Virus record (IMG/VR): IMGVR_UViG_3300042350_004191
Coordinates: 124,001 to 188,000 of that record
Direction: 5' to 3' (one strand)
DNA: 64,000 nucleotides
Shown here: positions 1 through 64,000 of the stretch, in pieces
How positions within the stretch are numbered: the stretch's first letter is position 1
Layout: the number at the start of each line of letters is the position of its first letter
Made by a program: the position numbers and the translations under genes
The notes under the pieces: model-generated
Told to the model about the DNA's origin: nothing
What the model saw: only the letters and a program-made list of their open reading frames with translations
The model's database searches: none

Positions 1-2
1 CG

Positions 3-3000
3 CTGGCAAACAGATCTTTCGGTATTAATTCAAATACATCCAACATATCTAGTAATTCTGTTGGGATTTATACTACAAATACAAATGTAAACCTTAGTTC
101 ATTCGCAGTCGGTGGTCGGAATAATACTGTGGTGAATAATTCTTTTGGTTTGAATTCTTTAAATTCAAACATATCTGGTAATTCTGTAGGGATAAATGTA
201 AATTCATCTAATTTACTATTGAGTTCATTAGGTATAAACTCTTTAAACAGTTCTATAACTTCAGGCTTTGCTCACAATTCAATTAGCGTACAATCCATAA
301 GCTCTATAGCATTAAACACGACAAATTCTCAATTGAGCAGTTCTGTTATTGTAATAGGTAACAATAATGCAGTGAACAATTCAGTATTGTTTAATGGTAA
401 TAACAATCTTACACAGGACAATTCGGTTGCGATTTCTTCTAATTCAAACAATCTAAGTGCAAATGCATTTTCTACATTATCAAATACTGTAACAGCAAGA
501 AGAAATGCTACTGTTTTTAATTCTACAAACAGCGTAGTATCTTCGAATGCAATACAAATAAATGGTATTAATAACAATGTTGATAATAATAGTATTTCTA
601 TTTTAGGAAGCACAAATACTATAACCTTAACCTCTGTTGGTATTGTTTCTGATGTTAGTAGAATCATTAACAACTCAACAAACATTAACAGTTTAAGAAA
701 TATTGTTTCTGCAAGATCTGTTTCAATAAACACAGGTTCTACAACTTTGATAGATAAAGGAATTGCAATCGGTTCTTTAAATTCAAACGTATCTACTGGT
801 TCTATAAGTTTTAATAGTAATAGCGTAATTTTACAATTAAGTGGTATAGATATATCTGGACGCAGTAATACTGTCCAAAATAGATCCACAAATATAAACG
901 GAAGTAATAACACGGTCCAAAATGACAGTGCTACATTTAATACTATAAACAGTACAGCCTCTGCAAATTCACTAATCTTTGGTGGTGGCTTAAACAGATC
1001 AGTTATCAATTCACTTGTAATGAATTCAAGTGGTAGTAGAGCATCTGATGGTAGTTCTGTCATAGGTGGAAGATCTACTACCGCAAATTTAAGTTCTGCT
1101 GCAATTAATACATTCAATTCTCAAATAAATGGCATTAACTCTTTAGTTTTGGGTGGTAGTGGTCATAATTTTAGATCAGGAAATTCTGTATATTTAGGCG
1201 GTAAAGATAACGAAGCTGCTTCTACATACGGAGGAACTACCATTGGTGATAAATCTATAATTTTAGGTGGTGAAAAGGTTAGAATAGGATCTAATAGTAT
1301 TGCAGTTGGAGGACTAAACAACAATTTACAAAATGGTTCTATTACACTCGGTGGTAGTGGAAATGATACAGCATCTTTCAGTAATGTTGTTATTATAGGA
1401 AGAAACAACGTGACAGCAAACAGGGGTGACATAGTTTATCTTCCTGAAATTAATGCTTTGGGTAACTTAACAATCACAGGTAACGTATCCGCTTCTGGTA
1501 CATTTACAAATGTCAGTACTACCACAGGCACAGTTTCTTCTTTGGAATTAAATAACCTTTTATATCCTTTACATACTCTGGTTGTTAATCAAAACACACA
1601 AGCAGGAAATACTTTTGAAACTGCATTGTTTAGTTTTTACAACAACCCAAGAATGTCTGTTAACAACACTGGCGTTGCAATTAATACATTTGAAAGAACA
1701 ACCAATCCAAATCAAGCATTAACTGTTAAAGGTAATGTGTCTGCATCTGGAGGAATGAACCTTGAAGGAACATTAAATTTGGGTTTTGATACAAACTTGT
1801 ATCGTTCTGATACCAATGTTCTCAAAACAGATGACAATTTAAATGTTGGAATATTAGCAACAGGAAACACAGACAACGTAATAACACACAGTTCAAATAC
1901 ATTACAACAAAGAAATATAAATCCTAGAGCATGGGATACTACAGCGACTTTCTTGAGTGGTAGTCCAACAGTAAATCGTGTTGTTAAACTCACAAATACA
2001 AACACAATAGGTGATACTATTATTACAGATACAGGAACTAATGTCGGTATCAATACAACTACACCTAATGAAAGATTAACAGTTGTTGGTAATATAAGTT
2101 CTAATGCAGCTTTACAGTTGTCCGAAGGTACAACACAAAGTAATGGTATACAATTTGGAACAGATACAAATATATATCGCTCTACTACCAATTTATTAAA
2201 AACTGATGACAGTTTAGAGGTTACATTAAACTTAAGAGTCAGCGGTGATACAATTTTGGGTGACACTAATAACGACACTTTAACTGTACTTGCTGCACCT
2301 ATCAATTTAACCAATGCAACAACAAATACAAAAGCTTTGATATTTGGAACAGACACGAACCTTTACAGACCAAACGCTGATTTGCTCAAAACTGACGATA
2401 GTTTAGAAGTTACATTAAATTTAAGAGTAAGTGGTAATACAATTTTAGGCGATACTAATGATGATACAGTAACAATTTTAGCTGGTCCAATTAATTTGAC
2501 TAATGCAACTCAAGCATCTGATGCTTTAATTTTTGGAACTGATACGAATCTTTATCGTTCAACAACCGACACCTTAAGAACAGATGATAATTTTGTTATA
2601 GGAACATTAACAACAAATACAAACGGTAATAGTATAATAGTTGAAAACTCTGGAAAATTAGAAAAAAGAACAGTAAATCCAGATATTTGGGATACTAATG
2701 CAAATTTTGTAAGTGCTGTTTCTTTAAATTCTTTTATTCAAAATCGTGTATTAAAAGCAGATAATGCTGCTGGTATTACAAACAGTATTATTACAGATAA
2801 TGGAACTAGAATAGGAATCAATACTGCTGTTCCTTCTGGGACGTTTCATGTTTCTGGTAATACGCCTACTGGTGGTAGTAGTATTTGGGTATCTGGTCAG
2901 ATTCCCCATCTTACAATAAGTGAGTCAGACGCATCAACCGATAATAAAAATTGGGATATTACAACAGATATTGAAAATATTTATTTTAGAGCAGTAAATG

Positions 3001-5384
3001 ATGCTTATAACGCAGCAAACAATTATTTAATCGCTAATAGAACAGGCATTAATATTGATAGTGTTGTATTTCCTAATGGTAATATTGGTATAGGGACAGG
3101 TACAGGTACGCCTAACGAAAAATTAACAGTCATTGGATATATAAGTGCTAGTAGACCAAGTGGTGGAATAGGAAATATGGCCTTTGTCAATCCATATGAG
3201 GCTGGTGTTTCATTTATAAACACAACCACAAATCAACAATGGGACATTTTAAATAGTGCTCCATCCTCTCCTTTATTGGGAGGAACCTTGGCTTTTTATA
3301 ATAGGAATTTACCAGCTTCTGTGATGACTCTTTCTGGATTTAATGTTGGTATAGGGACATCATCACCAAATGAAAGATTAACAGTTAATGGAAATATAAG
3401 TGCTAATGGTGGTTTATACTTAAATTCAAACAATACTGATGCCACAGGAATTCGTTTTGGATCAGATGCTAACTTATATCGTTCCAATACAAACACATTA
3501 CAAACCGATGATACGTTTGTTATAGGTCAAAGTGCAGTTATACTCGGTACATTTTTACAAAATGCAAATACATCAAATGCTGTAGCAGTTAGAGATACCA
3601 ATACAGGCACATTAGTTGGTAAAACTATAAATTCCAGAATGTGGGACACTAATGCTACTTTCTTAAGTGCGGATTCTAGTCCAACATTAAATTCTGTACA
3701 AAAATATACGGGTCCTAATAGTCTAGGTGATACGGCTATTATAGACGATGGTTCTAATATATTTCTTAATAATAATACAATAGTTGATGATAGGCTTTTT
3801 ACAATACAAGACGATGCCTTTCCACAAATCCAATTACAAGATAGAACATATGTAAGCAACTTACCTACCAACAGATGGGCAATGTGGGTTAATATGGCAG
3901 ATATTAATAGCGGTCTTAATAAACCACTAATAATAGGGCCGTTGAATCAAGCTGGTTCTGGTAATGGATTATTAACATTAACTAGACCGTCTAGTACTAC
4001 AAATGCAATCGGTAGCGTTGGTATAGGTACGTTTGGACCATTAGCAACATTAGATGTCAATGGTACTGTGAGGGTTGGTACATTAAATATCGGCACAACA
4101 AATAACGTAGTAACACATAATAGCAATATTCTTCAAACAAGAAATATCAATCCTAGAGCATGGGATACTACTGCAAGTTTCTTGAGCGGTTCTGTTACTA
4201 ACAACACAATCCTTAAAGGTTCTGGACCAAATGCTGCTCAAAACAGTAATATTACTGACAGTGGAACAACTGTAAGTGTTGCAGGAAACGAATTTGAACT
4301 TAAAAAAGCTTCTGGAGCAGTCAACTTTAGATTATTTAATGGGACCACAAACAACTGGCTTATTGACCATAATACAACTGCTGGTGTATTAAATTTTGCA
4401 TATGGTGCAGGTGGTTCTAATACTAATAGACTTATATTAGATGCTACTAACCAACTTGTTAATGTACCTAATCGTTTACTGGTTAATGGTGCTGCTAATA
4501 ACGGGTCTTATAGTGCTATTGTAAATGGTAATATTCTAGCAGAAGATGCAGATGTTTTTGGTAATAATATATATGCAAGAACACTAACAAATACCATTAG
4601 TAGTCAGGTTGGATTAATAGCTGGTACTACTAATGCGGCGGGTTACATTGCATGGAACAGGCCAGATGGTCAAAGAATGGCATACATGGGTTGGAACACA
4701 AGTGGTAAAAATAATTTACATTTACAATTAGAGCGCACTGCATCATTTTATATTGGTGGTGGTAAAGTGGGTATCAATACATCTCATGAGAATTTACCAT
4801 CTAACCTTACCGTAAATGGGACGGTATCGGCTACGCAGTTTTATGGTGAAGGTGTAGTTCCTGTTGGAATGATTATGGCATACACTGCCACAACAGCCCC
4901 TGATGGATGGTTACACTGTAATGGTGAAACTATTCCCGCAACCGGAACTTCTATTCAAAATGTGGCTGTTACTAAATTACAAGCATTAAGAGCACATTTA
5001 TCAACTAGATTTGGTGTTGCTGGTCAATTGCCAGACCTTCGTGGTGAATTTATAAGAGGATGGTCAAGTACTAGAACAGGTGTTGGAGACGATAGTAGAG
5101 TATTTGGATCCGCACAAAGTGATGCTATAAGGAATATTTCAGGTTCTTTTGGTGGTGTAAATGGTGGAGCTAGTGTTGCTTATCAATGGGGATTTAGGCC
5201 CGGATCAGGTACTGGTCCATTTTCTGTACCTTATTCAAGAGGTGAATATAACAAATACAACGGTCTGTATTATCCAGCCGCTGGTGTAGCAGATTCAGTT
5301 TTCTTTAATGCTGCTCTTCAAGTTCCTACTGCTGCTGATAACCGTCCTAGAAACATAGCATTAATGTATTGTATTAAATACTAA
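3..5384 (+). CDS. Long tail fibre protein, 5'-truncated; Asn/Ser beta-solenoid, repeated shaft modules, C-terminal tail-collar domain
   Basis: Frame is open from nt 3, so the GTG at 129 is not the true start. N-terminal ~14-aa Asn/Ser repeats; repeated NVGINTTTPNERLTVVGN and FGTDTNLYRS...LKTDD modules; C-terminal collar signature PVGMIMAY...APDGWLHCNG...LPDLRGEFIRGW...RPRNIALMYCIKY. Confidence 0.9.
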   Translation: MANRSFGINSNTSNISSNSVGIYTTNTNVNLSSFAVGGRNNTVVNNSFGLNSLNSNISGNSVGINVNSSNLLLSSLGINSLNSSITSGFAHNSISVQSISSIALNTTNSQLSSSVIVIGNNNAVNNSVLFNGNNNLTQDNSVAISSNSNNLSANAFSTLSNTVTARRNATVFNSTNSVVSSNAIQINGINNNVDNNSISILGSTNTITLTSVGIVSDVSRIINNSTNINSLRNIVSARSVSINTGSTTLIDKGIAIGSLNSNVSTGSISFNSNSVILQLSGIDISGRSNTVQNRSTNINGSNNTVQNDSATFNTINSTASANSLIFGGGLNRSVINSLVMNSSGSRASDGSSVIGGRSTTANLSSAAINTFNSQINGINSLVLGGSGHNFRSGNSVYLGGKDNEAASTYGGTTIGDKSIILGGEKVRIGSNSIAVGGLNNNLQNGSITLGGSGNDTASFSNVVIIGRNNVTANRGDIVYLPEINALGNLTITGNVSASGTFTNVSTTTGTVSSLELNNLLYPLHTLVVNQNTQAGNTFETALFSFYNNPRMSVNNTGVAINTFERTTNPNQALTVKGNVSASGGMNLEGTLNLGFDTNLYRSDTNVLKTDDNLNVGILATGNTDNVITHSSNTLQQRNINPRAWDTTATFLSGSPTVNRVVKLTNTNTIGDTIITDTGTNVGINTTTPNERLTVVGNISSNAALQLSEGTTQSNGIQFGTDTNIYRSTTNLLKTDDSLEVTLNLRVSGDTILGDTNNDTLTVLAAPINLTNATTNTKALIFGTDTNLYRPNADLLKTDDSLEVTLNLRVSGNTILGDTNDDTVTILAGPINLTNATQASDALIFGTDTNLYRSTTDTLRTDDNFVIGTLTTNTNGNSIIVENSGKLEKRTVNPDIWDTNANFVSAVSLNSFIQNRVLKADNAAGITNSIITDNGTRIGINTAVPSGTFHVSGNTPTGGSSIWVSGQIPHLTISESDASTDNKNWDITTDIENIYFRAVNDAYNAANNYLIANRTGINIDSVVFPNGNIGIGTGTGTPNEKLTVIGYISASRPSGGIGNMAFVNPYEAGVSFINTTTNQQWDILNSAPSSPLLGGTLAFYNRNLPASVMTLSGFNVGIGTSSPNERLTVNGNISANGGLYLNSNNTDATGIRFGSDANLYRSNTNTLQTDDTFVIGQSAVILGTFLQNANTSNAVAVRDTNTGTLVGKTINSRMWDTNATFLSADSSPTLNSVQKYTGPNSLGDTAIIDDGSNIFLNNNTIVDDRLFTIQDDAFPQIQLQDRTYVSNLPTNRWAMWVNMADINSGLNKPLIIGPLNQAGSGNGLLTLTRPSSTTNAIGSVGIGTFGPLATLDVNGTVRVGTLNIGTTNNVVTHNSNILQTRNINPRAWDTTASFLSGSVTNNTILKGSGPNAAQNSNITDSGTTVSVAGNEFELKKASGAVNFRLFNGTTNNWLIDHNTTAGVLNFAYGAGGSNTNRLILDATNQLVNVPNRLLVNGAANNGSYSAIVNGNILAEDADVFGNNIYARTLTNTISSQVGLIAGTTNAAGYIAWNRPDGQRMAYMGWNTSGKNNLHLQLERTASFYIGGGKVGINTSHENLPSNLTVNGTVSATQFYGEGVVPVGMIMAYTATTAPDGWLHCNGETIPATGTSIQNVAVTKLQALRAHLSTRFGVAGQLPDLRGEFIRGWSSTRTGVGDDSRVFGSAQSDAIRNISGSFGGVNGGASVAYQWGFRPGSGTGPFSVPYSRGEYNKYNGLYYPAAGVADSVFFNAALQVPTAADNRPRNIALMYCIKY
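2150..2600 (+). repeat. Tandem ~63-codon (189 bp) repeat in tail fibre shaft
   Basis: FGTDTN(I/L)YR...LLKTDDSLEVTLNLRVSG(D/N)TILGDTN(N/D)DT...PINLTNAT occurs twice plus a partial third copy, similar at DNA level. Confidence 0.85.
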
Positions 5385-5420
5385 TTTATTGATTATTTAA
5401 AATATTGTTTAAATACACAT

Positions 5421-5576
5421 ATGGAATCAAATGATCAAAAAATAGATAAAGATCATGCAGAGATTTTAATTGCTCGTTTACAAGCTCAAAGAAATGATGC
5501 TTTAAATCAGGTTGTTACTCTAGAAACAGAACTTATAAAAGCCCAAAAGCTTATAGGAGAATTGCAAAAAAAATAA
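5421..5576 (+). CDS. Small coiled-coil protein (51 aa), possible fibre assembly factor
   Basis: Not in ORF track. MESNDQKIDKDHAEILIARLQAQRNDALNQVVTLETELIKAQKLIGELQKK; TAAATA motif 5 nt upstream of ATG. Confidence 0.65.
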   Translation: MESNDQKIDKDHAEILIARLQAQRNDALNQVVTLETELIKAQKLIGELQKK

Positions 5577-5596
5577 AATATCCATAGGTATTTCAG

Positions 5597-5603
5597 ATAA
5601 ATA
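5597..5603 (+). promoter_or_regulatory. T4-type late promoter (ATAAATA) for lysis cassette
   Basis: Matches gp55-dependent TATAAATA core; 5 nt before ATG 5609. Confidence 0.6.
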
Positions 5604-5608
5604 CCTAT

Positions 5609-5878
5609 ATGAATAAATTGTTGTTTTTGACTGTTTTTTTGACTGGTTGTGTTTGTTTAAATCCAGAACACAAAAAAAGTGCTCCTCCTATTGCCAGTAC
5701 AGGTGAGGTTATTGAGTCTTTAGAAAAAACCAAAACTGAATTAGAGAAAGCTGGCGAATCTAATACTATTGTCGGTGACAAAGTAGAAAAAGCATTAACT
5801 TTGGCTGAAAGACTTGAAAATCTTTTAGAACAAATTGAAGAGACAAACTCTAAAATTGTAAAGGAACCAATTAAATGA
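5609..5878 (+). CDS. Lipoprotein, candidate outer-membrane spanin subunit
   Basis: Lipobox MNKLLFLTVFLTG-C followed by coiled coil; first gene of lysis cassette. Confidence 0.6.
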   Translation: MNKLLFLTVFLTGCVCLNPEHKKSAPPIASTGEVIESLEKTKTELEKAGESNTIVGDKVEKALTLAERLENLLEQIEETNSKIVKEPIK

Positions 5879-6390
5879 AAAAAATAATTCCATTAATTAT
5901 ATTATTAACATTAAGCACTACAAGTTTCGGTCAATTTTGGAAACCAAAACCAAAAGCTACACCAAAGCCTACTCCTGTAGTTGTTGAAAAAACAAAAACG
6001 CCTGTTCAAGATGCTAAATTAATTGTCAAAGAATTAAAAAATGAATTAAATTTAGCAAAAACAGAAAATACAAAGTTAAAAGAAAATTTAACAAAAGCAA
6101 AATCTGATTTAAATAACAGTTTTGTTCAAATTGACAAACTTAAAAAAGACATTGATACATTAAAAGAATGGGGTGTTGTCCAACAAGCAGAAGCTCAAAA
6201 GTGGCTACAAAAATATACCGATGCAGTTAAAAGATATCATAGATTAAAGTTAATCGCTGCAATCATAGCCGCTGCTGGTGGTGTATTATTGGGTTTACAG
6301 TTTATGAACATGGTTCCTCCACCATATAATTTATTAGTACCTATCGGTGGTGCTAGTTTATTTGCAATATTAGTCTGGTTATTTTTATAA
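5875..6390 (+). CDS. Membrane-anchored coiled-coil protein, candidate inner-membrane spanin subunit
   Basis: N-terminal signal/TM segment, Pro/Lys linker, long heptad region, two C-terminal hydrophobic helices; ATGA-type overlap with lipoprotein gene. Confidence 0.5.
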   Translation: MKKIIPLIILLTLSTTSFGQFWKPKPKATPKPTPVVVEKTKTPVQDAKLIVKELKNELNLAKTENTKLKENLTKAKSDLNNSFVQIDKLKKDIDTLKEWGVVQQAEAQKWLQKYTDAVKRYHRLKLIAAIIAAAGGVLLGLQFMNMVPPPYNLLVPIGGASLFAILVWLFL

Positions 6391-6391
6391 A

Positions 6392-6868
6392 ATGATAGCA
6401 GGAATTAATAATGCAATAAAAAGTGCCTTGGCTTTTTTAAGTAGTACAAAAGCTCCTCCTAATGCATCTATAGAATTAAGAGATGCAATGAAAAGAGAAA
6501 ATCATTTTGCTTCTAAAAAGTTTTTTATCGCAGTTACTTCTTTTGTAGGTCTTCTTTTATTTTATTTTAGTAGTGTAGTAATACTATTTTTCTTGCCACC
6601 GGATAATAATGGTGTGGTTTCAGGTTATATAACAATTTTCACTAAAACTATTGAGGTATTGGCAATTATAATTGCTGCATATTTGGGTGTACAGGCTGCT
6701 GTTGATTTGAAATATAATAGTTCATCAAATCAAACTTTCGAATCTATTAAAAGTGTAGAACAAATAGATGAAAAAATTATAACTGAACAGACAATCAAGT
6801 ATGCTGAAGTTTACAAAAACGATCCTTCATATGCCCCTATTGAATGGGCAATGAAATATGATGAATAA
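6392..6868 (+). CDS. Holin-like membrane protein
   Basis: Two TM segments (FFIAVTSFVGLLLFYFSSVVILFFL; LAIIIAAYLGVQAAV); immediately upstream of endolysin. Confidence 0.55.
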   Translation: MIAGINNAIKSALAFLSSTKAPPNASIELRDAMKRENHFASKKFFIAVTSFVGLLLFYFSSVVILFFLPPDNNGVVSGYITIFTKTIEVLAIIIAAYLGVQAAVDLKYNSSSNQTFESIKSVEQIDEKIITEQTIKYAEVYKNDPSYAPIEWAMKYDE

Positions 6869-6869
6869 T

Positions 6870-7568
6870 ATGAAAGAATCATTAAAAAAAGGAAGTTTTG
6901 GAGAAGAAGTAAAACAATGGCAACTTTTTTTACAAAGTGCAGGTTATAAAATACCTTATGTTGATGGTGCTTTTGGTCCTACAACAGAAAGAGAAACATT
7001 AAAGTTTCAAACAGCTAATGGTTTAAAACCTGATGGTGTTGTTGGACCCAAAACATGGAAGTTTGTCACTACAGTCAGTAATAATACACCTTTATCTCAG
7101 AAGTGGCCCAAACAAAATTATACTTCTATGGTTAATTTTTATGGTCCAGTTGGAGAAAACCAAACAAAAATTAATTTACCTTATAAATTAAAAATTGCAT
7201 GGGACAAAGGAACGACATTAAACAAAATTACTTGTCATCAAAAAGTTGCTAAGTCTCTTTATACTATTTTCGAGAATACATTAAACACTTATGGTGAGAA
7301 AGAGATTGCCAGATTAAAACTTGATGTATTTGGTGGCTGTTTAAATGTTCGTAAAATGCGCGGAGGCTCTGCGTGGTCTATTCATTCTTGGGGTGCTGCT
7401 ATAGATTTAGATCCAGACAACAATCAACTTAAATGGACCAAAGATAAAGCTACATTTGGTAAAAAAGAATATGTTCCTTTTTGGGAAATTGTTGAAAAAG
7501 AAGGCTGGATTAGTTTGGGTAGAGAACGTAATTATGACTGGATGCATTTCCAAGCAGCATTACTATAA
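6870..7568 (+). CDS. Endolysin: PG-binding domain plus M15-family Zn peptidase
   Basis: LKKGSFGEEVKQWQLFL...VDGAFG...FQTANGLKPDGVVGPKTW (PG_binding_1); R...SIHSWGAAIDLD...DWMHFQ (M15). Alternative start 6858. Confidence 0.9.
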   Translation: MKESLKKGSFGEEVKQWQLFLQSAGYKIPYVDGAFGPTTERETLKFQTANGLKPDGVVGPKTWKFVTTVSNNTPLSQKWPKQNYTSMVNFYGPVGENQTKINLPYKLKIAWDKGTTLNKITCHQKVAKSLYTIFENTLNTYGEKEIARLKLDVFGGCLNVRKMRGGSAWSIHSWGAAIDLDPDNNQLKWTKDKATFGKKEYVPFWEIVEKEGWISLGRERNYDWMHFQAALL

Positions 7569-7874
7569 ATGAAGGACGATTTAGACAGAATTTATCAAAC
7601 ACATGTACAGGGCAAACAAACATTGCCTTTAGCTCATTTATCAAGTGGTCCAGAATTTGTTCCCCAATTTCAAAGAGATCCAGAAAGTCTTAAATTTGAG
7701 CAAAATTGTCTTTCACAATTAATTAATATATCAAAGGAGGACGATATTGAGAAAAATATTCAACCAGTTAACAATTCTCCCACAGAAACAATTAAGAGAT
7801 ATAGCTTTGAGGACGCTTTAAGAGAATTAAAAGAATTTGAAGATAATTTAAATAAGTTAAAATCTTCTTCTTAA
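7569..7874 (+). CDS. Hypothetical protein
   Basis: 101-aa ORF abutting endolysin stop. Confidence 0.65.
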   Translation: MKDDLDRIYQTHVQGKQTLPLAHLSSGPEFVPQFQRDPESLKFEQNCLSQLINISKEDDIEKNIQPVNNSPTETIKRYSFEDALRELKEFEDNLNKLKSSS

Positions 7875-7891
7875 ATTATAATCACCTTATA

Positions 7892-8353
7892 TTAATAAGT
7901 CAAATTATTTTTTTGTAAAAACTCAATTTCTTCACCGTTTAAGTCTATTGAGCGATAATTTAAGTATAAACCAATAGTAGTATTAAACTGTAAGTCTGTA
8001 AAATGTGTGTTTTTGTATAATTTTTTTATTATACTTTTAATTTTACCTGTAAACTTAATATAATTCTCGAATTTACAAGTAAAGACAGAGTTTACACATG
8101 GGTTATAAATTATAATACCCTTAGAAGATAATAATTTTTGAGCTTTCTTAAATAAGAAAACTTGTTCTTTGATTGAACTAATGAGATAATCTTCAAAATA
8201 ACTTATTTTATCGGGTATTTTAAAGTTTTCTGTTAAAAGACCCCATTCATCTATATATTTGAATAGGTTTTCTTCAATTACATTTGTGTAATTGTTTAAT
8301 TTAAAAATCAATAAACGATGTTTTACTGAATAAACTGCAAAATCATTGATCAT
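7892..8353 (-). CDS. Hypothetical protein
   Basis: 153-aa ORF, last of an overlapping - strand gene run. Confidence 0.65.
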   Translation of the reverse strand: MINDFAVYSVKHRLLIFKLNNYTNVIEENLFKYIDEWGLLTENFKIPDKISYFEDYLISSIKEQVFLFKKAQKLLSSKGIIIYNPCVNSVFTCKFENYIKFTGKIKSIIKKLYKNTHFTDLQFNTTIGLYLNYRSIDLNGEEIEFLQKNNLTY

Positions 8354-8618
8354 CAGAAGATATTATAACATCTTTTATAATATCTTCCAGCATAATATTT
8401 TCACTTTGTTCACTTAATCTATTGAGATATTCGGGTCCTCTAACATGTATTTTACCGTAGGGGTTAAATAAACAACCACTGCCTACAGATTTAGAACCAC
8501 AATAAATACAAACGGTAGGATCACCTGTATGGACATGAATTTTAGTAGGAGAAAATAAACATCCACTACCATAACTCCTTGAACCACAGTATATACATTC
8601 TGTTCTTTTATTGCTCAT
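8343..8618 (-). CDS. Tandem Cys/His zinc-finger-like protein
   Basis: Two copies of CIYCGSxSxGSGCLFxPxxxIHV (C-x2-C-x8-C-x7/8-H). Confidence 0.7.
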   Translation of the reverse strand: MSNKRTECIYCGSRSYGSGCLFSPTKIHVHTGDPTVCIYCGSKSVGSGCLFNPYGKIHVRGPEYLNRLSEQSENIMLEDIIKDVIISSDDQ

Positions 8619-9099
8619 ACAATCTTTCTTTGTTTTTTTCTAAAAATTCTTCTAATGATTGGATTAAATAACGGTTTTGATATATATGGTAATTTTCTTT
8701 ATATAAATCTGAAGAAAATTTGGTCATATCATAAACAACAAATATTCCTTTATTATTTATTTTAAAATATAACAACCACTTAGATTTTTGGGTTTCCGAT
8801 GCTTGTTTAATCCATCCATCCAACAAAGCATTTTGACCCAAAAACAAACCACTAAACGAGAAATCTTTATAGGATTTACATTCCATAGAGATGTGACTTA
8901 ATTCTGATGGAACGATAATATCACCATCAGCCAAAAGTTTTTGCTCCTCTGTCAGGGTTTCATACCGAAAAGCGTTTTTACCGCCCACATAGGCTCCAGA
9001 ATTGGGTATTCTTTGAAAGTTTAGACCAAAGGTTTTACTTAATATTTCACAAATCTGTCTTTCGAATGCTTTCCCTTTATTTTTGTTTTTGTTTGCCAT
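8608..9099 (-). CDS. Holliday junction resolvase-like PD-(D/E)XK nuclease
   Basis: KGKAFERQI...FQRIPNSGA...GDIIVP...MECKSY, Hjc-type motif order. Confidence 0.75.
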   Translation of the reverse strand: MANKNKNKGKAFERQICEILSKTFGLNFQRIPNSGAYVGGKNAFRYETLTEEQKLLADGDIIVPSELSHISMECKSYKDFSFSGLFLGQNALLDGWIKQASETQKSKWLLYFKINNKGIFVVYDMTKFSSDLYKENYHIYQNRYLIQSLEEFLEKNKERLYEQ

Positions 9100-9361
9100 T
9101 TTTCTTTTTCTTTAATTTGTTTTTTGATAGCTTTGGTAGTTTTAAATTTTTATTGGATAAAGATTGTTGATTAATAAGTTCAGGAAAGTTTCTTTTCTGT
9201 ATAGCACCCTTAAAAGGTAATCCATGGTAGCCCGTAGAATAAGAATCTTGATTTTGTAATTGATTACCAGTTTGTATAGAAGCTGATGGTAATGAACCAT
9301 AAACACCAGCAACATCCATTTCTTCTATAACACTTAAAATAATTTGTTGTAATTCATTCAT
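9077..9361 (-). CDS. Hypothetical protein with basic C-terminus
   Basis: 94-aa ORF divergent from uvsY; TATAAT 6 nt upstream. Confidence 0.6.
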   Translation of the reverse strand: MNELQQIILSVIEEMDVAGVYGSLPSASIQTGNQLQNQDSYSTGYHGLPFKGAIQKRNFPELINQQSLSNKNLKLPKLSKNKLKKKKNGKQKQK

Positions 9362-9381
9362 AACTGTATTATAATATATTT
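9347..9381. promoter_or_regulatory. Bidirectional promoter with palindromic -10 (TATTATAATA)
   Basis: + strand TTGTAA(9347)-17-TATAAT(9370)-6-ATG(9382); - strand TATAAT(9373-9368)-6-ATG(9361). Confidence 0.7.
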
Positions 9382-9777
9382 ATGGATAATTTGTTCGAAG
9401 AGTATGAAAAAGAAATATTTTCTGATACAAAAATTGACGAATTAAATCTTTTAGAAAAACAATTACAGTTACCAGCCATAAAACATAAATGGGTTGCAAG
9501 ATTAATTACCCACAAAAGGAAAGTAAACAATCTTGAGAAAAAAAGAAAAGAGATTAAAGAAATAGTTTTATCTAAAATGAGCGATATCCCCAAAGGAATA
9601 CCAAAAAAATTATTAGATGCTAAAATTGACACAACCGAAGAGATTCAAAAGATAGACGAAGAAATAGAAAAACATAGTATAATGATAGAATATTTGGAAA
9701 AAGTTGAACAAATATTTAAATCTATGAGTTACGATCTTAAAAATATTATAGATATTAATAAATTAGAAACTACATGA
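9382..9777 (+). CDS. uvsY: UvsY-like recombination mediator
   Basis: 131-aa helical protein, D.KIDELNL...QLPAIKHKW...IEYLEKV...MSYDLKNIID; directly upstream of uvsW. Confidence 0.75.
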   Translation: MDNLFEEYEKEIFSDTKIDELNLLEKQLQLPAIKHKWVARLITHKRKVNNLEKKRKEIKEIVLSKMSDIPKGIPKKLLDAKIDTTEEIQKIDEEIEKHSIMIEYLEKVEQIFKSMSYDLKNIIDINKLETT

Positions 9778-11201
9778 TAAAAATTAAATTTAGCGGTAAA
9801 AAGAAAAACCTCCTGCAATTAGAAGGAGATCCTTCTTTTATAGCATTATTAAGAGAAAGATTTTCTGTTCAGAATCCAGCATATCGTAGCAATAATCCAT
9901 TTGTACAACCTAGATTATATTGTATAACTCCATCAGGTAAATTTGAGATAGGTCTTCTTAAAGAAATATCTAATGCAATAGCAAACGAAGGTTTTGGTGT
10001 AGAAATTGAAGACGATATTAAAAAAGTATTCAGTCCTATAAATGTTGAAACTTGTTTTAATTTAATTCCATTAAATATGGATTATAGAGATTATCAAGAA
10101 CAAGCAATTAAGCAAACTATTGCACATGGAAGGGGTGTTATTATTTTACCTACAGCAAGTGGTAAAACTTATGTTATGGCAGGATTGATTAAAAACATCA
10201 AACTTATGTTGAATAATCCAGATGCCAAAACTTTAGTATTAGTTCCTTCGATACAATTAGTGGAACAGACGTATAAAGATTTTTTAGATTACGGATTAAC
10301 TGATATAACAAAATGGTCTGGTAAAAATAAACCAGACTTTGAAAATTCTAAAATTATTATAGCTGGTACACAAATATTATTAAGCAAAACCACTGACTTA
10401 TCTATTCTATCACAAATTGACCTGTTCTTATGTGATGAGGTTCACGGAATTAGGAAAGGAAACAGTATTAATAAGATTTTTAATTTGTTAGATACACCAT
10501 ATACGTTTGGATTTACAGGCACAATGCCCCCTTCTCTCATAGATCAATGGAATATAATTGGAAAATTCGGACCCATAAATTATGAAGAAAAAACCAAAAC
10601 ATTAGAACAAAAAGATTATATTGCAACATTTAAGATCATAATTTTAAGAATAAAACACGATAGCTTACCATCACATATCGCAGTTCCTGATCGATCATTG
10701 GAGTCTTTTCAAAGAGAATTAGAATTTTTATTACAAAATAAAAAAAGAAATGAAATGATCTGTAATTTAGCTAATAAACTACAAAATAATACTATCATAA
10801 TGGTTGATAGAATTGACCATGGAGTAGTTTTGACTAATATACTGCGTAATATTACAAAAAGACCCCATTATTTCATTCAAGGATCTACAGAAATTGAAGA
10901 AAGAGAGAATATAAGAAAACTCATGAATGAAAAAAACGATGTAATTGTTGTGGCTATGTCAAAAATATTTAGTACGGGTATTAATATACCTAATTTACAT
11001 AATATAATTTTTGCTTCTGCTGGTAAAGCTAAAATTAAAATTATGCAATCTATTGGAAGAGCACTAAGACTACATCCCAATAAAAAAGTTGCAAATATCT
11101 TTGATATAAGCGATAATACAATATATAGTCGTAAACATTTAAAACAAAGATTAGACTTATATGATAAAGAAAATTATTTATATGAAATAAAAGACCTATG
11201 A
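9774..11201 (+). CDS. uvsW: UvsW SF2 DNA helicase
   Basis: RDYQ, PTASGKT, DEVH, GFTGT, FSTGINIPNL, QSIGRALR. Confidence 0.92.
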   Translation: MIKIKFSGKKKNLLQLEGDPSFIALLRERFSVQNPAYRSNNPFVQPRLYCITPSGKFEIGLLKEISNAIANEGFGVEIEDDIKKVFSPINVETCFNLIPLNMDYRDYQEQAIKQTIAHGRGVIILPTASGKTYVMAGLIKNIKLMLNNPDAKTLVLVPSIQLVEQTYKDFLDYGLTDITKWSGKNKPDFENSKIIIAGTQILLSKTTDLSILSQIDLFLCDEVHGIRKGNSINKIFNLLDTPYTFGFTGTMPPSLIDQWNIIGKFGPINYEEKTKTLEQKDYIATFKIIILRIKHDSLPSHIAVPDRSLESFQRELEFLLQNKKRNEMICNLANKLQNNTIIMVDRIDHGVVLTNILRNITKRPHYFIQGSTEIEERENIRKLMNEKNDVIVVAMSKIFSTGINIPNLHNIIFASAGKAKIKIMQSIGRALRLHPNKKVANIFDISDNTIYSRKHLKQRLDLYDKENYLYEIKDL

Positions 11202-11977
11202 AAAAGAAAACTAAAGACAAAACCCCTAAGAAAAAAAATATAATAAAAAAAACTATTAAAAAAAACATTTCTAAAAGCAAAGAACTCAACGAAGTTAAAA
11301 CAAAACCTATAGTAAATAAAAAACCAAAAAAAAGAAGAAGAAAATTAGAAGAAAACATAGACGAACTTGCGGAATATGAAGATCATCTTCTCACAGAAGA
11401 AGATTTTGAACAAGAATTAGAATTAAGTTTAAAAAAACGTCTTGGATATAGCGAAGAAGATGAATTAGAAGAAACAGAAGAAGTAGAAGAACCCGAAGAA
11501 GTAGAGGAAGTAGAAATTTTAGGGGTTCCTTATAAAAACAAAAGACCAAAGGTTCCAAAAGAAAAATTTTATGTTGATCCCAAACATTTTGATGATGAAA
11601 TTGTGAAATATTATGAATCTGGTGTTATATCAAATGATTTAGCTGAAATGGTTAGTAAGATTGCCAACAAATTAAGCTTTTCATCAAATTTTGCGGGTTA
11701 TACGTATAGAGAAGAAATGGTGGGAGATGGTATTGTTCGTATGTTTAAAGCACTAATGTCAAAAAAATACGACAGAGAAAAAGGAACCAACCCATTTTCT
11801 TACTTTACAAGAATCGCCTTCAATGCTTTTAGAAATAGAATTAAAAAAGAAAAACACATTCACGAAGCACAAGAAAGATATCAACAAGAATATATGATGG
11901 TATCCGAAGGATATACTAATTTACTAAAAAATAACCAAATTAGTATAACAAAAGATTTATTAGATAGATATGATTGA
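11198..11977 (+). CDS. 55: Late-transcription sigma factor gp55 with long charged N-terminal extension
   Basis: FYVD...KIANKLS...NFAGYTYREEMVGDG...NPFSYFTRIAFNAFRNRIKKEK; precedes gp47 as in T4-like phages. Confidence 0.88.
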   Translation: MKKKTKDKTPKKKNIIKKTIKKNISKSKELNEVKTKPIVNKKPKKRRRKLEENIDELAEYEDHLLTEEDFEQELELSLKKRLGYSEEDELEETEEVEEPEEVEEVEILGVPYKNKRPKVPKEKFYVDPKHFDDEIVKYYESGVISNDLAEMVSKIANKLSFSSNFAGYTYREEMVGDGIVRMFKALMSKKYDREKGTNPFSYFTRIAFNAFRNRIKKEKHIHEAQERYQQEYMMVSEGYTNLLKNNQISITKDLLDRYD

Positions 11978-13001
11978 TTGTGTTAATGCTAAAATAGGAA
12001 GTTTTTCTGATATTCATATAGGGTTATATCAAGATAACCCTATATGGCACGATATATCTTTAAAATTCGCAGAAAATGTATCAACCTTTTATAAAAAAGA
12101 AGGTATTAAAGACATAATCATACCTGGTGATATATTTCATAACAGATCAGAGATATCAGTAAGAACAATACATACTGCAAAACGTTTTTTTGACTATTTT
12201 AAAGATTTTAATATCATAATATCTGCTGGTAATCATGATTCTTTCTTAAAAGAAAAAGCAGAAATAAATTCTATATGTATATTTGATGGTTGGTCAAATA
12301 TAACTATTGTTGATAAACAACCCCATGTTATAGAAACATCTAACGGCACAACAATTTCGCTGGTACCATGGGGTACACCAGTAGAAAGCATCCCCCATAC
12401 CGATATATGTTTTGGTCATTTTGAAATTAATACGTTTTACATGAACACTTACAGAGCTTGTGAAAAGGGTGAAGACTCTACTAATTTATTAAGTAAAAGT
12501 CCGTTTATTATATCAGGCCATTTTCACAAAAAAGACCATAGAACGTATAAAAAAGGTCAAATTTTATACTTGGGAAGTCCATATCAACACAATTTTGGCG
12601 ATTATGGTGATGACAGAGGTTATTATATAATAAATTTGGATACTAAAACGTTTAATTATTATTCAAATACTTTTTCGCCTAAATTTATAAAAATTAACAA
12701 AGAAAATTTAGAAGAAAAAACAATTAAAAATGTTTTAGAAAATAATTTTGTACATTTATCTTTAGATTCGTCTGTTAAAAATGATGAAATTAATAAAATA
12801 ATAACTCAATTAAAAACATATAAACCGAATGATATAAAAATTGAATATCAAAACACAGAAGAAGAGAAAAACACAGAAAAAACTTACGATTCTATAGATA
12901 TATTAGAAAATATTTATGAATATGTTCAAACTTTAGATATTGAAAGCAAAAATGAAGTTGTTAATTATCTAACAGATGTGTATAATAGTATAAACAAATG
13001 A
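11970..13001 (+). CDS. 47: Recombination endonuclease subunit gp47 (Mre11/SbcD-like)
   Basis: SDIHIG, GDIFHNR, GNHD, GHFE, SGHFH, YLGSPY metallophosphoesterase motifs. Confidence 0.92.
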   Translation: MIDCVNAKIGSFSDIHIGLYQDNPIWHDISLKFAENVSTFYKKEGIKDIIIPGDIFHNRSEISVRTIHTAKRFFDYFKDFNIIISAGNHDSFLKEKAEINSICIFDGWSNITIVDKQPHVIETSNGTTISLVPWGTPVESIPHTDICFGHFEINTFYMNTYRACEKGEDSTNLLSKSPFIISGHFHKKDHRTYKKGQILYLGSPYQHNFGDYGDDRGYYIINLDTKTFNYYSNTFSPKFIKINKENLEEKTIKNVLENNFVHLSLDSSVKNDEINKIITQLKTYKPNDIKIEYQNTEEEKNTEKTYDSIDILENIYEYVQTLDIESKNEVVNYLTDVYNSINK

Positions 13002-13744
13002 AAACCGGAATTGGAATATTAGATCTATATGATGATGAAAGTCTTAAAGACCTTTTATCAAAGGTACCACAAGATGCTTATATATCAGTTATAAGCAATC
13101 GCAAAAATCCTTATAAACCAGAAGTAGACAATTATATAAGCGTAGGAGATTCGTCCTTGGCTAATATGAAAAATTTACTTTTATACGATTTTAGGATTAA
13201 AAATCTTGATTATTATTATTTAATACACACTGATCAAGTATTAAATGATGCCGATGATTTTAATAAAATTAAAAAGATTTCCGAAACTTTTGGAACATGG
13301 TTTTTAACTGGTAATATAGGAGATAAAACACTCGATATTGAAGATGATAATGGTTCAGTTTTAAAATTATCACAAAAATTAAACTCAAAATTTCTTTTTA
13401 CATTTAAAGGAATATTAAAAAATGTTGGATTCTTTGATGAAAGATTTATTAATACACAAAACTTAGATGTCTTGGATTATATTATTCGTTTAAAACAAAA
13501 AAACTTATATGTAGCAGATGGTTATTATCCAACAATTTCATTACCAATTGTTGAAAACAGAAAAACAATGAGCAATGCTTATATACAAGATTTTCCTAGT
13601 GAAGAAATGTCAGTAAGACATTCTTATGGGTTGTTTGTACATTTACACAAATACATTCCTAATCATAGTGATCCTCAACCTAAAAAAGAAGAAGAGGTTT
13701 TAAACTCTGTTGAAAATTTACAAAAAAATTATTCTAAAAAATAA
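12998..13744 (+). CDS. Divergent GT2-like glycosyltransferase
   Basis: KNVGFFDERF...LDYIIRL resembles the GT2 C-terminal motif of the next gene; DxD degenerate (HTD). Confidence 0.5.
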   Translation: MKTGIGILDLYDDESLKDLLSKVPQDAYISVISNRKNPYKPEVDNYISVGDSSLANMKNLLLYDFRIKNLDYYYLIHTDQVLNDADDFNKIKKISETFGTWFLTGNIGDKTLDIEDDNGSVLKLSQKLNSKFLFTFKGILKNVGFFDERFINTQNLDVLDYIIRLKQKNLYVADGYYPTISLPIVENRKTMSNAYIQDFPSEEMSVRHSYGLFVHLHKYIPNHSDPQPKKEEEVLNSVENLQKNYSKK

Positions 13745-13749
13745 ATTAT

Positions 13750-15186
13750 ATGATTTTCGTAGGTATAGTTACATGTAATCGACCAGATTATTTTAATAAA
13801 TGTTATGAGTCTGTTAAAAATGCTAATAACGTAGACGTTATTGCTGTATGTAATGACGGAAAAGACGAAGTTCTTTTAGACTCAAATTCTTTATACATAA
13901 AACATAAAGAAAATAAAGGTGTAGGTATTAGCAAAAATGATTTATTGAGGTTAGCATTGGAAAATCCTAAAATAGAACACATCTTTTTATTAGAAGATGA
14001 TATGATTGTCAAAGATCCTGATGTTTTTAATGTATATGTTAAAGCTGCTAAAAAATCAGGAATATATCATTTAAATTTTGGACCAGGATCTCCTTTTAAT
14101 AGAAAACAAAACTTTAATTTTGATTTACATAATAGACATTTGTGTAAAAATGATTCAGAATTAAATCCTAAGTTAAAAGTAGAGTATAGCGAAGACGTAG
14201 AAGTTTGGTTTTATGAGCATACGGTTGCTATGCTGTCTTATTTTCACAGGTCTGTATTAGAGGATGTAGGATTACACGATGAAAGGTTTTATAATGCATG
14301 GGAACATGTAGACTTAACATACAGAATAATAAAAGCAGGATATCATCCTCCTTTTTGGTGGTTTGCTGATGTTGCTAATAGCGATAAATTGATCGATGTT
14401 GCTCCTGAAGCTATAGAAAAAAGTTCAATTGCTAAAGATACCGAACAGTGGCAAAAAAATGTATATGGTGGTAGAGAAGTATATAAAGAAAAACATAATC
14501 ACTACCCAAACAACCCACCGTATCTTTCCAAAGAAGACGTTATACGTATAATTAAGCGTCTAAAAAGAAAGAGTGATCTTTTAGAAAAAGAAAAATCTAA
14601 TAATTTAACAGATAAGTTGCCAGATATATCTCAGATACCAGAAGAATTTGAAGAATTAATAAATGTTTATAAAACATTAAAACCTAAAAATGTATTAGAA
14701 ATTGGATCTTTGTTAGGTTGGTCTTTAAAAAGGTTTATTAAAAATGCAGAAGATAGTGCTAATATTATTTCTATCGATTATCCTGTAAGAGACTTTGTAG
14801 GACCCAATGATCAACGTGTTGACCAACAAGAGTATGGTCATATGATTCTTTGGAAAAAATGGGCTAAAGAAAAAAACATAAATTTGACAGTTTTACCTTA
14901 CTCGTCTTTTCAACAAAGCACACTTGAACAAGTAAAAAGTGTAACAAAAGAGTTAGATTTTCTTTTTATAGACGGAGATCATAGATATGAGGCAATAAAA
15001 AATGATTTTTATATGTATTATCCTTTAGTAAGGAAAGGAGGTATTATTGCTCTCCATGATATTGCAGAAAACGAAGAGGGTGGTGGTCATAAATTTTGGA
15101 ATGAGATAAAAAATAAATTTAAACACAAAGAATTTTTATTATCCGATAAAAAAGATAAAGGTATTGGAGTAGTATATGTCGAATAA
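13750..15186 (+). CDS. GT2 glycosyltransferase fused to class I SAM methyltransferase
   Basis: IVTCNRP, CNDG, LEDD, VGLHDERF...EHVDLTYR; C-terminal VLEIGS.LGWS, DFLFIDGDHRY, GGIIALHD. Confidence 0.85.
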   Translation: MIFVGIVTCNRPDYFNKCYESVKNANNVDVIAVCNDGKDEVLLDSNSLYIKHKENKGVGISKNDLLRLALENPKIEHIFLLEDDMIVKDPDVFNVYVKAAKKSGIYHLNFGPGSPFNRKQNFNFDLHNRHLCKNDSELNPKLKVEYSEDVEVWFYEHTVAMLSYFHRSVLEDVGLHDERFYNAWEHVDLTYRIIKAGYHPPFWWFADVANSDKLIDVAPEAIEKSSIAKDTEQWQKNVYGGREVYKEKHNHYPNNPPYLSKEDVIRIIKRLKRKSDLLEKEKSNNLTDKLPDISQIPEEFEELINVYKTLKPKNVLEIGSLLGWSLKRFIKNAEDSANIISIDYPVRDFVGPNDQRVDQQEYGHMILWKKWAKEKNINLTVLPYSSFQQSTLEQVKSVTKELDFLFIDGDHRYEAIKNDFYMYYPLVRKGGIIALHDIAENEEGGGHKFWNEIKNKFKHKEFLLSDKKDKGIGVVYVE

Positions 15187-16003
15187 TATAACATTTGTTA
15201 CACATTTAAGGTACGATAATCCAGACAGAATAAGCAATCTTCAAACAATGATTGATTATTACAGTCAAAATTTTCCAGAATCAAAATTTATTTTCGTGGA
15301 AGACGATTATGAACATAATAAAAATTTTGATAAAGTTAAATGGAAAAAAGGATCAACTTCTTATTATTTTTTAAAAAATACAGGGACATATCATAGAACC
15401 AAAGCATTAAATTATGGGTTTAATGAGGCAAAAACACCTATAGTTGTTTCCATGGATACTGATTGTATTGTTTCTAATAAATCTATATTAGAATGCGAAC
15501 AAGAATTGTTGAATGGTGCTACTGCCGCATGGCCTTATAATGGTTATTTTATCGATGTAGATTATAATCTAAAAAACTTCTTCACTCAAAATTCTTTAGA
15601 TTATAATATATTATTATCCAATCTTGATGGATGTTTAGAGTTGCCTATATGTGCATCTTACAAAAATTATTCTGTAAGGTGTACAAGTACAGTTCATTTA
15701 GGTGTAGGTGGAATTGTTATGTTCAACAAAGAACTATTTTTGAAAATAGGAGGTTACAATGAAAATTTTGTAGGTTGGGGCTGTGAAGATAATGAAGTAG
15801 AATATAGGTTAAAAACCTTGAATCAATTATATTATAGAGATAAAGATAAATCGTCTATATGTTTTCATTTATATCATGCACAAGCACAAAGGGCAGAGAA
15901 TCCATTCTATGATAGAAATGGTAAATTGTTAAACGAAATACAAGGAATGGATGAAGCTAATCTTTTGAAACATATATTAACTTGGAAAAATGATAACGTT
16001 TAG
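15176..16003 (+). CDS. GT-A glycosyltransferase (GT2 with GT7 C-terminal-like domain), putative galactosyltransferase
   Basis: RTKALNYG, MDTD (DxD), GGIVMF...IGGYNENFVGWGCEDNE...FHLYH. Confidence 0.82.
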   Translation: MSNNITFVTHLRYDNPDRISNLQTMIDYYSQNFPESKFIFVEDDYEHNKNFDKVKWKKGSTSYYFLKNTGTYHRTKALNYGFNEAKTPIVVSMDTDCIVSNKSILECEQELLNGATAAWPYNGYFIDVDYNLKNFFTQNSLDYNILLSNLDGCLELPICASYKNYSVRCTSTVHLGVGGIVMFNKELFLKIGGYNENFVGWGCEDNEVEYRLKTLNQLYYRDKDKSSICFHLYHAQAQRAENPFYDRNGKLLNEIQGMDEANLLKHILTWKNDNV

Positions 16004-16805
16004 AAATTTAGGAAAACATGGAGAATTCGGAAACCAGCTATTTCAAATAGCTGCTGTTATAGGTACTGCCATCAAAAACAATACAGTTTTTAATTTTCCG
16101 AAATGGCAAGGTTTAATATCTGGAACAGAGTATTCAACATATTTTAAAAATCCAATTCCAGAATCAGTAAACATTAATGACCATTTTGATGTTTATATGG
16201 AGCCATCTTTTTCGTATAACGAGATACCATATCAGATGAATCAAAAATTAGACTTGTTTGGTTATTTTCAAAGCGAAAAGTACTTCTTACACTGTAAAAA
16301 TGAAATTATAAATTTTTTCGAACCTTCAGAATTAATTTTTAAAAAAATAAAAAACTTAGATTATAAAAACTCTGTGAGTTTACAATTAAGGTTTTATGAT
16401 AATAAAAGACAATATTCAAATCACCTTGTTATGAACGATCCTTCGTATGGTGATTTATATTATACAGTTGAAGAGAATATTCCATATTTACAACAAGCTA
16501 TAAATTTTTTTGGGAAAGATAAAAATTATTTTGTAACTACAAATAACTTTGAAAAGGCTAAACAAATGTTTGGTGCTTATAGTAATTTTTATTTTTTGGA
16601 AAAATATTCATATTTAGAACAGTTTTTTATACAAAGTTTGTGCGAGCACAATATTATTACAAATTCGTCTTTTGGGTGGTGGGGTGCTTGGTTAAATAAA
16701 AATTTACATAAAATAGTTTTTGCGCCTTGCTTATGGTTTAAGCCAAATCATAAATCCAAAGAAGAAAGTAAAGATTTATATCCTGAAACTTGGAAAGTTT
16801 TATAA
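15990..16805 (+). CDS. GT11 alpha-1,2-fucosyltransferase-like protein
   Basis: GEFGNQLFQ, GYFQSEKYF, CEHNIITNSSFGWWGAWLN, DLYPETW; HxRRxD replaced by QLRFYD. Confidence 0.85.
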   Translation: MITFRNLGKHGEFGNQLFQIAAVIGTAIKNNTVFNFPKWQGLISGTEYSTYFKNPIPESVNINDHFDVYMEPSFSYNEIPYQMNQKLDLFGYFQSEKYFLHCKNEIINFFEPSELIFKKIKNLDYKNSVSLQLRFYDNKRQYSNHLVMNDPSYGDLYYTVEENIPYLQQAINFFGKDKNYFVTTNNFEKAKQMFGAYSNFYFLEKYSYLEQFFIQSLCEHNIITNSSFGWWGAWLNKNLHKIVFAPCLWFKPNHKSKEESKDLYPETWKVL

Positions 16806-17704
16806 TGAGAAGTTTAGTAACAGGTGGACAAGGATTTATTGGAAGCGTTTTAGTAAAAAAGCTACTAAACGAATGTAAAGATGATGTGATTGTTATTGAT
16901 AATAACAGTTCAAATAACAAAAATAATTTTAATGTTAAAGGAGCCAAATATTACAATGTAGATTTAAATAATTTTGACAAAATATTTCCTTTATTTAAAG
17001 ACGTTGACAGGGTATTTCATTTAGCAGCAGACGTTTCTATAGAGTTTTGTAATAAAAATCCCAGAATATCAGGTATTAATAACTCTAACATAACTCTTAA
17101 TACACTAGAATGTTGTCGATTAAATAAAGTTAAAAAATACATTTATTCGTCAACTTCTGCTGTATATGAACAAAAAAATACTAAATTGAAAGAAACCGAC
17201 AATGTTCGTCCTTTAAATTTATATTCAGCATCCAAATTATTTGGAGAAAATTTATGTAAAATATATTACGACCTTTATGGTGTAGAAACAATTTGTTTGC
17301 GCTATTTTAATGTTTTCGGTTCTTCAATGAAGAAAAGTCCATATTCTTCTGTTTTAGTTAATTTTTTAAATAATGAGTCAGAAAATAAACCATTAATTGT
17401 ACATGGTAATGGTAAACAAACAAGAGATTTTGTATTTGTTGAAGATGTAGCACAAGCAAACATCATAGCATCAACACTAAAATTGAAAAAATATGGTAAG
17501 ATTTACAATATAGGTTCTGGTAAAAGCATGTCTATAATAGACTTAGCAAAAAAAATTTCAAATAATATTACTTTTGTAAAATCACGAAGTGGTGATATAA
17601 AGAATAGTTGTTCTGATATTAAAAGATTAAAAAAAGACTTTAATTGGAAACCTGAAGTGAAAATTGAAAAATGGTTAAATAAAATAATTAAAACAAATGT
17701 ATAA
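16805..17704 (+). CDS. NAD-dependent nucleotide-sugar epimerase/dehydratase (extended SDR, GalE/WbpP-like)
   Basis: VTGGQGFIG, FHLAA, SSTSAVY, YSASK, LRYFNVFG, GNGKQTRDFVFVEDVA; TAATG coupling to GT11 gene. Confidence 0.9.
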   Translation: MRSLVTGGQGFIGSVLVKKLLNECKDDVIVIDNNSSNNKNNFNVKGAKYYNVDLNNFDKIFPLFKDVDRVFHLAADVSIEFCNKNPRISGINNSNITLNTLECCRLNKVKKYIYSSTSAVYEQKNTKLKETDNVRPLNLYSASKLFGENLCKIYYDLYGVETICLRYFNVFGSSMKKSPYSSVLVNFLNNESENKPLIVHGNGKQTRDFVFVEDVAQANIIASTLKLKKYGKIYNIGSGKSMSIIDLAKKISNNITFVKSRSGDIKNSCSDIKRLKKDFNWKPEVKIEKWLNKIIKTNV

Positions 17705-18380
17705 TATAGGTTTATTAATAATAGCGACAAATAAATACATAGATTTTTTAAATCCTTTAATAAAAAGTACAGATAATTATTTTTTAAAAAATCAAAATGT
17801 GAAATATTTTATCTTTACGGATAAAGATATTTCTTTTTTAAAAAGTGAAAGAGAAATTGTAAAAATTCAAACTGAACACAAAGACTGGCCTTGGATGACT
17901 TTAGGTAGATATAAAATTTTTTGTGATAGTAAAAATTTATTATCTAAAATGGATTATCTTTATTATTGTGATGTAGATATGAAATTTGTAGACGAGGTTG
18001 GTGACGAAATTTTAGAACAAATAGTAGCTACACAACATCCAGCTTTACGAGAAACAAGAGGAACTCCAGAAACTAACACAAGTTCTTTAGCGTGTGTTTA
18101 TCCTCACGAAAATATGGAATATTTTGCTGGTGGATTTAATGGCGGTTCTGCTGAACAATTTTTAAAAATGTCTAGTATTTTGTCTAAAAATATAGAAATC
18201 GATTATTTAAATGGAATTATTGCTTTGTGGCATGATGAAAGTCATTTAAATAGATATTTAATAGATAATCCTCCTACAAAAATATTAAGTCCAAGTTATT
18301 GTTACGGGGAAAACATGGAACTACCTTTCCCTAAAAAAATTCTAGCTTTAGACAAAAATCATTTTAAAATAAGATCATGA
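17697..18380 (+). CDS. GT6 alpha-1,3-glycosyltransferase (ABO-transferase family)
   Basis: IATNKY, YFIFTD, YCDVDMKF (DxD), YFAGGFNGG, ALWHDESHLNRYL, KILSPSY. Confidence 0.92.
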   Translation: MYNIGLLIIATNKYIDFLNPLIKSTDNYFLKNQNVKYFIFTDKDISFLKSEREIVKIQTEHKDWPWMTLGRYKIFCDSKNLLSKMDYLYYCDVDMKFVDEVGDEILEQIVATQHPALRETRGTPETNTSSLACVYPHENMEYFAGGFNGGSAEQFLKMSSILSKNIEIDYLNGIIALWHDESHLNRYLIDNPPTKILSPSYCYGENMELPFPKKILALDKNHFKIRS

Positions 18381-19039
18381 AAAAAGGAGTTATACTATAC
18401 CATAACAACATACAAAAATTGTATGATAATAGATGGATTGATAAATGTATACATTCCATGGTAAATCAAACGGATAATGATTTTACTTTTTATGAATTAA
18501 ATTATAACGGAGATTCTAATTCAGTTGTTAAAAACAATTCACAAAAATTAAAATTTTGGTCAAAAAAAATGTCAAATTATGCAGAAGCTATGAATTTTTT
18601 ATTGGATAAATCGTTTAATGATGGGTGTGATTATGTTTTTAATACAAACTTGGACGATTATTATGCATTAAACAGAATATCATCACAATTAGATATGATG
18701 TTAGAACAAGATTTAGATATAGTGAGTAGCGATTTTTCTTACATACAAGAAAGAAAAGAAAATGGTATTTCAGAAGATGTCGTAATTTTATTTAAAAATA
18801 TTGAAAAAAATAATATTAAAGACAATTTAATGAAAAGACATAATGTTATTGCTCATCCATCCGTTTGTTATAATAAAAGATTTTGGTTAGATAATAATAA
18901 CAGATATGATATTAATAAGGTTCCGCAAGAAGATCTAGACTTATGGATTCGCTCAATAAATAATGGTTATAAGTTTGGAATACATGAAAAAGTGTTATTG
19001 TATTATAGAATACATGAAAAACAAAGCAGTCAATCATGA
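18377..19039 (+). CDS. GT2-family glycosyltransferase
   Basis: CIHSMVNQT, NLDDY...RISSQL, IAHPSV, EDLDLWIR, LLYYRIH. Confidence 0.8.
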   Translation: MKKGVILYHNNIQKLYDNRWIDKCIHSMVNQTDNDFTFYELNYNGDSNSVVKNNSQKLKFWSKKMSNYAEAMNFLLDKSFNDGCDYVFNTNLDDYYALNRISSQLDMMLEQDLDIVSSDFSYIQERKENGISEDVVILFKNIEKNNIKDNLMKRHNVIAHPSVCYNKRFWLDNNNRYDINKVPQEDLDLWIRSINNGYKFGIHEKVLLYYRIHEKQSSQS

Positions 19040-19707
19040 ATATATACAATTTTATCGAAAGTAATATAAACAAAAATTCAATTTTTTTTGAAATAGGATC
19101 TCATTTTGGTTCGGATACTCAAAAATTTTCTAAAATAACAAACAAATTACATTGTTTTGAACCAGATCCTAGAAATATAAAAATTTTTAAACATTTGAAT
19201 TCAAATGTACAATTAAACGAGTTTGCAATTTCTGATAAAGACGGTGTATCACAATTTTTTCTTTCTAGTGGCAATGTGTACGAATCAATGTATGGACCTA
19301 CAGAAAATGAATTAATAAACCAAAACGATTGGTCAGCCTCTTCGTCATTAATTTCTCCTAAAAATCATTTTAAAAAAACACCATGGGTTAAATTTGATAA
19401 TACTATAGAAGTCAAAACAAAACGCCTAGATACATATTGTATAGAAAACGATATTAACAATATAGATTTTCTTTGGATGGACGTTCAAGGAGCAGAACTA
19501 AGCGTTATAAAAAGTATGGGAGCCTTCAAAGATAAAATACATTACATTTATACAGAATACAGCAATGAAGAATTGTATGAAAACCAAGGAACTAAAGAAC
19601 AAATTATAGAATTATTGGGCAATTCTTGGAAAGTTTTGTGTGATTTTGGAGGCGATATTTTATTAGAAAACCAAAATTATGATATCAATTACAATACCAG
19701 CATATGA
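19036..19707 (+). CDS. FkbM-family methyltransferase
   Basis: FEIGSHFG, FEPDPRN, AISD, TKRLD, IDFLWMDVQGAEL, IYTE. Confidence 0.88.
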   Translation: MNIYNFIESNINKNSIFFEIGSHFGSDTQKFSKITNKLHCFEPDPRNIKIFKHLNSNVQLNEFAISDKDGVSQFFLSSGNVYESMYGPTENELINQNDWSASSSLISPKNHFKKTPWVKFDNTIEVKTKRLDTYCIENDINNIDFLWMDVQGAELSVIKSMGAFKDKIHYIYTEYSNEELYENQGTKEQIIELLGNSWKVLCDFGGDILLENQNYDINYNTSI

Positions 19708-20350
19708 AATGTGTGGAGTTGGTAGTTCTTTTTTAGAAAAAAATTTACAATTTTTAAGAGATCAAACTTTTAAAAATTTTGAAGTAGTTATATCAGATCA
19801 TAGTATTTCCGATGATATAAAAAATGTTTGTTCTTTATTTAAAGACTTGGACATAAAATATATTAGAAATGAAAAAGATCGTGGAAGTTCTTCGGCTAAT
19901 TTAAACAATGCAATACTTAATTCAAAATATGATATTATTAAATTTTTAATGCAAGACGAATATATTTTTGAGAAAAATACTCTGTTGGATATTAAAAATG
20001 CTTTTCAAAGTGAAAATGTTAATTGGGTTGCTGTAGGTTTTTATAATGGAAATATAGAAGACAAAAGAATACCTTATTATAATGATGCAGTTATATATGG
20101 AAACAATACAATCGGAAGTCCTAGTATTGTTTCCATAAGAAAAACCAAAGATTTAGAGTTATTTAATCCTGAATTGATATGGTTAATGGATTGTGATTAT
20201 TATAAGAGAATTTACAATAAATGGGGTCATCCATTTATTGTAAAAGATTATAAAATTTTCATAAATCACCACCAAAATCAAGTTACTAATATTATAGATA
20301 ATATAAGAAAAGAAAAAGAACATGTTTTTTTAAAAACAATATATAAATAA
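19679..20350 (+). CDS. GT2-family glycosyltransferase
   Basis: ISITIPAYE, QTFKNFEVVISDHS, NLNNAI, FLMQDE, IGSPS, LMDCDYY. Confidence 0.85.
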   Translation: MISITIPAYEMCGVGSSFLEKNLQFLRDQTFKNFEVVISDHSISDDIKNVCSLFKDLDIKYIRNEKDRGSSSANLNNAILNSKYDIIKFLMQDEYIFEKNTLLDIKNAFQSENVNWVAVGFYNGNIEDKRIPYYNDAVIYGNNTIGSPSIVSIRKTKDLELFNPELIWLMDCDYYKRIYNKWGHPFIVKDYKIFINHHQNQVTNIIDNIRKEKEHVFLKTIYK

Positions 20351-20355
20351 GCGAT

Positions 20356-20952
20356 ATGACAAGAACACAGATAATAAACGGATTAATTAAAAAAAATAAC
20401 TATAAAAGTTATTTAGAGATCGGTGTTAATACACCTGAACAACCTGGATATAACTGGTCCAGTGTACAAATAGATTTAAAACACGGTGTTGATCCATTTG
20501 TAGACACGACATTTAAAACTACATCTGATGATTTTTTTAAAAATTACATAAATCAAAAATATGATATTATTTTTGTAGATGGGTTACATTTGTTTGAACA
20601 AGCATATAAAGATATAATAAATTCTTTAAATAATTTAAACGAAAATGGGACTATTGTAGTTCATGACTGTAATCCAATTACTGAAATAACACAACGAAGG
20701 ATCAGGGAATCGAATGAATGGCATGGTGATGTTTGGAAAGCTATTTTAAAGTTAAGATTAGAAAATCCCGATGTTGATATTTCCACAGTAAATGCTGATG
20801 AGGGGTGTGCTATCATTAAAAAAGGTCAACAAACACTATTAGAAGTATCGGAAAATATAGCTGAAGTCTATGATTATTCTTTTTTAGAAAAAAATAGAAA
20901 TAAAATATTAAATTTGATATCTACTGATGAATTTATAAAAAAATATCTTTAA
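20356..20952 (+). CDS. Class I SAM-dependent methyltransferase (Methyltransf_24-like)
   Basis: YLEIGV, GVDP, TSDDFF, YDIIFVDGLH, GTIVVHDCNP, WHGDVWK. Confidence 0.85.
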   Translation: MTRTQIINGLIKKNNYKSYLEIGVNTPEQPGYNWSSVQIDLKHGVDPFVDTTFKTTSDDFFKNYINQKYDIIFVDGLHLFEQAYKDIINSLNNLNENGTIVVHDCNPITEITQRRIRESNEWHGDVWKAILKLRLENPDVDISTVNADEGCAIIKKGQQTLLEVSENIAEVYDYSFLEKNRNKILNLISTDEFIKKYL

Positions 20953-20985
20953 TTTTTTAAAAAATCTGATATAATAATTTGTTTA

Positions 20986-22785
20986 ATGAAAAAAATTCAA
21001 TTTAAACACCTTTTTATACAAAATTTTTTATCTGTAGGTGAAGAAAAATTGCATATTAATTTTGATAGTGGTGTTAATTTCATAACAGGTATAAACAAGG
21101 ATAAAAACAGCAAAAATGGGTGCGGTAAAACTACTATTTTAGATGCTTTATATTGGTGTATATTTGGAAATACTATAAGAGACATTAAAAAAGATAAAAT
21201 TATTCATAATCACTCAGATGTTAGATGTAAAGTTGTATTAGAATTTGATCTTATTAATAATAATACCGAATCTTATAAAATAGAAAGAACTATTAATCCT
21301 AGTAAAGTCCATTTATACAAAAAACAAGAGGATACAACATATTCTACTATACAAAAAACAGATGAAGCTATTAAAAATTTATTAGGAGCTAATGAGGAAC
21401 TGTTTAGAAATTCTGTAATAATGTCATTGGATAATACCTTACCTTTCATGGCACAAAAAAAGGTAGAAAAAAGAAAATTTATTGAAGGAATTCTTCAGAT
21501 TAATATTTTTAGTGAAATGTTATCTAAAGTTAGACAGGATTATAACGAATCTAAAAAAACTCATGAAATAAATACAAATACATTTATTGAAAAACAAAAA
21601 ATGTTAAAATTTTTAGAAGATCAAAAAGAAAAAAACGAACAGAATAAAAAAGAAAAAATAAAATCCATCAATAATAAAATTAAAGAAAACATAGAAAAAA
21701 TAAAAAACAATAAAACGGAAAATTTTGATGAAAAATTAAAAAAATTTAAAGATTCTTTAACTAAAACTGAAAATATTGCAAGTAAAATAGATGAAAAAGT
21801 TGAAAACTCAAGAAATTCCATTTTAGAAGAAACAAAGAAAGAGTCTAAAATTCAAGCGGAGATTGAAAGTTTAGAAAAACAAATCAAATCTTTGCAAAAT
21901 AAAACAGGAACATGTCCCACTTGTAAAAGAAAATTAATTGAAGAAGATGATAATTCTATAAATTCACATATCGAGAAGATAAAGATCGATATTAAAGAAA
22001 AAGAACAACAACACAACTCGATTCTTTCAGTTAAAAACAAAATTAATCTAGAAAAAAATACTTTTATATCAAAAAAAGATGAATTAGTAAAAATTATTAA
22101 AGAAATTAATTTAAAAATTACAGCTTTACAGACTTTATCAAAAGAATCACAAACATTAAAAGACAGAAATGAAGAATTGTTGGTTGAAATAGAAAATATT
22201 AAAAATCAAAAAGACGAAATTAGCGAAAAATATGAAGAAATTAAAAAAGAAATATTAAACTTAGAGAAAAATATAGAAGAACAAATTAAAAATTTAACAA
22301 TTTTAGAAAATTGTAAGTCTATTGTTTCTGAAGAGGGTGTTAAAACTTATATAGTCAAAAAACTTCTGGTTTTATTTAATAATAAATTAAATTTATATCT
22401 TAAAAAGTTAGAAGCACCATGTAATTGTATTTTTGATGAGTACTTTGATGAAATTATAACTAATGAATCAGGGAAAGAGTGTTCGTACTTTAACTTTAGT
22501 GGTGGAGAAAGGAAAAGAATAGACTTAGCCATACTCTTCACATTTCAAGACATTTTAAAATCACAAACAGGAATACATTATTCACTCAGTATGTACGATG
22601 AACTATTTGATTCTGCATTAGATGATGCTGGTTCTGCTAAAGTGTTGGAAATTTTAAAAGAAAATACAGAAAAACATCAAGAATCTGTTTATATTATATC
22701 TCATAGTTCTTCCATCAATAAAAATGATGTTAATAAAGTTATTGAATTAGAAAAAATTAACGGCCAAACCAAGATAGTTAATTGA
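20986..22785 (+). CDS. 46: Recombination endonuclease subunit gp46 (Rad50/SbcC-like ATPase)
   Basis: NFLSVG, NGCGKTT, coiled coil with CPTC zinc hook, FSGGE, YDELFD, ISH. Confidence 0.93.
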   Translation: MKKIQFKHLFIQNFLSVGEEKLHINFDSGVNFITGINKDKNSKNGCGKTTILDALYWCIFGNTIRDIKKDKIIHNHSDVRCKVVLEFDLINNNTESYKIERTINPSKVHLYKKQEDTTYSTIQKTDEAIKNLLGANEELFRNSVIMSLDNTLPFMAQKKVEKRKFIEGILQINIFSEMLSKVRQDYNESKKTHEINTNTFIEKQKMLKFLEDQKEKNEQNKKEKIKSINNKIKENIEKIKNNKTENFDEKLKKFKDSLTKTENIASKIDEKVENSRNSILEETKKESKIQAEIESLEKQIKSLQNKTGTCPTCKRKLIEEDDNSINSHIEKIKIDIKEKEQQHNSILSVKNKINLEKNTFISKKDELVKIIKEINLKITALQTLSKESQTLKDRNEELLVEIENIKNQKDEISEKYEEIKKEILNLEKNIEEQIKNLTILENCKSIVSEEGVKTYIVKKLLVLFNNKLNLYLKKLEAPCNCIFDEYFDEIITNESGKECSYFNFSGGERKRIDLAILFTFQDILKSQTGIHYSLSMYDELFDSALDDAGSAKVLEILKENTEKHQESVYIISHSSSINKNDVNKVIELEKINGQTKIVN

Positions 22786-22809
22786 TTTTTAGTATTTTAG
22801 TGATATAAT
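22782..22809 (+). promoter_or_regulatory. Sigma70-type promoter
   Basis: TTGATT-16-TATAAT with TG extension, 11 nt before ATG 22821. Confidence 0.6.
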
Positions 22810-22820
22810 ATTATACAAAC

Positions 22821-24125
22821 ATGGCTTTAAAAATTAAACAAAACACCGAACAAAACGACAGAAAAACCGTTTATGAATTTTCATGTGTTAGAAGAGCTAT
22901 CCCATTCCCACCACTAGGAACAACTACTAATTTACTGAATTTTAATTATATTGCCTTAAATGCAATAAAAATACCGCCACCACTACCAGTAGAAATGCCT
23001 GAAACCTCATTACCGAGAGTTTTAAATTATTATGCAGACTATGGTGGTTGTGGTTTTTGGCGAATGATATGGCCTGAATTTCTTTTAAATTTCTATCAGA
23101 AGATGGTTTGTACTGGAATGACACAAATGGTCTTAGATACCCGTTTTTATTCCACTATAAGGGCTATAAGGTTCCAAAGACAAGCTACAGATCATCAAAT
23201 GATGTTTATTAAAGAGCTTAATAAGGTTAAGAAAGACCTTAACCTAAGATTATTGTATGAAGTAGATGATGTAGTCTTCAAAGAAGATATTCCAGAATAT
23301 AATCGTTGTAGAGATGCATTTAATGATGATAAAATTGTCAAAAATATTTTAGAAATCATAGAAATGATGGATGAAATGACAGTAACTTGTCAATTCATGA
23401 AAGATTATTATATCGAAAAAACTGGAAATAAAAAAATTACAGTTATTCCAAATTATGCCCCCAAATTTTGGCTGGATAGATTTTATAATCCTGAAAAACT
23501 AGAAGAGAATTTTGAAAAAAACAAAAAACGCCCAAGAATATTATATTCTGGTTCTGGAACTCATATAGATGTTCTTAATAGAACGGGTATGAAAGATGAT
23601 TTTAGTCATGTAATTGACCAAATTATAAAAGCTAGAAAGAAATTTAAGTTTGTTTGGAAGGGTTGTTATCCATTAGCACTAAGACCCTTCATTGATAGCG
23701 GTGAAATGGAATATGTTGATTGGTCGCCTTTACCTGATTACCCTAAAGGTTTGATGGATACAAATTGCAATGCAACTTTTGCACCTTTAATTGATAATAT
23801 TTTCAATAAATCAAAAAGTAACATTAAAATGGTTGAATCTGGTGCATTAGGTATGCCCGGTGCATATCAAAATTTATGCACTTATGAAATGGCCGAACAC
23901 AGATTTGATAAAGGTACAGATTTAATTGAAAAACTTGAATACATTACCTCTGATGTCGATAGATATATGAAAGAATCACAAAAAGCACGAAAATTCGCAG
24001 AAGGTCTTTGGTTAGAAGATCATATAAACGAATATGAGGGTCTATATTTGACTGCATGGGGTTCAAAAGAACGTAATGAGAAATATCCGAGCTTGATTTC
24101 TCTCAATAAAGATCAGATAATATAG
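22821..24125 (+). CDS. GT-B fold glycosyltransferase
   Basis: ADYGGCGFWRMIWP, FQRQ, YEVDD, VIPNY, YSGSGTH, APLIDNIFNKSKSNIKMVESGALG. Confidence 0.75.
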   Translation: MALKIKQNTEQNDRKTVYEFSCVRRAIPFPPLGTTTNLLNFNYIALNAIKIPPPLPVEMPETSLPRVLNYYADYGGCGFWRMIWPEFLLNFYQKMVCTGMTQMVLDTRFYSTIRAIRFQRQATDHQMMFIKELNKVKKDLNLRLLYEVDDVVFKEDIPEYNRCRDAFNDDKIVKNILEIIEMMDEMTVTCQFMKDYYIEKTGNKKITVIPNYAPKFWLDRFYNPEKLEENFEKNKKRPRILYSGSGTHIDVLNRTGMKDDFSHVIDQIIKARKKFKFVWKGCYPLALRPFIDSGEMEYVDWSPLPDYPKGLMDTNCNATFAPLIDNIFNKSKSNIKMVESGALGMPGAYQNLCTYEMAEHRFDKGTDLIEKLEYITSDVDRYMKESQKARKFAEGLWLEDHINEYEGLYLTAWGSKERNEKYPSLISLNKDQII

Positions 24126-24132
24126 GCCAATC

Positions 24133-26706
24133 ATGGCATATCGAAATATCGCATACGACAACAATAACTGTTGTATCCATCTCTGGACATGGGACGAGGA
24201 TGGACAGCGTGTTAAGTTAGAAACCTCCTATGAACCTAGTTTGTATGTAGAAAGCGCATCATCCAATGATGCTTTGTCGATATATAATACCAATTTAAAG
24301 AAAATATCGTTTAAAAACAATTATTACCGATCAAAGTATGTTAATGAAACTCCGATTAAGCGTATTTTCCAAAATTTATCTGTTGAACAAGATTTTTTGT
24401 TAAATACCTACCGTGACGATTTAAAAGATCCAGATTTTGGTAAACACCCACTAAAGATTTTTTTCTGGGACATAGAAACATATAGTCCAAACTCTTTTCC
24501 AGAACCCAGTAAAGCAGCAGATCCTATTAATCTGATTACACTTTATGACAGTTTATCCAAAAAATATTATAGTTGGGGATTGAAAGAATATGTTTCTGAT
24601 GATGAGAATGTAATTTATACACATTGTAAGAGTGAATATTATATAATAGAAAAGTTTTTAACATTTTGGCAACAAGATCCACCAGATATTATGTGTGGTT
24701 GGAATACAGAATCCTTCGACGTACCTTATTTGATCAATAGAATAAAAAATTTAAAAGGTGAAGACGAATATAAAAGACTTTCTCCTATAGAAAACGTCTA
24801 TTGTAGAGAAGGTGTTGTTATAAACAAGTACAACAAACCAATAGATAAATGGTACATCAGTGGAATTTCTAACCTCGACTACATGATCATCTATAAAGCC
24901 TTCTCCAGAGGAGATTCAGAATCATATAGCTTAAACTTTATAGCTGAAAAGGAACTTAAGGAAGGTAAAATTGATTTTGGTGGCAGTAATTTGGCTATGT
25001 TAGCAGATAAAGATTGGGATACCTTTGTAAAGTATAATATTCAAGATGTAAAACTTCTTGTAAAATTGGAAGACACCTTAAAATATTTGAAGCTAGTACG
25101 CAATTTATCATATAAGGGATTCATTCCTTTTGAAAAGGCTACAGGAAAAGTTTCGATGATTACTGGAGCGGTTGCACACGAAGCCTTGTTACAAGGCAAA
25201 ATGATCCCCACATTCAAAACGGACAACAACAAAACAGAATTTACAGGCGGTTATGTCCACGAACCTGAAAGAGGCATTCATAATGCATTAGTAAGCTATG
25301 ATGCTAATAGTCTATATCCAAATACGATTATATCCTTGAACATCTCACCAGAAACAAAGATTGGAAAGATTGTAAACAAAGAAGAAAATGTTTATTCCCT
25401 AAGATTAATAAACGGAAAAGTTGTAACTTTGGATAAGGATAAATTTGAAAAGCTTATACACAAAGAAAAATTATGTATATCAGACTATGATGTGTTATAT
25501 ACGCAAAAATTTAAAGGCGTAGTTCCGTGTTTGATTGATAAACTTTATAAAGAACGTGTTGATACCAAAAAAGAAATGCAAAAGTATCAAACAATCTTAA
25601 ACAAGGAAAAAGATTTTAAAGTAAAACAACAGATTGAAGAAAAAATACAAGACTTGGATACACAACAAAACGTTTATAAGCTTGTTTTAAATTCAATATA
25701 TGGAACCTTTGCTCAAAGATTTTCTCCTTTGTTTGATATTGACCATTCTGCGAGTGTAACATTAACGGGACAGTCAGTGGTTAAAAAAGCATCCGATATT
25801 GTTTATGAATATGCTGTTCAGAAAGGTTTTGTTGGTGACAAAAAAAATATTTATATATACGGTGATACTGACAGCATTTATATAACTATAAATCCTATAT
25901 TAAAAATAACGGGTAAACAGTTTTTAGTGGACAATAAAATAACCGACGAGGCTTCAAAGGTTGTTGATGAGATAGATAATAAATTAAATACAGATATAAT
26001 TGAATGGTCGAAACAGAAACACAATTCAATAGACCCAAGATTTGTTTTTAAACGTGAAACTATTTGTGACAAGGCACTTTTCTTGGAAAAGAAAATGTAC
26101 ATTCTTCATATTATTGATAAAGAAGGTTATAAACCAAAAGATCCATTTGTTTATAAAGGGATAGAACTAGCTCGTTCAACTTTATCCAAAGAAGTTAAAG
26201 ATCTTATTAAAAATGTTGTTGAGTCTGTTATTTTATCAGAAGATAAAACTGAAAGTGATAGAATTTTTTTCGATTCTTATAGCAGATTTAAAGATATGGA
26301 CGTAGTAACCATATCTAAACGAGCAAAAGTTTCTGATATAGAAAAATATCAAAGTAGAAGTGATGGCTTTAAAATCTATAAAGGAACGCCCATGCATGTT
26401 AAAGGATCGATTTATTACAACAATCTACTTAAAAAGTACAGTGTTGATCATTTGTATGAAAGAATAACAAACGGAACCAAAGTTAAGATTTTTTATGCAA
26501 ATAAAAACAAATATAATATACAAGTTTTTTCTTTTTTAGATGAAATGCCTGAAGAAATTATAAAAGATGTAGCACCGGATTACGATAAAATGTTTCAAAA
26601 GAACGTGTTTCCACCATTAGAAAGAATTTATAAATGTATTGGTTGGGATACACCTTCTCTTGTGCAAAACTATTGCACTGATTTAACTGAATTATTTAAA
26701 GATTAA
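24133..26706 (+). CDS. 43: Family B DNA polymerase gp43
   Basis: ExoI DIET, GWNTESFD, YNIQDV; polymerase YDANSLYP, KLVLNSIYG, YGDTDS. Confidence 0.96.
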   Translation: MAYRNIAYDNNNCCIHLWTWDEDGQRVKLETSYEPSLYVESASSNDALSIYNTNLKKISFKNNYYRSKYVNETPIKRIFQNLSVEQDFLLNTYRDDLKDPDFGKHPLKIFFWDIETYSPNSFPEPSKAADPINLITLYDSLSKKYYSWGLKEYVSDDENVIYTHCKSEYYIIEKFLTFWQQDPPDIMCGWNTESFDVPYLINRIKNLKGEDEYKRLSPIENVYCREGVVINKYNKPIDKWYISGISNLDYMIIYKAFSRGDSESYSLNFIAEKELKEGKIDFGGSNLAMLADKDWDTFVKYNIQDVKLLVKLEDTLKYLKLVRNLSYKGFIPFEKATGKVSMITGAVAHEALLQGKMIPTFKTDNNKTEFTGGYVHEPERGIHNALVSYDANSLYPNTIISLNISPETKIGKIVNKEENVYSLRLINGKVVTLDKDKFEKLIHKEKLCISDYDVLYTQKFKGVVPCLIDKLYKERVDTKKEMQKYQTILNKEKDFKVKQQIEEKIQDLDTQQNVYKLVLNSIYGTFAQRFSPLFDIDHSASVTLTGQSVVKKASDIVYEYAVQKGFVGDKKNIYIYGDTDSIYITINPILKITGKQFLVDNKITDEASKVVDEIDNKLNTDIIEWSKQKHNSIDPRFVFKRETICDKALFLEKKMYILHIIDKEGYKPKDPFVYKGIELARSTLSKEVKDLIKNVVESVILSEDKTESDRIFFDSYSRFKDMDVVTISKRAKVSDIEKYQSRSDGFKIYKGTPMHVKGSIYYNNLLKKYSVDHLYERITNGTKVKIFYANKNKYNIQVFSFLDEMPEEIIKDVAPDYDKMFQKNVFPPLERIYKCIGWDTPSLVQNYCTDLTELFKD

Positions 26707-26709
26707 TAC

Positions 26710-26737
26710 TTGAAAAAGAAATAGACTGTGATAATAT
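26710..26737 (+). promoter_or_regulatory. Sigma70-type promoter
   Basis: TTGAAA-16-TAATAT, 7 nt before ATG 26745. Confidence 0.6.
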
Positions 26738-26744
26738 ATTAAAT

Positions 26745-27152
26745 ATGAGCGATAAAAATAATAAATTAACCGTGTTTTTAGATTATGTTGGTAGAACAAT
26801 TATTGGAGAAATTGTTGAAGAAAATGATTCACAATTTAAAGTTAAAAATCCAGTTATTCTTTCTACTGTAGCAACTCCTGACAACAGAATGTCAATTCAA
26901 CTGTTTCCTTTGTTGTTCAGAGAATTCTTGGCTGACAAAGAAGCTGATGCTATTTTCCCTTTTAATAAGAGTTATATTACTCCTATTCATGATAATGAAA
27001 ATAAATTTATCTCTTTAGATTTTAGATTACAAGCACAATATTCTCAAATCTTTAATAAGAGTAATTTGTATGTTCCTACACAACAAACTCCTGATGCACC
27101 ACAACAAAACGCTGGAGCAGATGCTAATGTTGTTAAATTGTTCGATGAGTAA
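26745..27152 (+). CDS. Hypothetical protein, possible Sm/SH3-like beta barrel
   Basis: GRTIIGEIVE...FKVKNPVIL pattern; own promoter and terminator. Confidence 0.6.
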   Translation: MSDKNNKLTVFLDYVGRTIIGEIVEENDSQFKVKNPVILSTVATPDNRMSIQLFPLLFREFLADKEADAIFPFNKSYITPIHDNENKFISLDFRLQAQYSQIFNKSNLYVPTQQTPDAPQQNAGADANVVKLFDE

Positions 27153-27168
27153 ACAAAATTAAAACAAG

Positions 27169-27201
27169 AAAAGCCTGAATCGTAAAGATTCAGGCTTTTT
27201 T
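27169..27201 (+). terminator. Rho-independent terminator
   Basis: AAAAGCCTGAATC-gtaaa-GATTCAGGCTTTTTT hairpin with T tract. Confidence 0.85.
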
Positions 27202-27202
27202 A

Positions 27203-27230
27203 TTGCTTTTTTAAAAAAGTATGTTAGACT
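27203..27230 (+). promoter_or_regulatory. Sigma70-type promoter for uvsX
   Basis: TTGCTT-16-TAGACT with TG extension, 6 nt before ATG 27237. Confidence 0.6.
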
Positions 27231-27236
27231 AATTCT

Positions 27237-28379
27237 ATGGCTAAAAATAAAAAAGAAAATATAAACGATGAGACTCTTGCGATCATTGATGATGCATTTA
27301 AGGTATTGGATGATTTAAATCCTGATGCAGCCTATCTTAATGAAAATACATTATCTTCCGTAAAAGAATGGATTGATACAGGTTGTATGGCATTAAATGC
27401 TATTATTTCAGGCTCTTTATATGGTGGCGTTCCTATGGGGCGAATTACAGGCTTTGTTGGACCACAGGCATGTGGAAAAACTATGATTGTTAATAAAATC
27501 ATGGCAAATGCTCAAAAGAAAGGTATGCATATTGCATATTTTGATACAGAAAATGCATTAGATCCAGATACAGCAACTAATCTTGGTTGTGATACCAAAA
27601 AAATTAAACATTGTCCTATTGAAGTTATTGAAGATTGTAGAAATCAGATTGTTAAATTTTTAAAAAGCGTTATTGAACACAATCTTCATGGTAAGGTTGT
27701 TCTTGTGATCGATTCTTTGGGGAATTTGATCTCCGCGAGAGAAGCAAAAGTAATCGAAGATGGAAAAGATTCAGCAGATATGGGTGCAAGAGCAGTTTCT
27801 TTAAAGAGTATGCTTCGCGCAATCACACATACAGCAGCAAAAGCTAACGTTCCTGTTTTGTTTACTAATCATATATACGATAATCCTGGTGCAATGTACC
27901 CAACATTGGTAAAAAGCCAATCTGGAGGTTCTGGACCACTTTATATGAGTTCTGTCTTGGTTCAAATGGCAACTAAACAAGAAAGAGTTAGTAGATCAGA
28001 TAATAAGAACGCTAATGATGACAGTACTCCTCTATCAAAGGATGTGAACGGTTTAACAATTCGCGCATTAACAACTAAAAATCGTTTTATCCCACCATTT
28101 TTAGAGTGTGAAATGTATTTAAATTTCAAACAAGGCTTATCAAAGTATGCTGGTTTGCTTGAAATGGCAGAGGGTTATGGTGTAATAACCAAACAGGGTC
28201 ATAGATACGTCATAGGAGAAGATGTTTTAGGTTTCTATAAAGATTGGAGAGAAGACGAGACTGTTTGGGCTAAAGTTCTACCAGCATTAGAGAATAAATT
28301 AAAAGAACAATTGAAATTTAATAACGAATCTTTAAAGACTTTTACCCCAAAGTCTGAACAAGTGTTATTAAATGAGTAA
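27237..28379 (+). CDS. uvsX: UvsX RecA-like recombinase
   Basis: IDTGCMALNAIISG, GPQACGKT, FDTENA, VIDSLGNL, FTNHIY, SGGSG. Confidence 0.93.
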   Translation: MAKNKKENINDETLAIIDDAFKVLDDLNPDAAYLNENTLSSVKEWIDTGCMALNAIISGSLYGGVPMGRITGFVGPQACGKTMIVNKIMANAQKKGMHIAYFDTENALDPDTATNLGCDTKKIKHCPIEVIEDCRNQIVKFLKSVIEHNLHGKVVLVIDSLGNLISAREAKVIEDGKDSADMGARAVSLKSMLRAITHTAAKANVPVLFTNHIYDNPGAMYPTLVKSQSGGSGPLYMSSVLVQMATKQERVSRSDNKNANDDSTPLSKDVNGLTIRALTTKNRFIPPFLECEMYLNFKQGLSKYAGLLEMAEGYGVITKQGHRYVIGEDVLGFYKDWREDETVWAKVLPALENKLKEQLKFNNESLKTFTPKSEQVLLNE

Positions 28380-28396
28380 ATTGTTATTCATACAAC

Positions 28397-28426
28397 AAGG
28401 GGATAGGGCAACCTATCCCCTTTTTT
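28397..28426 (+). terminator. Rho-independent terminator
   Basis: AAGGGGATAGG-gcaa-CCTATCCCCTT plus T tract; GNRA loop. Confidence 0.88.
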
Positions 28427-28427
28427 A

Positions 28428-28456
28428 TTGACTTTATAGGTAAAAAAGGATAATAT
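28428..28456 (+). promoter_or_regulatory. Sigma70-type promoter for helicase
   Basis: TTGACT-17-TAATAT, 6 nt before ATG 28463. Confidence 0.7.
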
Positions 28457-28462
28457 TTCTAT

Positions 28463-29842
28463 ATGGGAAAATCTCTCGATTTCGATTACGAACTTTTTGA
28501 AAAAATTATTGTATACAATTATCTGACTGATGCGAATTATTTTGAAACTGTATATGAATATATAAATTCATCATTTTTTACAAACGAAAATCATAAAACT
28601 GTAGTCAAAATTTTAAAAGAATATTATAGAAACAACCAAAAATTTCCAAACCCAACAGAATTAAAATTAAATTTTACTAGTCCAAGTGATAGACAGGCTC
28701 TAAAAGAGGTTTTGTTGAGCTTTAAAGATATTGATAAAAAATATGATAAAGAATTACTTTTAAAAAACACCGAAAGATTTTTTAAAGAGAAAGCGGTTCA
28801 TAATACAGTCATTAATACATATGTTAATATTCAAGCTGGTGATATAAACTCGTCAGAAATCTTAAAGTCTTTTGAAAAAGCTTGTTCTATTTCTTTAGTA
28901 GAAAATAAAGGATTTGATTATTTGGAAAAAATTGATGAACATTGCGATGAACTGCAAAAAGTTTTCAAATACATACCTTCTGGTTGGAAATGGTTAGATG
29001 AAAGAATAGGTGGCGGGTTTCTTGCTACAGGAAGAGCTATTTATGTGTTTTATGGTGTAACAAACGTAGGTAAATCGATTTTTCTTGGTAATATTGCAAC
29101 AAATATTCTTAGTCAGAATAAAACGGTGGTATTGATTTCAATGGAAATGCCTGAACAAGTGTATGCAAAAAGAATAAGTGCTCAACTTACTCAGATTCCT
29201 ATGGATGATTTATCATCAGAAATTCAATTATTAAAGACTAAATTAAATTCTTACAAATTAAAAAACAAAGAAGCAAAATTAATCATTAAGGAATTTCCCC
29301 CAAAGACCGTTTCGACTCTCCACATAAAAACATATATTGAAAAATTAAAAAATTCTGGAATAAATCCTGATATAATAATCTTAGATTATTTAAACTTAAT
29401 TGCTCCAGCAGACAAAGGACAATCTTCTTATGATTCGGTGAAACAAATCACTGAGGCGGTAAGGGCCATGTCATACCAGTTTGAATGTCCTATAATAACC
29501 GCTACACAAGCTAATAGAAGCGCATACAATGAGGCTAATCCGGGTCTTGAGACTACCAGCGAGTCTATGGGCTTGTCTCATACAGCCGATGCACAATTTT
29601 CTATATGGACGGAAAAAGAAGAAATGGATTTAAATTTAATTCATTTAGGTATAACTAAAAACCGCTTCGGTCCTAGAGATTGTCAAACTGTATTGGAAAT
29701 AGATTATCCCACGTTGTCATTAAAAGATCCAGAATCTGATTCAATTGTCTCGACATTTTCTTCATCAAAATCTAGTAAATCAAATTCAATTAATGATACT
29801 GTATCATTATTAGAATCTTTAGGGGATGATGTTGATAATTAA
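28463..29842 (+). CDS. 41: Replicative DnaB-family helicase gp41
   Basis: GVTNVGKS, ISMEM, IIKEFP, ILDYLNL, ATQANR, SESMGLSHTAD, KNRFG. Confidence 0.92.
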   Translation: MGKSLDFDYELFEKIIVYNYLTDANYFETVYEYINSSFFTNENHKTVVKILKEYYRNNQKFPNPTELKLNFTSPSDRQALKEVLLSFKDIDKKYDKELLLKNTERFFKEKAVHNTVINTYVNIQAGDINSSEILKSFEKACSISLVENKGFDYLEKIDEHCDELQKVFKYIPSGWKWLDERIGGGFLATGRAIYVFYGVTNVGKSIFLGNIATNILSQNKTVVLISMEMPEQVYAKRISAQLTQIPMDDLSSEIQLLKTKLNSYKLKNKEAKLIIKEFPPKTVSTLHIKTYIEKLKNSGINPDIIILDYLNLIAPADKGQSSYDSVKQITEAVRAMSYQFECPIITATQANRSAYNEANPGLETTSESMGLSHTADAQFSIWTEKEEMDLNLIHLGITKNRFGPRDCQTVLEIDYPTLSLKDPESDSIVSTFSSSKSSKSNSINDTVSLLESLGDDVDN

Positions 29843-29864
29843 AAAATTATATATAAGTACTTGA

Positions 29865-30755
29865 ATGACTAATAAATTATATAAAGTTTTTACCCATGGC
29901 GACTTAGATGGTGCCGTGAGTTTATTATGTTTATTATGGTCGAAACCAGAAGCCACAATAGAATACGAAGAGCTTTATAATAATACAATTGAAGAACGAT
30001 TAATAAGTTATAATCAAAAAACAATTAATAAACCAACAACTATAGTAATGGATTTCTCTTTAAGAGAATCATTTTTAAATTTCGACTCAAATGAATATGT
30101 TTTTATTGATCATCATAAAACTTCAGAAAAATTTGTAGAAAAATTTAAAAACGCTAAAATAATTTATAAAAATAACAATTCAAATACAGGGTTAATATAT
30201 AGCACATTTAATAAATCTCTTAGTTCAATATCAAAAGAACAAAAATATCTTATAGCATTAGCCGATGACTTCGACTCTTATACTTTAAGACTCCCCCATT
30301 CTTATGATTTGAATATTTTATTCTGGACAGAGTACAGAGGTCAGTTTTCTAAGTTTGTTAAGGATTATTCAAACGGATTTAAACCATTTACCGAAAAACA
30401 AATAAAATTGATCAATTTTGAAAAGAACAGTGCTTGTGAACAATCTCATAAACTTCAAAAGTATGAAGGATCTGTAACTATTAAAGGAGAAAAATATAAA
30501 ACACTAGCAGTTATAGGAGAAAAATATAATAATTTAGTGATCGATTGCTTAATAAGAGAGAATGATCCAGATTTATTTTTTTACATAAACACAAAATCGG
30601 AAAAAGTTAATCTTAGAAAAAAATCTTCGATAACATCTTTTGATTTAGGAACATTTGCAGAGAAAATATGTGAAGGTGGTGGTAACACCAACTCTGCTGG
30701 TGGAAAACTAACACCGTTATTTATGGAGTTGACAAAAAATTTAAAACCTGTATGA
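29865..30755 (+). CDS. DHH-family phosphoesterase
   Basis: THGDLDG, MDFS, FIDHH, C-terminal GGGNTNSAGG (DHHA1-like). Confidence 0.82.
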   Translation: MTNKLYKVFTHGDLDGAVSLLCLLWSKPEATIEYEELYNNTIEERLISYNQKTINKPTTIVMDFSLRESFLNFDSNEYVFIDHHKTSEKFVEKFKNAKIIYKNNNSNTGLIYSTFNKSLSSISKEQKYLIALADDFDSYTLRLPHSYDLNILFWTEYRGQFSKFVKDYSNGFKPFTEKQIKLINFEKNSACEQSHKLQKYEGSVTIKGEKYKTLAVIGEKYNNLVIDCLIRENDPDLFFYINTKSEKVNLRKKSSITSFDLGTFAEKICEGGGNTNSAGGKLTPLFMELTKNLKPV

Positions 30756-31042
30756 TTATAACATCATATCAACAAATCGAAAAATTGATAAATCCTTCAA
30801 ACTCGTTGGATGTAAATGAATTTGAAGAAATCACTTTAAAATTTGGTTCTTTTATGTGTATATGTTATAACAAAAAATTTAACTTTTTAAATCTTTTAAA
30901 AATAATTTTAGAGGACAAAAAAGTACAAAAATTGTATTGTGATTTGTTGGGAGAATACAATTTACAATATGTTATCAAGACATACATAGATAATATACCA
31001 GGTTTTTATAAGAAAATTTTTCGATCAAAATTCAACAGGTAA
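30752..31042 (+). CDS. Hypothetical protein (at the syntenic position of gp33)
   Basis: 96-aa ORF with ATGA overlap; identity suggested by position only. Confidence 0.55.
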   Translation: MIITSYQQIEKLINPSNSLDVNEFEEITLKFGSFMCICYNKKFNFLNLLKIILEDKKVQKLYCDLLGEYNLQYVIKTYIDNIPGFYKKIFRSKFNR

Positions 31043-31047
31043 TAAAC

Positions 31048-31698
31048 TTGAATATAACCGAAAAACAAAAACAGATATATAATTGCTACCTTAAACATTT
31101 ACGTAAAGGTCAGCCATACAATCCTAGAAAAAATTTTGATGACCTCAATGGTCAAACAAAAATAGATCTGTATAAACTTCAAAACTTTTTTAATAAATTT
31201 AAACAAATTAGAATGGATTTCTTTTTTGAAGCATTTGCATTTGTTTACCCGAATGACGATTATCCTCAATTGTCTTTTTTTTGTACCAGAAAAGCATTAA
31301 AGTGTTATTCCTTGTATAAGGAGCATAAAGAAAACCAATCACCAGATACGATGTTGGACGATATTAAGAAGAGCGTAATTTTTATTGGCTCATTTTGTAT
31401 GAGAAATAACATTCTTATGCAGAAGTATTTGAAACATAAAACATTATGTATTCCTACATGGATTAAACACTATAAAGAAGGAAACATAAACATATATGCA
31501 GTAATAGCATTGGGATATTCTAATGAATTGAATTCTTTACAAGAAGATGAAAGAGAACTATGGGTCCCAAACCTGTTACAAAATATAACATCTTATAAAA
31601 TAAGATATAGTAATTGTAAATCTAAAGTTAAGATTATCAAATGGTTAGAAACTACTGAAAATTTTGTCAAAAAGAATTTGACTTTCGTTGCAGACTGA
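31048..31698 (+). CDS. gp59-like helicase loader
   Basis: 216 aa, immediately upstream of gp32; IYNCYLKH, ALKCYSLY, LDDIKKSVIF, WIKHYKEGNIN resemble gp59 blocks; TTG start. Confidence 0.55.
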   Translation: MNITEKQKQIYNCYLKHLRKGQPYNPRKNFDDLNGQTKIDLYKLQNFFNKFKQIRMDFFFEAFAFVYPNDDYPQLSFFCTRKALKCYSLYKEHKENQSPDTMLDDIKKSVIFIGSFCMRNNILMQKYLKHKTLCIPTWIKHYKEGNINIYAVIALGYSNELNSLQEDERELWVPNLLQNITSYKIRYSNCKSKVKIIKWLETTENFVKKNLTFVAD

Positions 31699-31706
31699 TT
31701 TAATAT
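31678..31706 (+). promoter_or_regulatory. Sigma70-type promoter for gp32
   Basis: TTGACT-17-TAATAT, 11 nt before ATG 31718. Confidence 0.65.
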
Positions 31707-31717
31707 ATAACAAAATT

Positions 31718-32605
31718 ATGAACAAATACTCAAACAACCTATTCGAATCCATCAAAGACGCACTCAATAAGAAAACAACTAACACAGAGAGCAGTTTTAA
31801 GGATTTTATGAAGACAGAAATGAACAAAACATATATTGTTCGTTTACTTCCAAATGTGGAATCTCCAGACAGAACATTTTTCCATTATTTTCATCATATG
31901 TGGAAAAGCGTATTAACAAATAATATGATTTCTTTTCTTTGTCCCACAACCTATGGGGAAAAATGTCCTCTCGAAGAATATAGAGGAAAGGCATATCGCA
32001 GTAAAAATGAAGCAGAGATTGAGAAAACAAGACCAATCAAAAGAAACGAATCTTGGCTTGCCAATGTTTATGTTATTAAAGATCCAACAAATCCTGAAAA
32101 TGAGGGTAAAGTAAAAATCCTCCGTTTCGGTAAGCAACTTAATAAAATTATCACTGATGCTATTTCCGGTGATGAAAGCGAAGAATTTGGTCCAAAAATC
32201 TTTGATTTATCTGAAAATGGTTGTAATTTTAAGATTAAAGTAGATTCAAATGAAGGCGGTTATCCAACATATGTTAGTTCAAAGTTTATGACACCTTCAA
32301 AACTCGAAGAGATCACTAATCCAGATGAAGTATATGCACAAGTTAAACAACTTGATAAAATCTTCACTCAAAAATCTTATGAAGAGATTAAAGAATTGTT
32401 GGATGTTCACTTCCTTGGCTTAGAGAAGGAAGAAAAGCCTTCTATTAATCAGCAGAAACCAGTCCATGAAGAAATTCCTGAAATTAATTCGATGGTTGAA
32501 GTAGAGTCTACTGATAACTCAAATAAATCAGAAGCCAAAGTAGATTCTATAGGAGATATTGATGATGCTGATGCAAAGATTGAAGAAATTCTTAAAGGTT
32601 TGTAA
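31718..32605 (+). CDS. 32: Single-stranded DNA-binding protein gp32
   Basis: VRLLP, CPTTYGEKCP, ANVYVIKDPTNPENEGKVKILRFGK, FDLSENGCNFKIK, YPTYVSSKF, acidic tail. Confidence 0.92.
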   Translation: MNKYSNNLFESIKDALNKKTTNTESSFKDFMKTEMNKTYIVRLLPNVESPDRTFFHYFHHMWKSVLTNNMISFLCPTTYGEKCPLEEYRGKAYRSKNEAEIEKTRPIKRNESWLANVYVIKDPTNPENEGKVKILRFGKQLNKIITDAISGDESEEFGPKIFDLSENGCNFKIKVDSNEGGYPTYVSSKFMTPSKLEEITNPDEVYAQVKQLDKIFTQKSYEEIKELLDVHFLGLEKEEKPSINQQKPVHEEIPEINSMVEVESTDNSNKSEAKVDSIGDIDDADAKIEEILKGL

Positions 32606-32609
32606 GAAT

Positions 32610-33428
32610 ATGCCTGTCAAAAAATCCAAAGAAGACATTCTTTATACTGAAAAGAACGTTTCGAAAAACACACCACATCTTATACAAATAGGATGTGGTG
32701 ATGTTCATATACCAATTTCTGTTTTAAGAAAAGACGGTTCTACTAATTTTTCACAGGCTATTGTTAATGTGATGGTAGATTTGAATCCATCAGTAAATGG
32801 ATCTAATATTTCAAAAATTTTAAAGATCCTTAATAAGGACGATCATTATACATTCGAAACATTAATTGATTCTTTATTAAGAAACATCGATGAATTTAAA
32901 ATTTATGATAAACAAATCAAAATCAATCTTGATTTTATGTATTTCTTAAGAAAGAAAGCATTAGTTTCTAAAAAAGAGTCTTGGGTTGGATTTAAAACTA
33001 CATTCACAGTCCAAAAAATAGAGGAAAACATCAATTATTTTCTTAAAGTATACGTTCCATATGCATCTGTGTGTCCTACATCTAAAGAAATATCTGATTA
33101 TGGAGCACACAATCAAAGATCATTAGCTGAAATTGAAGTTCAATTAACTAACTTGGATGATAAAAAAGAATTTTGGGTCGAGGATATTGTATATTTGATA
33201 GATCATTGTGTATCTTGTCCTGTTTTTAATGTCATTGAACTTGAGGATGAAGCGTTCCAAACAGAGATGATGTATGAAAACCCAATGTTTGTCGAGGAAG
33301 TTGCAACAAAAATAGCAAAAAGCCTAGATAAACACAAAGACAAACACATTAAAAGCTATAATTTTGTCTTAAATCATTATGAAAGCATAAATGATTATAC
33401 GGTAAAGGCTATTTTACAAAACAATTAA
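32610..33428 (+). CDS. folE2: Divergent FolE2 (GTP cyclohydrolase IB)-like T-fold protein
   Basis: YFLRKKALVS, SVCPTSKEISDYGAHNQRS, WVEDIV, YENPMFVEE, HYESI; several conserved residues substituted. Confidence 0.8.
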   Translation: MPVKKSKEDILYTEKNVSKNTPHLIQIGCGDVHIPISVLRKDGSTNFSQAIVNVMVDLNPSVNGSNISKILKILNKDDHYTFETLIDSLLRNIDEFKIYDKQIKINLDFMYFLRKKALVSKKESWVGFKTTFTVQKIEENINYFLKVYVPYASVCPTSKEISDYGAHNQRSLAEIEVQLTNLDDKKEFWVEDIVYLIDHCVSCPVFNVIELEDEAFQTEMMYENPMFVEEVATKIAKSLDKHKDKHIKSYNFVLNHYESINDYTVKAILQNN

Positions 33429-33432
33429 CAAT

Positions 33433-33816
33433 ATGAATACAGAAACAAACGATTTAGCTATGTTAGCAGGTATGGTGAAGGGTAATATGAGAAAAATAGA
33501 CTCTTTAATGGCCGATAGACCTGATCGACCAGCAGACAATATTGATATTAGAAACTTTATCAATGAACCTAGAGTCGAAACATTACCGACAATCACAACA
33601 AATTTACCGCAACAACAGGTTTATGTAGAACAATCTGCTATTCACACACCACAACCACAAATATCACAAATTACACACCATAATGATGACCAAATTAAGC
33701 AAGATATTGAATCTATTAAGTTGACTTTGGAGAAGATTAATGTTAATCTTACAAAACTCACAGGAATGTTTGGAAAAGTGTTTCAGAGTTTAACCAAGGG
33801 CAATAAAAATGGATAA
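33433..33816 (+). CDS. Hypothetical protein with C-terminal coiled coil
   Basis: 127-aa ORF within operon. Confidence 0.65.
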   Translation: MNTETNDLAMLAGMVKGNMRKIDSLMADRPDRPADNIDIRNFINEPRVETLPTITTNLPQQQVYVEQSAIHTPQPQISQITHHNDDQIKQDIESIKLTLEKINVNLTKLTGMFGKVFQSLTKGNKNG

Positions 33817-34555
33817 AATATGTTTTGAAAAGGATTTTTTAGTTAAAATACTTAAAACAATCAATAGATTGTGTGATAGTTGTGTTCTTAAAATAGAGAA
33901 CAATCGAATATATTCAGTTACATCATCAAGTGACAATGTAATTGTACTGTATATTAATGGTGAATTAGTAGAAAATACTAATTTTACTGGTAAAATCAAT
34001 ATCATTGATATTAAAAGATTTTTGTGTGGCTTGGATTGTTTAGATAGTCAAAAAATTGAAATACAATTTAATGATAACTATATTAAATGTGTAACAAAAG
34101 ATAGTAATGATCCAACTCATGTAAAATATCATCTTGTTGATGATAGTGTAATGAGCAAATCTACTTTTAATATTAAGAAAATAACACAACTAACGTTTGA
34201 TACAGAATTTTCTATACCTTTAAGTGTCCAGAAAAAAATTATAACAGCTTACTCTTTCTCTGCTGACTGTCAGAAGGTTTATTTAAAGGAAAGTGAAGGT
34301 AGTATTTACGCAGAAATTAATGATCTAACTCAACACAATAAAGATAGTGTAGAGTTAAAAATTACAGATGAATACAAAGGAGATTTAATAAAGCAACCAA
34401 TTCCTATAAACATTGAAATATTCAAAAATTTGATGTACACAAAAAATAGCAATATACAAGTAAAAATAAATAACGAATATAAAGTATTAATTTTTAATGT
34501 AAAAGAAGATGATACAATAGACGTAAAATATATCATATCAGCACTTGTTAAATAA
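33809..34555 (+). CDS. 45: DNA polymerase sliding clamp gp45-like
   Basis: 248 aa with two-fold alpha/beta clamp pattern (LKTINRL..SCVLK, NIIDIKRFL, KYHLVD, VKYIISALV) in replication module. Confidence 0.65.
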   Translation: MDKICFEKDFLVKILKTINRLCDSCVLKIENNRIYSVTSSSDNVIVLYINGELVENTNFTGKINIIDIKRFLCGLDCLDSQKIEIQFNDNYIKCVTKDSNDPTHVKYHLVDDSVMSKSTFNIKKITQLTFDTEFSIPLSVQKKIITAYSFSADCQKVYLKESEGSIYAEINDLTQHNKDSVELKITDEYKGDLIKQPIPINIEIFKNLMYTKNSNIQVKINNEYKVLIFNVKEDDTIDVKYIISALVK

Positions 34556-34576
34556 AAAAATTTAATAATTAATATT

Positions 34577-34900
34577 ATGGCTAAAACAAAAATTACTACA
34601 GTTAGTTATTTCTTAAAAAGACTGAGAGATAGTGGATATGTTGCTGATAAACTTTATACTAAATACAGTGATGTTGATCCTAGAAGCTGGACTATAATAG
34701 TAGATCCAGAAAATACATCAATTTTTATAACTTGTTTTAACAATAAAAATTTTTTTGGTGAAGAATTTTTTGAAATTTATGATGGTGGACAATACATACC
34801 TGAAAACTTTAGAATAAAGACTTCTTCAATTGAAGTTATTGTAGAATATTTAGTAAAGTTTAACATAAATAATAAGGCACACACTTATAAAGGAAAATAA
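34577..34900 (+). CDS. Hypothetical protein
   Basis: 107-aa ORF. Confidence 0.7.
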   Translation: MAKTKITTVSYFLKRLRDSGYVADKLYTKYSDVDPRSWTIIVDPENTSIFITCFNNKNFFGEEFFEIYDGGQYIPENFRIKTSSIEVIVEYLVKFNINNKAHTYKGK

Positions 34901-34901
34901 G

Positions 34902-35285
34902 ATGTCAACAAACAAAAAATCAAAAAAGAAAGTTGTTTTAGATGCAACTACGGGTATTAATAGTTTGTCTGCCTCAAATCAAGTTCAAATAACTGAAGAT
35001 TTAGAACAAAAATTATTTGATACTTTAAATGCAGCAGAATTAAAAAAAAGCATGGATAAGTGGCTTCGTACCGCTGAAGGAAAAAATGCAACAATTTTTA
35101 GAGATTTATCTATTTTAAAAAGCATTAACGAAGAATATTTAAATAGTTTTATTACTTTAGGTTATACAATGGATGGTGAACGTGTAATTCTTCAAAGTTA
35201 TTCATGTCCAAAAGATAAGGATGCTTTAATGGAATTCTTAAAAGTCATTTTTATTCAAAATCATCAACATTCTTCTGAGGATTAA
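34902..35285 (+). CDS. Hypothetical protein
   Basis: 127-aa ORF. Confidence 0.7.
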   Translation: MSTNKKSKKKVVLDATTGINSLSASNQVQITEDLEQKLFDTLNAAELKKSMDKWLRTAEGKNATIFRDLSILKSINEEYLNSFITLGYTMDGERVILQSYSCPKDKDALMEFLKVIFIQNHQHSSED

Positions 35286-35292
35286 TTCGATT

Positions 35293-36090
35293 ATGGATTT
35301 TATTAGAAACCCAAGCAATCCAGATATATGTGAATTGCCTAAAGTCTTACCTGATTTTTCTAAGTTTCCAGGTATTACCTCAAATTTAAATAACTTAAGC
35401 GCAAGTATAGAACCTTGGCTTTGCGAAATATTAAAGATTGCAGGAGATGAAAGTAAAGACCCTGTATTAAGACCGGGTAATGAACCGGATTACAGTCCGT
35501 TCTTTGATTCATTAACTGGAATGAAGGGAGTTGGAGATCCTAGAGTTGATTTAGGATTTGTCATGACAAAAACTTTGGAAAAATATTTGCCACTATTAGA
35601 TGTTAAATTGAAAGTTCTCCAAGAGGGTTGTCAAATTATAGAAGAAACCTTGTGCGATAGTGACGGAAAACCTGTATATAAATTAAAGAGTGACTGTGAT
35701 TATGGCGAGGAAATAACATTTGATAGCGTTGCACAGTTTACTCAAAATATTTGGGAAGAAGAAACAACTAAAGCAGCCAATTCTTTTGCTGATTTTATTA
35801 AAAGAACATATGTAGACAAAAACTGGAGCGTAGAGCTTTATGCTATGGGTGATGGTAATCTACTAAAAATTGCTAGAGGACAAAGTATACCGATCTTTTA
35901 TGTGAGAGCATCATCAGGTAATCAGATAAAGTTTCACAAATATTATTTTGATGCTAGAGAAAAAGTATCTAAAGCTCTCAATATTAAATTGAATATAAAA
36001 GATTATAATTTGTTTAACAACGTTAACAATTTTCAAGAAAATACACAATTAATGCAAGTTTTAAGTGGCCCTTATTGGCCTGAGAACTAA
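35293..36090 (+). CDS. Hypothetical protein
   Basis: 265-aa ORF, convergent with gp5. Confidence 0.7.
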   Translation: MDFIRNPSNPDICELPKVLPDFSKFPGITSNLNNLSASIEPWLCEILKIAGDESKDPVLRPGNEPDYSPFFDSLTGMKGVGDPRVDLGFVMTKTLEKYLPLLDVKLKVLQEGCQIIEETLCDSDGKPVYKLKSDCDYGEEITFDSVAQFTQNIWEEETTKAANSFADFIKRTYVDKNWSVELYAMGDGNLLKIARGQSIPIFYVRASSGNQIKFHKYYFDAREKVSKALNIKLNIKDYNLFNNVNNFQENTQLMQVLSGPYWPEN

Positions 36091-39000
36091 CATTTTGTAT
36101 CATCGACTATAATATCAATATTACCATCTGGTAAGCGTTTAAATCTGATATTGCTGCTTTGTAAACGTGTATTTGTAAAACCGGGTACTTTATCTCCGAT
36201 TCCGAAGGAATTCATTTTGTTATAATTGAAACGGCGACCACCAGAACCACCACCCCAACCACCAAATCCACCGCAACCAGCCAATGTTTTAGGACCACCA
36301 TCAGGCCCCTGACCATTGCTTCTTGCTTTGGTTGGAATAGGTCCCGGTTCTACCGCAGAATTCCTTACACCCTGAACATCATCATAATAATTCCCCTTTG
36401 GTTGAGTGTAATCATGATGGTGAGGTTTTGGATCTTCTAATTGATTATGATGCCAGTTCCAGATCCAGCCCCAAGAAACACCCGGTCCTGCTGCATTACA
36501 ACAAAAACCCAAATACAATCCAGTAGGCACTGGTTCAATTACTGTATTGATATAAATTGTATTATAAATTTGCATAACAGCTTTAACAATGTTTGTGAGG
36601 TTTAGCATAGCACCCGGCATTGCATAGTGTGTTAAAGCTGTCCTTACAGTATTTAAAATATCATTAGTCTGTGCAGGGCCAGTTGCCCAAGTTGTAAAAG
36701 GTATTCTTTGATCTGGTGAACTTCCTTGGTCTGATTGGGTTCGTTGTCCAACTGTATTTAAAAACGGCACAGACAACTCTCCATCCAATCTCATCCCACC
36801 AACAACACCTACGTTTCCGGTTGCACTAAATCCTTTGCAAACCATAGTGGGTGAATTTATTTCCACACCACCTTTATTAGTCCTATCATTTGCGTCTATG
36901 GTAACTACTCTACCTTTTAAAGTAGTATGATTTTTTGATCCGAAAACCATTTCACCGTCTGAAGCTAAAAGTTCAACAGAACCACAATTTAATTTTAATC
37001 TTCCTTTAGTATTTAATTCTATGCCAGCAGCACCAGCAACTATTTGTACAGAATTTCCGCCACGCAACATAAGATTACCGGGTAAATTGATCGGTGGGGT
37101 ATAAACAACGTTTTTTATTTCAGCAGATTTATGCCTTTGTGCAATGGTTTGTCCATCATTTGATTTTGTTTGTGTACCAACAGAAACTGACTTATTAACA
37201 GTTTCTGCATAACATGGCGCATCGTTCATTCCTCCGGGTAATCCAGCAGAAATCACAACATCTTTTGATGCTGTAACTGTAAAACTTCCACCATTTCCTA
37301 ACTGTTGTTCTGCATCAGCAATTTCTTTTTGTTTACTTGATAACTTTTTAGCCGCTTCTTTATTTGCATTTTCTATGGGTTTTTGTGGTGAAGGTATTTC
37401 GCCTTTATCACAATCAGGATTACCACATTTACCTAAGACATGCCCCGGTACAACCGAAGTAAATGGAACTAATATTAATCCCAATAAAAATTGGAAAACG
37501 TCTATAGCATACGAAAAATAAGGTGGTAATAAATTTCTTAAAAAGTTAAATGCTCTTTTTGCAAAACTTGATGCTCTGTCCACAGCATATGATGTGGAAC
37601 ATAAAGGACACGGAACTTTTTCTCCGCTTTTTGCTGTATTTTTTATCTGTTCTACTTTTTCTTTTTGAACAGTTTCGGTTATAGTTTTTAATTTTTCTAT
37701 AGCAGCTATTTCTTTATCCGTCATTCTACCAGCATTTATAAAAATATCTGACTCAACATCTGTATGAGATGTTGTGCCTATTCTTGCATTATAAGAGCCT
37801 CCTAATGATGTAAAAGCATCTGCTCTAGATTGAATATTTAAAGTATCTTGAGCTACCAATGACGTACCAGCACCATGAACCATTAAACCAGATCCTCTAG
37901 CCAACACTTCAAAAGAACTTGTATCTGTTATTAAATTTCCATCTTTTAATTTTGTATCGGTCATTGACATTTTAACTGGGCCTGATGCAAAAACGTTACC
38001 AACTCTAGCTGAATCTACATCAAGACCAATAACCGAATCAGAACCTGTTTGTATCATTTTTTTCATTGTTTCGGGTTCCAATGAATTTGCAAAATATATA
38101 GGTTTTTGAATGTCACCAGCTAAAAAGAATACAAATACTTTTGCACCAGGAAATGGTATCGATATCATTCCTGATGCTTGATCACCAGCAAGACCAGGAT
38201 CCGTTATCGGAGCATGAAAATTCGGGTTTGGAGAAGTTTGTGATCCTCCTCTAGCAGCAGCATAACCTGTTTTACCCTCTAATACATCACCCTTCCCTGC
38301 TGCTATTAAATCTTCAGCGGCAGATGCACCGGGTGGCACAGTACCATATTTTGCAAGCTGTGCTTTGACATCTTCAGCACTTTTACCTATCGTAGATTCT
38401 CTCCCTAAAACTTCAAAATTTACATTACTTACAGTATTATTAACGTTATACGTACTTCGATCAACATACATGTCTATTGTAGATCCTTGATTTGAATTTC
38501 CGTGTACGTCTGAAACTATATATACATAATTTGTTCTAGTATCTCGAATCACAGTTCCTACTGGTAAAAATTTATTATTTTGTGGAACTGCAATGATGCC
38601 TGGTGTTAGATTTTGTCCTTGAGAAGAATATCCTTTAGAAGTCCAAGAATCTGTTGTTTCATCGCCTACTGTTGTATATTGAAATACTTTGTCAGCAACA
38701 AAACTTCCTTGAACTTCTGGAGATTCTGTTGTTGTTGCGTCTTTTACTTCCAGACTTCCTTCGGTTGCTGTACTATGTGGATTTACTGTTGTTCCAGCAA
38801 CACTTTCGGATGGTTGCGTTATATCACCTCCATAATTCGGATCGAATTTGCCGTGTAAAATCTCAAATCGTCTACCATCGGGTAATTCAAATGTAGCTCT
38901 ATCTCCTACTTCTCCATTTTTAAATGTCATAGAAGAATTGTCTACCCATCTAGCTCCATTACTAAGAGTTAATGCTGCCTGTCTATTACCAAAAGCAAAA

Positions 39001-39548
39001 TCCCATCCACTGTGAGTACGTGTTCCCCCGTCCCTAGATGCATAAAAAGTTCCACCTGATGTAGTGGTTCCAGATGAAAGAGGGCTACCATCTACTTGTA
39101 CATATTGGTCTAAATCAGTTCTTTCAAAAAATCCTCTACCAACTTGTTTAATATCATAATGGCCTATTTTATTACGGGGTGATCCTATTTTTCCTTGTAT
39201 ATAAGCACCTTTTTGTGGATCTGTTACAGGAAAAGTTCTACCAGCATATGTGTCAGTTATACCTGTATTTGGATTATATGTCGCAGAAGTACCTCCACCA
39301 AATATAGGACTAGCACATTCAGCCCAAGGTAAAACAGTTTTTAATTCTTCTACTAATTCAGGAGTTAATGAACCAGAATCATGAATATGTTTGAAATTTT
39401 TGTTACTTAAATCTTTATTCCAACCAGCATGTAAAGTATTTGTTAAATAAGGAATCCATATTTGTACACGGCCTCTGAATTCTGGATCTTTATTATTAAC
39501 AACAATTCCTAAATGATTACCATAAATTGGTTCTTTTGAGAGACTCAT
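36087..39548 (-). CDS. 5: Baseplate central spike gp5-like protein with inserted peptidoglycan-active domains
   Basis: Gp5 OB fold GIVVNNKDPEFRGRVQIWIP...LPWAE...IPFPGAKVFVFFLAGDIQKPIYF; beta-helix-like repeats; M23-like HSGWD and 3D-like IAVP...SD..G...IDMY inserts. Confidence 0.82.
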   Translation of the reverse strand: MSLSKEPIYGNHLGIVVNNKDPEFRGRVQIWIPYLTNTLHAGWNKDLSNKNFKHIHDSGSLTPELVEELKTVLPWAECASPIFGGGTSATYNPNTGITDTYAGRTFPVTDPQKGAYIQGKIGSPRNKIGHYDIKQVGRGFFERTDLDQYVQVDGSPLSSGTTTSGGTFYASRDGGTRTHSGWDFAFGNRQAALTLSNGARWVDNSSMTFKNGEVGDRATFELPDGRRFEILHGKFDPNYGGDITQPSESVAGTTVNPHSTATEGSLEVKDATTTESPEVQGSFVADKVFQYTTVGDETTDSWTSKGYSSQGQNLTPGIIAVPQNNKFLPVGTVIRDTRTNYVYIVSDVHGNSNQGSTIDMYVDRSTYNVNNTVSNVNFEVLGRESTIGKSAEDVKAQLAKYGTVPPGASAAEDLIAAGKGDVLEGKTGYAAARGGSQTSPNPNFHAPITDPGLAGDQASGMISIPFPGAKVFVFFLAGDIQKPIYFANSLEPETMKKMIQTGSDSVIGLDVDSARVGNVFASGPVKMSMTDTKLKDGNLITDTSSFEVLARGSGLMVHGAGTSLVAQDTLNIQSRADAFTSLGGSYNARIGTTSHTDVESDIFINAGRMTDKEIAAIEKLKTITETVQKEKVEQIKNTAKSGEKVPCPLCSTSYAVDRASSFAKRAFNFLRNLLPPYFSYAIDVFQFLLGLILVPFTSVVPGHVLGKCGNPDCDKGEIPSPQKPIENANKEAAKKLSSKQKEIADAEQQLGNGGSFTVTASKDVVISAGLPGGMNDAPCYAETVNKSVSVGTQTKSNDGQTIAQRHKSAEIKNVVYTPPINLPGNLMLRGGNSVQIVAGAAGIELNTKGRLKLNCGSVELLASDGEMVFGSKNHTTLKGRVVTIDANDRTNKGGVEINSPTMVCKGFSATGNVGVVGGMRLDGELSVPFLNTVGQRTQSDQGSSPDQRIPFTTWATGPAQTNDILNTVRTALTHYAMPGAMLNLTNIVKAVMQIYNTIYINTVIEPVPTGLYLGFCCNAAGPGVSWGWIWNWHHNQLEDPKPHHHDYTQPKGNYYDDVQGVRNSAVEPGPIPTKARSNGQGPDGGPKTLAGCGGFGGWGGGSGGRRFNYNKMNSFGIGDKVPGFTNTRLQSSNIRFKRLPDGNIDIIVDDTKC

Positions 39549-39552
39549 AATA

Positions 39553-41259
39553 TTATGTTCCAGTTGTATTGGAATCTAATCCAAAATTATTTGTAGGTGT
39601 ACCAAAATCACTCGGAGAACCAGCTAATGTTTTTGCGACATTATAAACACCTTCATTTATATAATTTTTACCTTTAACTAAATCTCTACCCATATTATCC
39701 AACGATCTTTGAACATTACCTCTAAATTCTGTTAAAAATTCTGGCATTACTACATTTCTGGAGGGGGAATTTGGGTCGAATAATTGTACTTGTCCAGTTA
39801 TTCCATATTTTCTAAATACCGCTGCTAAAGGATATAAAACAGGTGCTTGTGAACCAAACTGGTTTAAAAGACCGCCCATAACATCGCCTTTTAGATAATA
39901 AGCCATGTATGTATATCCATACTCCGATAAAACAGAACCCAAATAACCTAAAGGATCATTTCCTACACTGTTAACAATATTCATTATATTTTGTACTTCT
40001 TCAGGCAAGTAAGATGTCAAACTTCCGACTGGATCTGATAAAAATTCAGTTATTTCTGGGGCAATACCAAATTCTTCCAAAATGTCTGATATTTTAAGAG
40101 AACTTGAAAACCATTGCGTAAACATAGTTAAATCTCCAGCGAAAATAGATATAATATCCAAAATGAAACATATAATTTCCAAAGGTATAATTCTATCCAG
40201 TAAAGTTAATAACCATTGCATAATAACACCAGCAATTGAATCTAGTGCAGCAACAAATTCTTTCACTAATTTTAATGCTCCTTGATAAATTTCATTTATC
40301 ATTTGAGCTATGTATGCCACCACTCCTGTTATATAGTTAATAGCATATTGAATAGAACCTAATACACCAGCAGGAAGTGCTAAATATGCTTTTCCTTTTA
40401 AAACATTTATATATTTTTCTAATTCTTCTGTAAATTTTGGATGAATTTTATTTAATGCTTGTTCTAGTAAAGACGGAACTTGTTTTTCAGAACCAGTCAT
40501 TGGATTGTTAGGTAAATTATCAGTACTAGAAACAAGAGTGTTTCCTATTGCTCCTATGTCTTCGAAAAATTTATTTTTATATGCTGGTGTTTTTTTAAAA
40601 ATAGCTTGTAAGGTTGGATTATAATATCCTTTAGTGATAGCATTACCTCTATACCACATGTACATTAACATGTTACCTTCTATTGATACTGGCTGATCTT
40701 TTAAATTTCGATTTACACTACTTTGAATTGTTTTACCCGCTGCTGCTGCACCATTTAACAAAAGATAAACCCATGCTGACAATAAATTATAATTCGTACC
40801 AGTTAATGATGATGCTAATACACAAAGATCGTTTAATGTCAATCCCGCCGCTCTACCTACAGTATCATAATCTATAGATATTATTTCTCCCGTAGTACCT
40901 GTTTTGGTTTCAAATTGTGTTCTTGTTCCTTGATTTAAAGATTTAGCAGTTTCGGGTGTAACTCCCCTAGGAGCATCTGGATCTTCAGGACCCGGCGCAG
41001 ACCCCACTGCCAATCTACCACCACCAGATACTGCATCAAAGTCATCTTGTGAGATCAATTCATTAGACCAGTCCATAGGAGATTCAAAACCACCGCTTGA
41101 ACTAGATCCTGATGTATCTACAGTAGGCCCTGTTGAGGCCGAAGTTTGGGTTATTCCACGACCATATTGTGATCGATCCCCTGATGTAACAATAGGACCT
41201 CCTTGCGAAGTTACATCTTCAGCAGTAGTTGGTAATGGAATTATTTTATTATCGCCCAT
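39553..41259 (-). CDS. Putative virion protein with long hydrophobic helical region
   Basis: 568 aa; Gly/Ser/Thr-rich N-terminus; hydrophobic aa ~295-385; exact TATAAATA 7 nt upstream. Confidence 0.6.
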   Translation of the reverse strand: MGDNKIIPLPTTAEDVTSQGGPIVTSGDRSQYGRGITQTSASTGPTVDTSGSSSSGGFESPMDWSNELISQDDFDAVSGGGRLAVGSAPGPEDPDAPRGVTPETAKSLNQGTRTQFETKTGTTGEIISIDYDTVGRAAGLTLNDLCVLASSLTGTNYNLLSAWVYLLLNGAAAAGKTIQSSVNRNLKDQPVSIEGNMLMYMWYRGNAITKGYYNPTLQAIFKKTPAYKNKFFEDIGAIGNTLVSSTDNLPNNPMTGSEKQVPSLLEQALNKIHPKFTEELEKYINVLKGKAYLALPAGVLGSIQYAINYITGVVAYIAQMINEIYQGALKLVKEFVAALDSIAGVIMQWLLTLLDRIIPLEIICFILDIISIFAGDLTMFTQWFSSSLKISDILEEFGIAPEITEFLSDPVGSLTSYLPEEVQNIMNIVNSVGNDPLGYLGSVLSEYGYTYMAYYLKGDVMGGLLNQFGSQAPVLYPLAAVFRKYGITGQVQLFDPNSPSRNVVMPEFLTEFRGNVQRSLDNMGRDLVKGKNYINEGVYNVAKTLAGSPSDFGTPTNNFGLDSNTTGT

Positions 41260-41266
41260 TTAAGAA

Positions 41267-41274
41267 TATTTATA
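41267..41274 (-). promoter_or_regulatory. T4-type late promoter TATAAATA
   Basis: Exact consensus on - strand, 7 nt from ATG 41259. Confidence 0.7.
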
Positions 41275-41288
41275 ATATAAAAATGGGA

Positions 41289-41600
41289 TTACCACTTACC
41301 AACAGGACACTTTTCAGCTTTCAAATAAGTTTTAACAGACAAATAACAACCACATTTTTGACATCTTTGTGCTTCAGCAGAAAAAAATTCACAACCTTGA
41401 CAAATTGATAATCTTCTATTAGCCTCTGCTGGATCTATTCTTAAAGCATTTCCTTGAGCAACGCTTGCTGCATTTCTAACAACGCTTTGAGCAGCATTAG
41501 CAGCCATTCTACCTAAAGAAGGCATCTGTGGCTTATTGGAAGACTGTAATTGTCTTAATCTCGTCTGTTCTAATCTTTGTTTTAAATAATCAGGATTCAT
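41289..41600 (-). CDS. Small Cys-rich protein (DUF6171-like)
   Basis: RRLSICQGC...RCQKCGCYLSVKT...CPVGKW. Confidence 0.7.
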   Translation of the reverse strand: MNPDYLKQRLEQTRLRQLQSSNKPQMPSLGRMAANAAQSVVRNAASVAQGNALRIDPAEANRRLSICQGCEFFSAEAQRCQKCGCYLSVKTYLKAEKCPVGKW

Positions 41601-41603
41601 AAA

Positions 41604-43229
41604 TTACCAATTTTTATCGTCTAAAACAGACCAATGGTTATGTAAACCATCGATTTTATTTGCATAAACGTCTGTAATGTATTTACTACTATCGAAATAA
41701 TGTACAACTTTATTAATGAGCCATTGTCCCAAAAACTTATCATCAAATGCATTTTTATCGGATGAGTCTGATCTGTCGATAAACAAAAATGTACCGGGTT
41801 GTCTTAGCGTCAATCCTTCTGTTTGAAAATATAATGCTTGATTTAAAAATATTGCATCTTTTAACATTTTTACCATCATCATGTCAGGTGGACCTTGTGT
41901 GTAAAATGCATTTTCTACACTCAAACCTTCCAATTTAGTTTTGTTTATATTTAACCAAATCTGATTTGGTCCATTTGTATTGTTCAAGAAAGAATACAAT
42001 CCTTTTTTTCCTAATGTCTCTAAATTTTCAAATATTTTTTCGGCTTTATTTTCTTCAAAATGAATACTGTATGTTCCCGTATTAAAATCCATTGTATGTG
42101 TTGGTCTATTAATTAAACGCATATCATCCACAGGAGCCATAGCTGCAAATTTATAGTTTTTCATCACAGATGTTCTTCCAGAAAAAATATTTAAAATCTT
42201 TTCATTATTATCATCAAATAAAGCAGCCCTAGCAATATAGGCTAATGTTTGTGGTTCCAGTCCGTCTTGAAGAGTCATTCTTTCAATTTGTTTGGCTTTT
42301 GAAAAAATATCACTTAATGATATTAATGACCATTTTTTATTATATCTATCTAATCTTAAAAACACTGGATCATTATCGAACCCTTTAGCATAAGACATCA
42401 TAAATTTTATGTCATCTATTGTTTTTGCGTTTGCTGGTGACGTATAAAACACAAGATTATTAGGGTCGTTAGTATTTGTTATATTCCAATTATCCTCATC
42501 AATATTATCAAAAGGTAAATTTGGGTTGTCAATAGAACCGCCGCTATCAAAACCTACTTTTAATTCACTAGTTTGTTCTTTTCCTAGAGTAAAATCGTTA
42601 CATGCGGCAGTTTTTATAATAGATTTAATTGATTCGTTAGGATTCCACTTTCTTTCTATGTCTGTAAGATAAGAAACAGAAACATTCCTCTGCTTTGCAA
42701 TATCGTTTGCTGGTCCATGAGTAGACGTTGACCATGGAATATTTCTTTCTGATAAAATTTGATATCTTTCATCTATAAAATAAATTTTTTTAAGTTTGGC
42801 TGTAGCTGAATTAGTTTCAATATCTTCAACATCATATACAACAAAATCATAATCCATTGTCCATGTTTCAGGTTTTATTAAAGGATTTCCATTAGATAAT
42901 GTTTCTATTTTGATATTAATACGGTTTCTACCATCGTGTCTAAAAACAAAAAAAGCATCTGTGCTTGTAGTATTTTGATTTTTCTCGGTATCTGATACTG
43001 TTTTAGCTGTGGTAGATCTTTCTATTACTTCAAAATCGTTTTTTAATATAATCCAACCTTTTGTCCACCAATTTGTTAAACTTTCTTCTATAACCAAACT
43101 ATCTACAATCTTGAACGGAAGGCTTAAAGGTTTTTTTGTTACAGTATTGAAAAAAACAATTCTTATGAGATAATATTGGTCTTTTATTAAGACAATATCA
43201 CCTTTATTTTTATTTAATTCTCCAGCCAT
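41604..43229 (-). CDS. Baseplate hub protein, gp27-like
   Basis: LVIEESL..W.KGWIIL at N-terminus, GLTLRQPG...FLGQWLINKVVHYF at C-terminus; near gp5. Confidence 0.6.
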   Translation of the reverse strand: MAGELNKNKGDIVLIKDQYYLIRIVFFNTVTKKPLSLPFKIVDSLVIEESLTNWWTKGWIILKNDFEVIERSTTAKTVSDTEKNQNTTSTDAFFVFRHDGRNRINIKIETLSNGNPLIKPETWTMDYDFVVYDVEDIETNSATAKLKKIYFIDERYQILSERNIPWSTSTHGPANDIAKQRNVSVSYLTDIERKWNPNESIKSIIKTAACNDFTLGKEQTSELKVGFDSGGSIDNPNLPFDNIDEDNWNITNTNDPNNLVFYTSPANAKTIDDIKFMMSYAKGFDNDPVFLRLDRYNKKWSLISLSDIFSKAKQIERMTLQDGLEPQTLAYIARAALFDDNNEKILNIFSGRTSVMKNYKFAAMAPVDDMRLINRPTHTMDFNTGTYSIHFEENKAEKIFENLETLGKKGLYSFLNNTNGPNQIWLNINKTKLEGLSVENAFYTQGPPDMMMVKMLKDAIFLNQALYFQTEGLTLRQPGTFLFIDRSDSSDKNAFDDKFLGQWLINKVVHYFDSSKYITDVYANKIDGLHNHWSVLDDKNW

Positions 43230-43232
43230 ATT

Positions 43233-43838
43233 TTATTTGCATACATTTTCATTCACATTAGACTCCAAGCTAACATTGATTTGATTATAACTGAAAGATG
43301 CTGTGCTTGTAATTTCGACACCATCTTGATGTGAATAATTAATTCCACCCAAAGAAGTTATAAATGCTCCTTCATATTCAAATCTTATAAGTTTTCTATT
43401 ATATTCATCTAATGTTATAATTGTTAATGTCGTAGTATAATCAGGAAATTGATTTTCTAATTCTAACTCTGGATTTGGTGGGACTTCGGCTGATCTTAAA
43501 ATTTCACTAGAAGAATTTCTAGAATCATTAAAAAGATTTAACCAATTCCAAAGAATATAATAATTATGATACCCGTTATCTATAAAAAATCTAATATCCA
43601 TTGATGGATAATCTGGTCTTGAGAAAGAACTGGTTTTATAAGTTTGTCCACCGTATCCTAAACTTATAGACGGAATACTAATATCAGGTACTGACATGTT
43701 GTATATACTCAATTGAACTTTATCGTCATTAAAATCAGATTTTAATTTAGGATCATAAAGATTGTCTAATGCTTTGGGTAAAGCAAAAAGAAATATAAAT
43801 TTATCGTTTCTAGACTTGTTTAAAATAGATTGGTTCAT
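43233..43838 (-). CDS. 3: Tail tube terminator/completion protein gp3-like
   Basis: SVPDISIP, MDIRFFIDNGYHNYYILWNWL, FEYEGAFITSLGGINYS, ASFSY tube fold. Confidence 0.7.
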   Translation of the reverse strand: MNQSILNKSRNDKFIFLFALPKALDNLYDPKLKSDFNDDKVQLSIYNMSVPDISIPSISLGYGGQTYKTSSFSRPDYPSMDIRFFIDNGYHNYYILWNWLNLFNDSRNSSSEILRSAEVPPNPELELENQFPDYTTTLTIITLDEYNRKLIRFEYEGAFITSLGGINYSHQDGVEITSTASFSYNQINVSLESNVNENVCK

Positions 43839-43841
43839 ATA

Positions 43842-45677
43842 TTAAAATAAAATAACAGGAGAATTGTTTTCTTCATTTAAAGAATTTTCCGTTTTTTCTC
43901 CATCTTTATTACTTATATTAGGTTTACCGTCCCAAAGGTTACTAATCCAATTAAATAGTTCCATTTGATCATTTGTTGTTGGTCCAATTTCATCTTGTCC
44001 TATAAAGGATAATGGTCTATAATTGTTTTCTGTTTTTTTATAAAGACTACTTTTACCTAAAAATAAAGAACTCTTTTTTATTAGCTCAGAATTGTTTACA
44101 AATGGTTTAATTTTTAGTGGTCTACCTTGATCATCAACATCATGAATATAAAAATATTTTTCTACTATAGAAGGATCTAAAATGAAAAGACACCAAATTA
44201 AAGCAAAAACTCTGTCATCAAAATCATCATTTGTTCTTTTACTATATGTATAGTTTGGGTGTTGAATAAAGTTATTAATTTCTAAAAGTGTATCTAAATC
44301 ATAAAACTCAACAGCATTTAGAGAATTTATCCAATATCTAAGATTTGCAGTTCCTCTATATTTTGTATTAGTATGACTATGTATTCCTAGTCTATTATCA
44401 TTTTTATAAAATTTGCTCATACCTTCGCTATAGTATGATACAATATTTTCATAATTATGAATTTTACCTAAAACATCTAAAACCTGTTGACCACTATTAT
44501 TGTTTTCAATTAACACAGGAGGTCTTCCCCAATCGTCTAAAATACCCATTAAACGTGTACCGAAATGATATGGACTAATTTCATTATTAGCATAAATGGC
44601 TGCTTGTTTTATGTTGGTCAAATCCGAAACGTTCATAATCTGGACAACAGTATTTGATCTACCTATACCTTCACCTACGTCTACGCCCACTACATAAAAA
44701 TCATTTTCTTTAGGAAAATCGAATATTTTATATGAACCTTCGTCTAAAATTAAAACAGGCTCTTTACATTTAGCTTTTAATTCTTCTAAAAGTTTTGTAT
44801 CAATAACAGCTTTACCTTTTGTAAAAAATTGATTTCCAAATTCTTGTTCAAAATCTTGTTCAGAACCTAATTGAGCTATAGTTGAGCGTTTCCATTCTTC
44901 ATCTCTACCGGGCACATCCCACCAATCAACTCTTTCTAAATTCCAATCATTATTTTCTTTTAATGATTCTTGATATATTTCGTAAAATTTATTATCTGTC
45001 CCGTTAGGTGTACTAATAACAATTATTTGTGAGTTTTTAGAAGATGAAATAATAGGTATTGCAGACTTCCACAATTCTTTCATAACTTCATTTGGACAAT
45101 GTGCCATCTCATCGATAAGAAGAAGATTGCTAGTAGATCCGCGAGGTCCAGCACTTGATGTTGTGCTGACTTGTATAGCAGAACCATTACCTAAAGCAAA
45201 TCCGTTTTTTCTCCAAGACTTAACTGGTGGTTTTAAATATAAAGGCAATTCTTCAAATGCCATTTTAATACGTGCAAAAATTTCTTCAGCAGTATCGGCT
45301 TTGTTTGCAACTATAGTAATTCTTTTGTCATCAAAAAAACAAGTAAGCCATAATGCATAAATTGTTATAGTTGTAGTTTTTCCACTCTGACGGCTTGATA
45401 ATATAATGTTAAATCTATTAGATTTATAAGATTTTAATAATCTTTTTTGGTATTTATAAAGTTCAATTTTTCTTCTACCCTCATCAAGAGTTAATATAAA
45501 AAAATGATTTTCAGCAAAATGGAGAATACTTTTTCTGCATAAACGCAGATCGTCTTCCATTTCTTTTGTCCACTTTAATGTAGCATTTCCTCTTAAAAGG
45601 TTTTCATTACCTTTATAAAATGCTGCATCTACCAAAATGTCATCTGGATCTACAGGTTTTACATTTGTTTTTGGCAT
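43842..45677 (-). CDS. 17: Terminase large subunit gp17
   Basis: LYKYQ, SSRQSGKTT, LLIDEMAH, ISTPNG, WWDVPGRD, FEQEF, GVDVGEG, DDRVFAL. Confidence 0.96.
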   Translation of the reverse strand: MPKTNVKPVDPDDILVDAAFYKGNENLLRGNATLKWTKEMEDDLRLCRKSILHFAENHFFILTLDEGRRKIELYKYQKRLLKSYKSNRFNIILSSRQSGKTTTITIYALWLTCFFDDKRITIVANKADTAEEIFARIKMAFEELPLYLKPPVKSWRKNGFALGNGSAIQVSTTSSAGPRGSTSNLLLIDEMAHCPNEVMKELWKSAIPIISSSKNSQIIVISTPNGTDNKFYEIYQESLKENNDWNLERVDWWDVPGRDEEWKRSTIAQLGSEQDFEQEFGNQFFTKGKAVIDTKLLEELKAKCKEPVLILDEGSYKIFDFPKENDFYVVGVDVGEGIGRSNTVVQIMNVSDLTNIKQAAIYANNEISPYHFGTRLMGILDDWGRPPVLIENNNSGQQVLDVLGKIHNYENIVSYYSEGMSKFYKNDNRLGIHSHTNTKYRGTANLRYWINSLNAVEFYDLDTLLEINNFIQHPNYTYSKRTNDDFDDRVFALIWCLFILDPSIVEKYFYIHDVDDQGRPLKIKPFVNNSELIKKSSLFLGKSSLYKKTENNYRPLSFIGQDEIGPTTNDQMELFNWISNLWDGKPNISNKDGEKTENSLNEENNSPVILF

Positions 45678-45682
45678 GATTT

Positions 45683-46036
45683 TTATTTATTAATTTGTTT
45701 TGATATTTCAGCCAGAACTACCCCAACGTAATTGGGTCTTAAATATTTTATAAGCGTTTTTGATTTTATTTTCTCAAAGGGGTCTAAAACACTATTATAT
45801 AAACATATTAACCACCACAAATTCATATTACCATAAATTCTATGAGATATGGAGTACCATGTATCAGTGTAGTCTGATATATATTCTCCTTCCAATTCAC
45901 TGTTATTTGACGGGAAAATTGATATATTTTTTAATAAATTAAAAAAACGAAACCCTTGGTCATTTTCGTATATATTAAAAAAATTTTCGTAACTAAAAGA
46001 ACTACTATTAATTTCTGGTATATCTGTTTTTCTCAT
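45683..46036 (-). CDS. 53: Baseplate wedge gp53-like (LysM-like)
   Basis: DTWYSISHRIYGNMNLWWLICLYNSVLDPF. Confidence 0.75.
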   Translation of the reverse strand: MRKTDIPEINSSSFSYENFFNIYENDQGFRFFNLLKNISIFPSNNSELEGEYISDYTDTWYSISHRIYGNMNLWWLICLYNSVLDPFEKIKSKTLIKYLRPNYVGVVLAEISKQINK

Positions 46037-46050
46037 TTTAATTATTAACC

Positions 46051-47109
46051 TTATTCAGGTCCACCTCTTGTATTTGGTCCACCCCCAAAAGGATTAGTTC
46101 CAACTACTTCCACTTTAGCACCACCAACAGCCCCTTGGAAAATATTGGTACTTTGTGGTAACATTTCCTGTAATGTTATATTAACATCATATGCCTCTGG
46201 TACTAGTACGGTTTTACCGGGTATTATATCATCGGTGATTTGTCTAACAGTTCCTATATTATTAATTTTTAATTCTCTCATATATGCTATAGGCATATAT
46301 ACACCATTCATACCTTCACAAGATACTGTATATACTGATGGTGGAACATATGTAACAAGGGATGTTCTGTTTTTTAGATTTTGATAAGTCAATAGTATGG
46401 TAAAGTAAAAATTATCTATTGTAGATTGAATATTAAAAGTATTATATAAAGGAAATCTTATATTAAGTGTCATACAATTGGTAGTAGAAAAGGTATAGAT
46501 GGGATCTACTTCTATACCTGGTGTTAGAAAACCAGCCGCACCACCTATTGCTCCACCAAAAAATTGAGAAAGTTTAGAATTAGGTGCTCCGGTACTACTG
46601 CTACTACTTCTCGGTGAAAACCCCTTATTATCATTCCAAGTATTTGTTATACTTCTCAAATTACTACCGCTATTTAACAACCATGGTATTCTGTATTTGA
46701 ATGGACTGTTATTTTGTTCTATAACATACAATTGAGCATATGGCTCAGACATAGCTGCTTCAAAAGATTCGTTTTGTGCAGTGTCGATAACATTTCTAAA
46801 AGTATTAATAACATTAGATATTGTTGCAGCTATTCCTCTCATGGCTAAAGTTTTTTCTTCTAAAATCAAGGACGGAACTTCATTTAGTACGGAATCATCT
46901 TGTGCTTCTGAAGAATTTCTCCATTTAAAACCATTTCTAATGTCTACCATGTTACCATTAGATCTTAGTCTAATTCTTTTTAAAAAATTAGTTACTGCTG
47001 TATCACCTGATCCAGCAAGTGTTTCTGAATATTTTTCTAAAGTAAACAAATTATTTTGTTGACTTACAGCACTTTCAAACAAGGAATAATCTTTATCAAA
47101 ATCTGCCAT
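46051..47109 (-). CDS. Baseplate/tail tube junction protein, gp48-like
   Basis: FPLYNT, YVPPSVYTV, PEAYDVNITLQE; between tape measure and gp53. Confidence 0.55.
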   Translation of the reverse strand: MADFDKDYSLFESAVSQQNNLFTLEKYSETLAGSGDTAVTNFLKRIRLRSNGNMVDIRNGFKWRNSSEAQDDSVLNEVPSLILEEKTLAMRGIAATISNVINTFRNVIDTAQNESFEAAMSEPYAQLYVIEQNNSPFKYRIPWLLNSGSNLRSITNTWNDNKGFSPRSSSSSTGAPNSKLSQFFGGAIGGAAGFLTPGIEVDPIYTFSTTNCMTLNIRFPLYNTFNIQSTIDNFYFTILLTYQNLKNRTSLVTYVPPSVYTVSCEGMNGVYMPIAYMRELKINNIGTVRQITDDIIPGKTVLVPEAYDVNITLQEMLPQSTNIFQGAVGGAKVEVVGTNPFGGGPNTRGGPE

Positions 47110-50100
47110 ATGTATTACTCCTTAGAAACTCTGTTCTTGATAAATATATTTCGTCTCTGCCACCGCTTATTTTTACTTTTTCTGAAGCATTTTCCATACT
47201 ACCGTTATTATTATTTATAATAATAGGTTCTGTTGGGGTGTTATCTATTTCTGGATTTCTTCTTTGATTTAACATATCGATCTCTTTAGACATTAATAGT
47301 CTTTCCATTTTTTTAGATAAATTTTCTACACTATTGGTTAAATTAATAAATGTTTTGTCTACAGCATCTCCTTTTTTAGATGCAAAAATAGTGTCATCAG
47401 AAGACAGTTGAATAGCATTACCACTTCTGTCTAATATTATTTTTCCGTCTTTTGAATCAAATCTTTTTTCTATAAATGAAGATTTTGAAGGACCTTCAAA
47501 AGCAGTGTCTTCTAATAACATATTTGAAAGTTTTTTATCATCGGTATAAAAATTAGCTTTTTCTGGTTCAATAACTTCTTTGTTTTTTTTATCCATCAAT
47601 TCTTGAAGCTCTTGTCTCAACAAGTTTAATTTTTGTCCTTTGGTTCTGTCCCTAGATTGACTGATTTTTTCAATTTTTTCTTCTATCAATGAAATTTGTT
47701 TGTCTAATTCAGTCTCTGGCAATACCCCTAAATCTTCAGCAGTCGTAACTTGTTTACCTTCCTTCAGTTCTTCATATCTTTTGAGTTTGTAATTTAATGC
47801 TTTTTGAGATTCTAATATATTCTCTCTTTGTCTTTCTAACATTTCTATTTTTCTATCATCTCTTGATATAAAATTTTTGTTTTTTTCTTCTTCAATAGAA
47901 GCTTCTAATTCTTTTCGGTTGGAGATTAATCCTTTTGCATTATCTTTTAATTCAGTCTCATCTTTTTCATTGTATTCGGTTGGAAGATTTCTTATAACAT
48001 TCTTTTCAACTCCAGACATTTTTGGTTGTTTAATCTCAGATATTGGAGCATTATTTTCTACAAGTTCTTTTGTCTTTTCATCGTATGTATATCCAAACAT
48101 ACTAGCAAACCAAGATTTTATACCGAATCCTTCTGGGAAAAAATTTACTAAATTTTTATACAAGTTCTTTTTTAAATTGTCTGCTAATTTAGTAAATGAA
48201 AATTTTGTAGTAGTTACGCCTGTTTTTGAATCGGTTGTGGTTTCAAATGCATCTAATATTGATAAAAATGTTCCTGCTACAGAACCGAAAAATGGTAATT
48301 CATTGATCAATTCTAAACCCTCACGTATATTGCCTGTAAACAAAGAATATAGACCTTCACCAGCTTTGATTAAGGTTCCTACCAAATAACTTTCTCTGAG
48401 ATATTTGTAAAAAGAACCAAACCAGTTTCCCATAATAGAAGCTTTACCAGTAGATGTATCTGAACCTTGTTGGTAATCTAAAACGCTGTTTAATATATCT
48501 ATACCTATAGCCAACGTTGTACCTACACCGGGAACAAACGCAGCAATGCCTGATACTATATCCAAAACACCGCCTAAGATATCGTTTTGTTGAAACCTTC
48601 CCCATGCTAAACCAAAACTTAAAAGAGAACCAATAACAGGTATAAATTTTAATTTACTTCCTATTTTAGCTACCCAACCTACGGCTTTCATTAGCATCGC
48701 TGTTATGCTCAATCCTGTCTCGGCCTTTTGTTCTTTTTCTTCACCGCCCTTTAAGTCGATAAAGGTATTTAAAAGGCTTAAACCTATAGACAGAGCAGTT
48801 CCTACACCGGGAACCAAACCAGTGACTCCAGCGGCTATGTCTATCAAACCTTGCATATATTCACCTTCACGAAACCTTGCCCAAGCCTGACCAAAGCTAA
48901 TAACTGTGCCTATTAATGGAATGGCTTTTAATGCGGTCAAAGATACACCTTTCAAAAGTAAACCAGCACCTCTAGCTAAAAGACCTTTTAAATTACGTCC
49001 CACAGTAGATCCAGCCACTTTTCCACCAACTTCAGCACTTTCACCTATGATATTATCAAACACACCAGAAAACATTTGAGTAGCATATGTTGCCAGCTTT
49101 TCACTAATACTACCAAAGAATGTACCAACGGTCTTAAAAGCATTCCCAAAGGTCATTTGGAGTCCACCCATAGTAAAAAATTTACTCATGGCATTCACTA
49201 CTCCTTGAAATTTATCAAAAGTTTCAGCAGCCTTATCGCCAAATTTCTCACTAATGTAATTTTTAATTTCAGGCCAATAAAAGGATGTAATAGCTCCTAT
49301 GCCACCTATAGCCGCCATAGCACCTCCAATCAAACCAGCAACGCCACCTAGACCATTTAATAAACCACCAAACAAACCACCAAACAAACCACCACCTTGT
49401 TGTATTGTAACATTCGATGTTTCTTCGGATTTTTCTTTTAAAATTTTATCTACTAATTTAGATAAAAAATCACTTGTCTGAGTAGAAAAAGTTATAATTG
49501 TTTCTGTTGGTTTGTTTTCAAATAATTTTTGTTCTTCTGAAGTTGTTTGTGTGTTATTTGTTGGATTTTCGTTATTGGCTTTAATGAATTCTAGCGTGTT
49601 ATTTTTTTGTAAATCTAAAACATTTACTAAATTACCAATCAGATTATTGTTGTTTTCGTTGTTTAAATTGAAAATATTTTTAATATCAAAAATAAAACTT
49701 TTAAGAGTATCACTTAAATCGAATTTTTGATTTTTTAAAATATTTTTGTTATTGAGTGTTTCAACATCTGTCGTTTCTTCCGTATTTTTTTTCTGATAAG
49801 CTTCTTTTATTTTAGAAAAAATATCTGAAAATATATTTTGATAGTCGGTTAAGAAATTAAAATCTGTTTGAACATTTGTATCTTTTACGGGTTGTTTAGG
49901 CTGTTCAACTAATCTCGGAGACTCTTTGGATGATTTAGCTTGAATGTCGGTTACTTCTTTGTCTTTGGTTTGAACTTTTTGAATTAATGTGTTCAGCTTT
50001 TCATATATCTCAGTAGCCCTTTCAGAAGAATTTTCAACATTATCTGTTAAAGTTTTCCATTTTTTGACCAACTTTTCTAATATATTCCGTTTAAAATCTC

Positions 50101-50224
50101 TTCGAATTAACTGTAAATCTTGATCGTTGACAAATATCTTTACAAGAACATCTAAAGGATTTTCCTTTAATCCCTTTTCTGTAAATTCTTTTATAAAGCT
50201 TTCTATGTCAGGATTCGCTACCAT
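47096..50224 (-). CDS. Tape measure protein (gp29-like)
   Basis: 1042 aa, helical, Gly/Ala-rich hydrophobic repeats (IPxIG...VPGVGT), IIINNNN near C-terminus; follows gp26-like genes. Confidence 0.75.
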   Translation of the reverse strand: MVANPDIESFIKEFTEKGLKENPLDVLVKIFVNDQDLQLIRRDFKRNILEKLVKKWKTLTDNVENSSERATEIYEKLNTLIQKVQTKDKEVTDIQAKSSKESPRLVEQPKQPVKDTNVQTDFNFLTDYQNIFSDIFSKIKEAYQKKNTEETTDVETLNNKNILKNQKFDLSDTLKSFIFDIKNIFNLNNENNNNLIGNLVNVLDLQKNNTLEFIKANNENPTNNTQTTSEEQKLFENKPTETIITFSTQTSDFLSKLVDKILKEKSEETSNVTIQQGGGLFGGLFGGLLNGLGGVAGLIGGAMAAIGGIGAITSFYWPEIKNYISEKFGDKAAETFDKFQGVVNAMSKFFTMGGLQMTFGNAFKTVGTFFGSISEKLATYATQMFSGVFDNIIGESAEVGGKVAGSTVGRNLKGLLARGAGLLLKGVSLTALKAIPLIGTVISFGQAWARFREGEYMQGLIDIAAGVTGLVPGVGTALSIGLSLLNTFIDLKGGEEKEQKAETGLSITAMLMKAVGWVAKIGSKLKFIPVIGSLLSFGLAWGRFQQNDILGGVLDIVSGIAAFVPGVGTTLAIGIDILNSVLDYQQGSDTSTGKASIMGNWFGSFYKYLRESYLVGTLIKAGEGLYSLFTGNIREGLELINELPFFGSVAGTFLSILDAFETTTDSKTGVTTTKFSFTKLADNLKKNLYKNLVNFFPEGFGIKSWFASMFGYTYDEKTKELVENNAPISEIKQPKMSGVEKNVIRNLPTEYNEKDETELKDNAKGLISNRKELEASIEEEKNKNFISRDDRKIEMLERQRENILESQKALNYKLKRYEELKEGKQVTTAEDLGVLPETELDKQISLIEEKIEKISQSRDRTKGQKLNLLRQELQELMDKKNKEVIEPEKANFYTDDKKLSNMLLEDTAFEGPSKSSFIEKRFDSKDGKIILDRSGNAIQLSSDDTIFASKKGDAVDKTFINLTNSVENLSKKMERLLMSKEIDMLNQRRNPEIDNTPTEPIIINNNNGSMENASEKVKISGGRDEIYLSRTEFLRSNTYGRF

Positions 50225-50229
50225 AATAA

Positions 50230-50236
50230 TATTTAT
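50230..50236 (-). promoter_or_regulatory. T4-type late promoter (ATAAATA)
   Basis: 5 nt upstream of tape measure ATG. Confidence 0.6.
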
Positions 50237-50256
50237 GGCCGATTACTGTTATAGTG

Positions 50257-51069
50257 CTACATTAGGAACAAAAGATTATCTAATGTTAGAGTCTTTTTAT
50301 ACTCTCCATTCTTAGAAGAAACTGTTAAAAAAGAATCTAATTCGGTTTTCCAGTCTGCAATTTTTTGTAGTACTTTTTGAGTCAAATCAGCAGTCAAAAG
50401 TTCTGTTAATTTTATTCTCTGGTTTATAGTAAGTCCTTCTAAACTAATGACTTTATCATCGAATGCTATTTTACTTATAAATTTAGATACTTCACCAATA
50501 AATGCATCTGACAAAAGTGTTCCCATGTCATTTACATTTTTAACATCATCTATTTTTTTATAAGTTTTTGATAATTCTAATTCATATTTCGATTCCAAAG
50601 TTATTGTCGGGATTAAAACTTCGACGTTTATAGATACTCCATCTTTTACAATATTGATACTTTCAGTAGAAGGGTGATTATACTTTAAGCTGTTATCAAT
50701 TATTGGCTGCAATTCTACAGATTCAGAGTAAACGGGATTTTCATTAAAAACCACATTTAAGTTATTAGATATTTTTGATCTTAAAAATAAACCTATATAA
50801 ACTTTATCGTAGATTGTTAGTTTTTCTACTTCTACACCTTCGGTAATTAAATTCTCTTTAATAATTTTTAAAAAATTTTGGGTGAATTTACTTTTATATA
50901 TTGATGTATCAGTTACCGTTTCCAATAAATCTTTTTGTTGTTTTGTATTAAGTTCTTTAAACTCAACGTTTTTCTTAAGAGAAGGTATATATACAGATAA
51001 ACTAAAAGTATTTGATATATCTGTTAATGATTTTAAAATATCATTAAAATTTTGTGTATTATCGCTCAT
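50257..51069 (-). CDS. Baseplate hub assembly protein gp26-like
   Basis: VYIPSLKKNVEFKELNTKQQKDLL, LTIYDKVYIGLFLRSKI, C-terminal LTLDNLLF. Confidence 0.65.
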   Translation of the reverse strand: MSDNTQNFNDILKSLTDISNTFSLSVYIPSLKKNVEFKELNTKQQKDLLETVTDTSIYKSKFTQNFLKIIKENLITEGVEVEKLTIYDKVYIGLFLRSKISNNLNVVFNENPVYSESVELQPIIDNSLKYNHPSTESINIVKDGVSINVEVLIPTITLESKYELELSKTYKKIDDVKNVNDMGTLLSDAFIGEVSKFISKIAFDDKVISLEGLTINQRIKLTELLTADLTQKVLQKIADWKTELDSFLTVSSKNGEYKKTLTLDNLLFLM

Positions 51070-51081
51070 TTATTAAAATAA

Positions 51082-51987
51082 TTATAAATTCACGTTAGAA
51101 TTCAAGTCAGAATTTTGATTAGACTTGGTTATTTGCTCAACATATTCATGAATATAGTCAGCCTTCTCTAATGGTGTTAAATTATTAATTTCTTCCAATG
51201 AAAAATTATATTTTTTCAAAAAAATATTTTCTTGTAAAATAGATCTTTCATCACCAGAAAATATAAATCTAATTAAATCTTGCATTGTTGCATTAAAAAA
51301 TTCTAATTTATATTCATTAAATTCTTTTATTTCAAAAAGAGGTATAACAGAAATTTCTTTGAGTAAAGAAAGAACATTTGTTTGAATAATTTGTTTTATT
51401 GATAACGGTATAGATTCTAACAAAGTATTTTTTTGTTTTGCATCAAATTTTTTAAATTCAAAGTTTTTATCTTTGATAATTATTTTTTCAATAAACAACG
51501 GTAAAGATTTTAAAAATTTATCTAATTGATCATTTGTTAAATTTTCTAAAAAGAACTCTTCGTCTTTTAACATCGGCCAATTTAAGTGTATTTCTATATT
51601 TTCGTCTTTTATAATTTTATATTTTTTGATATTTTCAGCTATATCATAAACAGATTTTAATAAATCAAAAAAGTTTATAATAATTTTAGTATTTTTTGTT
51701 TCTTCGTTTTTTATGGAAAGTTCTACTGTATGTCCAACAGATATTGTTCTTAGACGAATACAAAACATTAAAAATTCTACAATATTTAAATCAAAAATTT
51801 TTTCTTTATCCTTTAAACATTCAGATAAAATATTTATAATGGTATAATGATAATCTATTCTGTAGTCTGCTTCTGGTGGTAAATTAGTATTACTCTTTAT
51901 TAGATTATGATATTGCTTATTATTAAATTCTTTAAAATGTAAAACTGTATTAGTATATGGAAACTGTAATGCGTGTGTATAAAACAT
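51082..51987 (-). CDS. Baseplate hub assembly protein gp26-like, possibly with gp51-like C-terminus
   Basis: LNIVEFLMFCIRLRTISVGHTVEL; C-terminal KKYNFSLEEINNLTPLEKADYI. Confidence 0.6.
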   Translation of the reverse strand: MFYTHALQFPYTNTVLHFKEFNNKQYHNLIKSNTNLPPEADYRIDYHYTIINILSECLKDKEKIFDLNIVEFLMFCIRLRTISVGHTVELSIKNEETKNTKIIINFFDLLKSVYDIAENIKKYKIIKDENIEIHLNWPMLKDEEFFLENLTNDQLDKFLKSLPLFIEKIIIKDKNFEFKKFDAKQKNTLLESIPLSIKQIIQTNVLSLLKEISVIPLFEIKEFNEYKLEFFNATMQDLIRFIFSGDERSILQENIFLKKYNFSLEEINNLTPLEKADYIHEYVEQITKSNQNSDLNSNVNL

Positions 51988-52035
51988 TATATTATAGCTT
52001 ATTCTACAAAGCTTGAAAATAAAGGCTTTTGTTTA

Positions 52036-52749
52036 CTATCTTGTTAAATTTAATAAATTTGGTGTGTTTTGATCTCTTACGTAATATTGATCATATACAA
52101 AATCTACAGAGGTATATTTCATATCATCGGCCATATATGAATATTGTTCTCCATCAATACCCACCGGAACAATATTGTTAAATCTATAAGTTTTTCGTAT
52201 GGCTTGTTTATTACCACTACCTACTCTTGCCATTAAGTTAACATCACAGTATGAACACTTTACGTTTCTTGTGCTATCAAAATCTCTAGATATTAAACCA
52301 TAATACGAAGACAATACCATCCAAGGTCTTATTACTAGATCAACAAAAGACGCATTTGTTTCCAAGAAAGTTATTCTTAATTTTGAATATTTTGTTCTAG
52401 TATTAGATGTTGCTGGTGGTAAAAATCCACCATATTCTAATCCAGTATTTCCAGCATCAATACCATCATTTGGAAGATTTACTTGTCTTGCAAATACACA
52501 GCCAACGCCATATTGTGTATTATATTCCCAATCAGTTAATTTAGTAATACTGTCTTGTTTAACATGCCAACCAGCCTGACCAAAATTTGACTCAATTGCA
52601 TTTAATCTCTTAGTTACGTCTCCTTGCAAAGCAGGTACACTGTCTATATCGAATATTAGCCACCATTGACTAGCAGACGCAAGAGCAGTAGGCCACGCAG
52701 CTAAAGACTTGAAATAATTTTCATAAGGATAAGGATCTTCACTAGCCAT
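52036..52749 (-). CDS. Tail tube initiator gp54-like
   Basis: ARQVNLP, LRITFLET, RPW, YRFNNIVPVGI, VDFVY tube fold; follows tube gene. Confidence 0.6.
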   Translation of the reverse strand: MASEDPYPYENYFKSLAAWPTALASASQWWLIFDIDSVPALQGDVTKRLNAIESNFGQAGWHVKQDSITKLTDWEYNTQYGVGCVFARQVNLPNDGIDAGNTGLEYGGFLPPATSNTRTKYSKLRITFLETNASFVDLVIRPWMVLSSYYGLISRDFDSTRNVKCSYCDVNLMARVGSGNKQAIRKTYRFNNIVPVGIDGEQYSYMADDMKYTSVDFVYDQYYVRDQNTPNLLNLTR

Positions 52750-52781
52750 ATGCTATATGAATTACTTATCCTTAAGTAAAA

Positions 52782-53321
52782 TTATTCTACTCTCCAGTAT
52801 TGGTAAGCAATAGTAGCTGGAACTGTGACAATATCACCAGCAGTGCCAACATTCAGTGTCATTTCTCCCAAATTAGTAATATAGCAACCATAGAGATGAT
52901 ATCTTCTAAGTCTGTTACCATTTTTACCAATCAAGTCGAGAGTTGTAACACCTTCATCACCAGCGGGAATAGAATATTCTCCGGTGCTGGTTTCATCATC
53001 AAAGATGCTCTTCATCCAATCTTCAAGTTTGTCACGGACATCAAGCTCTGCATCCATTCTCATAGTAACCTGCCATGCGTTACTATTTGGATACTGAACC
53101 GTACCGGGAACATTGAATTGAAGTCCCATATAAGGAACTTGAATGTTGTTTATTGTCTTGCTAGGGAGTGTTGTTGATTCGATGTAAAGCAAATCATCAT
53201 CGTTGAAGAAGTTTGCTCCACCGAATGCAATTACTCTAAAAAGATTTTGTCTGAAGAAATCTTTTCTACCAGCAACTTCGTGGAAGTTTCTAATGCCTTG
53301 TTGATCTAATATTCCTGCCAT
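52782..53321 (-). CDS. 19: Tail tube protein gp19
   Basis: RQNLFRV, STTLPS, VPYMG..FNVPG, WQVT, LEDW, YHLYGCY, TIAYQYW. Confidence 0.88.
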   Translation of the reverse strand: MAGILDQQGIRNFHEVAGRKDFFRQNLFRVIAFGGANFFNDDDLLYIESTTLPSKTINNIQVPYMGLQFNVPGTVQYPNSNAWQVTMRMDAELDVRDKLEDWMKSIFDDETSTGEYSIPAGDEGVTTLDLIGKNGNRLRRYHLYGCYITNLGEMTLNVGTAGDIVTVPATIAYQYWRVE

Positions 53322-53326
53322 AATTT

Positions 53327-53333
53327 TATTTAT
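53327..53333 (-). promoter_or_regulatory. T4-type late promoter (ATAAATA)
   Basis: 5 nt upstream of tube ATG. Confidence 0.6.
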
Positions 53334-53348
53334 CCTTTTATTCTATAA

Positions 53349-56045
53349 TTAGTTGATTAATGCATCTAAGTCTGTACCAGTTCTGGTAGCAACGAAGTCA
53401 GCCAAGATAAATTCAGCGGCTCTAACAGGTTGAATATATATTGCAACTCTGAGTTCGTTTCTATCGATTGTGTCTGGTGTGTTATTTCTTTCATCACAGA
53501 TAATTCTGTAATCATAGATGCCTTCTCTTGTCTTTGCTCTTTCGAATAAAGGTGTTAATCTAAGAACAACTCTGTTTCTTGTTGTGATTGTATTTGGTTC
53601 AAATACAAATCTATTTAAGATAGTTGTTGTGCTCTTTTCTAACCATAAGAAGAGGTTTCTTACATTCAATCTATCGAATGCTGTTTGATAATTTATGAAT
53701 GTTTTTTGACCATAAACTACCATACCTTCTCTTGGGAAGTTAACGATAGGATTGTAGGAATGTCTATAAAGAAGATCTCTTTGTCTTTGATTTGGGTTGA
53801 GTGCTAGATCTACAACGCCAGTCAATCTTCCATAATTAAATCCTGCTGGAGCTAACCATGGTGCTCTTCTTCTGGTATTGAGGAGAACTCTACCAGCAAA
53901 GCCTGATGGTGGCAACCAAACAAATTCGTCTGAGGCTGCATCATAACGTCTCATCCAGTTTGCATATGTTGCCATGTATGTTGAGCGACCAATTTTTGCA
54001 TAAAGCACATTCAGAGGTCTTAAAACATCATCAACGAAGTTGAATGTTCTTGAATCGGCTATTTTAGCGTTTTTGCCTTTGACAAAAACATACCTCAATG
54101 GATCAGAAATAAATACGTGATTTTTTCTATTTTGTGCATAATTTCTGAATTTTCTCTGAACATCAACGTAAGCTTCTCTTACGACATCAAACTCTTGGTA
54201 ATAAGCTCTCCAGTTCTTAGGAATGACTTTAAGATTGTTGACATCGACATCTCTTGTGTCATCAAAGTGACCCGCGAGATCTGAACCAACATATGGGTTA
54301 AATCTTGCAGCACTTAATGCTACGTTTATTGTGCCTAAACCAGCTTCACAAACAATGTCTATGAATGTACTTTCATTTTCAGTTAATTCATATGTTTGGA
54401 AAACTCTGTCTAATTTAAGACTGAGATCACCAATATTTTTGTTTTTATTATCAACTGATGTAGGTGAGAACAGACTGTGACACCAAATAGCTTTGGTTCC
54501 TTCAGCAACTCTTACCTTCTTGACAGGTCTACCAAATTGATCGATCCATACGCCTGTTTCAGATATGTTAGGATTAGTTACAAATTTAATTCTAGAATTG
54601 AGATTATTTTCAATTCTATTTTCGATGTTGAAGCTAACTAATCTTCCACCGCGAGGGTCATTTTGCTTTCTCTTGGCATACAATGAACCAGCATATGCTT
54701 CCACTGTGCTATAATCTAAAGTTATAGCATCCTGAAGGAAAGGTGAAGTGTTTAATCTGTATACAAACAGTTTCAAGGAATCATTGAATGCATCATCTGA
54801 GAAATCATAAGCAGGGAATCTTGACATTCTTTCAGAAACACTTTGGAATGTTACACTTGAATAAGACTCTGTTAATGTGAAGTTTAATCTTTCATCAGGA
54901 ATTCTATAGAAAGACTGACCGACATTATTTCCAGAATTAACTGCGAAAATTGATGTTACAGAACTAAAATCTGTATAAGGAGTATCATCTGAATTATCTG
55001 CAAGGGCAATGTAAAACCCTTCAAACATATCATTAACCCCTAATTTATCACTGTTGATGATAACAATACCAGCCTTACTTAAATCTTCTGGGCCATTGAT
55101 TGTTAATGCGTTTAATGATCTCTTATCATGATAGTTAAGATCATATGATATTACAGTTCCTACACCATTACTGTTACTTGAAACATAATTTGTCCAAGAA
55201 CTTAATGTGTTTAAATCTGTGTTTACTGTTGCCCAAGCAATAGGAGCACCGCCAACCAAGTTTTTATCTAACTTGTTGGCATCATTTATAAGCCCATTGT
55301 CAGCAGCAACAATTCCATCAATATAATCTTGAACTCTTTGATTAAAGTATGCTTGGATATTGAATGCTGTTAAAGGTCTTTGTACTACTTGTTGGTTTGG
55401 TAAAACAGCAGGACCTTGATATGCATTAGGAGCATATGGGAAATATTTATTGACTTCAGAAACATCACTAACTCTTAAATCATTAACTACGTCTAAGAAT
55501 AAAGCACTAGCTACTGTTCTGTTTAAAGTGAAGGTTTGGTTTGCTACTGTTGATACAGAACTTACTTGTGTACTCCATGTTACACTTCCTTCTCTGATGT
55601 ATTTATCGTATTGATTTTGGTCAAATTTAACAGATTTAGGAGGAAGAATGTAATATGCTTCTGCATCAGAATAAGTTTTACCGTGTGGTAAAACTGGAAA
55701 TACTAAGGCACTATAATGATTCTGAGGATCTTCTTCTCCTCCATTGGCACCATAGGGCATTCTTGTTACATGAACATCAGAACCAGTACTAACCAATTGT
55801 TCTACAGTATGGGAGAGATAACGCTCTGCGGCTGTTTCAGGTAAGCCGAAAACGGTATTAAATTGAGCCATGCTTGTGATTCTAACAACTTGTTCAGTAG
55901 GACCCTGTGAAGCGAAACCAGTAACAACTGCGGCTGGTCTAATTGCTGCACCTCCTCCACTAGGTAGTCTTGTTAAGTCAGTTTCAGTAATTTGAACTCC
56001 GGGTGATTCAATTCTTCTTGGTGTTTGTATAATTCTTGTTGCCAT
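53349..56045 (-). CDS. 18: Contractile tail sheath protein gp18
   Basis: SPGVQITETDLT, GFASQGP, PWLAPAGFNYG, YGQKT, FDRLNVRNLF, FEPN, CDERNNT, IQPVRAAEFI. Confidence 0.95.
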   Translation of the reverse strand: MATRIIQTPRRIESPGVQITETDLTRLPSGGGAAIRPAAVVTGFASQGPTEQVVRITSMAQFNTVFGLPETAAERYLSHTVEQLVSTGSDVHVTRMPYGANGGEEDPQNHYSALVFPVLPHGKTYSDAEAYYILPPKSVKFDQNQYDKYIREGSVTWSTQVSSVSTVANQTFTLNRTVASALFLDVVNDLRVSDVSEVNKYFPYAPNAYQGPAVLPNQQVVQRPLTAFNIQAYFNQRVQDYIDGIVAADNGLINDANKLDKNLVGGAPIAWATVNTDLNTLSSWTNYVSSNSNGVGTVISYDLNYHDKRSLNALTINGPEDLSKAGIVIINSDKLGVNDMFEGFYIALADNSDDTPYTDFSSVTSIFAVNSGNNVGQSFYRIPDERLNFTLTESYSSVTFQSVSERMSRFPAYDFSDDAFNDSLKLFVYRLNTSPFLQDAITLDYSTVEAYAGSLYAKRKQNDPRGGRLVSFNIENRIENNLNSRIKFVTNPNISETGVWIDQFGRPVKKVRVAEGTKAIWCHSLFSPTSVDNKNKNIGDLSLKLDRVFQTYELTENESTFIDIVCEAGLGTINVALSAARFNPYVGSDLAGHFDDTRDVDVNNLKVIPKNWRAYYQEFDVVREAYVDVQRKFRNYAQNRKNHVFISDPLRYVFVKGKNAKIADSRTFNFVDDVLRPLNVLYAKIGRSTYMATYANWMRRYDAASDEFVWLPPSGFAGRVLLNTRRRAPWLAPAGFNYGRLTGVVDLALNPNQRQRDLLYRHSYNPIVNFPREGMVVYGQKTFINYQTAFDRLNVRNLFLWLEKSTTTILNRFVFEPNTITTRNRVVLRLTPLFERAKTREGIYDYRIICDERNNTPDTIDRNELRVAIYIQPVRAAEFILADFVATRTGTDLDALIN

Positions 56046-56057
56046 ATGTTATGAAAA

Positions 56058-56110
56058 TATTTATCTTATTTAAGTACCAATTTACGTAAAATTATAAAAA
56101 AATGTAAATA
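56058..56110. promoter_or_regulatory. Divergent late promoters
   Basis: - strand ATAAATA (56064-56058) 12 nt before sheath ATG; + strand TAAATA (56105-56110) 7 nt before ATG 56118. Confidence 0.6.
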
Positions 56111-56117
56111 GTAGTAT

Positions 56118-56441
56118 ATGAAATCATATAATGAACTTTATACACAGTTACTTAGTGAATATCAAAATACAAATACGGATGTCCAAAATCCCAATTTTTT
56201 AAAATTACAAAATTATTTTAAGCAACTTGGCCAAAATATCGATCCTAAAACTATAGAAGGAATTCTAAAAACATTGGAAGATAAATCTGAAAATGTTACG
56301 CAAAATACAAATGCAACAGAAAACGAAGAAGACCAAAATCAACCAGAAGTTCCAAAAGAAAAACAAACTTCCCCTAATGTTAGTCCAGTAATGAATAACC
56401 CATTGAACCCTTTCAATAAAAATCAACAAGCAACAGTATAA
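56118..56441 (+). CDS. Hypothetical late protein
   Basis: 107 aa, Asn/Gln-rich; late motif upstream. Confidence 0.65.
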   Translation: MKSYNELYTQLLSEYQNTNTDVQNPNFLKLQNYFKQLGQNIDPKTIEGILKTLEDKSENVTQNTNATENEEDQNQPEVPKEKQTSPNVSPVMNNPLNPFNKNQQATV

Positions 56442-56444
56442 ATA
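56437..56444 (+). promoter_or_regulatory. T4-type late promoter TATAAATA
   Basis: Exact consensus 6 nt before ATG 56451. Confidence 0.7.
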
Positions 56445-56450
56445 TAATAT

Positions 56451-56735
56451 ATGTTACCAGAAAATTTCGATAATTTAGTAACTGAGCTTTTGGAAGAAGC
56501 CAAATGCACAGGACCAACGAAAAAAGCTTCATCTACAGCCAAGGGTAAAAAGTGGATGAAGTGTGTAAAAAACCCAAGTGGTGGTGGATATAAAAGAATA
56601 CATTGGGGTCAAAAAGGTGTTCGTGTAACTGGTAAATCCGGTAACACAAAACGTAAAAAATCATTTCGTGCAAGACATAAATGCTCTGGAGCAAAGGCTG
56701 GCACACCACGTTACCAAGCGTGTAAAGATTGGTAA
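56451..56735 (+). CDS. Small basic Cys-containing protein
   Basis: GKKWMKCV...KRIHWG...KKSFRARHKC...RYQACKDW. Confidence 0.7.
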   Translation: MLPENFDNLVTELLEEAKCTGPTKKASSTAKGKKWMKCVKNPSGGGYKRIHWGQKGVRVTGKSGNTKRKKSFRARHKCSGAKAGTPRYQACKDW

Positions 56736-56743
56736 CTTCTTCA

Positions 56744-57544
56744 ATGAAGTCAAAAAAAAGTAAAAAGAAACAGACAGACTCTGTTCAAAAAAGCCATTCT
56801 CAAAACCGTGAGGATACTTCTCCTTATGTATACCAAAGAGAAAAAATTAATTTTGAATTTGGTATTAGGGAACTACCGTGGACAAATAAACAAAAAGAAC
56901 TAATTGAAGCTATTTTAGATAAACATACAAGATGTGTTTTTATTGAAGGGCCAGCAGGTACATCAAAGACATTAACTGCTGTTTATGCCGCACTGAACCT
57001 TTTGAAAAATAAAAAAATTTCTGACATAATCTTTGTAAGAAGTGCTGTTGAAAGTGCTGATTCTAAAATAGGTTATTTACCCGGTTCTATTGATGAAAAA
57101 TTTGAAGCGTATATGGTTCCCTTTATGGAAAAACTTGAAGAACTTTTAGATAAAGGTGCATTGAATAGATTAAGACATGACGAAAGATTTAGTGCAACGC
57201 CTGTGAATTATATCCGAGGTTTACATTGGGCAGCAAAAACGATCATCGTTGACGAAGCACAAAACATCACATTCAGAGAATTGGTAACAACTATTACTAG
57301 AATGGGTGAATTTTCAAAAATTATTTTTTGTGGAGATCCTATGCAATCAGATTTACCAGAAGCAAAAGCTGGTGGTTTTTCTAAAATGTGTGATTTATTT
57401 TCAGATGATGAATGTAAAAAATACGGTATTCATCATTTTAGATTTACAAATGAAGACGTTGTACGATCTGAGTTTGTGAAATTTATTGTTAATCGCCTTG
57501 AAAATGAAAAAGACACTTGGAAACCAAAAAATGTAAGTAAATAA
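56744..57544 (+). CDS. phoH: PhoH-family ATPase
   Basis: GPAGTSKT, RSAVE, IGYLPG, YIRG, IVDEAQN, TRMGE, GDPMQSD, DVVRS. Confidence 0.93.
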   Translation: MKSKKSKKKQTDSVQKSHSQNREDTSPYVYQREKINFEFGIRELPWTNKQKELIEAILDKHTRCVFIEGPAGTSKTLTAVYAALNLLKNKKISDIIFVRSAVESADSKIGYLPGSIDEKFEAYMVPFMEKLEELLDKGALNRLRHDERFSATPVNYIRGLHWAAKTIIVDEAQNITFRELVTTITRMGEFSKIIFCGDPMQSDLPEAKAGGFSKMCDLFSDDECKKYGIHHFRFTNEDVVRSEFVKFIVNRLENEKDTWKPKNVSK

Positions 57545-57548
57545 TAGA

Positions 57549-57719
57549 ATGGATCAAAATCAACAAAAAGTAGATTATAACAAAGTATCAAACAGACCAG
57601 TTACATGTATTTATTGTGGTGCTACAGTTGTAGGAAGAGTTCAAAAAACACCACAAGGAGAACAAATAAAGTGGATTTGTGATAGATGTAATCAACTAGT
57701 AAAAGTAGGAAATGTATGA
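57549..57719 (+). CDS. Small zinc-ribbon protein (56 aa)
   Basis: Not in ORF track. MDQNQQKVDYNKVSNRPVTCIYCGATVVGRVQKTPQGEQIKWICDRCNQLVKVGNV; TAAATA 5 nt upstream; ATGA overlap downstream. Confidence 0.75.
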   Translation: MDQNQQKVDYNKVSNRPVTCIYCGATVVGRVQKTPQGEQIKWICDRCNQLVKVGNV

Positions 57720-58120
57720 ATTTAAAGGATATTATTGAAGAAACTATTACGAATGCGGGTAGCATGAAAGCATATTCTGCTTATGAACAACCTGCTCGTA
57801 AAGACTTCATTCCTTTAAATCAATCAGATTATAATTTTCAATACAATCAAAATGTAAGACCCGGTGGAGAAAGACTTCCAGAACCACCTATACAAGGAGC
57901 CGTTCCTTGGCCTTTAGAGGGTGTTGTAGACGATTTTACTAGTAGTTATGTAAATCTCTACACCGCTGGTCAAAAAATCAATGCTTCAATAAAAGCTAAT
58001 AAGGCATTATCTGATAATCAAAAAGAAGAATTAAAAAAGTTTTTAAAAGATATTAAAACTATTTTAAATCATATAAAAACACTTGGGTCTAAAATAGTAG
58101 ACGTTTCCAAGATCAATTAA
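57716..58120 (+). CDS. Hypothetical protein
   Basis: 134-aa ORF. Confidence 0.7.
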   Translation: MNLKDIIEETITNAGSMKAYSAYEQPARKDFIPLNQSDYNFQYNQNVRPGGERLPEPPIQGAVPWPLEGVVDDFTSSYVNLYTAGQKINASIKANKALSDNQKEELKKFLKDIKTILNHIKTLGSKIVDVSKIN

Positions 58121-58128
58121 AAATTTTC

Positions 58129-58157
58129 TTGACCTTACAAGAAAATTCTAGTAATCT
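58129..58157 (+). promoter_or_regulatory. Sigma70-type promoter
   Basis: TTGACC-17-TAATCT, 8 nt before ATG 58166. Confidence 0.6.
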
Positions 58158-58165
58158 CGTTATAG

Positions 58166-58567
58166 ATGAAAAATCTTATAAGATCTATCTCTATTAATTT
58201 AATAGTTTCTGCTTTATTCGGATTGGCCAATGTACTGTTTGGTGGTAATTTTCTTTACGTATTTGCGTTTGCTTTTTTAATTCAATACGTACTTTACTCT
58301 GTAATAGCAACTATCATAATAAACTATTATAGAGAAAAAACAAAACAAATAGAATTAAATAAATTAGAAAATTTATCGACTATTCTTGAGTGTGCTTATT
58401 GTAAGCAAAAAAATTTATTAACATTTATACCTGAACAAAATGAAAGAACAGAGTTTATCTGTACTTCTTGTAATAAAGAAAACGCTGTGATTATTAATTT
58501 TACAGTTGCCAGAATCACAGATTCTTTGCCAATCAATTCACTTTTAACTGATGAAGACAAAAAATAA
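58166..58567 (+). CDS. Membrane protein with C-terminal zinc ribbon
   Basis: Two N-terminal TM helices; CAYC...CTSC. Confidence 0.7.
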   Translation: MKNLIRSISINLIVSALFGLANVLFGGNFLYVFAFAFLIQYVLYSVIATIIINYYREKTKQIELNKLENLSTILECAYCKQKNLLTFIPEQNERTEFICTSCNKENAVIINFTVARITDSLPINSLLTDEDKK

Positions 58568-58844
58568 AACTAAACAAACTAACATTGACCTGTCCGGTAA
58601 AAATATATACGAAGAAACTATGTATTATGCTAGATGGATAGCTTTATACGAAGCAATCAACATGATTGCTGAAGAAGCAAAACAGAGAAAAAAAGAGTTT
58701 GATGTTCTCAAACTTAGTCCAGTTAAGATTAAAAAATACATTTCTAGTGTAGAAGATCATATTCAAAAAAGACTTTTACAAGAAAAATTAGGTGTTGATT
58801 TTTATATTAAAGACAAAGATAAAGAAAAGACCTATTCTGTCTAA
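58551..58844 (+). CDS. Hypothetical protein
   Basis: 97-aa ORF. Confidence 0.65.
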   Translation: MKTKNKTKQTNIDLSGKNIYEETMYYARWIALYEAINMIAEEAKQRKKEFDVLKLSPVKIKKYISSVEDHIQKRLLQEKLGVDFYIKDKDKEKTYSV

Positions 58845-59470
58845 TAATCACCATAGACATTATCATTACTACAGGGGTTCTGTAGGTATGAAAAATTTTC
58901 TTGGGAGTCTTGTTCGATAGTATCATTGTCACTGACATTGGTATTATTTCCAACACCAGCACCGGGACCACCTGTTTCGTGGCTGTAATCATACCTACGA
59001 CCCTTGAAGAACCAAAGATAATGTCCAGCTATAGGATTTATTTGAAACTCGTCTATAACCTCTGTTAATTCAAATACATTAGCACCACGTTTCGGAAAGT
59101 GTATTCTATCAGCACCAAATTCTGTCAATTCAATAACATCACCAGCTTTGGGTTCACTACCGACACCAAATAATGCTTCAAACATTTCAGGATGAATAAC
59201 ACCATTTATATCACTATCGGCTACAATACCAAATTTAGAAAGAAGATATGAATCATTGTTAAGATTTAATAGAACAACAAGTTCTTTCCCTTCACCAAAA
59301 CCCGAAACCGTATCTTCACCATATAAATCGTCAGCAGAAGATAAAGAAGTTAAATTAGAAAAAAACTTAACTTCTTGACCAAACATTTCAATTTGTTCTT
59401 TGTTCCAACGATTGAAGTTTGACCTTTCGTTAGCATTAATTTTTTTATTTAAAAATCTAACCTTTTCCAT
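58841..59470 (-). CDS. 14: Neck protein gp14-like
   Basis: EQIEMFGQEV, DDLYGED, LLSKFGI, PKAGDVI, FELTEV, YDYSHE, NVYGDY. Confidence 0.75.
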   Translation of the reverse strand: MEKVRFLNKKINANERSNFNRWNKEQIEMFGQEVKFFSNLTSLSSADDLYGEDTVSGFGEGKELVVLLNLNNDSYLLSKFGIVADSDINGVIHPEMFEALFGVGSEPKAGDVIELTEFGADRIHFPKRGANVFELTEVIDEFQINPIAGHYLWFFKGRRYDYSHETGGPGAGVGNNTNVSDNDTIEQDSQENFSYLQNPCSNDNVYGDY

Positions 59471-59473
59471 ATT

Positions 59474-59827
59474 TTATTTTTTACGTACAACAAAATATTT
59501 TGTACCCTTTCTTACTAAAAATAAATCTGTTCTTCCTAGAGATTTTTTAAAATCACCAGTTTCTTTTTCTATATTTCGTCTAAAAATTTTTGCTAACTCT
59601 TTTGCTACTGTAAGTGGAATTTTATCAAATTTTAAATTTTTATTCATTTTAAATCTTTTGATAATATAATGTGATCGTTTAATATTATCAGAATCAGGAA
59701 CAAAATTTAAACCTTTTTTACGGTCTATCGTATTTCTATTTAAAGACTGTGTGTGTTTTCTAGAATTTTTTGTAGGTTTTACAATATCAGATTTTTGGTT
59801 ATAAAAATTTTTAAAGCTAGAAATCAT
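59474..59827 (-). CDS. Basic hypothetical late protein
   Basis: 117 aa Lys/Arg-rich; exact TATAAATA (59840-59833) 5 nt upstream. Confidence 0.65.
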   Translation of the reverse strand: MISSFKNFYNQKSDIVKPTKNSRKHTQSLNRNTIDRKKGLNFVPDSDNIKRSHYIIKRFKMNKNLKFDKIPLTVAKELAKIFRRNIEKETGDFKKSLGRTDLFLVRKGTKYFVVRKK

Positions 59828-59839
59828 ATATCTATTTAT

Positions 59840-59870
59840 AAAAAAACTCCATCTTTTCAGATGGAGTTTT
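59840..59870 (-). terminator. Rho-independent terminator, possibly bidirectional
   Basis: - strand AAAACTCCATCT-gaaa-AGATGGAGTTTTTTT. Confidence 0.85.
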
Positions 59871-59893
59871 CTTTTTTAATTTTTATTAATTAA

Positions 59894-60742
59894 TTATTTG
59901 TTGTCAATTATTCCTTTGCCAACATTTACTGCTGCTACTTTGTTATTTTTGTTTTGTAAAGATTTTCCAGCAGAATCACTTTGTTTTGTTAATTCGCCTT
60001 TGAATCCTTTACCAGTAGAAGGAACTTGAGCTTTCTTTTTATGAGCCTTGATTGTGCTCTTAACAACGTTATTAGAAGGTTTGTTCATTCCTTTAAGAAG
60101 TTTTTCTTGGTCAACCAATGCATGACCAACGACTTCTGCATCAACCTCTTCTTTAACGGTTTCTTCTTCGTCTTCAGATTCTTCATTTTCTTCGTCAGAA
60201 GCACCGAAATCAAATTCTTCATCTTCAGATTCTTCATTTTCAGATTCTTCGTCTTCAGATTCACCGCCAATAGCAGTTTGAAGAACGTCGATAAGTTTTT
60301 GGGCAGTTTCTTTATCAAGGGTAAGAGTTACTTCTTCAGATTCTTCTTCTTCTTCTTCAGATTCTTCTTCAGACTCATCAGAATTTTCGAGTGAAGGAAC
60401 TTCATTGTCGATTTCTCCCATACCATTATCACTACCATTTTCAATTTCCCATCCAAAAGCGTCTTCTTGAAGAATTTTGTTATACAAATCTTCAAAAGGA
60501 TTAGCAGCTTCTTTATAGGTAGGAGCTTTTTCTAAAGCACCGTCTTTTTCACCTTTTTCGTCACTAGAATTTCTTTTATCTTCGACAGGTTTATCAAGAT
60601 CAACATTTACATCAGCTTCATCAGCTTTGTTAAGTTTTTCAGTGCCTTCAAACGAATTTCCTGTTTTTAAAGTTGTTTTAACAACACCAGTATCATTGCC
60701 TTCGTTTAAAACTTCTAAGTATTTTTCGGTTAATGGGTCCAT
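59894..60742 (-). CDS. Highly acidic late protein, possible prohead core/scaffold-type protein
   Basis: Glu/Asp tracts with basic C-terminus; TAAATA upstream, terminator downstream. Confidence 0.6.
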   Translation of the reverse strand: MDPLTEKYLEVLNEGNDTGVVKTTLKTGNSFEGTEKLNKADEADVNVDLDKPVEDKRNSSDEKGEKDGALEKAPTYKEAANPFEDLYNKILQEDAFGWEIENGSDNGMGEIDNEVPSLENSDESEEESEEEEEESEEVTLTLDKETAQKLIDVLQTAIGGESEDEESENEESEDEEFDFGASDEENEESEDEEETVKEEVDAEVVGHALVDQEKLLKGMNKPSNNVVKSTIKAHKKKAQVPSTGKGFKGELTKQSDSAGKSLQNKNNKVAAVNVGKGIIDNK

Positions 60743-60768
60743 AATTTTTGTTTGTAATAATATTTACT

Positions 60769-61614
60769 CTATTTAGGTACATTTTCATCAAAAAATGACT
60801 CTTTGTTTAAAATAAACTCTGCTTCCTTTTCCAAATCCAACGGTTTGATTATTTGATAATCTTTATTTTCAGGAAACCATACGATGTATAAGTCATCTAC
60901 TTTATAACCAGAATTTTTTTCGACTATTTTTTTATAAATGTGTAATTGTAAAGAATATTTACTCAACTCACAATCTTGTAAATGAGACAAACCATTTAGC
61001 ATAGTTTTTCCGTTGAATCCTTCAGTTTTGATCGATTGGTTGGTTTTATAATCAAAAATAGATAAGTTTTTTGTTTTTCTATTATATGAAAGATTATCAA
61101 TTGTACCACAAATTTTACTACCAACATCACCTACAACAAATTCTGATCTTATACAATAATATGATTCATCATACCATTTATAAAAATTTAAAAAGTTTTT
61201 AACCATGAAACGCATCGTTTCTCGATACTGTTCTTTCTTTTTTTCAGCATCCAATTCTTGCCCTTCTTGAAAAAGCATATAATGAAACCCGTCCATATCT
61301 AAAGACACAAATTTTTTATTTAAAAAGTTTTCAACATATTTGTGAAAATCAGTTCCTTTAAAACAAGCATATTCTTTTTTGAAATTCCATTCTTTTAAAA
61401 TATCTTCTACAGGTCTTCCTTGTTTAAAGGCTACATTTTTAGCCACACCCGCAGAATCAAATTCTTCTGCATAATTTTTGAGAAGTGTCGTAACCGAATA
61501 TTTGCAAAGTTCTCCATTTATTTTATATTTGTGATCTTTCTCGTAAAATTTTACTTTTTTAAAAGTCTCTTCGAGAAGTAAAAGGTCATCAAAAGTTTTT
61601 ATTGCTTTTAGCAT
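60769..61614 (-). CDS. PD-(D/E)XK exonuclease (RecB-like)
   Basis: HKY, SVTT, KGTDFHKYVE, CGTIDNL, IFDYKTN, YSLQLHIY. Confidence 0.82.
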   Translation of the reverse strand: MLKAIKTFDDLLLLEETFKKVKFYEKDHKYKINGELCKYSVTTLLKNYAEEFDSAGVAKNVAFKQGRPVEDILKEWNFKKEYACFKGTDFHKYVENFLNKKFVSLDMDGFHYMLFQEGQELDAEKKKEQYRETMRFMVKNFLNFYKWYDESYYCIRSEFVVGDVGSKICGTIDNLSYNRKTKNLSIFDYKTNQSIKTEGFNGKTMLNGLSHLQDCELSKYSLQLHIYKKIVEKNSGYKVDDLYIVWFPENKDYQIIKPLDLEKEAEFILNKESFFDENVPK

Positions 61615-61649
61615 CCAAAGAGTCTATCATAATTCGTCAACCAATGCAA
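61602..61649. promoter_or_regulatory. Overlapping divergent sigma70-type promoters
   Basis: + TTGCTT(61602)-17-TATCAT(61625); - TTGCAT(61649)-17-TAGACT(61626), 6 nt before ATG 61614. Confidence 0.6.
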
Positions 61650-62729
61650 ATATATTCACAAGAAAAATGGTCTGAAATTTTAACAAAATATCCTAAACCA
61701 GAAGATCTTATAAAAGAAGATATTTGGATTAAAACCAGAGGATTAGATCTTAAAAAAGAGATAACATTAGACCAAGCTAAAGATGATTTTAATTTATTAA
61801 AGTCGTTAGAAACAAATAATTTAATCAAAGAAAGAAATATCTTTTCAAGATATGATTATAAATGGGAATTGGGAAGCAAATATATAGACTCTTGTAATAT
61901 TGGTAACAAATCTTCGAATTATTTTCATCAAGCTACTCGTTGGAAGTGTGATTCGATTAACTCACCGTCACCAGAAAGAAATTGGAATGAAAAGAAGTTC
62001 TTTTTTACTTTATTAAACTCTCTGTGGTCATTAAAGGTTAAAGAAGTTTCTTTGGATACATTAAGAACATGTATGTCCATGAGAAAATATGTAGCAAGCC
62101 AATTTAGACCATCTGCTGCAAAATGTTTATATGATCATTTTAAAGCTAAAAGAGTTTTAGATTTTAGTTCGGGTTGGGGTGATCGTTTATCAGCAGCAAT
62201 GAGTTCTGAAACTGTAGAACAATATGTGGGTATTGATCCAAACGAAGAGCTTTTTGAGAATTATAAAAGACAAATTAATTATTTTAATACAAATAAAAAT
62301 ATTCAACTTATAACTGCACCAGCAGAAGAAGTGTTTCAAAATTCACTAATAACAAAAGAAGATATCGAACCTGATCTTGTATTCACTTCACCACCATATT
62401 TTATAGTTGAAAGGTATTCAAAGAGCGATACTCAATCATGGGTTAGATATAAAAAAATAGATAAATGGTTAACGGGATTTTTGTTTCCTGTTATAGCTGG
62501 AAGCTTAAATATATTAAAGACCAATGGTATTTTGGCAATAAACATAAGTGATGTTTATTGTAATCATACTGTTAATCAAATTTGCGATCCTATGAATGAT
62601 TATATTCAAAGTCTAGGTCTAGCTGACAAGATTGAAAATATTAATTATAGAATGGCAAAGAGAACAAATAGTAAATCGAACAAACAAGGAATATTTGTAG
62701 AACCTATTTGGATATGGAGAAAAAAATGA
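61644..62729 (+). CDS. Amino (N4-C/N6-A) DNA methyltransferase
   Basis: QFRPSAAK, motif I LDFSSGWGDRL, GIDPN, motif IV FTSPPYF. Confidence 0.82.
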   Translation: MQIYSQEKWSEILTKYPKPEDLIKEDIWIKTRGLDLKKEITLDQAKDDFNLLKSLETNNLIKERNIFSRYDYKWELGSKYIDSCNIGNKSSNYFHQATRWKCDSINSPSPERNWNEKKFFFTLLNSLWSLKVKEVSLDTLRTCMSMRKYVASQFRPSAAKCLYDHFKAKRVLDFSSGWGDRLSAAMSSETVEQYVGIDPNEELFENYKRQINYFNTNKNIQLITAPAEEVFQNSLITKEDIEPDLVFTSPPYFIVERYSKSDTQSWVRYKKIDKWLTGFLFPVIAGSLNILKTNGILAINISDVYCNHTVNQICDPMNDYIQSLGLADKIENINYRMAKRTNSKSNKQGIFVEPIWIWRKK

Positions 62730-63064
62730 AATTTACAACCAGACAATTAAACAAACTTTATTCTGATTGCTTGAATTTATTAAAAAAGCAAAAACCAGAT
62801 TTTTTTCATTTAAGAAAAATGAGAGGTATATGGGGTCTGTGTTATGATGATAAATTAGAATTCGATTACAGATACTCAATAATTCCAACAATGTTTCATG
62901 AGTGTATTCATTTTTTATACCCCAACTGGTCTGAAACAAAGGTTTTACAAGCAGAATCTAGACTTATGAATTTTATTACACCATTACAAGTCGCGGAGTG
63001 TTTAAAAATTTTTGCTAACAAACTTTATCGAAGTGAGCTTAAAAAGTCATTTTTTAATGAGTGA
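62726..63064 (+). CDS. Small HExxH zincin-like protein
   Basis: WGLC...TMFHECIHFLYPNWSE; ATGA overlap with MTase. Confidence 0.65.
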   Translation: MKFTTRQLNKLYSDCLNLLKKQKPDFFHLRKMRGIWGLCYDDKLEFDYRYSIIPTMFHECIHFLYPNWSETKVLQAESRLMNFITPLQVAECLKIFANKLYRSELKKSFFNE

Positions 63065-63802
63065 ATGGAATGGACATTTTTCTATTGAGTAAGACTTCTT
63101 TGCTCTAAAGTTATTTTTATAGATATTAAAAAACGAAGCACTTGCTTTGTACCAACGATAAAGCAAACTGTTATCATACTTTTTAAATCTCAATTTAAAA
63201 TTTTCGCGTTTAAATGGAATTATTTGAGCAATAGGTGTTCCTTTTGGAATTAAACCAACGAAATCTTTTTTCAAAAAGAATGGAAAATTTACCGACAAAG
63301 GAAAATTATCAGTATCTACTAAACCTCCTAATGTTCTAAAAGGTAAGTCTTCATAATAAGAAGGATGTGTGAAGATACAAGACCAATTCGGCGGGGTTTC
63401 TATAATCCAAAAATTATTAAATTTAAATGGCATTTTTTCAAATTCTTTATGTATAGGATAGCCTTTAGATTGAATTTCCATATGAGGCTCGATCAATGGT
63501 AAATTATCCAAGGCCCACCGAAAATTTACACTCTGATTACCGCCATCATCAAATGTTCTTTCAACCCAAACATCACAAGGTAATGGAATATGATAACCAC
63601 ACGATATTAAATCTCTTACAGGCATACAATTTTTAATTGTAGCTGTGGGCATATTAAATTGATCTAAACTTTTTTCTTTTGTGTAATATAAAGAGATATT
63701 TTTTATCCAATCCGGCAATTTTGAATTTGCTGGATATGGTTTTTCTAAAAACTCAGCATATTCGTTTCTAACAGGATAAATTTTTAATCTGATACTAGAC
63801 AT
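63047..63802 (-). CDS. DUF6065-like protein (dUTPase-like fold)
   Basis: LPDW, TIKNCMP, KFNNFWIIETPPNWS, GLVDTD, IPKGTPIAQIIPFKR. Confidence 0.65.
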   Translation of the reverse strand: MSSIRLKIYPVRNEYAEFLEKPYPANSKLPDWIKNISLYYTKEKSLDQFNMPTATIKNCMPVRDLISCGYHIPLPCDVWVERTFDDGGNQSVNFRWALDNLPLIEPHMEIQSKGYPIHKEFEKMPFKFNNFWIIETPPNWSCIFTHPSYYEDLPFRTLGGLVDTDNFPLSVNFPFFLKKDFVGLIPKGTPIAQIIPFKRENFKLRFKKYDNSLLYRWYKASASFFNIYKNNFRAKKSYSIEKCPFHSLIKK

Positions 63803-63809
63803 GTGTGTA

Positions 63810-63838
63810 ATATTAAAACATTTTTATGTAAATGTCAA
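63810..63838 (-). promoter_or_regulatory. Sigma70-type promoter
   Basis: TTGACA-17-TAATAT, 7 nt before ATG 63802. Confidence 0.75.
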
Positions 63839-63877
63839 ATACTTGCTTTCTTAAAAAAAGAAATAATTAAAAACACA

Positions 63878-64000
63878 ATGGAATACGTCTATTTTATTTT
63901 AGCTTATTTCTTTTTTCTTTTAGGTGATATTTGTAGCAAAATTCCAACCCAAACTTTTTTTATTTTATATCAAAGATTTATGAATATTTCGTTAACCCTT
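63878..64000 (+). CDS. Partial hydrophobic ORF, 3'-truncated
   Basis: MEYVYFILAYFFFLLGDICSKIPTQ... open to window end. Confidence 0.45.
   Translation, partial: MEYVYFILAYFFFLLGDICSKIPTQTFFILYQRFMNISLTL

What the first reader, a model, noticed from the sequence alone, without database searches (positions are those of the whole stretch)
32610..33428. FolE2 homologue that has lost conserved basic/His residues: pseudoenzyme or new substrate
Seen versus recalled FolE2 consensus: KGTHMSR becomes NGSNISK, CPCS becomes CPTS, LLKRPDE becomes VIELEDE, and ESIHNH becomes ESINDY. The first Cys, GAHNQR His and the T-fold Glu are kept. The ORF is full length and lies between gp32 and gp45, with no queD/E/C or dpdA in the window. 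Known: phage folE genes usually feed folate or 7-deazaguanine DNA modification. Inference: the basic-to-acidic swaps argue against GTP triphosphate binding, suggesting a different substrate, a nucleotide-signal binder, or a dominant-negative subunit that poisons the host oligomer.
Basis: partly seen in the sequence, partly recalled or inferred. Interest (0 to 1): 0.68.

Follow-up and report, generated by a model that had tools for sequence, protein, structure and literature searches.

The report
Orphaned FolE2 relic in a lake phage
This phage gene is the leftover first enzyme of a DNA-modification (7-deazaguanine) pathway that the phage has otherwise lost; it has shed the residues needed to act on GTP, yet selection still keeps it intact, so it now probably does a different, unknown job.

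Summary
It lies 4 nt after gp32 and upstream of a fold-confirmed sliding clamp.

The gene directly after gp32 is a syntenic core gene of a large group of uncultured freshwater T4-like phages.
- In most of them (clade B) it keeps CPCS, LKR and ESIH and is extremely conserved (omega about 0.03). It co-occurs with DpdA3, QueD, QueC, a QueE-like gene and sometimes QueF/DpdN, a 7-deazaguanine DNA-modification pathway.
- The window's lineage (clade C; genome 99% complete) has none of these genes.
- Its FolE2 copy has lost 25 of 53 family-invariant residues, including the second Cys, Lys-Arg and the ESIH His.
- It evolves about 4-fold faster relative to gp41.
- It is still under purifying selection (omega 0.10-0.17), even in a sub-lineage whose metal-ligand Glu became Lys (0.08).
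- A second lineage (clade D) appears to have lost the pathway independently and replaced the same residues.

Best reading: an orphaned FolE2 that is no longer a GTP cyclohydrolase I and is kept for an undetermined new role. This is a new variant of a known kind, of moderate interest.

The parts
31688..32605 (+). gp32-type single-stranded-DNA-binding protein. Its stop codon lies 4 nt before the FolE2-like start.
   Evidence: phrog_224 E 1.4e-42. PF08804 in orthologues. Sequence junction read.
32610..33428 (+). FolE2-like (GCYH-IB family, bimodular T-fold) orphan protein, 272 aa (P0001).
   Evidence: PF02649 E 1.4e-50. Below the NCBIfam FolE2 equivalog cut-off. AlphaFold pLDDT 90.5; Foldseek top hits are FolE2 structures with TM 0.77-0.89.
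32637..32702 (+). Remodelled N-terminal segment. The family-invariant Asp12 and Gln14 are replaced (Tyr12, Glu14). Lys15, His23 and Cys29 are new invariants specific to clade C.
   Evidence: Column counts; clade-specific invariants; coordinates.
32796..32816 (+). NGSNISK loop, in place of KGTHMSR (Arg69 lost).
33072..33119 (+). CPTSKEISDYGAHNQR. Metal ligands Cys155 and His167 are kept; the second Cys (Cys156 in B. pseudomallei numbering) is replaced by Thr157. This loop is nearly invariant in all clades.
33231..33251 (+). VIELEDE, in place of LLKRPDE. Lys is lost (position variable in the clade), Arg->Leu is fixed in the clade, and the metal-ligand Glu214 is kept here.
33285..33299 (+). That it anchors the purine/pterin ring is an assignment from general T-fold knowledge, not tested here.
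   Evidence: Invariant in alignments A1, A2 and A3.
33381..33398 (+). ESINDY, in place of ESIHNH. Glu258 (the proposed general base) is kept; His->Asn is fixed in clade C.
33433..33816 (+). Conserved 127-aa protein of unknown function. It always lies between the FolE2-like gene and the clamp gene and evolves fast.
   Evidence: No Pfam or PHROG hit. Syntenic in clades B, C and D. omega 0.15-0.35.
33809..34555 (+). Sliding clamp (gp45/PCNA fold).
   Evidence: AlphaFold pLDDT 86.6; Foldseek matches PCNA structures with TM about 0.7. No sequence-level hit.

Best explanation
The gene is an orphaned, re-purposed FolE2. In the ancestors of this phage the gene directly after gp32 encoded a working GTP cyclohydrolase IB. 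That enzyme supplied dihydroneopterin triphosphate to a phage-encoded 7-deazaguanine DNA-modification pathway (QueD, QueE, QueC, sometimes QueF and the formyltransferase DpdN, and the transglycosylase DpdA3).

The window's lineage lost the rest of that pathway but kept this gene. Freed from its old job, the protein lost the residues implicated in the GTP reaction: the second Cys of CPC and its partner Arg, several basic residues that I infer bound the triphosphate, the N-terminal Asp/Gln pair, and the ESIH His. It began to evolve several-fold faster.

It is nevertheless kept intact by purifying selection. It retains the T-fold scaffold, the Cys/His(/Glu) site, the invariant Glu229 and the SKEISDYGAHNQ loop. 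It has also fixed new residues at former catalytic positions (Tyr12, Leu211, Asn261, plus Lys15, His23, Cys29).

I therefore infer that it no longer makes dihydroneopterin triphosphate. It most likely works through a remodelled inter-subunit pocket that binds, or performs limited hydrolysis on, a guanine- or pterin-like compound without a triphosphate. It is expressed together with the replication genes.

Shown here: homology, fold, residue losses, pathway loss, synteny and selection regimes. Inferred: loss of cyclohydrolase activity. Speculative: the nature of the new ligand or role.
For: 1. Family and fold: PF02649 E 1.4e-50; model TM 0.77-0.89 to FolE2 structures.

2. Synteny: the FolE2-type gene lies immediately after gp32 in essentially all of about 90 related loci of clades B, C and D.

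3. Pathway co-occurrence. In clade B records: QueD 11/11, QueC 8/11 (3/3 complete genomes), a DpdA3 homologue 11/11, and weak radical-SAM hits beside QueD in some. [quoted passage not shown] That phage's DNA carries fdPreQ1 (PMC10516641). In clade C records, including the 99%-complete G000, all of these score 0. The syntenic slots are empty (DpdA3 within 10 kb of FolE2 in 36/43 B loci, 0/17 C loci, 0/3 D loci).

4. Residues: of 53 positions invariant in canonical plus clade B proteins, clade C keeps 28 and changes 25. Residue mapping to B. pseudomallei FolE2: metal ligands C154/H166/E208, C156 with R205, E250 base, H253 (PMC11573665).

5. Selection. FolE2 omega median is 0.027 in B and 0.172 in C, while gp41 and gp32 stay at 0.05-0.12. 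Amino-acid distance relative to gp41 is 0.53x in B and 2.27x in C. Window-lineage pairs give omega 0.10-0.16.

6. The pocket is still constrained. The segment 153-171 has entropy 0.33 in clade C, equal to canonical FolE2. Twelve clade-specific invariants include R->L, H->N and D->Y at formerly invariant positions.

7. Phage backbone tree (gp41+gp32): clades C and D are each monophyletic (support 1.0) and nested separately among clade B phages. Both replaced C157, K210, R211, R69 and Q14. Clade D's copy is then strongly constrained: 84-89% identical where gp41 is 75-82%, omega about 0.09-0.10.
Against: - No biochemical data exist for any clade, so loss of activity is inferred.
- The three metal ligands and the proposed general base are all present in the window's protein, so some GTP-directed chemistry cannot be excluded.
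- Clade B proteins already lack the KGTHMSR His, and most lack the second HNH His, yet sit in a full pathway. The family therefore tolerates some 'invariant' losses.
- A sub-lineage of clade C (P0122-P0125; L148-L150) replaced the metal-ligand Glu by Lys and is still under purifying selection (omega 0.08). This argues that the retained function may not need the metal site at all and fits a non-catalytic role better.
- The continuing fast evolution in clade C (2.3x gp41) could mean only weak residual constraint.
- Clade C and D records other than G000 are 18-61% complete, so genome-wide absence rests mainly on G000 plus the syntenic slots.
- The roles I assign to the lost basic residues (triphosphate binding) come from inference and from memory of papers not held in the library.
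Confidence: 0.55

Rival explanations
1. A purely non-catalytic pseudoenzyme. The T-fold oligomer is kept as a structural or regulatory partner of the replication or nucleotide-supply machinery (for example associated with gp32). The conserved 'active-site' residues survive only because the Cys/His/Glu site bridges subunits and stabilises the oligomer.
For: - The position directly after gp32 is invariant in every clade, apart from the other pathway genes.
- The metal site is built from two subunits (PMC11573665), so its ligands can be structural.
- The Glu->Lys sub-lineage is still under purifying selection (omega 0.08).
- Several former catalytic positions are freely variable: 157 T/V/A and 210 N/E/S/D/H.
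Against: - New residues are fixed at former catalytic positions (L211, N261, Y12), and the substrate-side loop is nearly invariant. This is more than a scaffold needs.
- There is no evidence of any partner.
- Gene neighbourhood alone is weak evidence for binding.
Confidence: 0.2
2. It is still a GTP cyclohydrolase I with an unusual active site. It supplies dihydroneopterin triphosphate to host folate or queuosine synthesis during infection.
For: - The metal ligands C155/H167/E214, the proposed base E258 and the invariant E229 are present.
- FolE-only viruses are known and are attributed to folate metabolism (PMC6884629).
- Clade B shows that the KGTHMSR His is dispensable in a pathway context, and so is the second HNH His in most members.
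Against: - The second Cys of CPC and its Arg are gone. The PNAS 2024 paper reports them as proposed catalytic elements, and by my recollection of Paranagama et al. 2017, which is not held, the Cys is essential.
- Four conserved basic residues and the ESIH His are gone.
- If the chemistry were unchanged, the constraint should resemble clade B. Instead omega rose about 6-fold and the rate relative to gp41 about 4-fold.
- The score is below the FolE2 equivalog cut-off.
- One sub-lineage has lost the Glu ligand.
Confidence: 0.12
3. A dominant-negative subunit that co-assembles with the host's FolE2 and shuts down host pterin or queuosine synthesis.
For: FolE2 active sites lie at subunit interfaces (PMC5699537; PMC11573665), so a defective subunit could in principle poison a mixed oligomer. 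Fast evolution could reflect tracking of a host protein.
Against: - The host is unknown, and it is not known whether it uses FolE2.
- The protein is only about 30% identical to cellular FolE2, and its surface evolves fast. That makes a conserved hetero-interface unlikely.
- No benefit to the phage is evident.
- Nothing here tests it.
Confidence: 0.05
4. A decaying gene with no protein-level function, kept open by chance or because its DNA carries signals for the downstream clamp gene.
For: Large loss of family-invariant residues and an accelerated rate.
Against: - The ORF is intact in every one of about 27 distinct clade C sequences spanning synonymous divergence well above 1.
- omega is 0.08-0.17.
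- The active-site loop is invariant.
- Clade D's copy is more conserved than gp41.
Confidence: 0.03

Closest known systems
Bacterial GTP cyclohydrolase IB (FolE2; N. gonorrhoeae 3D2O/5K95, B. pseudomallei 8G6C, N. europaea 2R5R)
   Same: Same Pfam family and the same bimodular T-fold (TM 0.77-0.89, 28-30% identity). Same Cys/His/Glu metal triad, same ESI Glu, same SKEISDYGAHNQR loop.
   Different: Lacks the second Cys of CPC, the Lys-Arg before DE, the ESIH His, Arg69, Arg233 and the N-terminal Asp/Gln. Scores below the FolE2 equivalog cut-off. No folate or queuosine gene context. Encoded in a phage replication module.
Clade B FolE2 of sister T4-like freshwater phages (e.g. P0018, P0052; records G006-G016)
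   Same: Orthologous position directly after gp32, same length, shared phage-specific motif DEAYQTExMYENP. The phage proteins group together in the tree with support 0.88-0.92.
   Different: Clade B keeps CPCS, LKR and ESIH. It is very strongly conserved (omega 0.027; 70% identity where gp41 is 45%). It co-occurs with DpdA3, QueD and QueC, with weak QueE-like hits in some, and with QueF/DpdN in some. The window's protein has none of this.
[quoted passage not shown]
   Same: The ancestral pathway to which this gene belonged. The clade B genome G006 has DpdA3-DpdN-kinase-QueF in the same order, at 34-46% identity (PMC10516641).
   Different: The Flavobacterium phage's GTP cyclohydrolase gene is annotated FolE, whereas these phages use FolE2. 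The window's phage has lost every component except the FolE2 relic.
T-fold and pathway enzymes that changed function (QueF and QueF-L related to FolE; QueC-family proteins reused in anti-phage defence)
   Same: Precedents for enzymes of this very pathway being re-purposed while keeping the fold and part of the pocket (PMC5699537; titles and abstracts listed).
   Different: Those cases have defined new activities. Here the new activity, if any, is unknown.

Membership tests
GTP cyclohydrolase IB / FolE2 (PF02649, EC 3.5.4.16) | Sequence match to the family profile above the curated threshold | tested here: met
   PF02649 scores 172.7 bits against a cut-off of 25, covering profile positions 12-258 of 260.
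GTP cyclohydrolase IB / FolE2 (PF02649, EC 3.5.4.16) | Score above NCBI's isofunctional (equivalog) cut-off for FolE2 | tested here: not met
   NF010200 scores 168.5 bits against a cut-off of 215.
GTP cyclohydrolase IB / FolE2 (PF02649, EC 3.5.4.16) | Bimodular T-fold structure | tested here: met
   AlphaFold pLDDT 90.5. Foldseek top ten hits are all FolE2 structures, TM 0.77-0.89, rmsd about 2.5 A.
GTP cyclohydrolase IB / FolE2 (PF02649, EC 3.5.4.16) | Metal-binding triad Cys/His/Glu (C154, H166, E208 in B. pseudomallei) | tested here: met
   C155, H167 and E214 are present in the window's protein. The Glu is replaced by Lys in the related sub-lineage P0122-P0125.
GTP cyclohydrolase IB / FolE2 (PF02649, EC 3.5.4.16) | Second Cys of CPCS (S-nitrosylated, proposed catalytic) and its partner Arg of LKRPDE | tested here: not met
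   Thr157 and Leu211 in the window. Across clade C the first position is T/V/A and the second is Leu in 19/19 sequences.
GTP cyclohydrolase IB / FolE2 (PF02649, EC 3.5.4.16) | Conserved His of ESIH (H253 in B. pseudomallei) and general-base Glu (E250) | tested here: inconclusive
   The Glu is kept (E258). The His is replaced by Asn261, fixed across clade C.
GTP cyclohydrolase IB / FolE2 (PF02649, EC 3.5.4.16) | Family-invariant basic and polar residues (R69, K210, R233, D12, Q14) | tested here: not met
   All five are replaced in clade C; 25 of 53 invariant positions are changed overall. Their role in triphosphate binding is inferred, not shown.
GTP cyclohydrolase IB / FolE2 (PF02649, EC 3.5.4.16) | Conversion of GTP to 7,8-dihydroneopterin triphosphate | not testable with these tools
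   Needs an enzyme assay or folE complementation.
Phage 7-deazaguanine DNA-modification system (Dpd/Que) | A DpdA-family transglycosylase in the genome | tested here: not met
   PF01702 gives no hit. A DpdA3 homologue is absent from G000 and from 5 other clade C records, but present in 11/11 clade B records.
Phage 7-deazaguanine DNA-modification system (Dpd/Que) | The preQ0 synthesis genes QueD, QueE and QueC | tested here: not met
   PF01242, PF06508 and PF04055 give no hit in G000. tblastn with the G006 and Flavobacterium-phage proteins is also negative.
Pseudoenzyme / re-purposed enzyme homologue | Loss of residues required for the parent reaction, together with purifying selection on the protein | tested here: met
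   Residue losses; omega 0.08-0.17. Whether the protein is truly inactive cannot be tested here.

The most novel reading that the evidence does not exclude
Phage FolE2 has a second role that does not depend on 7-deazaguanine synthesis. In two independent lineages that dropped the DNA-modification pathway, it became a dedicated non-cyclohydrolase T-fold protein with a new ligand or reaction. One example would be binding or destroying a guanine- or 7-deazaguanine-derived base or signal, possibly as a counter-defence or as a replication-linked nucleotide function. If so, this is a new functional subfamily of the T-fold superfamily.
Probability: 0.25. Interest if true: 0.75.

Novelty: new variant of a known kind. 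Interest (0 to 1): 0.55.

Why it matters
1. It is a natural experiment on which FolE2 residues serve the GTP reaction. Two lineages that no longer need that reaction independently discarded the same set (second Cys of CPC, Lys-Arg, Arg69, Gln14), while keeping the metal triad, the purine-side loop and the fold.

2. It shows an enzyme of the 7-deazaguanine pathway surviving the loss of that pathway under selection. That implies an unrecognised second function for a T-fold protein encoded in the core replication module of a widespread group of lake phages.

3. As a by-product, it identifies a large uncultured T4-like group whose members use FolE2 together with DpdA3 (and in some, QueF and DpdN), and so probably carry heavily modified guanines. 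Close relatives lack the system altogether, which makes them useful for studying gain and loss of DNA hypermodification.

4. For annotation, these proteins should not be named 'GTP cyclohydrolase I' by homology alone.

Tried and rejected
- The papers with the detailed FolE2 mechanism (Paranagama 2017; Sankaran 2009) are not held. Residue roles are taken from PMC11573665 or marked as recollection.
- PHROGs gave no meaningful family for the protein.
- The cultured-phage collection holds no close relative. The best tblastn hit is 27% identical, and the DNA polymerase is only about 30% identical to those of cyanophages.
- The pelagimyophage paper does not mention the gene.
- Loci from ENA/Logan/NCBI contigs could not be searched as whole records, so whole-record tests used IMG/VR records only.
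- Pfam TGT does not detect DpdA3. DpdA3 was found instead through the Flavobacterium phage DpdA.
- A 333-aa ORF beside QueD/QueE in G006 was tried as a DpdA candidate and had no match.
- The promoter and terminator scan around the gene is at chance level (53 found against 50 expected). It shows only a strong terminator upstream of gp41 at 28397-28422.
- Homodimer prediction of the protein gave no verdict (score 0.16). It is not evidence either way.
- No RNA run holds the locus, so expression is untested.
- Considered and rejected: that the gene belongs to an intact deazaguanine or folate pathway in this genome, and that it is a dying pseudogene.
Full report
**Observation.** Window 32610-33428 (+) is an intact 272-aa ORF (P0001). 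Its ATG lies 4 nt after the stop of the upstream gp32-type gene, and the next ORF starts 4 nt after its own stop. It matches Pfam PF02649 (FolE2, GTP cyclohydrolase IB) at E 1.4e-50 over nearly the whole profile. The best solved relatives are the FolE2 structures 2r5r, 8g6c and 3d2o.

- KGTHMSR -> NGSNISK
- CPCS -> CPTS
- LLKRPDE -> VIELEDE
- ESIHNH -> ESINDY

The first Cys, the GAHNQR His, the DE Glu, the FVEx Glu and the ESI Glu are retained. An AlphaFold model (pLDDT 90.5) superposes on FolE2 structures with TM 0.77-0.89. The protein scores below NCBI's isofunctional FolE2 cut-off (168.5 against 215 bits).

**Residue roles.** The B. pseudomallei FolE2 paper (PMC11573665) gives the following:
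- C154, H166 and E208 (from a neighbouring subunit) are the metal ligands.
- C156 is the S-nitrosylated Cys proposed to act in catalysis, stabilised by R205.
- E250 is the proposed base, and H253 is a conserved His.

The spacings in the motifs match this numbering. The window's protein therefore keeps the metal triad (C155, H167, E214) and the base (E258), but has Thr for C156, Leu for R205 and Asn for H253. By my recollection of Paranagama et al. 2017, which is not held in the library, the second Cys is essential for the cyclohydrolase reaction.

**Genome and habitat.** The window is part of a 210,586-bp virus record that CheckV rates 99% complete. The DNA polymerase is only about 30% identical to that of any cultured T4-like phage. 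The locus occurs in lake and freshwater metagenomes from about 20 studies. The flanks are a replication module:
- helicase (gp41)
- DHH phosphoesterase
- two unknown genes
- gp32 (phrog_224)
- the FolE2-like gene
- an unknown 127-aa gene
- a 248-aa protein with no sequence-level hit, whose model is a PCNA-type sliding clamp

**Relatives fall into classes.** A word-based search found 131 relatives, and IMG/VR scans gave about 90 loci. The motifs sort them as follows:
- **A**: canonical FolE2, with KGTHMSR / CPCS / LKRPDEK / ESIHNH.
- **B**: many phage sequences, with KG[TA]NMSR / CPCS / LKRxDEAY / ESIH.
- **C**: the window's clade, with NGSNISK-like / CP[TVA]S / xLxDEA[FY] / ESIN.
- **D**: KGSLIN / CPRS / ISDLDES / GAHSQL / ESIH.

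In clades B, C and D the gene sits directly after gp32 in T4-like contigs. It is therefore one syntenic, vertically inherited phage gene. In the family tree the phage proteins group together (support 0.88-0.92). Clade C is monophyletic (support 1.0) on a long stem of 0.96 substitutions per site. Clade D has its own long stem of 1.2.

**The key comparison.** I searched whole IMG/VR records for pathway genes.

| Gene | Clade B (11 records, 3 complete) | Clade C (G000 plus 4-5 partial records) |
|---|---|---|
| QueD | 11/11 | 0/5 |
| QueC | 8/11 (3/3 complete) | 0/5 |
| Radical-SAM (QueE-like) | weak hits beside QueD in some | 0/5 |
| QueF-like | 4/11 | 0 by Pfam in the 4 partial records; G000 negative by tblastn |
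| DpdA3 homologue | 11/11 | 0/6 |

- Pfam TGT finds nothing in any clade. That is expected, because DpdA3 is only a distant TGT relative (PMC10516641).
[quoted passage not shown] QueD and QueE also match. That phage's DNA carries 7-(formylamino)methyl-7-deazaguanine.
- G000 also lacks FolE type IA. tblastn with the Flavobacterium-phage pathway proteins finds nothing in G000 or G002.
- The syntenic slots are simply closed. In G006, QueD/QueE lie between two genes that are adjacent in G000 and G002.
- Within 10 kb of the FolE2 gene, DpdA3 is found in 36/43 B loci, 0/17 C loci (11 distinct contigs) and 0/3 D loci.

The window's gene is thus the only survivor of a phage 7-deazaguanine DNA-modification pathway.

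**Selection.**
- In clade B, FolE2 is the most conserved of the four genes compared. It is 70% identical where gp41 is 45%, gp32 43% and DpdA3 41%. Median omega is 0.027, against 0.082 for gp41 and 0.116 for gp32.
- In clade C the order flips. Median omega is 0.172, against about 0.05 for gp41 and gp32. Amino-acid distance is 2.27 times that of gp41, against 0.53 times in clade B. For the window against its nearest relatives, omega is 0.10-0.16.

The protein is therefore much less constrained than its enzymatic ancestor, but it is clearly not neutral.

**What was lost and what was kept.** Of 53 positions invariant in canonical plus clade B proteins, clade C keeps 28 and changes 25.
- Some former key positions now vary: 157 (T/V/A), 210 (N/E/S/D/H), 14, 69 and 233.
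- Others are fixed to new residues: D12->Y, R211->L and H261->N. There are further clade-specific invariants (K15, H23, C29, N59).
- The loop around CPxSKEISDYGAHNQ is as conserved in clade C as in cellular FolE2 (entropy 0.33).

**A sub-lineage without the Glu ligand.** In P0122-P0125 (loci L148-L150) the metal-ligand Glu is Lys (LQDKA). The ORF is intact, in the same position, and a pair with unsaturated dS gives omega 0.08.

**A second, independent case.** On a gp41+gp32 backbone tree, clades C and D are each monophyletic (support 1.0) and nested separately among clade B phages.
- Clade D also lacks DpdA3, QueD and QueC in its records (25-35% complete) and at the syntenic site.
- It has replaced the same residues (C157->R, K210->S, R211->D, R69, Q14) but kept D12 and the ESIH His.
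- Within clade D the protein is again tightly conserved: 84-89% identical where gp41 is 75-82%, omega about 0.09-0.10. That pattern looks like a burst of change followed by a new constraint.

**Interpretation.**
- *Shown*: homology, fold, loss of specific residues, loss of the whole pathway, conserved synteny, a shift in selection regime, and an independent repeat.
- *Inferred*: the protein no longer makes dihydroneopterin triphosphate. The residues lost convergently are those that served the GTP reaction, namely the Cys-Arg pair and probable triphosphate-binding basic residues.
- *Proposed*: it is retained for a different function that still uses the T-fold oligomer and a remodelled inter-subunit pocket. 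The most likely role is binding or limited processing of a guanine- or pterin-like molecule without a triphosphate.

The Glu->Lys sub-lineage and the inter-subunit nature of the metal site keep a purely structural role in play. Continued cyclohydrolase activity, a dominant-negative role against a host enzyme, and simple decay are less likely, for the reasons given under the rival explanations.

**Comparison with what is known.**
- FolE singletons in phages were noted but set aside in the 2019 survey (PMC6884629).
- That survey does not mention FolE2 at all, and a full-text search (FolE2, phage, T-fold, pseudoenzyme) returned no paper whose title or abstract describes a degenerate phage FolE2.
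- The protein is a member of the PF02649 superfamily by sequence and fold. It fails the tests for an isofunctional FolE2.
- I rate it a new variant of a known kind.

**Limits.**
- There is no biochemistry, and no RNA evidence of expression.
- The partial records limit genome-wide absence claims outside G000.
- dS is near saturation for many pairs.
- Omega was estimated pairwise (Nei-Gojobori) rather than with branch models.
- The 3D positions of the new invariant residues could not be examined.
- The homodimer prediction gave no verdict.

Noticed in passing
window 15176-20952 (+): A 6-kb island of eight genes for glycan synthesis: family 2, 6, 7C and 11 glycosyltransferases, an NAD-dependent epimerase/dehydratase, and FkbM-type and other methyltransferases. 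It is mostly absent from the related genomes G002 and G006. It may be involved in host-surface or virion glycosylation.
   Followed up: partly
related records G006-G016 (e.g. L101:5467-7414, L102:6600-8154, L094:11259-12589): Sister T4-like lake phages (clade B) carry a 7-deazaguanine DNA-modification gene set. It has a DpdA3-type transglycosylase, uses FolE2 instead of FolE, and in some records (e.g. G006) includes QueF and a DpdN-like formyltransferase. A GATase-like gene and a DUF366 gene lie beside QueC. They probably have heavily modified guanines.
   Followed up: partly
L148:9761-10570, L149:771-1586, L150:4221-5036: A sub-lineage of the window's clade has replaced the metal-ligand Glu by Lys (LQDKA), with accompanying changes (YEKP, E[NG]IN). 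The gene is still intact and under purifying selection, omega 0.08.
   Followed up: yes
L009:10001-10831, L112, L113: A second, independently derived orphan form (clade D: CPRS, ISDLDES, GAHSQL). It is more conserved than the helicase within its clade. ThyX occupies the slot next to the DNA polymerase in L009.
   Followed up: partly
window 29865-30755 (+): A DHH-family phosphoesterase (phrog_4771 E 3.6e-12; DHH/DHHA1 Pfam hits in orthologues) is conserved between the helicase and gp32 in clades B2, C and D.
   Followed up: no
window 33433-33816 (+): A 127-aa protein with no family hit is always wedged between the FolE2-type gene and the clamp gene. It is the fastest-evolving gene of the block, omega 0.15-0.35.
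   Followed up: no
window 36087-39548 (-): A 1153-aa baseplate hub/spike-like protein. Orthologues carry faint Phage_base_V hits plus lysozyme or M15 peptidase domains.
   Followed up: no
window 28397-28422 (+): A strong intrinsic-terminator-like hairpin (11 pairs, 6 G-C, T-run) lies just upstream of the helicase gene. Only one short, weak + strand match (5-pair stem, 35486-35499) follows before the strand switch at about 36090, which suggests one long transcription unit that includes the FolE2-like gene.
   Followed up: no
window 1-64000: ARAGORN finds no tRNA genes in the window.
   Followed up: no

What the first reader, a model, noticed from the sequence alone, without database searches (positions are those of the whole stretch)
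38403..39212. gp5 spike carries an apparently circularly permuted M23 peptidase and a 3D domain inside its OB fold
Seen: the Gp5 OB fold is split after PWAECASPIFGGG (aa ~85) and resumes at GMISIPFPGAKVFVFF (aa ~460). In the insert, KGAYIQGKIGSPRNKIGHYDIK (aa 113-134) resembles the M23 C-terminal KGQVIGYVGSTG..TGPHLHFE with HxH changed to HxD. It precedes the M23 N-terminal parts RTHSGWDFA (HxxxD) and GDRATFELPDGRRFEILH. A 3D/DPBB-like domain follows (IIAVP...LPVGTVI...VSDVHG...TIDMYV, aa ~285-382). Known: T4 gp5 has a lysozyme after the OB fold. Inference: two different wall hydrolases (endopeptidase and transglycosylase) in an unusual topology.
Basis: partly seen in the sequence, partly recalled or inferred. 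Interest (0 to 1): 0.68.

Follow-up and report, generated by a model that had tools for sequence, protein, structure and literature searches.

The report
Phage spike with rearranged M23 wall-cutting enzyme
A large marine-type phage carries a tail-spike protein whose core fold is interrupted by two cell-wall-cutting modules, one of which belongs to an apparently undescribed family of zinc peptidases whose sequence parts are in swapped order compared with ordinary M23 enzymes.

Summary
The finding lies in a 1153-aa gp5-like spike gene (window 36087..39548, minus strand) of a 210.6-kb myophage. Pfam's OB-fold model matches in two pieces, aa 13-43 and aa 454-485, so about 370 residues sit inside the fold.

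Domain A (aa ~113-233) matches no curated family. A profile of 146 relatives aligns to an M23 profile only in swapped order. In native order hhalign scores 36 (P 1e-5). After tandem duplication or de-permutation it scores 51 (Prob 94-95%, P 1e-7 to 1e-8). Column-shuffle controls score 36.9 ± 1.0.

The family (269 clusters) sits in tape-measure proteins, podophage internal virion proteins and spikes. Domain B (aa ~296-365) has a double-psi beta-barrel fold nearest to YuiC/MltA and the A-1(L) hub, and keeps the catalytic Asp (D359).

Active-site geometry and enzyme activity were not tested.

The parts
36087..39548 (-). gp5-like central spike gene, 1153 aa (P0001)
   Evidence: ORF list and translation. 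Pfam Phage_base_V is over its cut-off. The surrounding genes are those of a myophage: sheath, tube, baseplate wedge, terminase.
39420..39512 (-). OB fold, first part (aa 13-43 = Pfam profile positions 2-32)
39291..39332 (-). Conserved strand LPWAECASPIFGGG (aa 73-86), the last scaffold segment before the insert
   Evidence: Invariant or nearly invariant in 10 homologues, whereas the following about 370 residues vary by cassette.
39144..39212 (-). Domain A, first piece (aa 113-135). It corresponds to the C-terminal G-x-x-G...S-T-G-P-H-x-H strand of M23, here H130-x-D132.
   Evidence: hhalign places it alone on M23 profile positions 102-117 (P 6.6e-5). H130 is present in 146/146 members; position 132 is D in 136 and H in 10.
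38850..39083 (-). Domain A, second piece (aa 156-233). It corresponds to the N-terminal two-thirds of M23, with H179-x3-D183 and H232.
   Evidence: hhalign places it on M23 positions 7-82 (P 1.8e-6). VIA-align matches M23/LytM chains over model residues 40-134. H179 is present in 144/146, D183 in 146/146 and H232 in 146/146.
38454..38663 (-). Domain B core (aa 296-365): double-psi beta barrel, 3D/MltA-like, with D347 and D359
   Evidence: The best PDB hit of the A3 profile is YuiC. All top VIA and Foldseek matches have the DPBB fold. D347 and D359 are invariant in 7 relatives.
38094..38189 (-). OB fold, second part (aa 454-485 = Pfam profile positions 40-70)
36090..38051 (-). Spike body after the OB fold (aa 500-1153), not characterised further
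   Evidence: The only trace is a faint DUF2345 (VgrG-type) match at aa 825-859, E 0.15. No Pfam or NCBIfam family matches.

Best explanation
The gene encodes the central cell-puncturing spike of a contractile-tailed phage. A loop of its N-terminal OB fold serves as a plug-in site for a two-enzyme cassette.

The first enzyme (aa ~113-233) belongs to a circularly permuted branch of the M23/LytM zinc endopeptidases. The strand that carries HxH at the end of ordinary M23 domains comes first here, as H130-x-D132. It is followed by the HxxxD zinc motif (H179, D183) and the second catalytic His (H232), where the domain ends.

Inferred zinc ligands are H179, D183 and D132 (Asp in place of the usual second His). 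H130 and H232 would act as the water-activating pair.

The second enzyme (aa ~296-365) is a double-psi beta-barrel glycan-strand cleaving domain of the MltA/YuiC (3D) type, with D359 as the catalytic carboxylate.

After sheath contraction drives the spike through the outer membrane, the two domains would cut peptide cross-links and glycan strands locally, so that the tail tube can pass the wall.

Shown here: the gene architecture, the swapped-order homology, residue conservation, the folds at low resolution, and the family's distribution.
Inferred: zinc binding, bond specificity, and the role in infection.
For: OB fold split:
- Pfam coordinates show the two pieces.

A swappable cassette at the same site:
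- Relatives with the same scaffold carry Peptidase_M15_3 plus GH24 lysozyme, domain A plus GH24, or another first domain plus domain B.

Permuted M23:
- Native-order hhalign of the 146-sequence family profile against a 22-sequence M23 profile: score 36.1, Prob 80, P 1.4e-5, covering only M23 positions 7-82.
- Tandem-duplicated query: score 51.5, Prob 93.9, P 1.5e-7, crossing the junction into G-x-I-G-P-x-S-T-G-P-H-x-D.
- De-permuted query: score 51.4, Prob 95.4, P 1.8e-8.
- Reciprocal test with a duplicated M23 profile: Prob 94, P 1.4e-7, colinear over the whole domain.
- Shuffle, reversal and unrelated-profile controls score 37, 37 and 13.
- All five catalytic positions are conserved, and 10 of 146 members keep HxH.
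- In 72 of 146 members the protein ends 3-9 residues after the H232 equivalent, which leaves no room for a downstream HxH.

Structure of domain A:
- The AlphaFold2 model is a single compact domain (pLDDT 89.1, pTM 0.83).
- 17 of the top 30 VIA-align hits are M23/LytM chains. All align model residues 40-134 to the N-terminal part of the M23 domain, for example LytM 2b0p residues 188-267.

Contexts typical of virion-borne lysins:
- Tape-measure proteins.
- Synechococcus phage P60 internal virion protein and an S-TIM5 virion protein.
- Viral SLT-containing proteins of about 960 aa.

Domain B:
- YuiC is the top PDB sequence hit over the full 3D domain.
- YuiC D162 is catalytic and D151 binds substrate (PMC4499186). 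They align with D359 and D347.
- The fold hits are DPBB throughout.
- The nearest Foldseek hit is the lytic 'endoglucanase' domain of the A-1(L) hub (PMC10966104).
Against: - No curated model (Pfam, NCBIfam, PHROGs) recognises domain A.
- HMMER with the M23 profile against single family sequences stays at or below 23.6 bits, even de-permuted.
- Foldseek finds no PDB match for domain A.
- The spatial closeness of H130/D132 to H179/D183 was not measured.
- The M23 reference profile was home-made from 22 sequences.
- Domain B: the model is only moderately confident (pLDDT 60 overall, core 75-90).
- Domain B: the YuiC hit has E 0.29, and Pfam 3D does not match.
- Domain B: the first of the three Asp is missing.
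- Domain B: expansins and other non-lytic DPBB proteins score as well as MltA.
Confidence: 0.8

Rival explanations
1. Domain A is a truncated or degenerate LytM-type domain. It would act as a non-catalytic binding or regulatory module, like EnvC or NlpD. On this reading the N-terminal H-x-D segment is unrelated to M23 and resembles it only by chance.
For: The structural aligner matches only the last two-thirds of the model to M23. Several of the best matches are non-catalytic LytM factors: EnvC, DipM, SpoIIQ. Single-sequence HMM scores are weak.
Against: - The H-x-D segment hits the HxH region of M23 on its own (P 6.6e-5). It raises the joint score by 14 standard deviations over shuffles.
- 10 of 146 members have H-x-H at that exact position.
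- All five catalytic positions are invariant or nearly so, unlike degenerate LytM factors.
- The segment is modelled with high confidence as part of one compact domain.
Confidence: 0.1
2. Domain A belongs to a different LAS-type or unrelated metallopeptidase family, for example M15/VanY-like as in the sister spikes. On this reading it has an ordinary, non-permuted order.
For: Sister spikes carry Peptidase_M15_3 at the same position. LAS enzymes share His/Asp zinc motifs (established knowledge).
Against: - hhalign of the family profile against the M15-type domains of the sister spikes gives Prob 3% or less in native, duplicated and de-permuted form.
- The zinc motif spacing is H-x3-D (M23 type), not H-x6-D.
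- No M15 chain appears among the structural hits.
Confidence: 0.04
3. Domain B is a non-lytic or differently acting DPBB module rather than an MltA-type lytic transglycosylase. It could be an expansin-like wall-loosening or carbohydrate-binding domain, or a hydrolytic 'endoglucanase' like the A-1(L) hub domain.
For: - The top Foldseek hit is the A-1(L) hub domain that its authors call an endoglucanase.
- Pfam 3D does not match.
- The first of the three Asp is absent.
Against: - The only sequence-level PDB match is the 3D enzyme YuiC, across the whole domain.
- The residues aligned with YuiC's catalytic D162 and substrate-binding D151 are invariant in all 7 relatives.
- In sister spikes the position is filled by GH24 lysozyme or glucosaminidase, that is by glycan-cleaving enzymes.
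Confidence: 0.3

Closest known systems
M23 (LytM/lysostaphin-type) zinc endopeptidases, including virion-borne ones such as phi29 gp13 and Tal2009
   Same: - The same five catalytic positions: H-x3-D, a lone His, and H-x-H/D.
- Profile-profile homology (Prob about 95%).
- A partial structural match.
- The same biological niche in phage tail tips and tape-measure proteins (review PMC9662197).
   Different: - The sequence order is circularly permuted, with the HxH-type strand first.
- The second His of HxH is Asp in 93% of members.
- A conserved segment of about 25 residues bridges the old termini.
- The Pfam PF01551 model does not detect the domain.
T4 gp5 (baseplate central spike with lysozyme)
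   Same: A trimeric-spike-type protein with an N-terminal OB fold (Phage_base_V), a wall-degrading enzyme and a long C-terminal body, encoded among contractile-tail genes.
   Different: - In T4 the GH24 lysozyme follows a contiguous OB fold (established knowledge: Kanamaru et al. 2002; not tested here). Here two enzyme domains are nested inside the OB fold.
- The query itself has no GH24 domain.
- There is no detectable sequence similarity to phage records at E 1e-5.
Anabaena myophage A-1(L) hub gp15 (PDB 8kea)
   Same: A baseplate protein that carries several wall-degrading domains, including a DPBB 'endoglucanase' domain (residues 266-430) and a peptidase domain, both shown to lyse cells (PMC10966104). 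Its DPBB domain is the best Foldseek match of domain B.
   Different: - It is the hub (gp27-like), not the spike.
- Its domains are appended to the barrel rather than inserted in an OB fold.
- Identity is only 19%.
- Its peptidase domain was not compared here.
YuiC / MltA (3D-domain lytic transglycosylases)
   Same: DPBB fold. The motifs around the second and third Asp align: D347 with YuiC D151, and D359 with the catalytic D162.
   Different: - The first Asp is missing.
- The match is below all family thresholds.
- The MltA insert domain is absent.
- The domain is followed by a helical extension conserved within the spike family.

Membership tests
Peptidase M23 (PF01551, MEROPS M23) | Match to the curated family model above its cut-off | tested here: not met
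   No PF01551 hit for the protein, the insert, nine family members or the whole phage genome.
Peptidase M23 (PF01551, MEROPS M23) | H-x(n)-D zinc motif | tested here: met
   H179-x3-D183. H is present in 144/146 members and D in 146/146. hhalign aligns it to the M23 motif.
Peptidase M23 (PF01551, MEROPS M23) | H-x-H motif (first His catalytic, second a zinc ligand) | tested here: not met
   The query has H130-x-D132. Across the family, position 132 is D in 136 and H in 10 of 146 members. The roles of the two His are taken from PMC9662197.
Peptidase M23 (PF01551, MEROPS M23) | Motif order H-x3-D, then a lone His, then H-x-H along the chain | tested here: not met
   The order here is H-x-D, then H-x3-D, then His. 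In 72 of 146 members the protein ends 3-9 residues after that His.
Peptidase M23 (PF01551, MEROPS M23) | M23 fold with the five residues forming one site | tested here: inconclusive
Peptidase M23 (PF01551, MEROPS M23) | Zinc-dependent peptidoglycan endopeptidase activity | not testable with these tools
   Needs protein expression, a metal analysis and muropeptide assays.
Phage_base_V / gp5-type OB-fold spike (PF04717) | Match to the family model above its cut-off | tested here: met
   27.9 bits against a cut-off of 23.8 for the whole protein, made of two stretches: aa 13-43 and aa 454-485.
Phage_base_V / gp5-type OB-fold spike (PF04717) | Encoded among contractile-tail and baseplate genes | tested here: met
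   Tail sheath, tail tube and baseplate wedge genes lie within 17 kb on the same strand.
3D domain (PF06725, MltA/YuiC type) | Match to the curated family model | tested here: not met
   No hit in 7 family members at E up to 10, nor in the whole genome.
3D domain (PF06725, MltA/YuiC type) | Three conserved Asp, including the catalytic one | tested here: inconclusive
   Two of the three are present. D347 and D359 are invariant and align with YuiC D151 and the catalytic D162. The first Asp (YuiC D129) is absent.
3D domain (PF06725, MltA/YuiC type) | Double-psi beta-barrel fold | tested here: met

The most novel reading that the evidence does not exclude
Domain A founds an unrecognised, circularly permuted branch of the M23/LAS metallopeptidases with a His-Asp-Asp zinc site. 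The branch is confined to virion-borne penetration proteins of all three tailed-phage morphotypes: spikes, tape measures and podophage internal virion proteins. The OB-fold loop of this spike family is a natural plug-in site where pairs of lytic domains are exchanged.
Probability: 0.6. Interest if true: 0.65.

Novelty: new variant of a known kind. Interest (0 to 1): 0.6.

Why it matters
M23 peptidases are among the best-studied wall hydrolases and are being developed as enzybiotics. A natural permuted branch with an Asp in place of a zinc-binding His would have several consequences:
- It would show that the fold tolerates re-wiring of its chain.
- It would add about 270 sequence clusters of currently unannotated phage lysin domains to that family. 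These include domains in cultured cyanophages such as P60.
- It would explain 'domain-less' stretches in many tape-measure and internal virion proteins.

The spike family also shows that an OB-fold loop can host interchangeable enzyme cassettes. This is useful for annotating spikes, and for engineering phage spikes in laboratory phage-host systems.

It does not overturn any concept. Virion-borne endopeptidase plus glycosidase pairs are well known.

Tried and rejected
Domain A, searches that found nothing:
- Direct family scans (Pfam, PHROGs, NCBIfam) gave nothing.
- A profile search of PDB sequences gave only a chitinase at E 0.16, taken as noise.
- Foldseek against the PDB gave no match.
- The M23 HMM against single native or de-permuted family sequences was too weak to use, at most 23.6 bits. 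The relationship shows only at profile-profile level.
- The language-model atlas search put an M23 cluster first, but at score 0.81, which is a lead only.

Rejected readings:
- M15/VanY-type identity of domain A (Prob 3% or less).
- The tape-measure-like neighbour (47096..50224) hits 'peptidase/endolysin' PHROGs at aa 514-578. This is a glycine-rich membrane-type repeat, not M23; that reading is inference from the sequence.

Domain B, attempts that led nowhere:
- Pfam 3D on members and on the genome.
- hhalign against single E. coli MltA (P 0.3), though the right motifs were aligned.
- A word search for stand-alone relatives.
- tblastn of the MltA 3D region against phages.
- A viral scan added only 5 loci.

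Other points:
- Literature searches for a permuted M23 found none in the held library.
- Complex prediction was not used, because no protein-protein binding claim is made.
- Slips.
Full report
**What is there**

The finding lies inside one ORF, window 36087..39548 on the minus strand, of 1153 aa (P0001). Its coordinates 38403-39212 are aa 113-382. The window is part of a 210,586-bp IMG/VR virus record estimated 99% complete. Neighbouring genes on the same strand encode a tail sheath, a tail tube, a baseplate wedge subunit, a large terminase and a tape-measure-like protein. The gene is therefore the central spike of a large contractile-tailed phage. tblastn of the whole protein finds nothing in 50,697 phage records at E 1e-5, and phmmer finds nothing in PDB sequences.

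**The OB fold is split**

- Pfam Phage_base_V matches the whole protein at 27.9 bits against a cut-off of 23.8.
- The match comes in two stretches. Aa 13-43 match profile positions 2-32, and aa 454-485 match positions 40-70.
- Homologues show the same split.
- In an alignment of ten relatives the flanks are nearly invariant: aa 1-99, and from G460 onward. The stretch between them differs by module.

**The insert is a swappable two-domain cassette**

The word search returned 44 relatives. About 30 of them share the 1150-1280-aa scaffold. The two positions are filled as follows.
- First position: the query-type domain A (P0003, P0004, P0005, P0013), Peptidase_M15_3 (P0011, P0012; P0014 by alignment only), or other sequence.
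- Second position: the query-type domain B (P0003, P0006-P0010), GH24 lysozyme (P0004, P0005, P0011, P0012 and others), or glucosaminidase.

Smaller relatives carry VanY. Every recognisable module is a peptidoglycan hydrolase.

**Domain A is a family of its own**

- No Pfam, PHROGs or NCBIfam model matches it.
- An exhaustive HMMER search of 1.84 billion representatives, using a 9-sequence profile, found 269 clusters at E <= 1e-3 and 74 at E <= 1e-30.
- The domain always appears as one unit, from the invariant Y116 to H232-G233.
- In 72 of 146 aligned members the protein ends 3-9 residues after the H232 equivalent. In the rest, 50 or more residues follow.
- Host proteins include tape-measure proteins with TMP_3 or Tape_meas_lam_C domains and a tape-measure fragment (Foldseek E 2e-12).
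- They also include the internal virion protein of Synechococcus phage P60 (Foldseek E 3e-7; tblastn E 5e-4) and a virion protein of cyanophage S-TIM5.
- They further include about 960-aa viral proteins with an SLT domain.
- All of these are proteins that leave the virion and cross the wall.

**Conservation in domain A**

Among the 146 members:

| Position | Residue count |
|---|---|
| H130 | 146/146 |
| 132 | Asp in 136, His in 10 |
| H179 | 144/146 |
| D183 | 146/146 |
| H232, G233 | 146/146 |

The family consensus around H130 reads G-N-I-G-P-T-S-T-G-P-H-x-D-V-K. The M23 signature is G-x-T-G-x-S-T-G-P-H-L-H-F-E.

**The permutation test**

I built an M23 reference alignment of 22 sequences. 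It contains E. coli MepM and NlpD, fetched from the K-12 record, plus M23 domains from viral contigs. I compared it with the 146-sequence family profile using hhalign in the script box.

| Comparison | Score | Prob (%) | P | Region matched |
|---|---|---|---|---|
| Native order | 36.1 | 80 | 1.4e-5 | family positions 51-119 = M23 7-82 only |
| Family profile duplicated in tandem | 51.5 | 93.9 | 1.5e-7 | alignment runs on across the junction into the H-x-D strand; M23 7-117 |
| De-permuted (cut after aa 155) | 51.4 | 95.4 | 1.8e-8 | M23 7-117 |
| Native family against duplicated M23 | 51.4 | 94 | 1.4e-7 | colinear from the HxH strand of copy 1 into copy 2 |

Controls:
- 100 column shuffles of the first piece score 36.9 +/- 1.0, with a maximum of 42.5.
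- Reversing the first piece gives 36.8.
- Each piece alone hits its proper M23 region, with P 1.8e-6 and 6.6e-5.
- A reversed M23 profile, or domain B, scores about 13.
- The M15-type domains of the sister spikes give Prob 3% or less.
- Dropping the degenerate NlpD-like rows changes nothing.

The alignment puts H130 at the first His of HxH. The M23 review calls this the non-liganding, water-activating His. D132 falls at the second His, the zinc ligand (PMC9662197). The ten members with His at position 132 fit this reading. The profile-against-single-sequence search is too weak to show the relationship.

**Structure of domain A**

- AlphaFold2 with the 146-row alignment gives one compact domain, with pLDDT 89.1 and pTM 0.83. 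The first piece is included at pLDDT 88-97.
- Foldseek finds no PDB match.
- All of these align model residues ~40-134 to the N-terminal part of the M23 domain, for example LytM 2b0p residues 188-267.
- That is what a sequential aligner should return for a permuted fold. By itself it is weak evidence.

**Domain B**

- Seven relatives share invariant T303, G306, P316, G317, P329, Y343, D347, D359 and Y361.
- Pfam finds nothing.
- The profile's best hit among 177,635 PDB sequences is the 3D-domain enzyme YuiC (E 0.29). The hit spans the whole domain with the motifs in register.
- According to the YuiC structure paper, D162 is the catalytic carboxylate (MltA D308) and D151 (MltA D297) binds the -2 sugar. 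D129 is the third Asp (PMC4499186).
- D359 and D347 align with the first two. The third Asp is absent.
- The model is moderate: pLDDT 60 overall, 75-90 in the core.
- Foldseek's best hit is the A-1(L) hub gp15, at E 0.01.
- That hub domain (residues 266-430) and a peptidase domain were shown to lyse Anabaena cells (PMC10966104). A multi-hydrolase baseplate protein is therefore not new in itself.

**How it most likely works**

This part is inference. The spike is driven through the outer membrane on sheath contraction. The permuted M23 domain then cuts peptide cross-links, using zinc held by H179, D183 and D132, with H130 and H232 activating water. The DPBB domain cuts glycan strands through D359. 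Together they open the wall for the tail tube. The bond specificity is unknown.

**Novelty**

In the held library I found no paper that describes a permuted M23, and no curated model covers domain A. I rate it a new variant of a known kind: a known chemistry and role, with a new chain topology, a new ligand set and a new nesting site.

Noticed in passing
window 36090-38051 (aa 500-1153 of the spike): The long C-terminal body has no family match. It contains Cys pairs (C-P-L-C near aa 650; C-G-N-P-D-C near aa 715) and a Trp/His-rich stretch near aa 1045-1065 with three consecutive His. This may be a metal-binding spike tip. The only trace of a known family is a faint VgrG-type DUF2345 match at aa 825-859 (E 0.15).
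   Followed up: partly
window 47096-50224 (minus strand, 1042 aa, P0192): A tape-measure-like protein with repeated glycine-rich, membrane-type segments. It hits PHROGs labelled peptidase or endolysin only through aa 514-578. It carries no M23 domain and no domain A.
   Followed up: partly
window 41289-41600 (minus strand, 103 aa): A small Cys-rich protein (DUF6171, phrog_13558), separated from the spike gene by one intervening gene (39553-41259). Function unknown.
   Followed up: no
window 39553-41259 and 41604-43229 (minus strand): Two large ORFs (568 and 541 aa) directly upstream of the spike gene have no Pfam or PHROGs match. One of them may be the gp27-like hub.
   Followed up: no
window 43842-45677 (minus strand): The large terminase gene sits between the tail tube gene (43233-43838) and a baseplate wedge gene (45683-46036), which is an unusual gene order.
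   Followed up: no
relatives P0011, P0012, P0014, P0031, P0038, P0042, P0044: Sister spikes carry Peptidase_M15_3 plus GH24, glucosaminidase, or VanY at the same OB-fold loop. The loop behaves as an exchange site for lytic domains across the family.
   Followed up: partly
window 129-5384 (plus strand, 1751 aa): A very large ORF at the start of the window. Not examined.
   Followed up: no
L037 (IMGVR_UViG_3300034101_004588, 210,956 bp): A second viral contig of almost the same size carries a domain B relative at 52% identity. This suggests a clade of phages of about 210 kb with this spike type.
   Followed up: no

What the first reader, a model, noticed from the sequence alone, without database searches (positions are those of the whole stretch)
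56118..60742. Shared N-terminal motif on small late proteins: candidate capsid-targeting/protease cleavage signal
Seen: unrelated ORFs start with a similar amphipathic helix ending in (L/I/V)(L/I)xE: MKSYNELYTQLLSE (56118), MLPENFDNLVTELLEE (56451), MNLKDIIEE (57716), MDPLTEKYLEVLNE plus internal PFEDLYNKILQE (60742-), and MNELQQIILSVIEE (9361-). MISSFKNFY (59827-) is a weaker match. Most have late promoter motifs. Known: T4 internal proteins carry a ~10-aa capsid-targeting sequence cleaved after (L/I)xE by gp21. Inference: a set of packaged, possibly injected proteins. Two become very basic after cleavage and could be DNA-binding or anti-defence factors.
Basis: partly seen in the sequence, partly recalled or inferred. 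Interest (0 to 1): 0.6.

Follow-up and report, generated by a model that had tools for sequence, protein, structure and literature searches.

The report
Capsid-loading leader peptides on phage proteins
In this uncultured T4-like lake phage, unrelated late proteins start with short helical leaders ending in a protease-type (L/I/V)-x-Glu site; these most likely load the proteins into the capsid, as T4's internal-protein signal does, and a stronger 20-residue version elsewhere in the genome tags hundreds of protein families in related phages.

Summary
All six N-termini are at the stated coordinates. N-terminal [LIV][LI]xE is enriched genome-wide: 33 of 245 genes against 10.4±3.0 in shuffles.

The window belongs to a 210.6-kb lake T4-like myovirus with an S77 (gp21-type) prohead protease and a gp22-like scaffold. 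Half of the scaffold's Glu residues have L/I/V at -2.

Homologues in related genomes conserve the leaders of four window proteins:
- B (56451)
- C (57716)
- D (60742-)
- E (9361-)

B's homologues in non-T4 podophages lack the leader and begin where B's predicted mature protein begins. A (56118) resembles T4's MKTYQEFIAE but has no relatives. F has no cleavage motif.

The strongest signal lies outside the window. A 20-residue leader, M[KR]xKDQILLExAYxx[IV]LxE, sits on 9 genes here. It also sits on at least 456 protein clusters elsewhere, always at residue 1 and on unrelated bodies (GNAT, NUDIX, HD, nucleotidyltransferase).

Those bodies are depleted specifically in [LIV]xE (O/E 0.74 against 1.17). 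Control motifs are not depleted. This suggests the bodies are exposed to the protease.

Packaging and cleavage are inferred, not shown. I rate it a new variant of the T4 capsid-targeting system.

The parts
56118..56441 (+). Protein A, 107 aa, acidic and Q/N-rich. Its putative 14-residue leader MKSYNELYTQLLSE is encoded at 56118-56159. The first 7 residues mirror the T4 IPII/IPIII leader MKTYQEF (Y4, hydrophobic residue at 7).
   Evidence: T4 ipII/ipIII sequences. It is an ORFan: only an identical copy exists in IMG/VR, so no conservation test was possible. The mature part has 0 [LIV]xE sites against 1.3 expected.
56104..56110 (+). Late-promoter-like GTAAATA, ending 7 nt before the ATG of A.
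   Evidence: The same motif precedes the sheath, tube and protease genes.
56451..56735 (+). Protein B, 94 aa. The 16-residue leader MLPENFDNLVTELLEE is encoded at 56451-56498. The 78-residue mature part is Glu-free, has four Cys, is basic (pI 10.85) and resembles DUF5754.
   Evidence: The leader M(x)[KN]F[DNQ]xLVxxLLxE is conserved in 7 related genomes (M1, F6, V10 and L14 invariant), while the body is 50-85% identical. Homologues in a Flavobacterium podophage and in Roseobacter phage CRP-235 are 79-82 aa, lack the leader and start at the K-C that follows B's predicted cleavage site. ATAAATA lies at 56438-56444.
57716..58120 (+). Protein C, 134 aa. The 9-residue leader MNLKDIIEE is encoded at 57716-57742. 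It is followed by a disordered linker and a confident C-terminal helical hairpin.
   Evidence: Six homologues keep M-x-h-x-x-h-h-x-E, with E9 invariant (MNLEKIIEE, MKLEKVINE, MIDLNKILNE, MNFEETLEE, MDVNKIFNE), and the next ~15 residues vary. The AF2 model has helix 3-15, residues 15-65 at pLDDT<50, and helices 67-131 at pLDDT ~90. C has no promoter motif of its own and overlaps the upstream ORF.
59894..60742 (-). Protein D, 282 aa, very acidic (pI 4.2). The N-terminal leader MDPLTEKYLEVLNE is encoded at 60701-60742. It may be a prohead-core component or cargo.
   Evidence: Homologues in 4 related genomes keep x-x-Y-L-x-h-L-N-E at the N-terminus. GTAAATA lies at 60761-60767. The gene sits beside the neck gene in conserved synteny.
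60458..60493 (-). Internal second copy of the motif in D, PFEDLYNKILQE (residues 84-95).
   Evidence: NPF[DE]xL[YF]NKIL is the best-conserved block of the D family. It is the only window sequence that scores against the class II leader HMM (6.4 bits). The Glu register shifts in two homologues (ILAQE), so it fits a binding helix better than an obligate cleavage site.
9077..9361 (-). Protein E, 94 aa. The 14-residue leader MNELQQIILSVIEE is encoded at 9320-9361. The mature part has pI 10.26.
   Evidence: Homologues start MNKFQQFIISILED (G003) and MFNKFQQLVSGLLKE (G002); compare T4 MKTYQEFIAE. ATAAATA lies at 9377-9383. No homologue was found in 5 further genomes.
59474..59827 (-). Protein F, 117 aa, basic (pI 10.67), starting MISSFKNFYNQ. 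It is not a credible cleavage substrate, though targeting without cleavage cannot be excluded.
   Evidence: The SF-x-NFY block is conserved in G003 (MSFSNFYKTRN), but neither protein has [LIV]xE in its first 20 residues. ATAAATA lies at 59833-59839.
53349..56045 (-). Context: tail sheath gene, transcribed divergently from A.
   Evidence: tblastn gives 33-38% identity to the sheaths of T4-like Vibrio, cyano- and Pelagibacter phages.
58841..59470 (-). Context: T4 gp14-like neck / head-closure protein, immediately downstream of F and D.
   Evidence: phrog_679 head closure, E=4.8e-10; Pfam T4_neck-protein.
60769..61614 (-). Exonuclease starting MLKAIKTFDDLLLLEE. It matches the loose motif but is probably not a leader.
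   Evidence: phrog_298 exonuclease, E=2e-25, with the match starting at residue 16. Homology with relatives begins at residues 8-9, and there is no promoter motif.

Best explanation
The N-terminal segments are propeptide leaders of the T4 capsid-targeting-sequence type. Each is a short amphipathic helix with an aromatic or aliphatic core ([FY]-x-x-h-h-x-E). The proposed mechanism has four steps.
1. The helix docks the newly made late protein onto the assembling prohead core (gp22-like scaffold, protease and core proteins).
2. The shell closes around the core.
3. The S77 prohead protease cuts after the Glu of (L/I/V)-x-E. This frees the mature protein inside the head.
4. The protein is later ejected with the DNA.

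The genome uses two leader forms:
- Class I is 9-16 residues and T4-like. It fits B, E and A, with C as a short form. D carries the helix twice and may itself be a core component.
- Class II is 18-20 residues, M[KR]xKDQILLExAYxx[IV]LxE, with an L-x-E at residues 8-10 and usually another at 18-20. It occurs on 9 genes outside the window and is common in related lake phages, on enzymes and on small basic proteins.

Shown here: the motifs, their enrichment and conservation; their modular addition to unrelated bodies; the presence of the protease and scaffold; the scaffold's saturation with sites; and the avoidance of sites in leader-bearing proteins. Inferred: binding to the core, cleavage, residence in the virion and injection.
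For: 1. Machinery. An S77 prohead protease lies at genome 67951-68622 (102 bits), and a head scaffolding protein lies next to it. The scaffold has the highest [LIV]xE density in the genome: 21 sites against 9.7±2.6 in shuffles, p=3e-4. In it, 51-52% of all Glu have L/I/V at exactly -2, against 26% in the rest of the proteome. This matches the L/I-x-E specificity of T4 gp21 (PMC9026906). The MCP site WC[LI]EE|[AG] and the protease N-terminus Y-x-LLVE are conserved in 3 genomes.
2. N-terminal enrichment. It is 33 against 10.4±3.0. Class I leaders number 18 against 4.5 expected across three genomes.
3. T4 likeness. T4 ipII/ipIII start MKTYQEFIAE|A and ipI starts MKTFKEF...TITE|A. Here we find MKSYNEL.. 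(A), MISFKEFLLE|K and MNKFDSVIQE|A, and class II has L8-x-E10.
4. Modularity. The bodies are unrelated. The 121 class II proteins fall into 79 body families carrying GNAT, NUDIX, HD, PolyA_pol, GP88 and L5_gp82 domains. At least 456 clusters at 50% identity carry the leader, and it starts at residue 1 in 143 of the best 150. B's leader is absent from its podophage homologues.
5. Selection acts on the protein. Synonymous codons vary freely in the leader, and the reversed-pattern control gives 0 hits.
6. Co-occurrence. Nine of 10 large leader-bearing records encode S77.
7. Site avoidance. Class II bodies have [LIV]xE at O/E 0.74 (0.64-0.85), against 1.17 (1.12-1.22) in other proteins. [LIV]xD/Q/K/N, Ex[LIV], [LIV]E and [LIV]xxE are not depleted. 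The result replicates on an independent sample at 0.80 (0.68-0.92).
8. Late-type promoter motifs precede 5 of 6 reader genes and 7 of 9 class II genes.
Against: - There is no direct evidence that any of these proteins is in virions or is cleaved: no isolate, no proteome and no RNA runs.
- A is an ORFan. F lacks the motif.
- P1' after the Glu is variable (A, S, T, G, K, Y, M), whereas T4 strongly prefers Ala.
- Site depletion in D is not consistent among its homologues, and several class I proteins have more sites than expected.
- The late-promoter assignment is by analogy only.
- N-terminal helices can be conserved for structural reasons.
- The complex prediction could not be run.
Confidence: 0.6

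Rival explanations
1. The leaders are a shared interaction tag for some other late process. Examples are recruitment to a phage hub or chaperone, oligomerisation, or localisation in the cell. On this view they are not removed by the prohead protease and the proteins are not packaged.
For: Only sequence evidence is available. The conserved part of class II (residues 1-17) is longer than a cleavage site needs. D's internal block keeps the helix but not the Glu register. P1' is not T4-like.
Against: This does not explain the motif-specific depletion of [LIV]xE in leader-bearing bodies. It also does not explain the invariant Glu at the end of the leaders of C and B, the positional match of class II L8/E10 to the processing residues 8 and 10 of the T4 CTS, or the similar Y-x-LLVE on the protease itself.
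Confidence: 0.17
2. The window's six N-termini are ordinary amphipathic N-terminal helices of an AT-rich genome. Their resemblance would then come from composition and a loose pattern, and only the class II family outside the window would be a real signal.
For: The exonuclease at 60769-61614 also matches it, probably by chance. A has no homologues. The class II HMM misses these proteins. N-termini are slightly richer in K, L and I.
Against: Shuffling within the N-termini controls for composition and still gives 33 against 10.4. Without the 9 class II genes the count is 24, still about 4.5 SD above the mean. The leaders of B, C, D and E are conserved while the flanking residues drift. B's leader is absent in podophage homologues. 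The motif associates with the late-promoter motif. The mature parts of A-E hold 3 [LIV]xE sites against 10.8 expected.
Confidence: 0.12
3. The shared 5' ends are nucleotide-level elements rather than peptide signals. They could be translation enhancers for near-leaderless late mRNAs, or recombination cassettes that shuffle genes.
For: The promoter-like motifs end only 5-27 nt before the ATG and there is no Shine-Dalgarno sequence. Class II genes cluster in variable regions.
Against: Leader codons vary synonymously throughout (AAA/AAG, ATT/ATA/ATC, TTA/CTA/CTT/TTG, GAA/GAG, TAT/TAC) while the peptide is invariant at M1, K4, D5, L9, E10 and Y13. Conservation extends 60 nt into the ORF in one frame only.
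Confidence: 0.03
4. The leader is an N-terminal degron, or a timing signal read by a host protease, that limits the lifetime of late accessory proteins.
For: N-terminal recognition tags for AAA+ proteases exist (general knowledge). Nothing found here supports this specifically.
Against: It gives no reason for avoiding [LIV]xE in the bodies, and none for co-occurrence with S77 or resemblance to the T4 CTS.
Confidence: 0.03

Closest known systems
T4 capsid targeting sequence (CTS) of internal proteins IPI, IPII, IPIII and Alt (Mullaney & Black 1996; reviewed in PMC9026906, PMC5694885)
   Same: Both are 10-20-residue propeptides at the extreme N-terminus of otherwise unrelated proteins. Both end in (L/I)-x-E, which a gp21/S77 prohead protease cuts. 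Both have an aromatic residue at position ~4 and a hydrophobic one at ~7 (T4 MKTYQEFIAE / MKTFKEF; here MKSYNEL, MISFKEFLLE, MNKFDSVIQE, MNKFQQFII). Both are linked to late expression and include basic or enzyme cargo.
   Different: The mature parts have no sequence homology to the T4 proteins. The dominant leader here (class II) has its own 20-residue consensus with K4-D5 and Y13. P1' is not restricted to Ala. The scale is far larger: about 20 candidate genes in this genome and at least 456 protein clusters in metagenomes, against 4 in T4. The function here is untested.
Propeptides of ejection / inner-body proteins of phiKZ-like giant phages (phiKZ, 201phi2-1, SPN3US)
   Same: A diverged gp21-type protease cuts many head proteins after Glu in a short motif. 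The propeptides are thought to target proteins into the prohead, and paralogues share identical N-termini (PMC5694885).
   Different: The giant-phage motif is S/A-x-E, and the propeptides are often longer than 100 residues. Here the motif is L/I/V-x-E, as in T4, and the leaders are 9-20 residues.
Encapsulin cargo-loading peptides (from my own knowledge, not tested here)
   Same: A short terminal peptide, appended to diverse enzymes, directs them into an HK97-fold shell.
   Different: These peptides are usually C-terminal, bind the shell protein directly and are not removed by a protease. The system is cellular rather than a virion.

Membership tests
T4-type CTS / internal-protein system | A propeptide of about 10-20 residues at the extreme N-terminus | tested here: met
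   The leaders of A-E are 9-16 residues and start at Met1. The class II leader starts at residue 1 in 143 of the best 150 representatives.
T4-type CTS / internal-protein system | The propeptide ends in the gp21 cleavage motif (L/I)-x-E | tested here: met
   A ends LSE, B LEE, C IEE, D LNE and E IEE, and the site is conserved in homologues of B, C, D and E. F does not meet this. Class II has LLE at residues 8-10, and 81 of 121 proteins have a second h-x-E ending at 18-20.
T4-type CTS / internal-protein system | The phage encodes a gp21 (S77) prohead protease and a gp22-type scaffolding core | tested here: met
   PF03420 scores 102 bits. phrog_237 scaffold. The scaffold is enriched in [LIV]xE.
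T4-type CTS / internal-protein system | Targeting determinants at residues 4 and 7 (Tyr4 and Phe7 in IPIII) | tested here: inconclusive
   A has Y4/L7. The E family has F4/F7 in G003. The B family has F at 3-6 and L/V three residues later. C, D and class II (K4, I7) differ.
T4-type CTS / internal-protein system | The same leader sits on unrelated mature proteins | tested here: met
   No similarity between bodies. There are 79 body families among 121 class II proteins. B's leader is absent from its podophage homologues.
T4-type CTS / internal-protein system | Late transcription | tested here: inconclusive
   NTAA[AG]TA precedes 5 of 6 reader genes and the structural genes. There are no RNA data.
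T4-type CTS / internal-protein system | The proteins are present in heads, with the propeptide removed | not testable with these tools
   The only indirect evidence is specific avoidance of [LIV]xE in leader-bearing bodies.
T4-type CTS / internal-protein system | The leader is sufficient to package a foreign protein | not testable with these tools
   This needs an experiment.
T4-type CTS / internal-protein system | Sequence homology of the mature proteins to T4 IPI, IPII, IPIII or Alt | tested here: not met
   No Pfam or PHROG match to internal proteins. This is not a strict requirement, because IPs are hypervariable even among the T-even phages.

The most novel reading that the evidence does not exclude
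A clade of about 200-227-kb freshwater T4-like phages uses one nearly invariant 20-residue leader, MKxKDQILLExAYxxILxE, plus T4-like short variants, as a general loading tag. The tag would place hundreds of unrelated proteins into the capsid for co-injection, including acetyltransferases, NUDIX and HD hydrolases, nucleotidyltransferases, HTH proteins and small basic DNA binders. If so, the injected effector and anti-defence repertoire of uncultured phages could be read directly from sequence, and the tag could serve as a portable packaging signal.
Probability: 0.5. Interest if true: 0.8.

Novelty: new variant of a known kind. Interest (0 to 1): 0.68.

Why it matters
Proteins injected with the DNA are a phage's first move against host defences, yet outside T4 and a few giant phages they can only be found by virion proteomics of cultured isolates. 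A leader that is recognisable from sequence, backed by a cleavage-site-avoidance signature, would make the packaged proteome of uncultured T4-like phages predictable. It would also point to hundreds of candidate host-takeover and anti-defence proteins, and it would offer a second, well-defined tag for loading foreign proteins into T4-type capsids. Finally, it would show that the CTS mechanism, so far characterised essentially in T-even phages, is old and has expanded greatly in a distant lineage.

Tried and rejected
- Megablast of the region against GenBank phages: no match.
- tblastn of A: no match. A has no homologue in 5 related genomes, and IMG/VR holds only an identical copy.
- tblastn of a 25-residue class II leader against cultured phages: nothing at E<=10, but the query is too short to be conclusive.
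- The search for homologous proteins on residues 1-40 of a class II protein: only 3 close relatives, because the E-value bar is too high for a 20-residue motif.
- Strict T4 late promoter TATAAATA: only 11 genes, not predictive. I replaced it with NTAA[AG]TA.
- E: no homologue in five further genomes.
- AF2 model of B: low confidence (pLDDT 60), so I did not use it for fold search. C's confident part is only a helical hairpin, so I ran no fold search on it.
- Site depletion in D looked strong in this genome (2 against 8.2) but is not consistent in D's homologues (29 against 40 overall, and one homologue is enriched). I therefore do not use it as evidence.
- Literature: no paper in the library prints KDQILLE or LLEEAY in a phage context. 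CTS papers concern T4 and giant phages only.
- Sequencing runs: lake-water DNA only and no RNA, so I did not use read laying.

Full report
**Context**

The window is bases 124001-188000 of a single 210,586-bp IMG/VR virus record (32% G+C, about 99% complete). It is a distant T4-like myovirus:
- The tail sheath at 53349-56045(-) is 33-38% identical over its C-terminal third to the sheaths of Vibrio, cyanobacterial and Pelagibacter T4-like phages.
- A gp14-like neck protein lies at 58841-59470(-).
- A PhoH gene lies at 56729-57544.

Outside the window the genome encodes an S77/gp21 prohead protease (PF03420, 102 bits; genome 67951-68622). Next to it are a head scaffolding protein (phrog_237) and the major capsid protein. 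No close cultured relative exists in the GenBank phage collection. The DNA is found in lake-water metagenomes.

**Observation**

I made my own gene call of the whole genome: 245 genes covering 89% of the sequence.
- [LIV][LI]xE with its Glu at positions 7-20 occurs in 28 N-termini. The whole-protein rate predicts 10.6, and equal-sized internal windows carry it in only 3-5% of proteins.
- With Glu at positions 7-22 the count is 33. Shuffling residues inside each N-terminus, which controls for N-terminal composition, gives 10.4±3.0, and none of 2000 shuffles reached 33.
- The bodies of 28 motif-bearing proteins show no pairwise similarity.

**The motif resolves into two leader classes**

It sits on nine genes at genome 1343, 7776, 12109, 13313, 39505, 39715, 40049, 43794 and 190097, all outside the window. 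I call this class II.

Class I is T4-like: M-x-[KN]-F-[DNQ]-x-h...h-h-x-E. It is enriched at N-termini in this genome and in two complete relatives that I fetched and gene-called: 6, 4 and 8 observed against 1.4, 1.5 and 1.6 expected.

The T4 record gives ipII/ipIII = MKTYQEFIAE|A and ipI = MKTFKEFTSTTTPVSTITE|A. The review PMC9026906 states three things:
- The first 10 residues of IPIII suffice for packaging.
- Residues 4 and 7 matter for targeting, and residues 8 and 10 for processing.
- gp21 cuts after L/I-x-E.

Against that yardstick:
- A (MKSYNEL...LSE) matches the first seven positions conservatively.
- MISFKEFLLE|KRKR (genome 13083) and MNKFDSVIQE|A (genome 45140) are ten-residue look-alikes.
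- Class II has L8-x-E10 in exactly the T4 processing positions, and in 81 of 121 proteins a second h-x-E ends at residues 18-20.

Synteny from the sheath to the exonuclease is kept in relatives G002 and G003.
- **B.** Seven genomes keep M(x)[KN]F[DNQ]xLVxxLLxE, followed by a body that is 50-85% identical. Homologues of that body in a Flavobacterium podophage and in Roseobacter phage CRP-235 are 79-82 residues. They lack the leader and start at the K-C that follows B's predicted cleavage site, so mature B (78 residues) equals their full length. This is the cleanest evidence that the leader is an add-on module.
- **C.** Six genomes keep a 9-10-residue M-x-h-x-x-h-h-x-E with an invariant Glu, followed by variable sequence. 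AF2 gives a short N-terminal helix, a 50-residue disordered linker and a confident helical hairpin.
- **D.** Five genomes keep the N-terminal Y-L-x-h-L-N-E. Even more strongly they keep the internal NPFDxLYNKIL block, which resembles the second half of class II. In two homologues the Glu register of the internal block shifts. I therefore read that block as a binding helix, and D as a possible core component.
- **E.** Two homologues start MNKFQQFIISILED and MFNKFQQLVSGLLKE.
- **A.** An ORFan.
- **F.** It keeps SF-x-NFY but has no cleavage motif.
- **The exonuclease at 60769-61614.** It also matches the loose pattern but looks like a coincidence.

**Class II is widespread and modular**

- 162 of the 168 matches open ORFs of 40 residues or more.
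- The match almost always sits at the start of its ORF.
- A single 14-kb locus holds up to seven matches.
- NTAAATA or TAAGTA usually lies just upstream.

Five complete 203-227-kb relatives each have 3-5 strict matches, against 0 for the reversed pattern. Their leader codons vary synonymously, so the peptide is what is conserved. Nine of ten large leader-bearing records encode S77; the exception is a 58%-complete fragment.

The 121 distinct proteins fall into 79 unrelated body families. A few carry known domains: GNAT, PolyA_pol head, NUDIX, HD, GP88 and L5_gp82, plus HTH_17 in this genome. A profile of the leader found 456 cluster representatives (50% identity) among 1.84 billion proteins at E<=0.001. 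In 143 of the best 150 the match begins at residue 1. Neither Pfam nor PHROGs covers the leader, and no paper in the library prints it.

**Does the protease have T4-like specificity, and do these proteins meet it?**

- The scaffold has the highest [LIV]xE density in the genome: 21 sites against 9.7±2.6 in shuffles, p=3e-4.
- In three scaffolds, 52% of all Glu have L/I/V at exactly -2. Other offsets give 9-29%, and the rest of the proteome gives 26% at -2.
- The 73-residue protein beside the protease, and the protease itself, are also enriched in sites.
- WC[LI]EE|[AG] in the capsid protein and Y-x-LLVE| at the protease N-terminus are conserved.

The bodies of class II proteins (residues 25 to the end) are depleted in [LIV]xE: O/E 0.74 (95% CI 0.64-0.85), against 1.17 (1.12-1.22) for other proteins of 60-400 residues in the three genomes. 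Seven control motifs are not depleted: [LIV]xD, xQ, xK, xN, Ex[LIV], [LIV]E and [LIV]xxE. The depletion replicates on the 134 bodies from the representative search, at 0.80 (0.68-0.92).

Motif-specific avoidance is what one expects of proteins that must survive next to a (L/I/V)-x-E protease. The rival explanations do not account for it easily.

That figure is driven by D and is not consistent across D's homologues, so I give it little weight.

**Timing**

NTAA[AG]TA lies within 35 nt upstream of 66 of 245 genes, against 2.8% of random windows. It precedes the sheath, tube, baseplate and protease genes, 5 of 6 reader genes and 7 of 9 class II genes. It also associates with the N-terminal motif (Fisher p=0.0013). 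Early-looking genes instead have TTGACA...TATAAT. That this motif is the late promoter is an inference from T4.

**Conclusion**

The best explanation is a T4-type capsid-targeting and propeptide system with two leader forms.

My confidence in that mechanism for the set as a whole is about 0.6. It is higher for class II and for B, C and E. It is moderate for A and D, and low for F.

The kind of system is already known from T4. The new points are the distinct 20-residue leader, its scale, and its presence in a distant uncultured lineage.

Noticed in passing
L140:1357-3135 (-) (record G005, IMGVR_UViG_3300009185_000001); the same architecture occurs in G007: In two related phages the prohead protease ORF is 592-614 aa. 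Its S77 domain is split by an intein-like insert: Intein_splicing scores 35.7 bits, just under the cut-off of 35.8.
   Followed up: partly
window 56104-56110, 56438-56444, 59833-59839, 9377-9383, and genome-wide: The late-promoter-like NTAA[AG]TA ends only 5-27 nt before the start codon, and no Shine-Dalgarno sequence is present. Late mRNAs of this phage may therefore be leaderless or nearly so.
   Followed up: partly
proteins P0015, P0089 and P0006: Some class II proteins carry two leaders in tandem. One carries a second leader-like copy about 25 residues from its C-terminus, which recalls the C-terminal propeptide of T4 Alt.
   Followed up: no
genome 197326-197496 (L009:11326-11496, outside the window) and its G002 homologue: The body of a 56-aa basic protein (leader MNKSFETFFGEIIEE) is 87% identical to the C-terminus of a 128-aa G002 protein. 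There it follows a VVEE site, and the protein has a class I-like N-terminus (MKYDLLVSSYL). This suggests cargo swapping at cleavage sites.
   Followed up: no
genome 71607-72527 (L005:13607-14527), directly after the capsid gene: A 306-aa charged protein carries the leader MSLFKDFYTKVIQE|A, a second internal NLYKNILQE, and more [LIV]xE sites than expected (9 against 5.0). It is a candidate degradable core protein and has no homologue in G002 or G003.
   Followed up: partly
genome 39505-40420 (L004:1505-2420): Three consecutive class II genes form an operon-like row. The second and third share their first 13 residues but nothing else. Several class II and class I cargoes are tiny, basic, Cys-containing proteins with K-rich tracts and an NPWAVC motif.
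   Followed up: no
window 13000-20400: A long run of same-strand genes of about 220-480 aa lies between replication-type genes. I did not annotate it; from the translated N-termini alone it looks like a sugar-modification or glycosyltransferase cluster.
   Followed up: no
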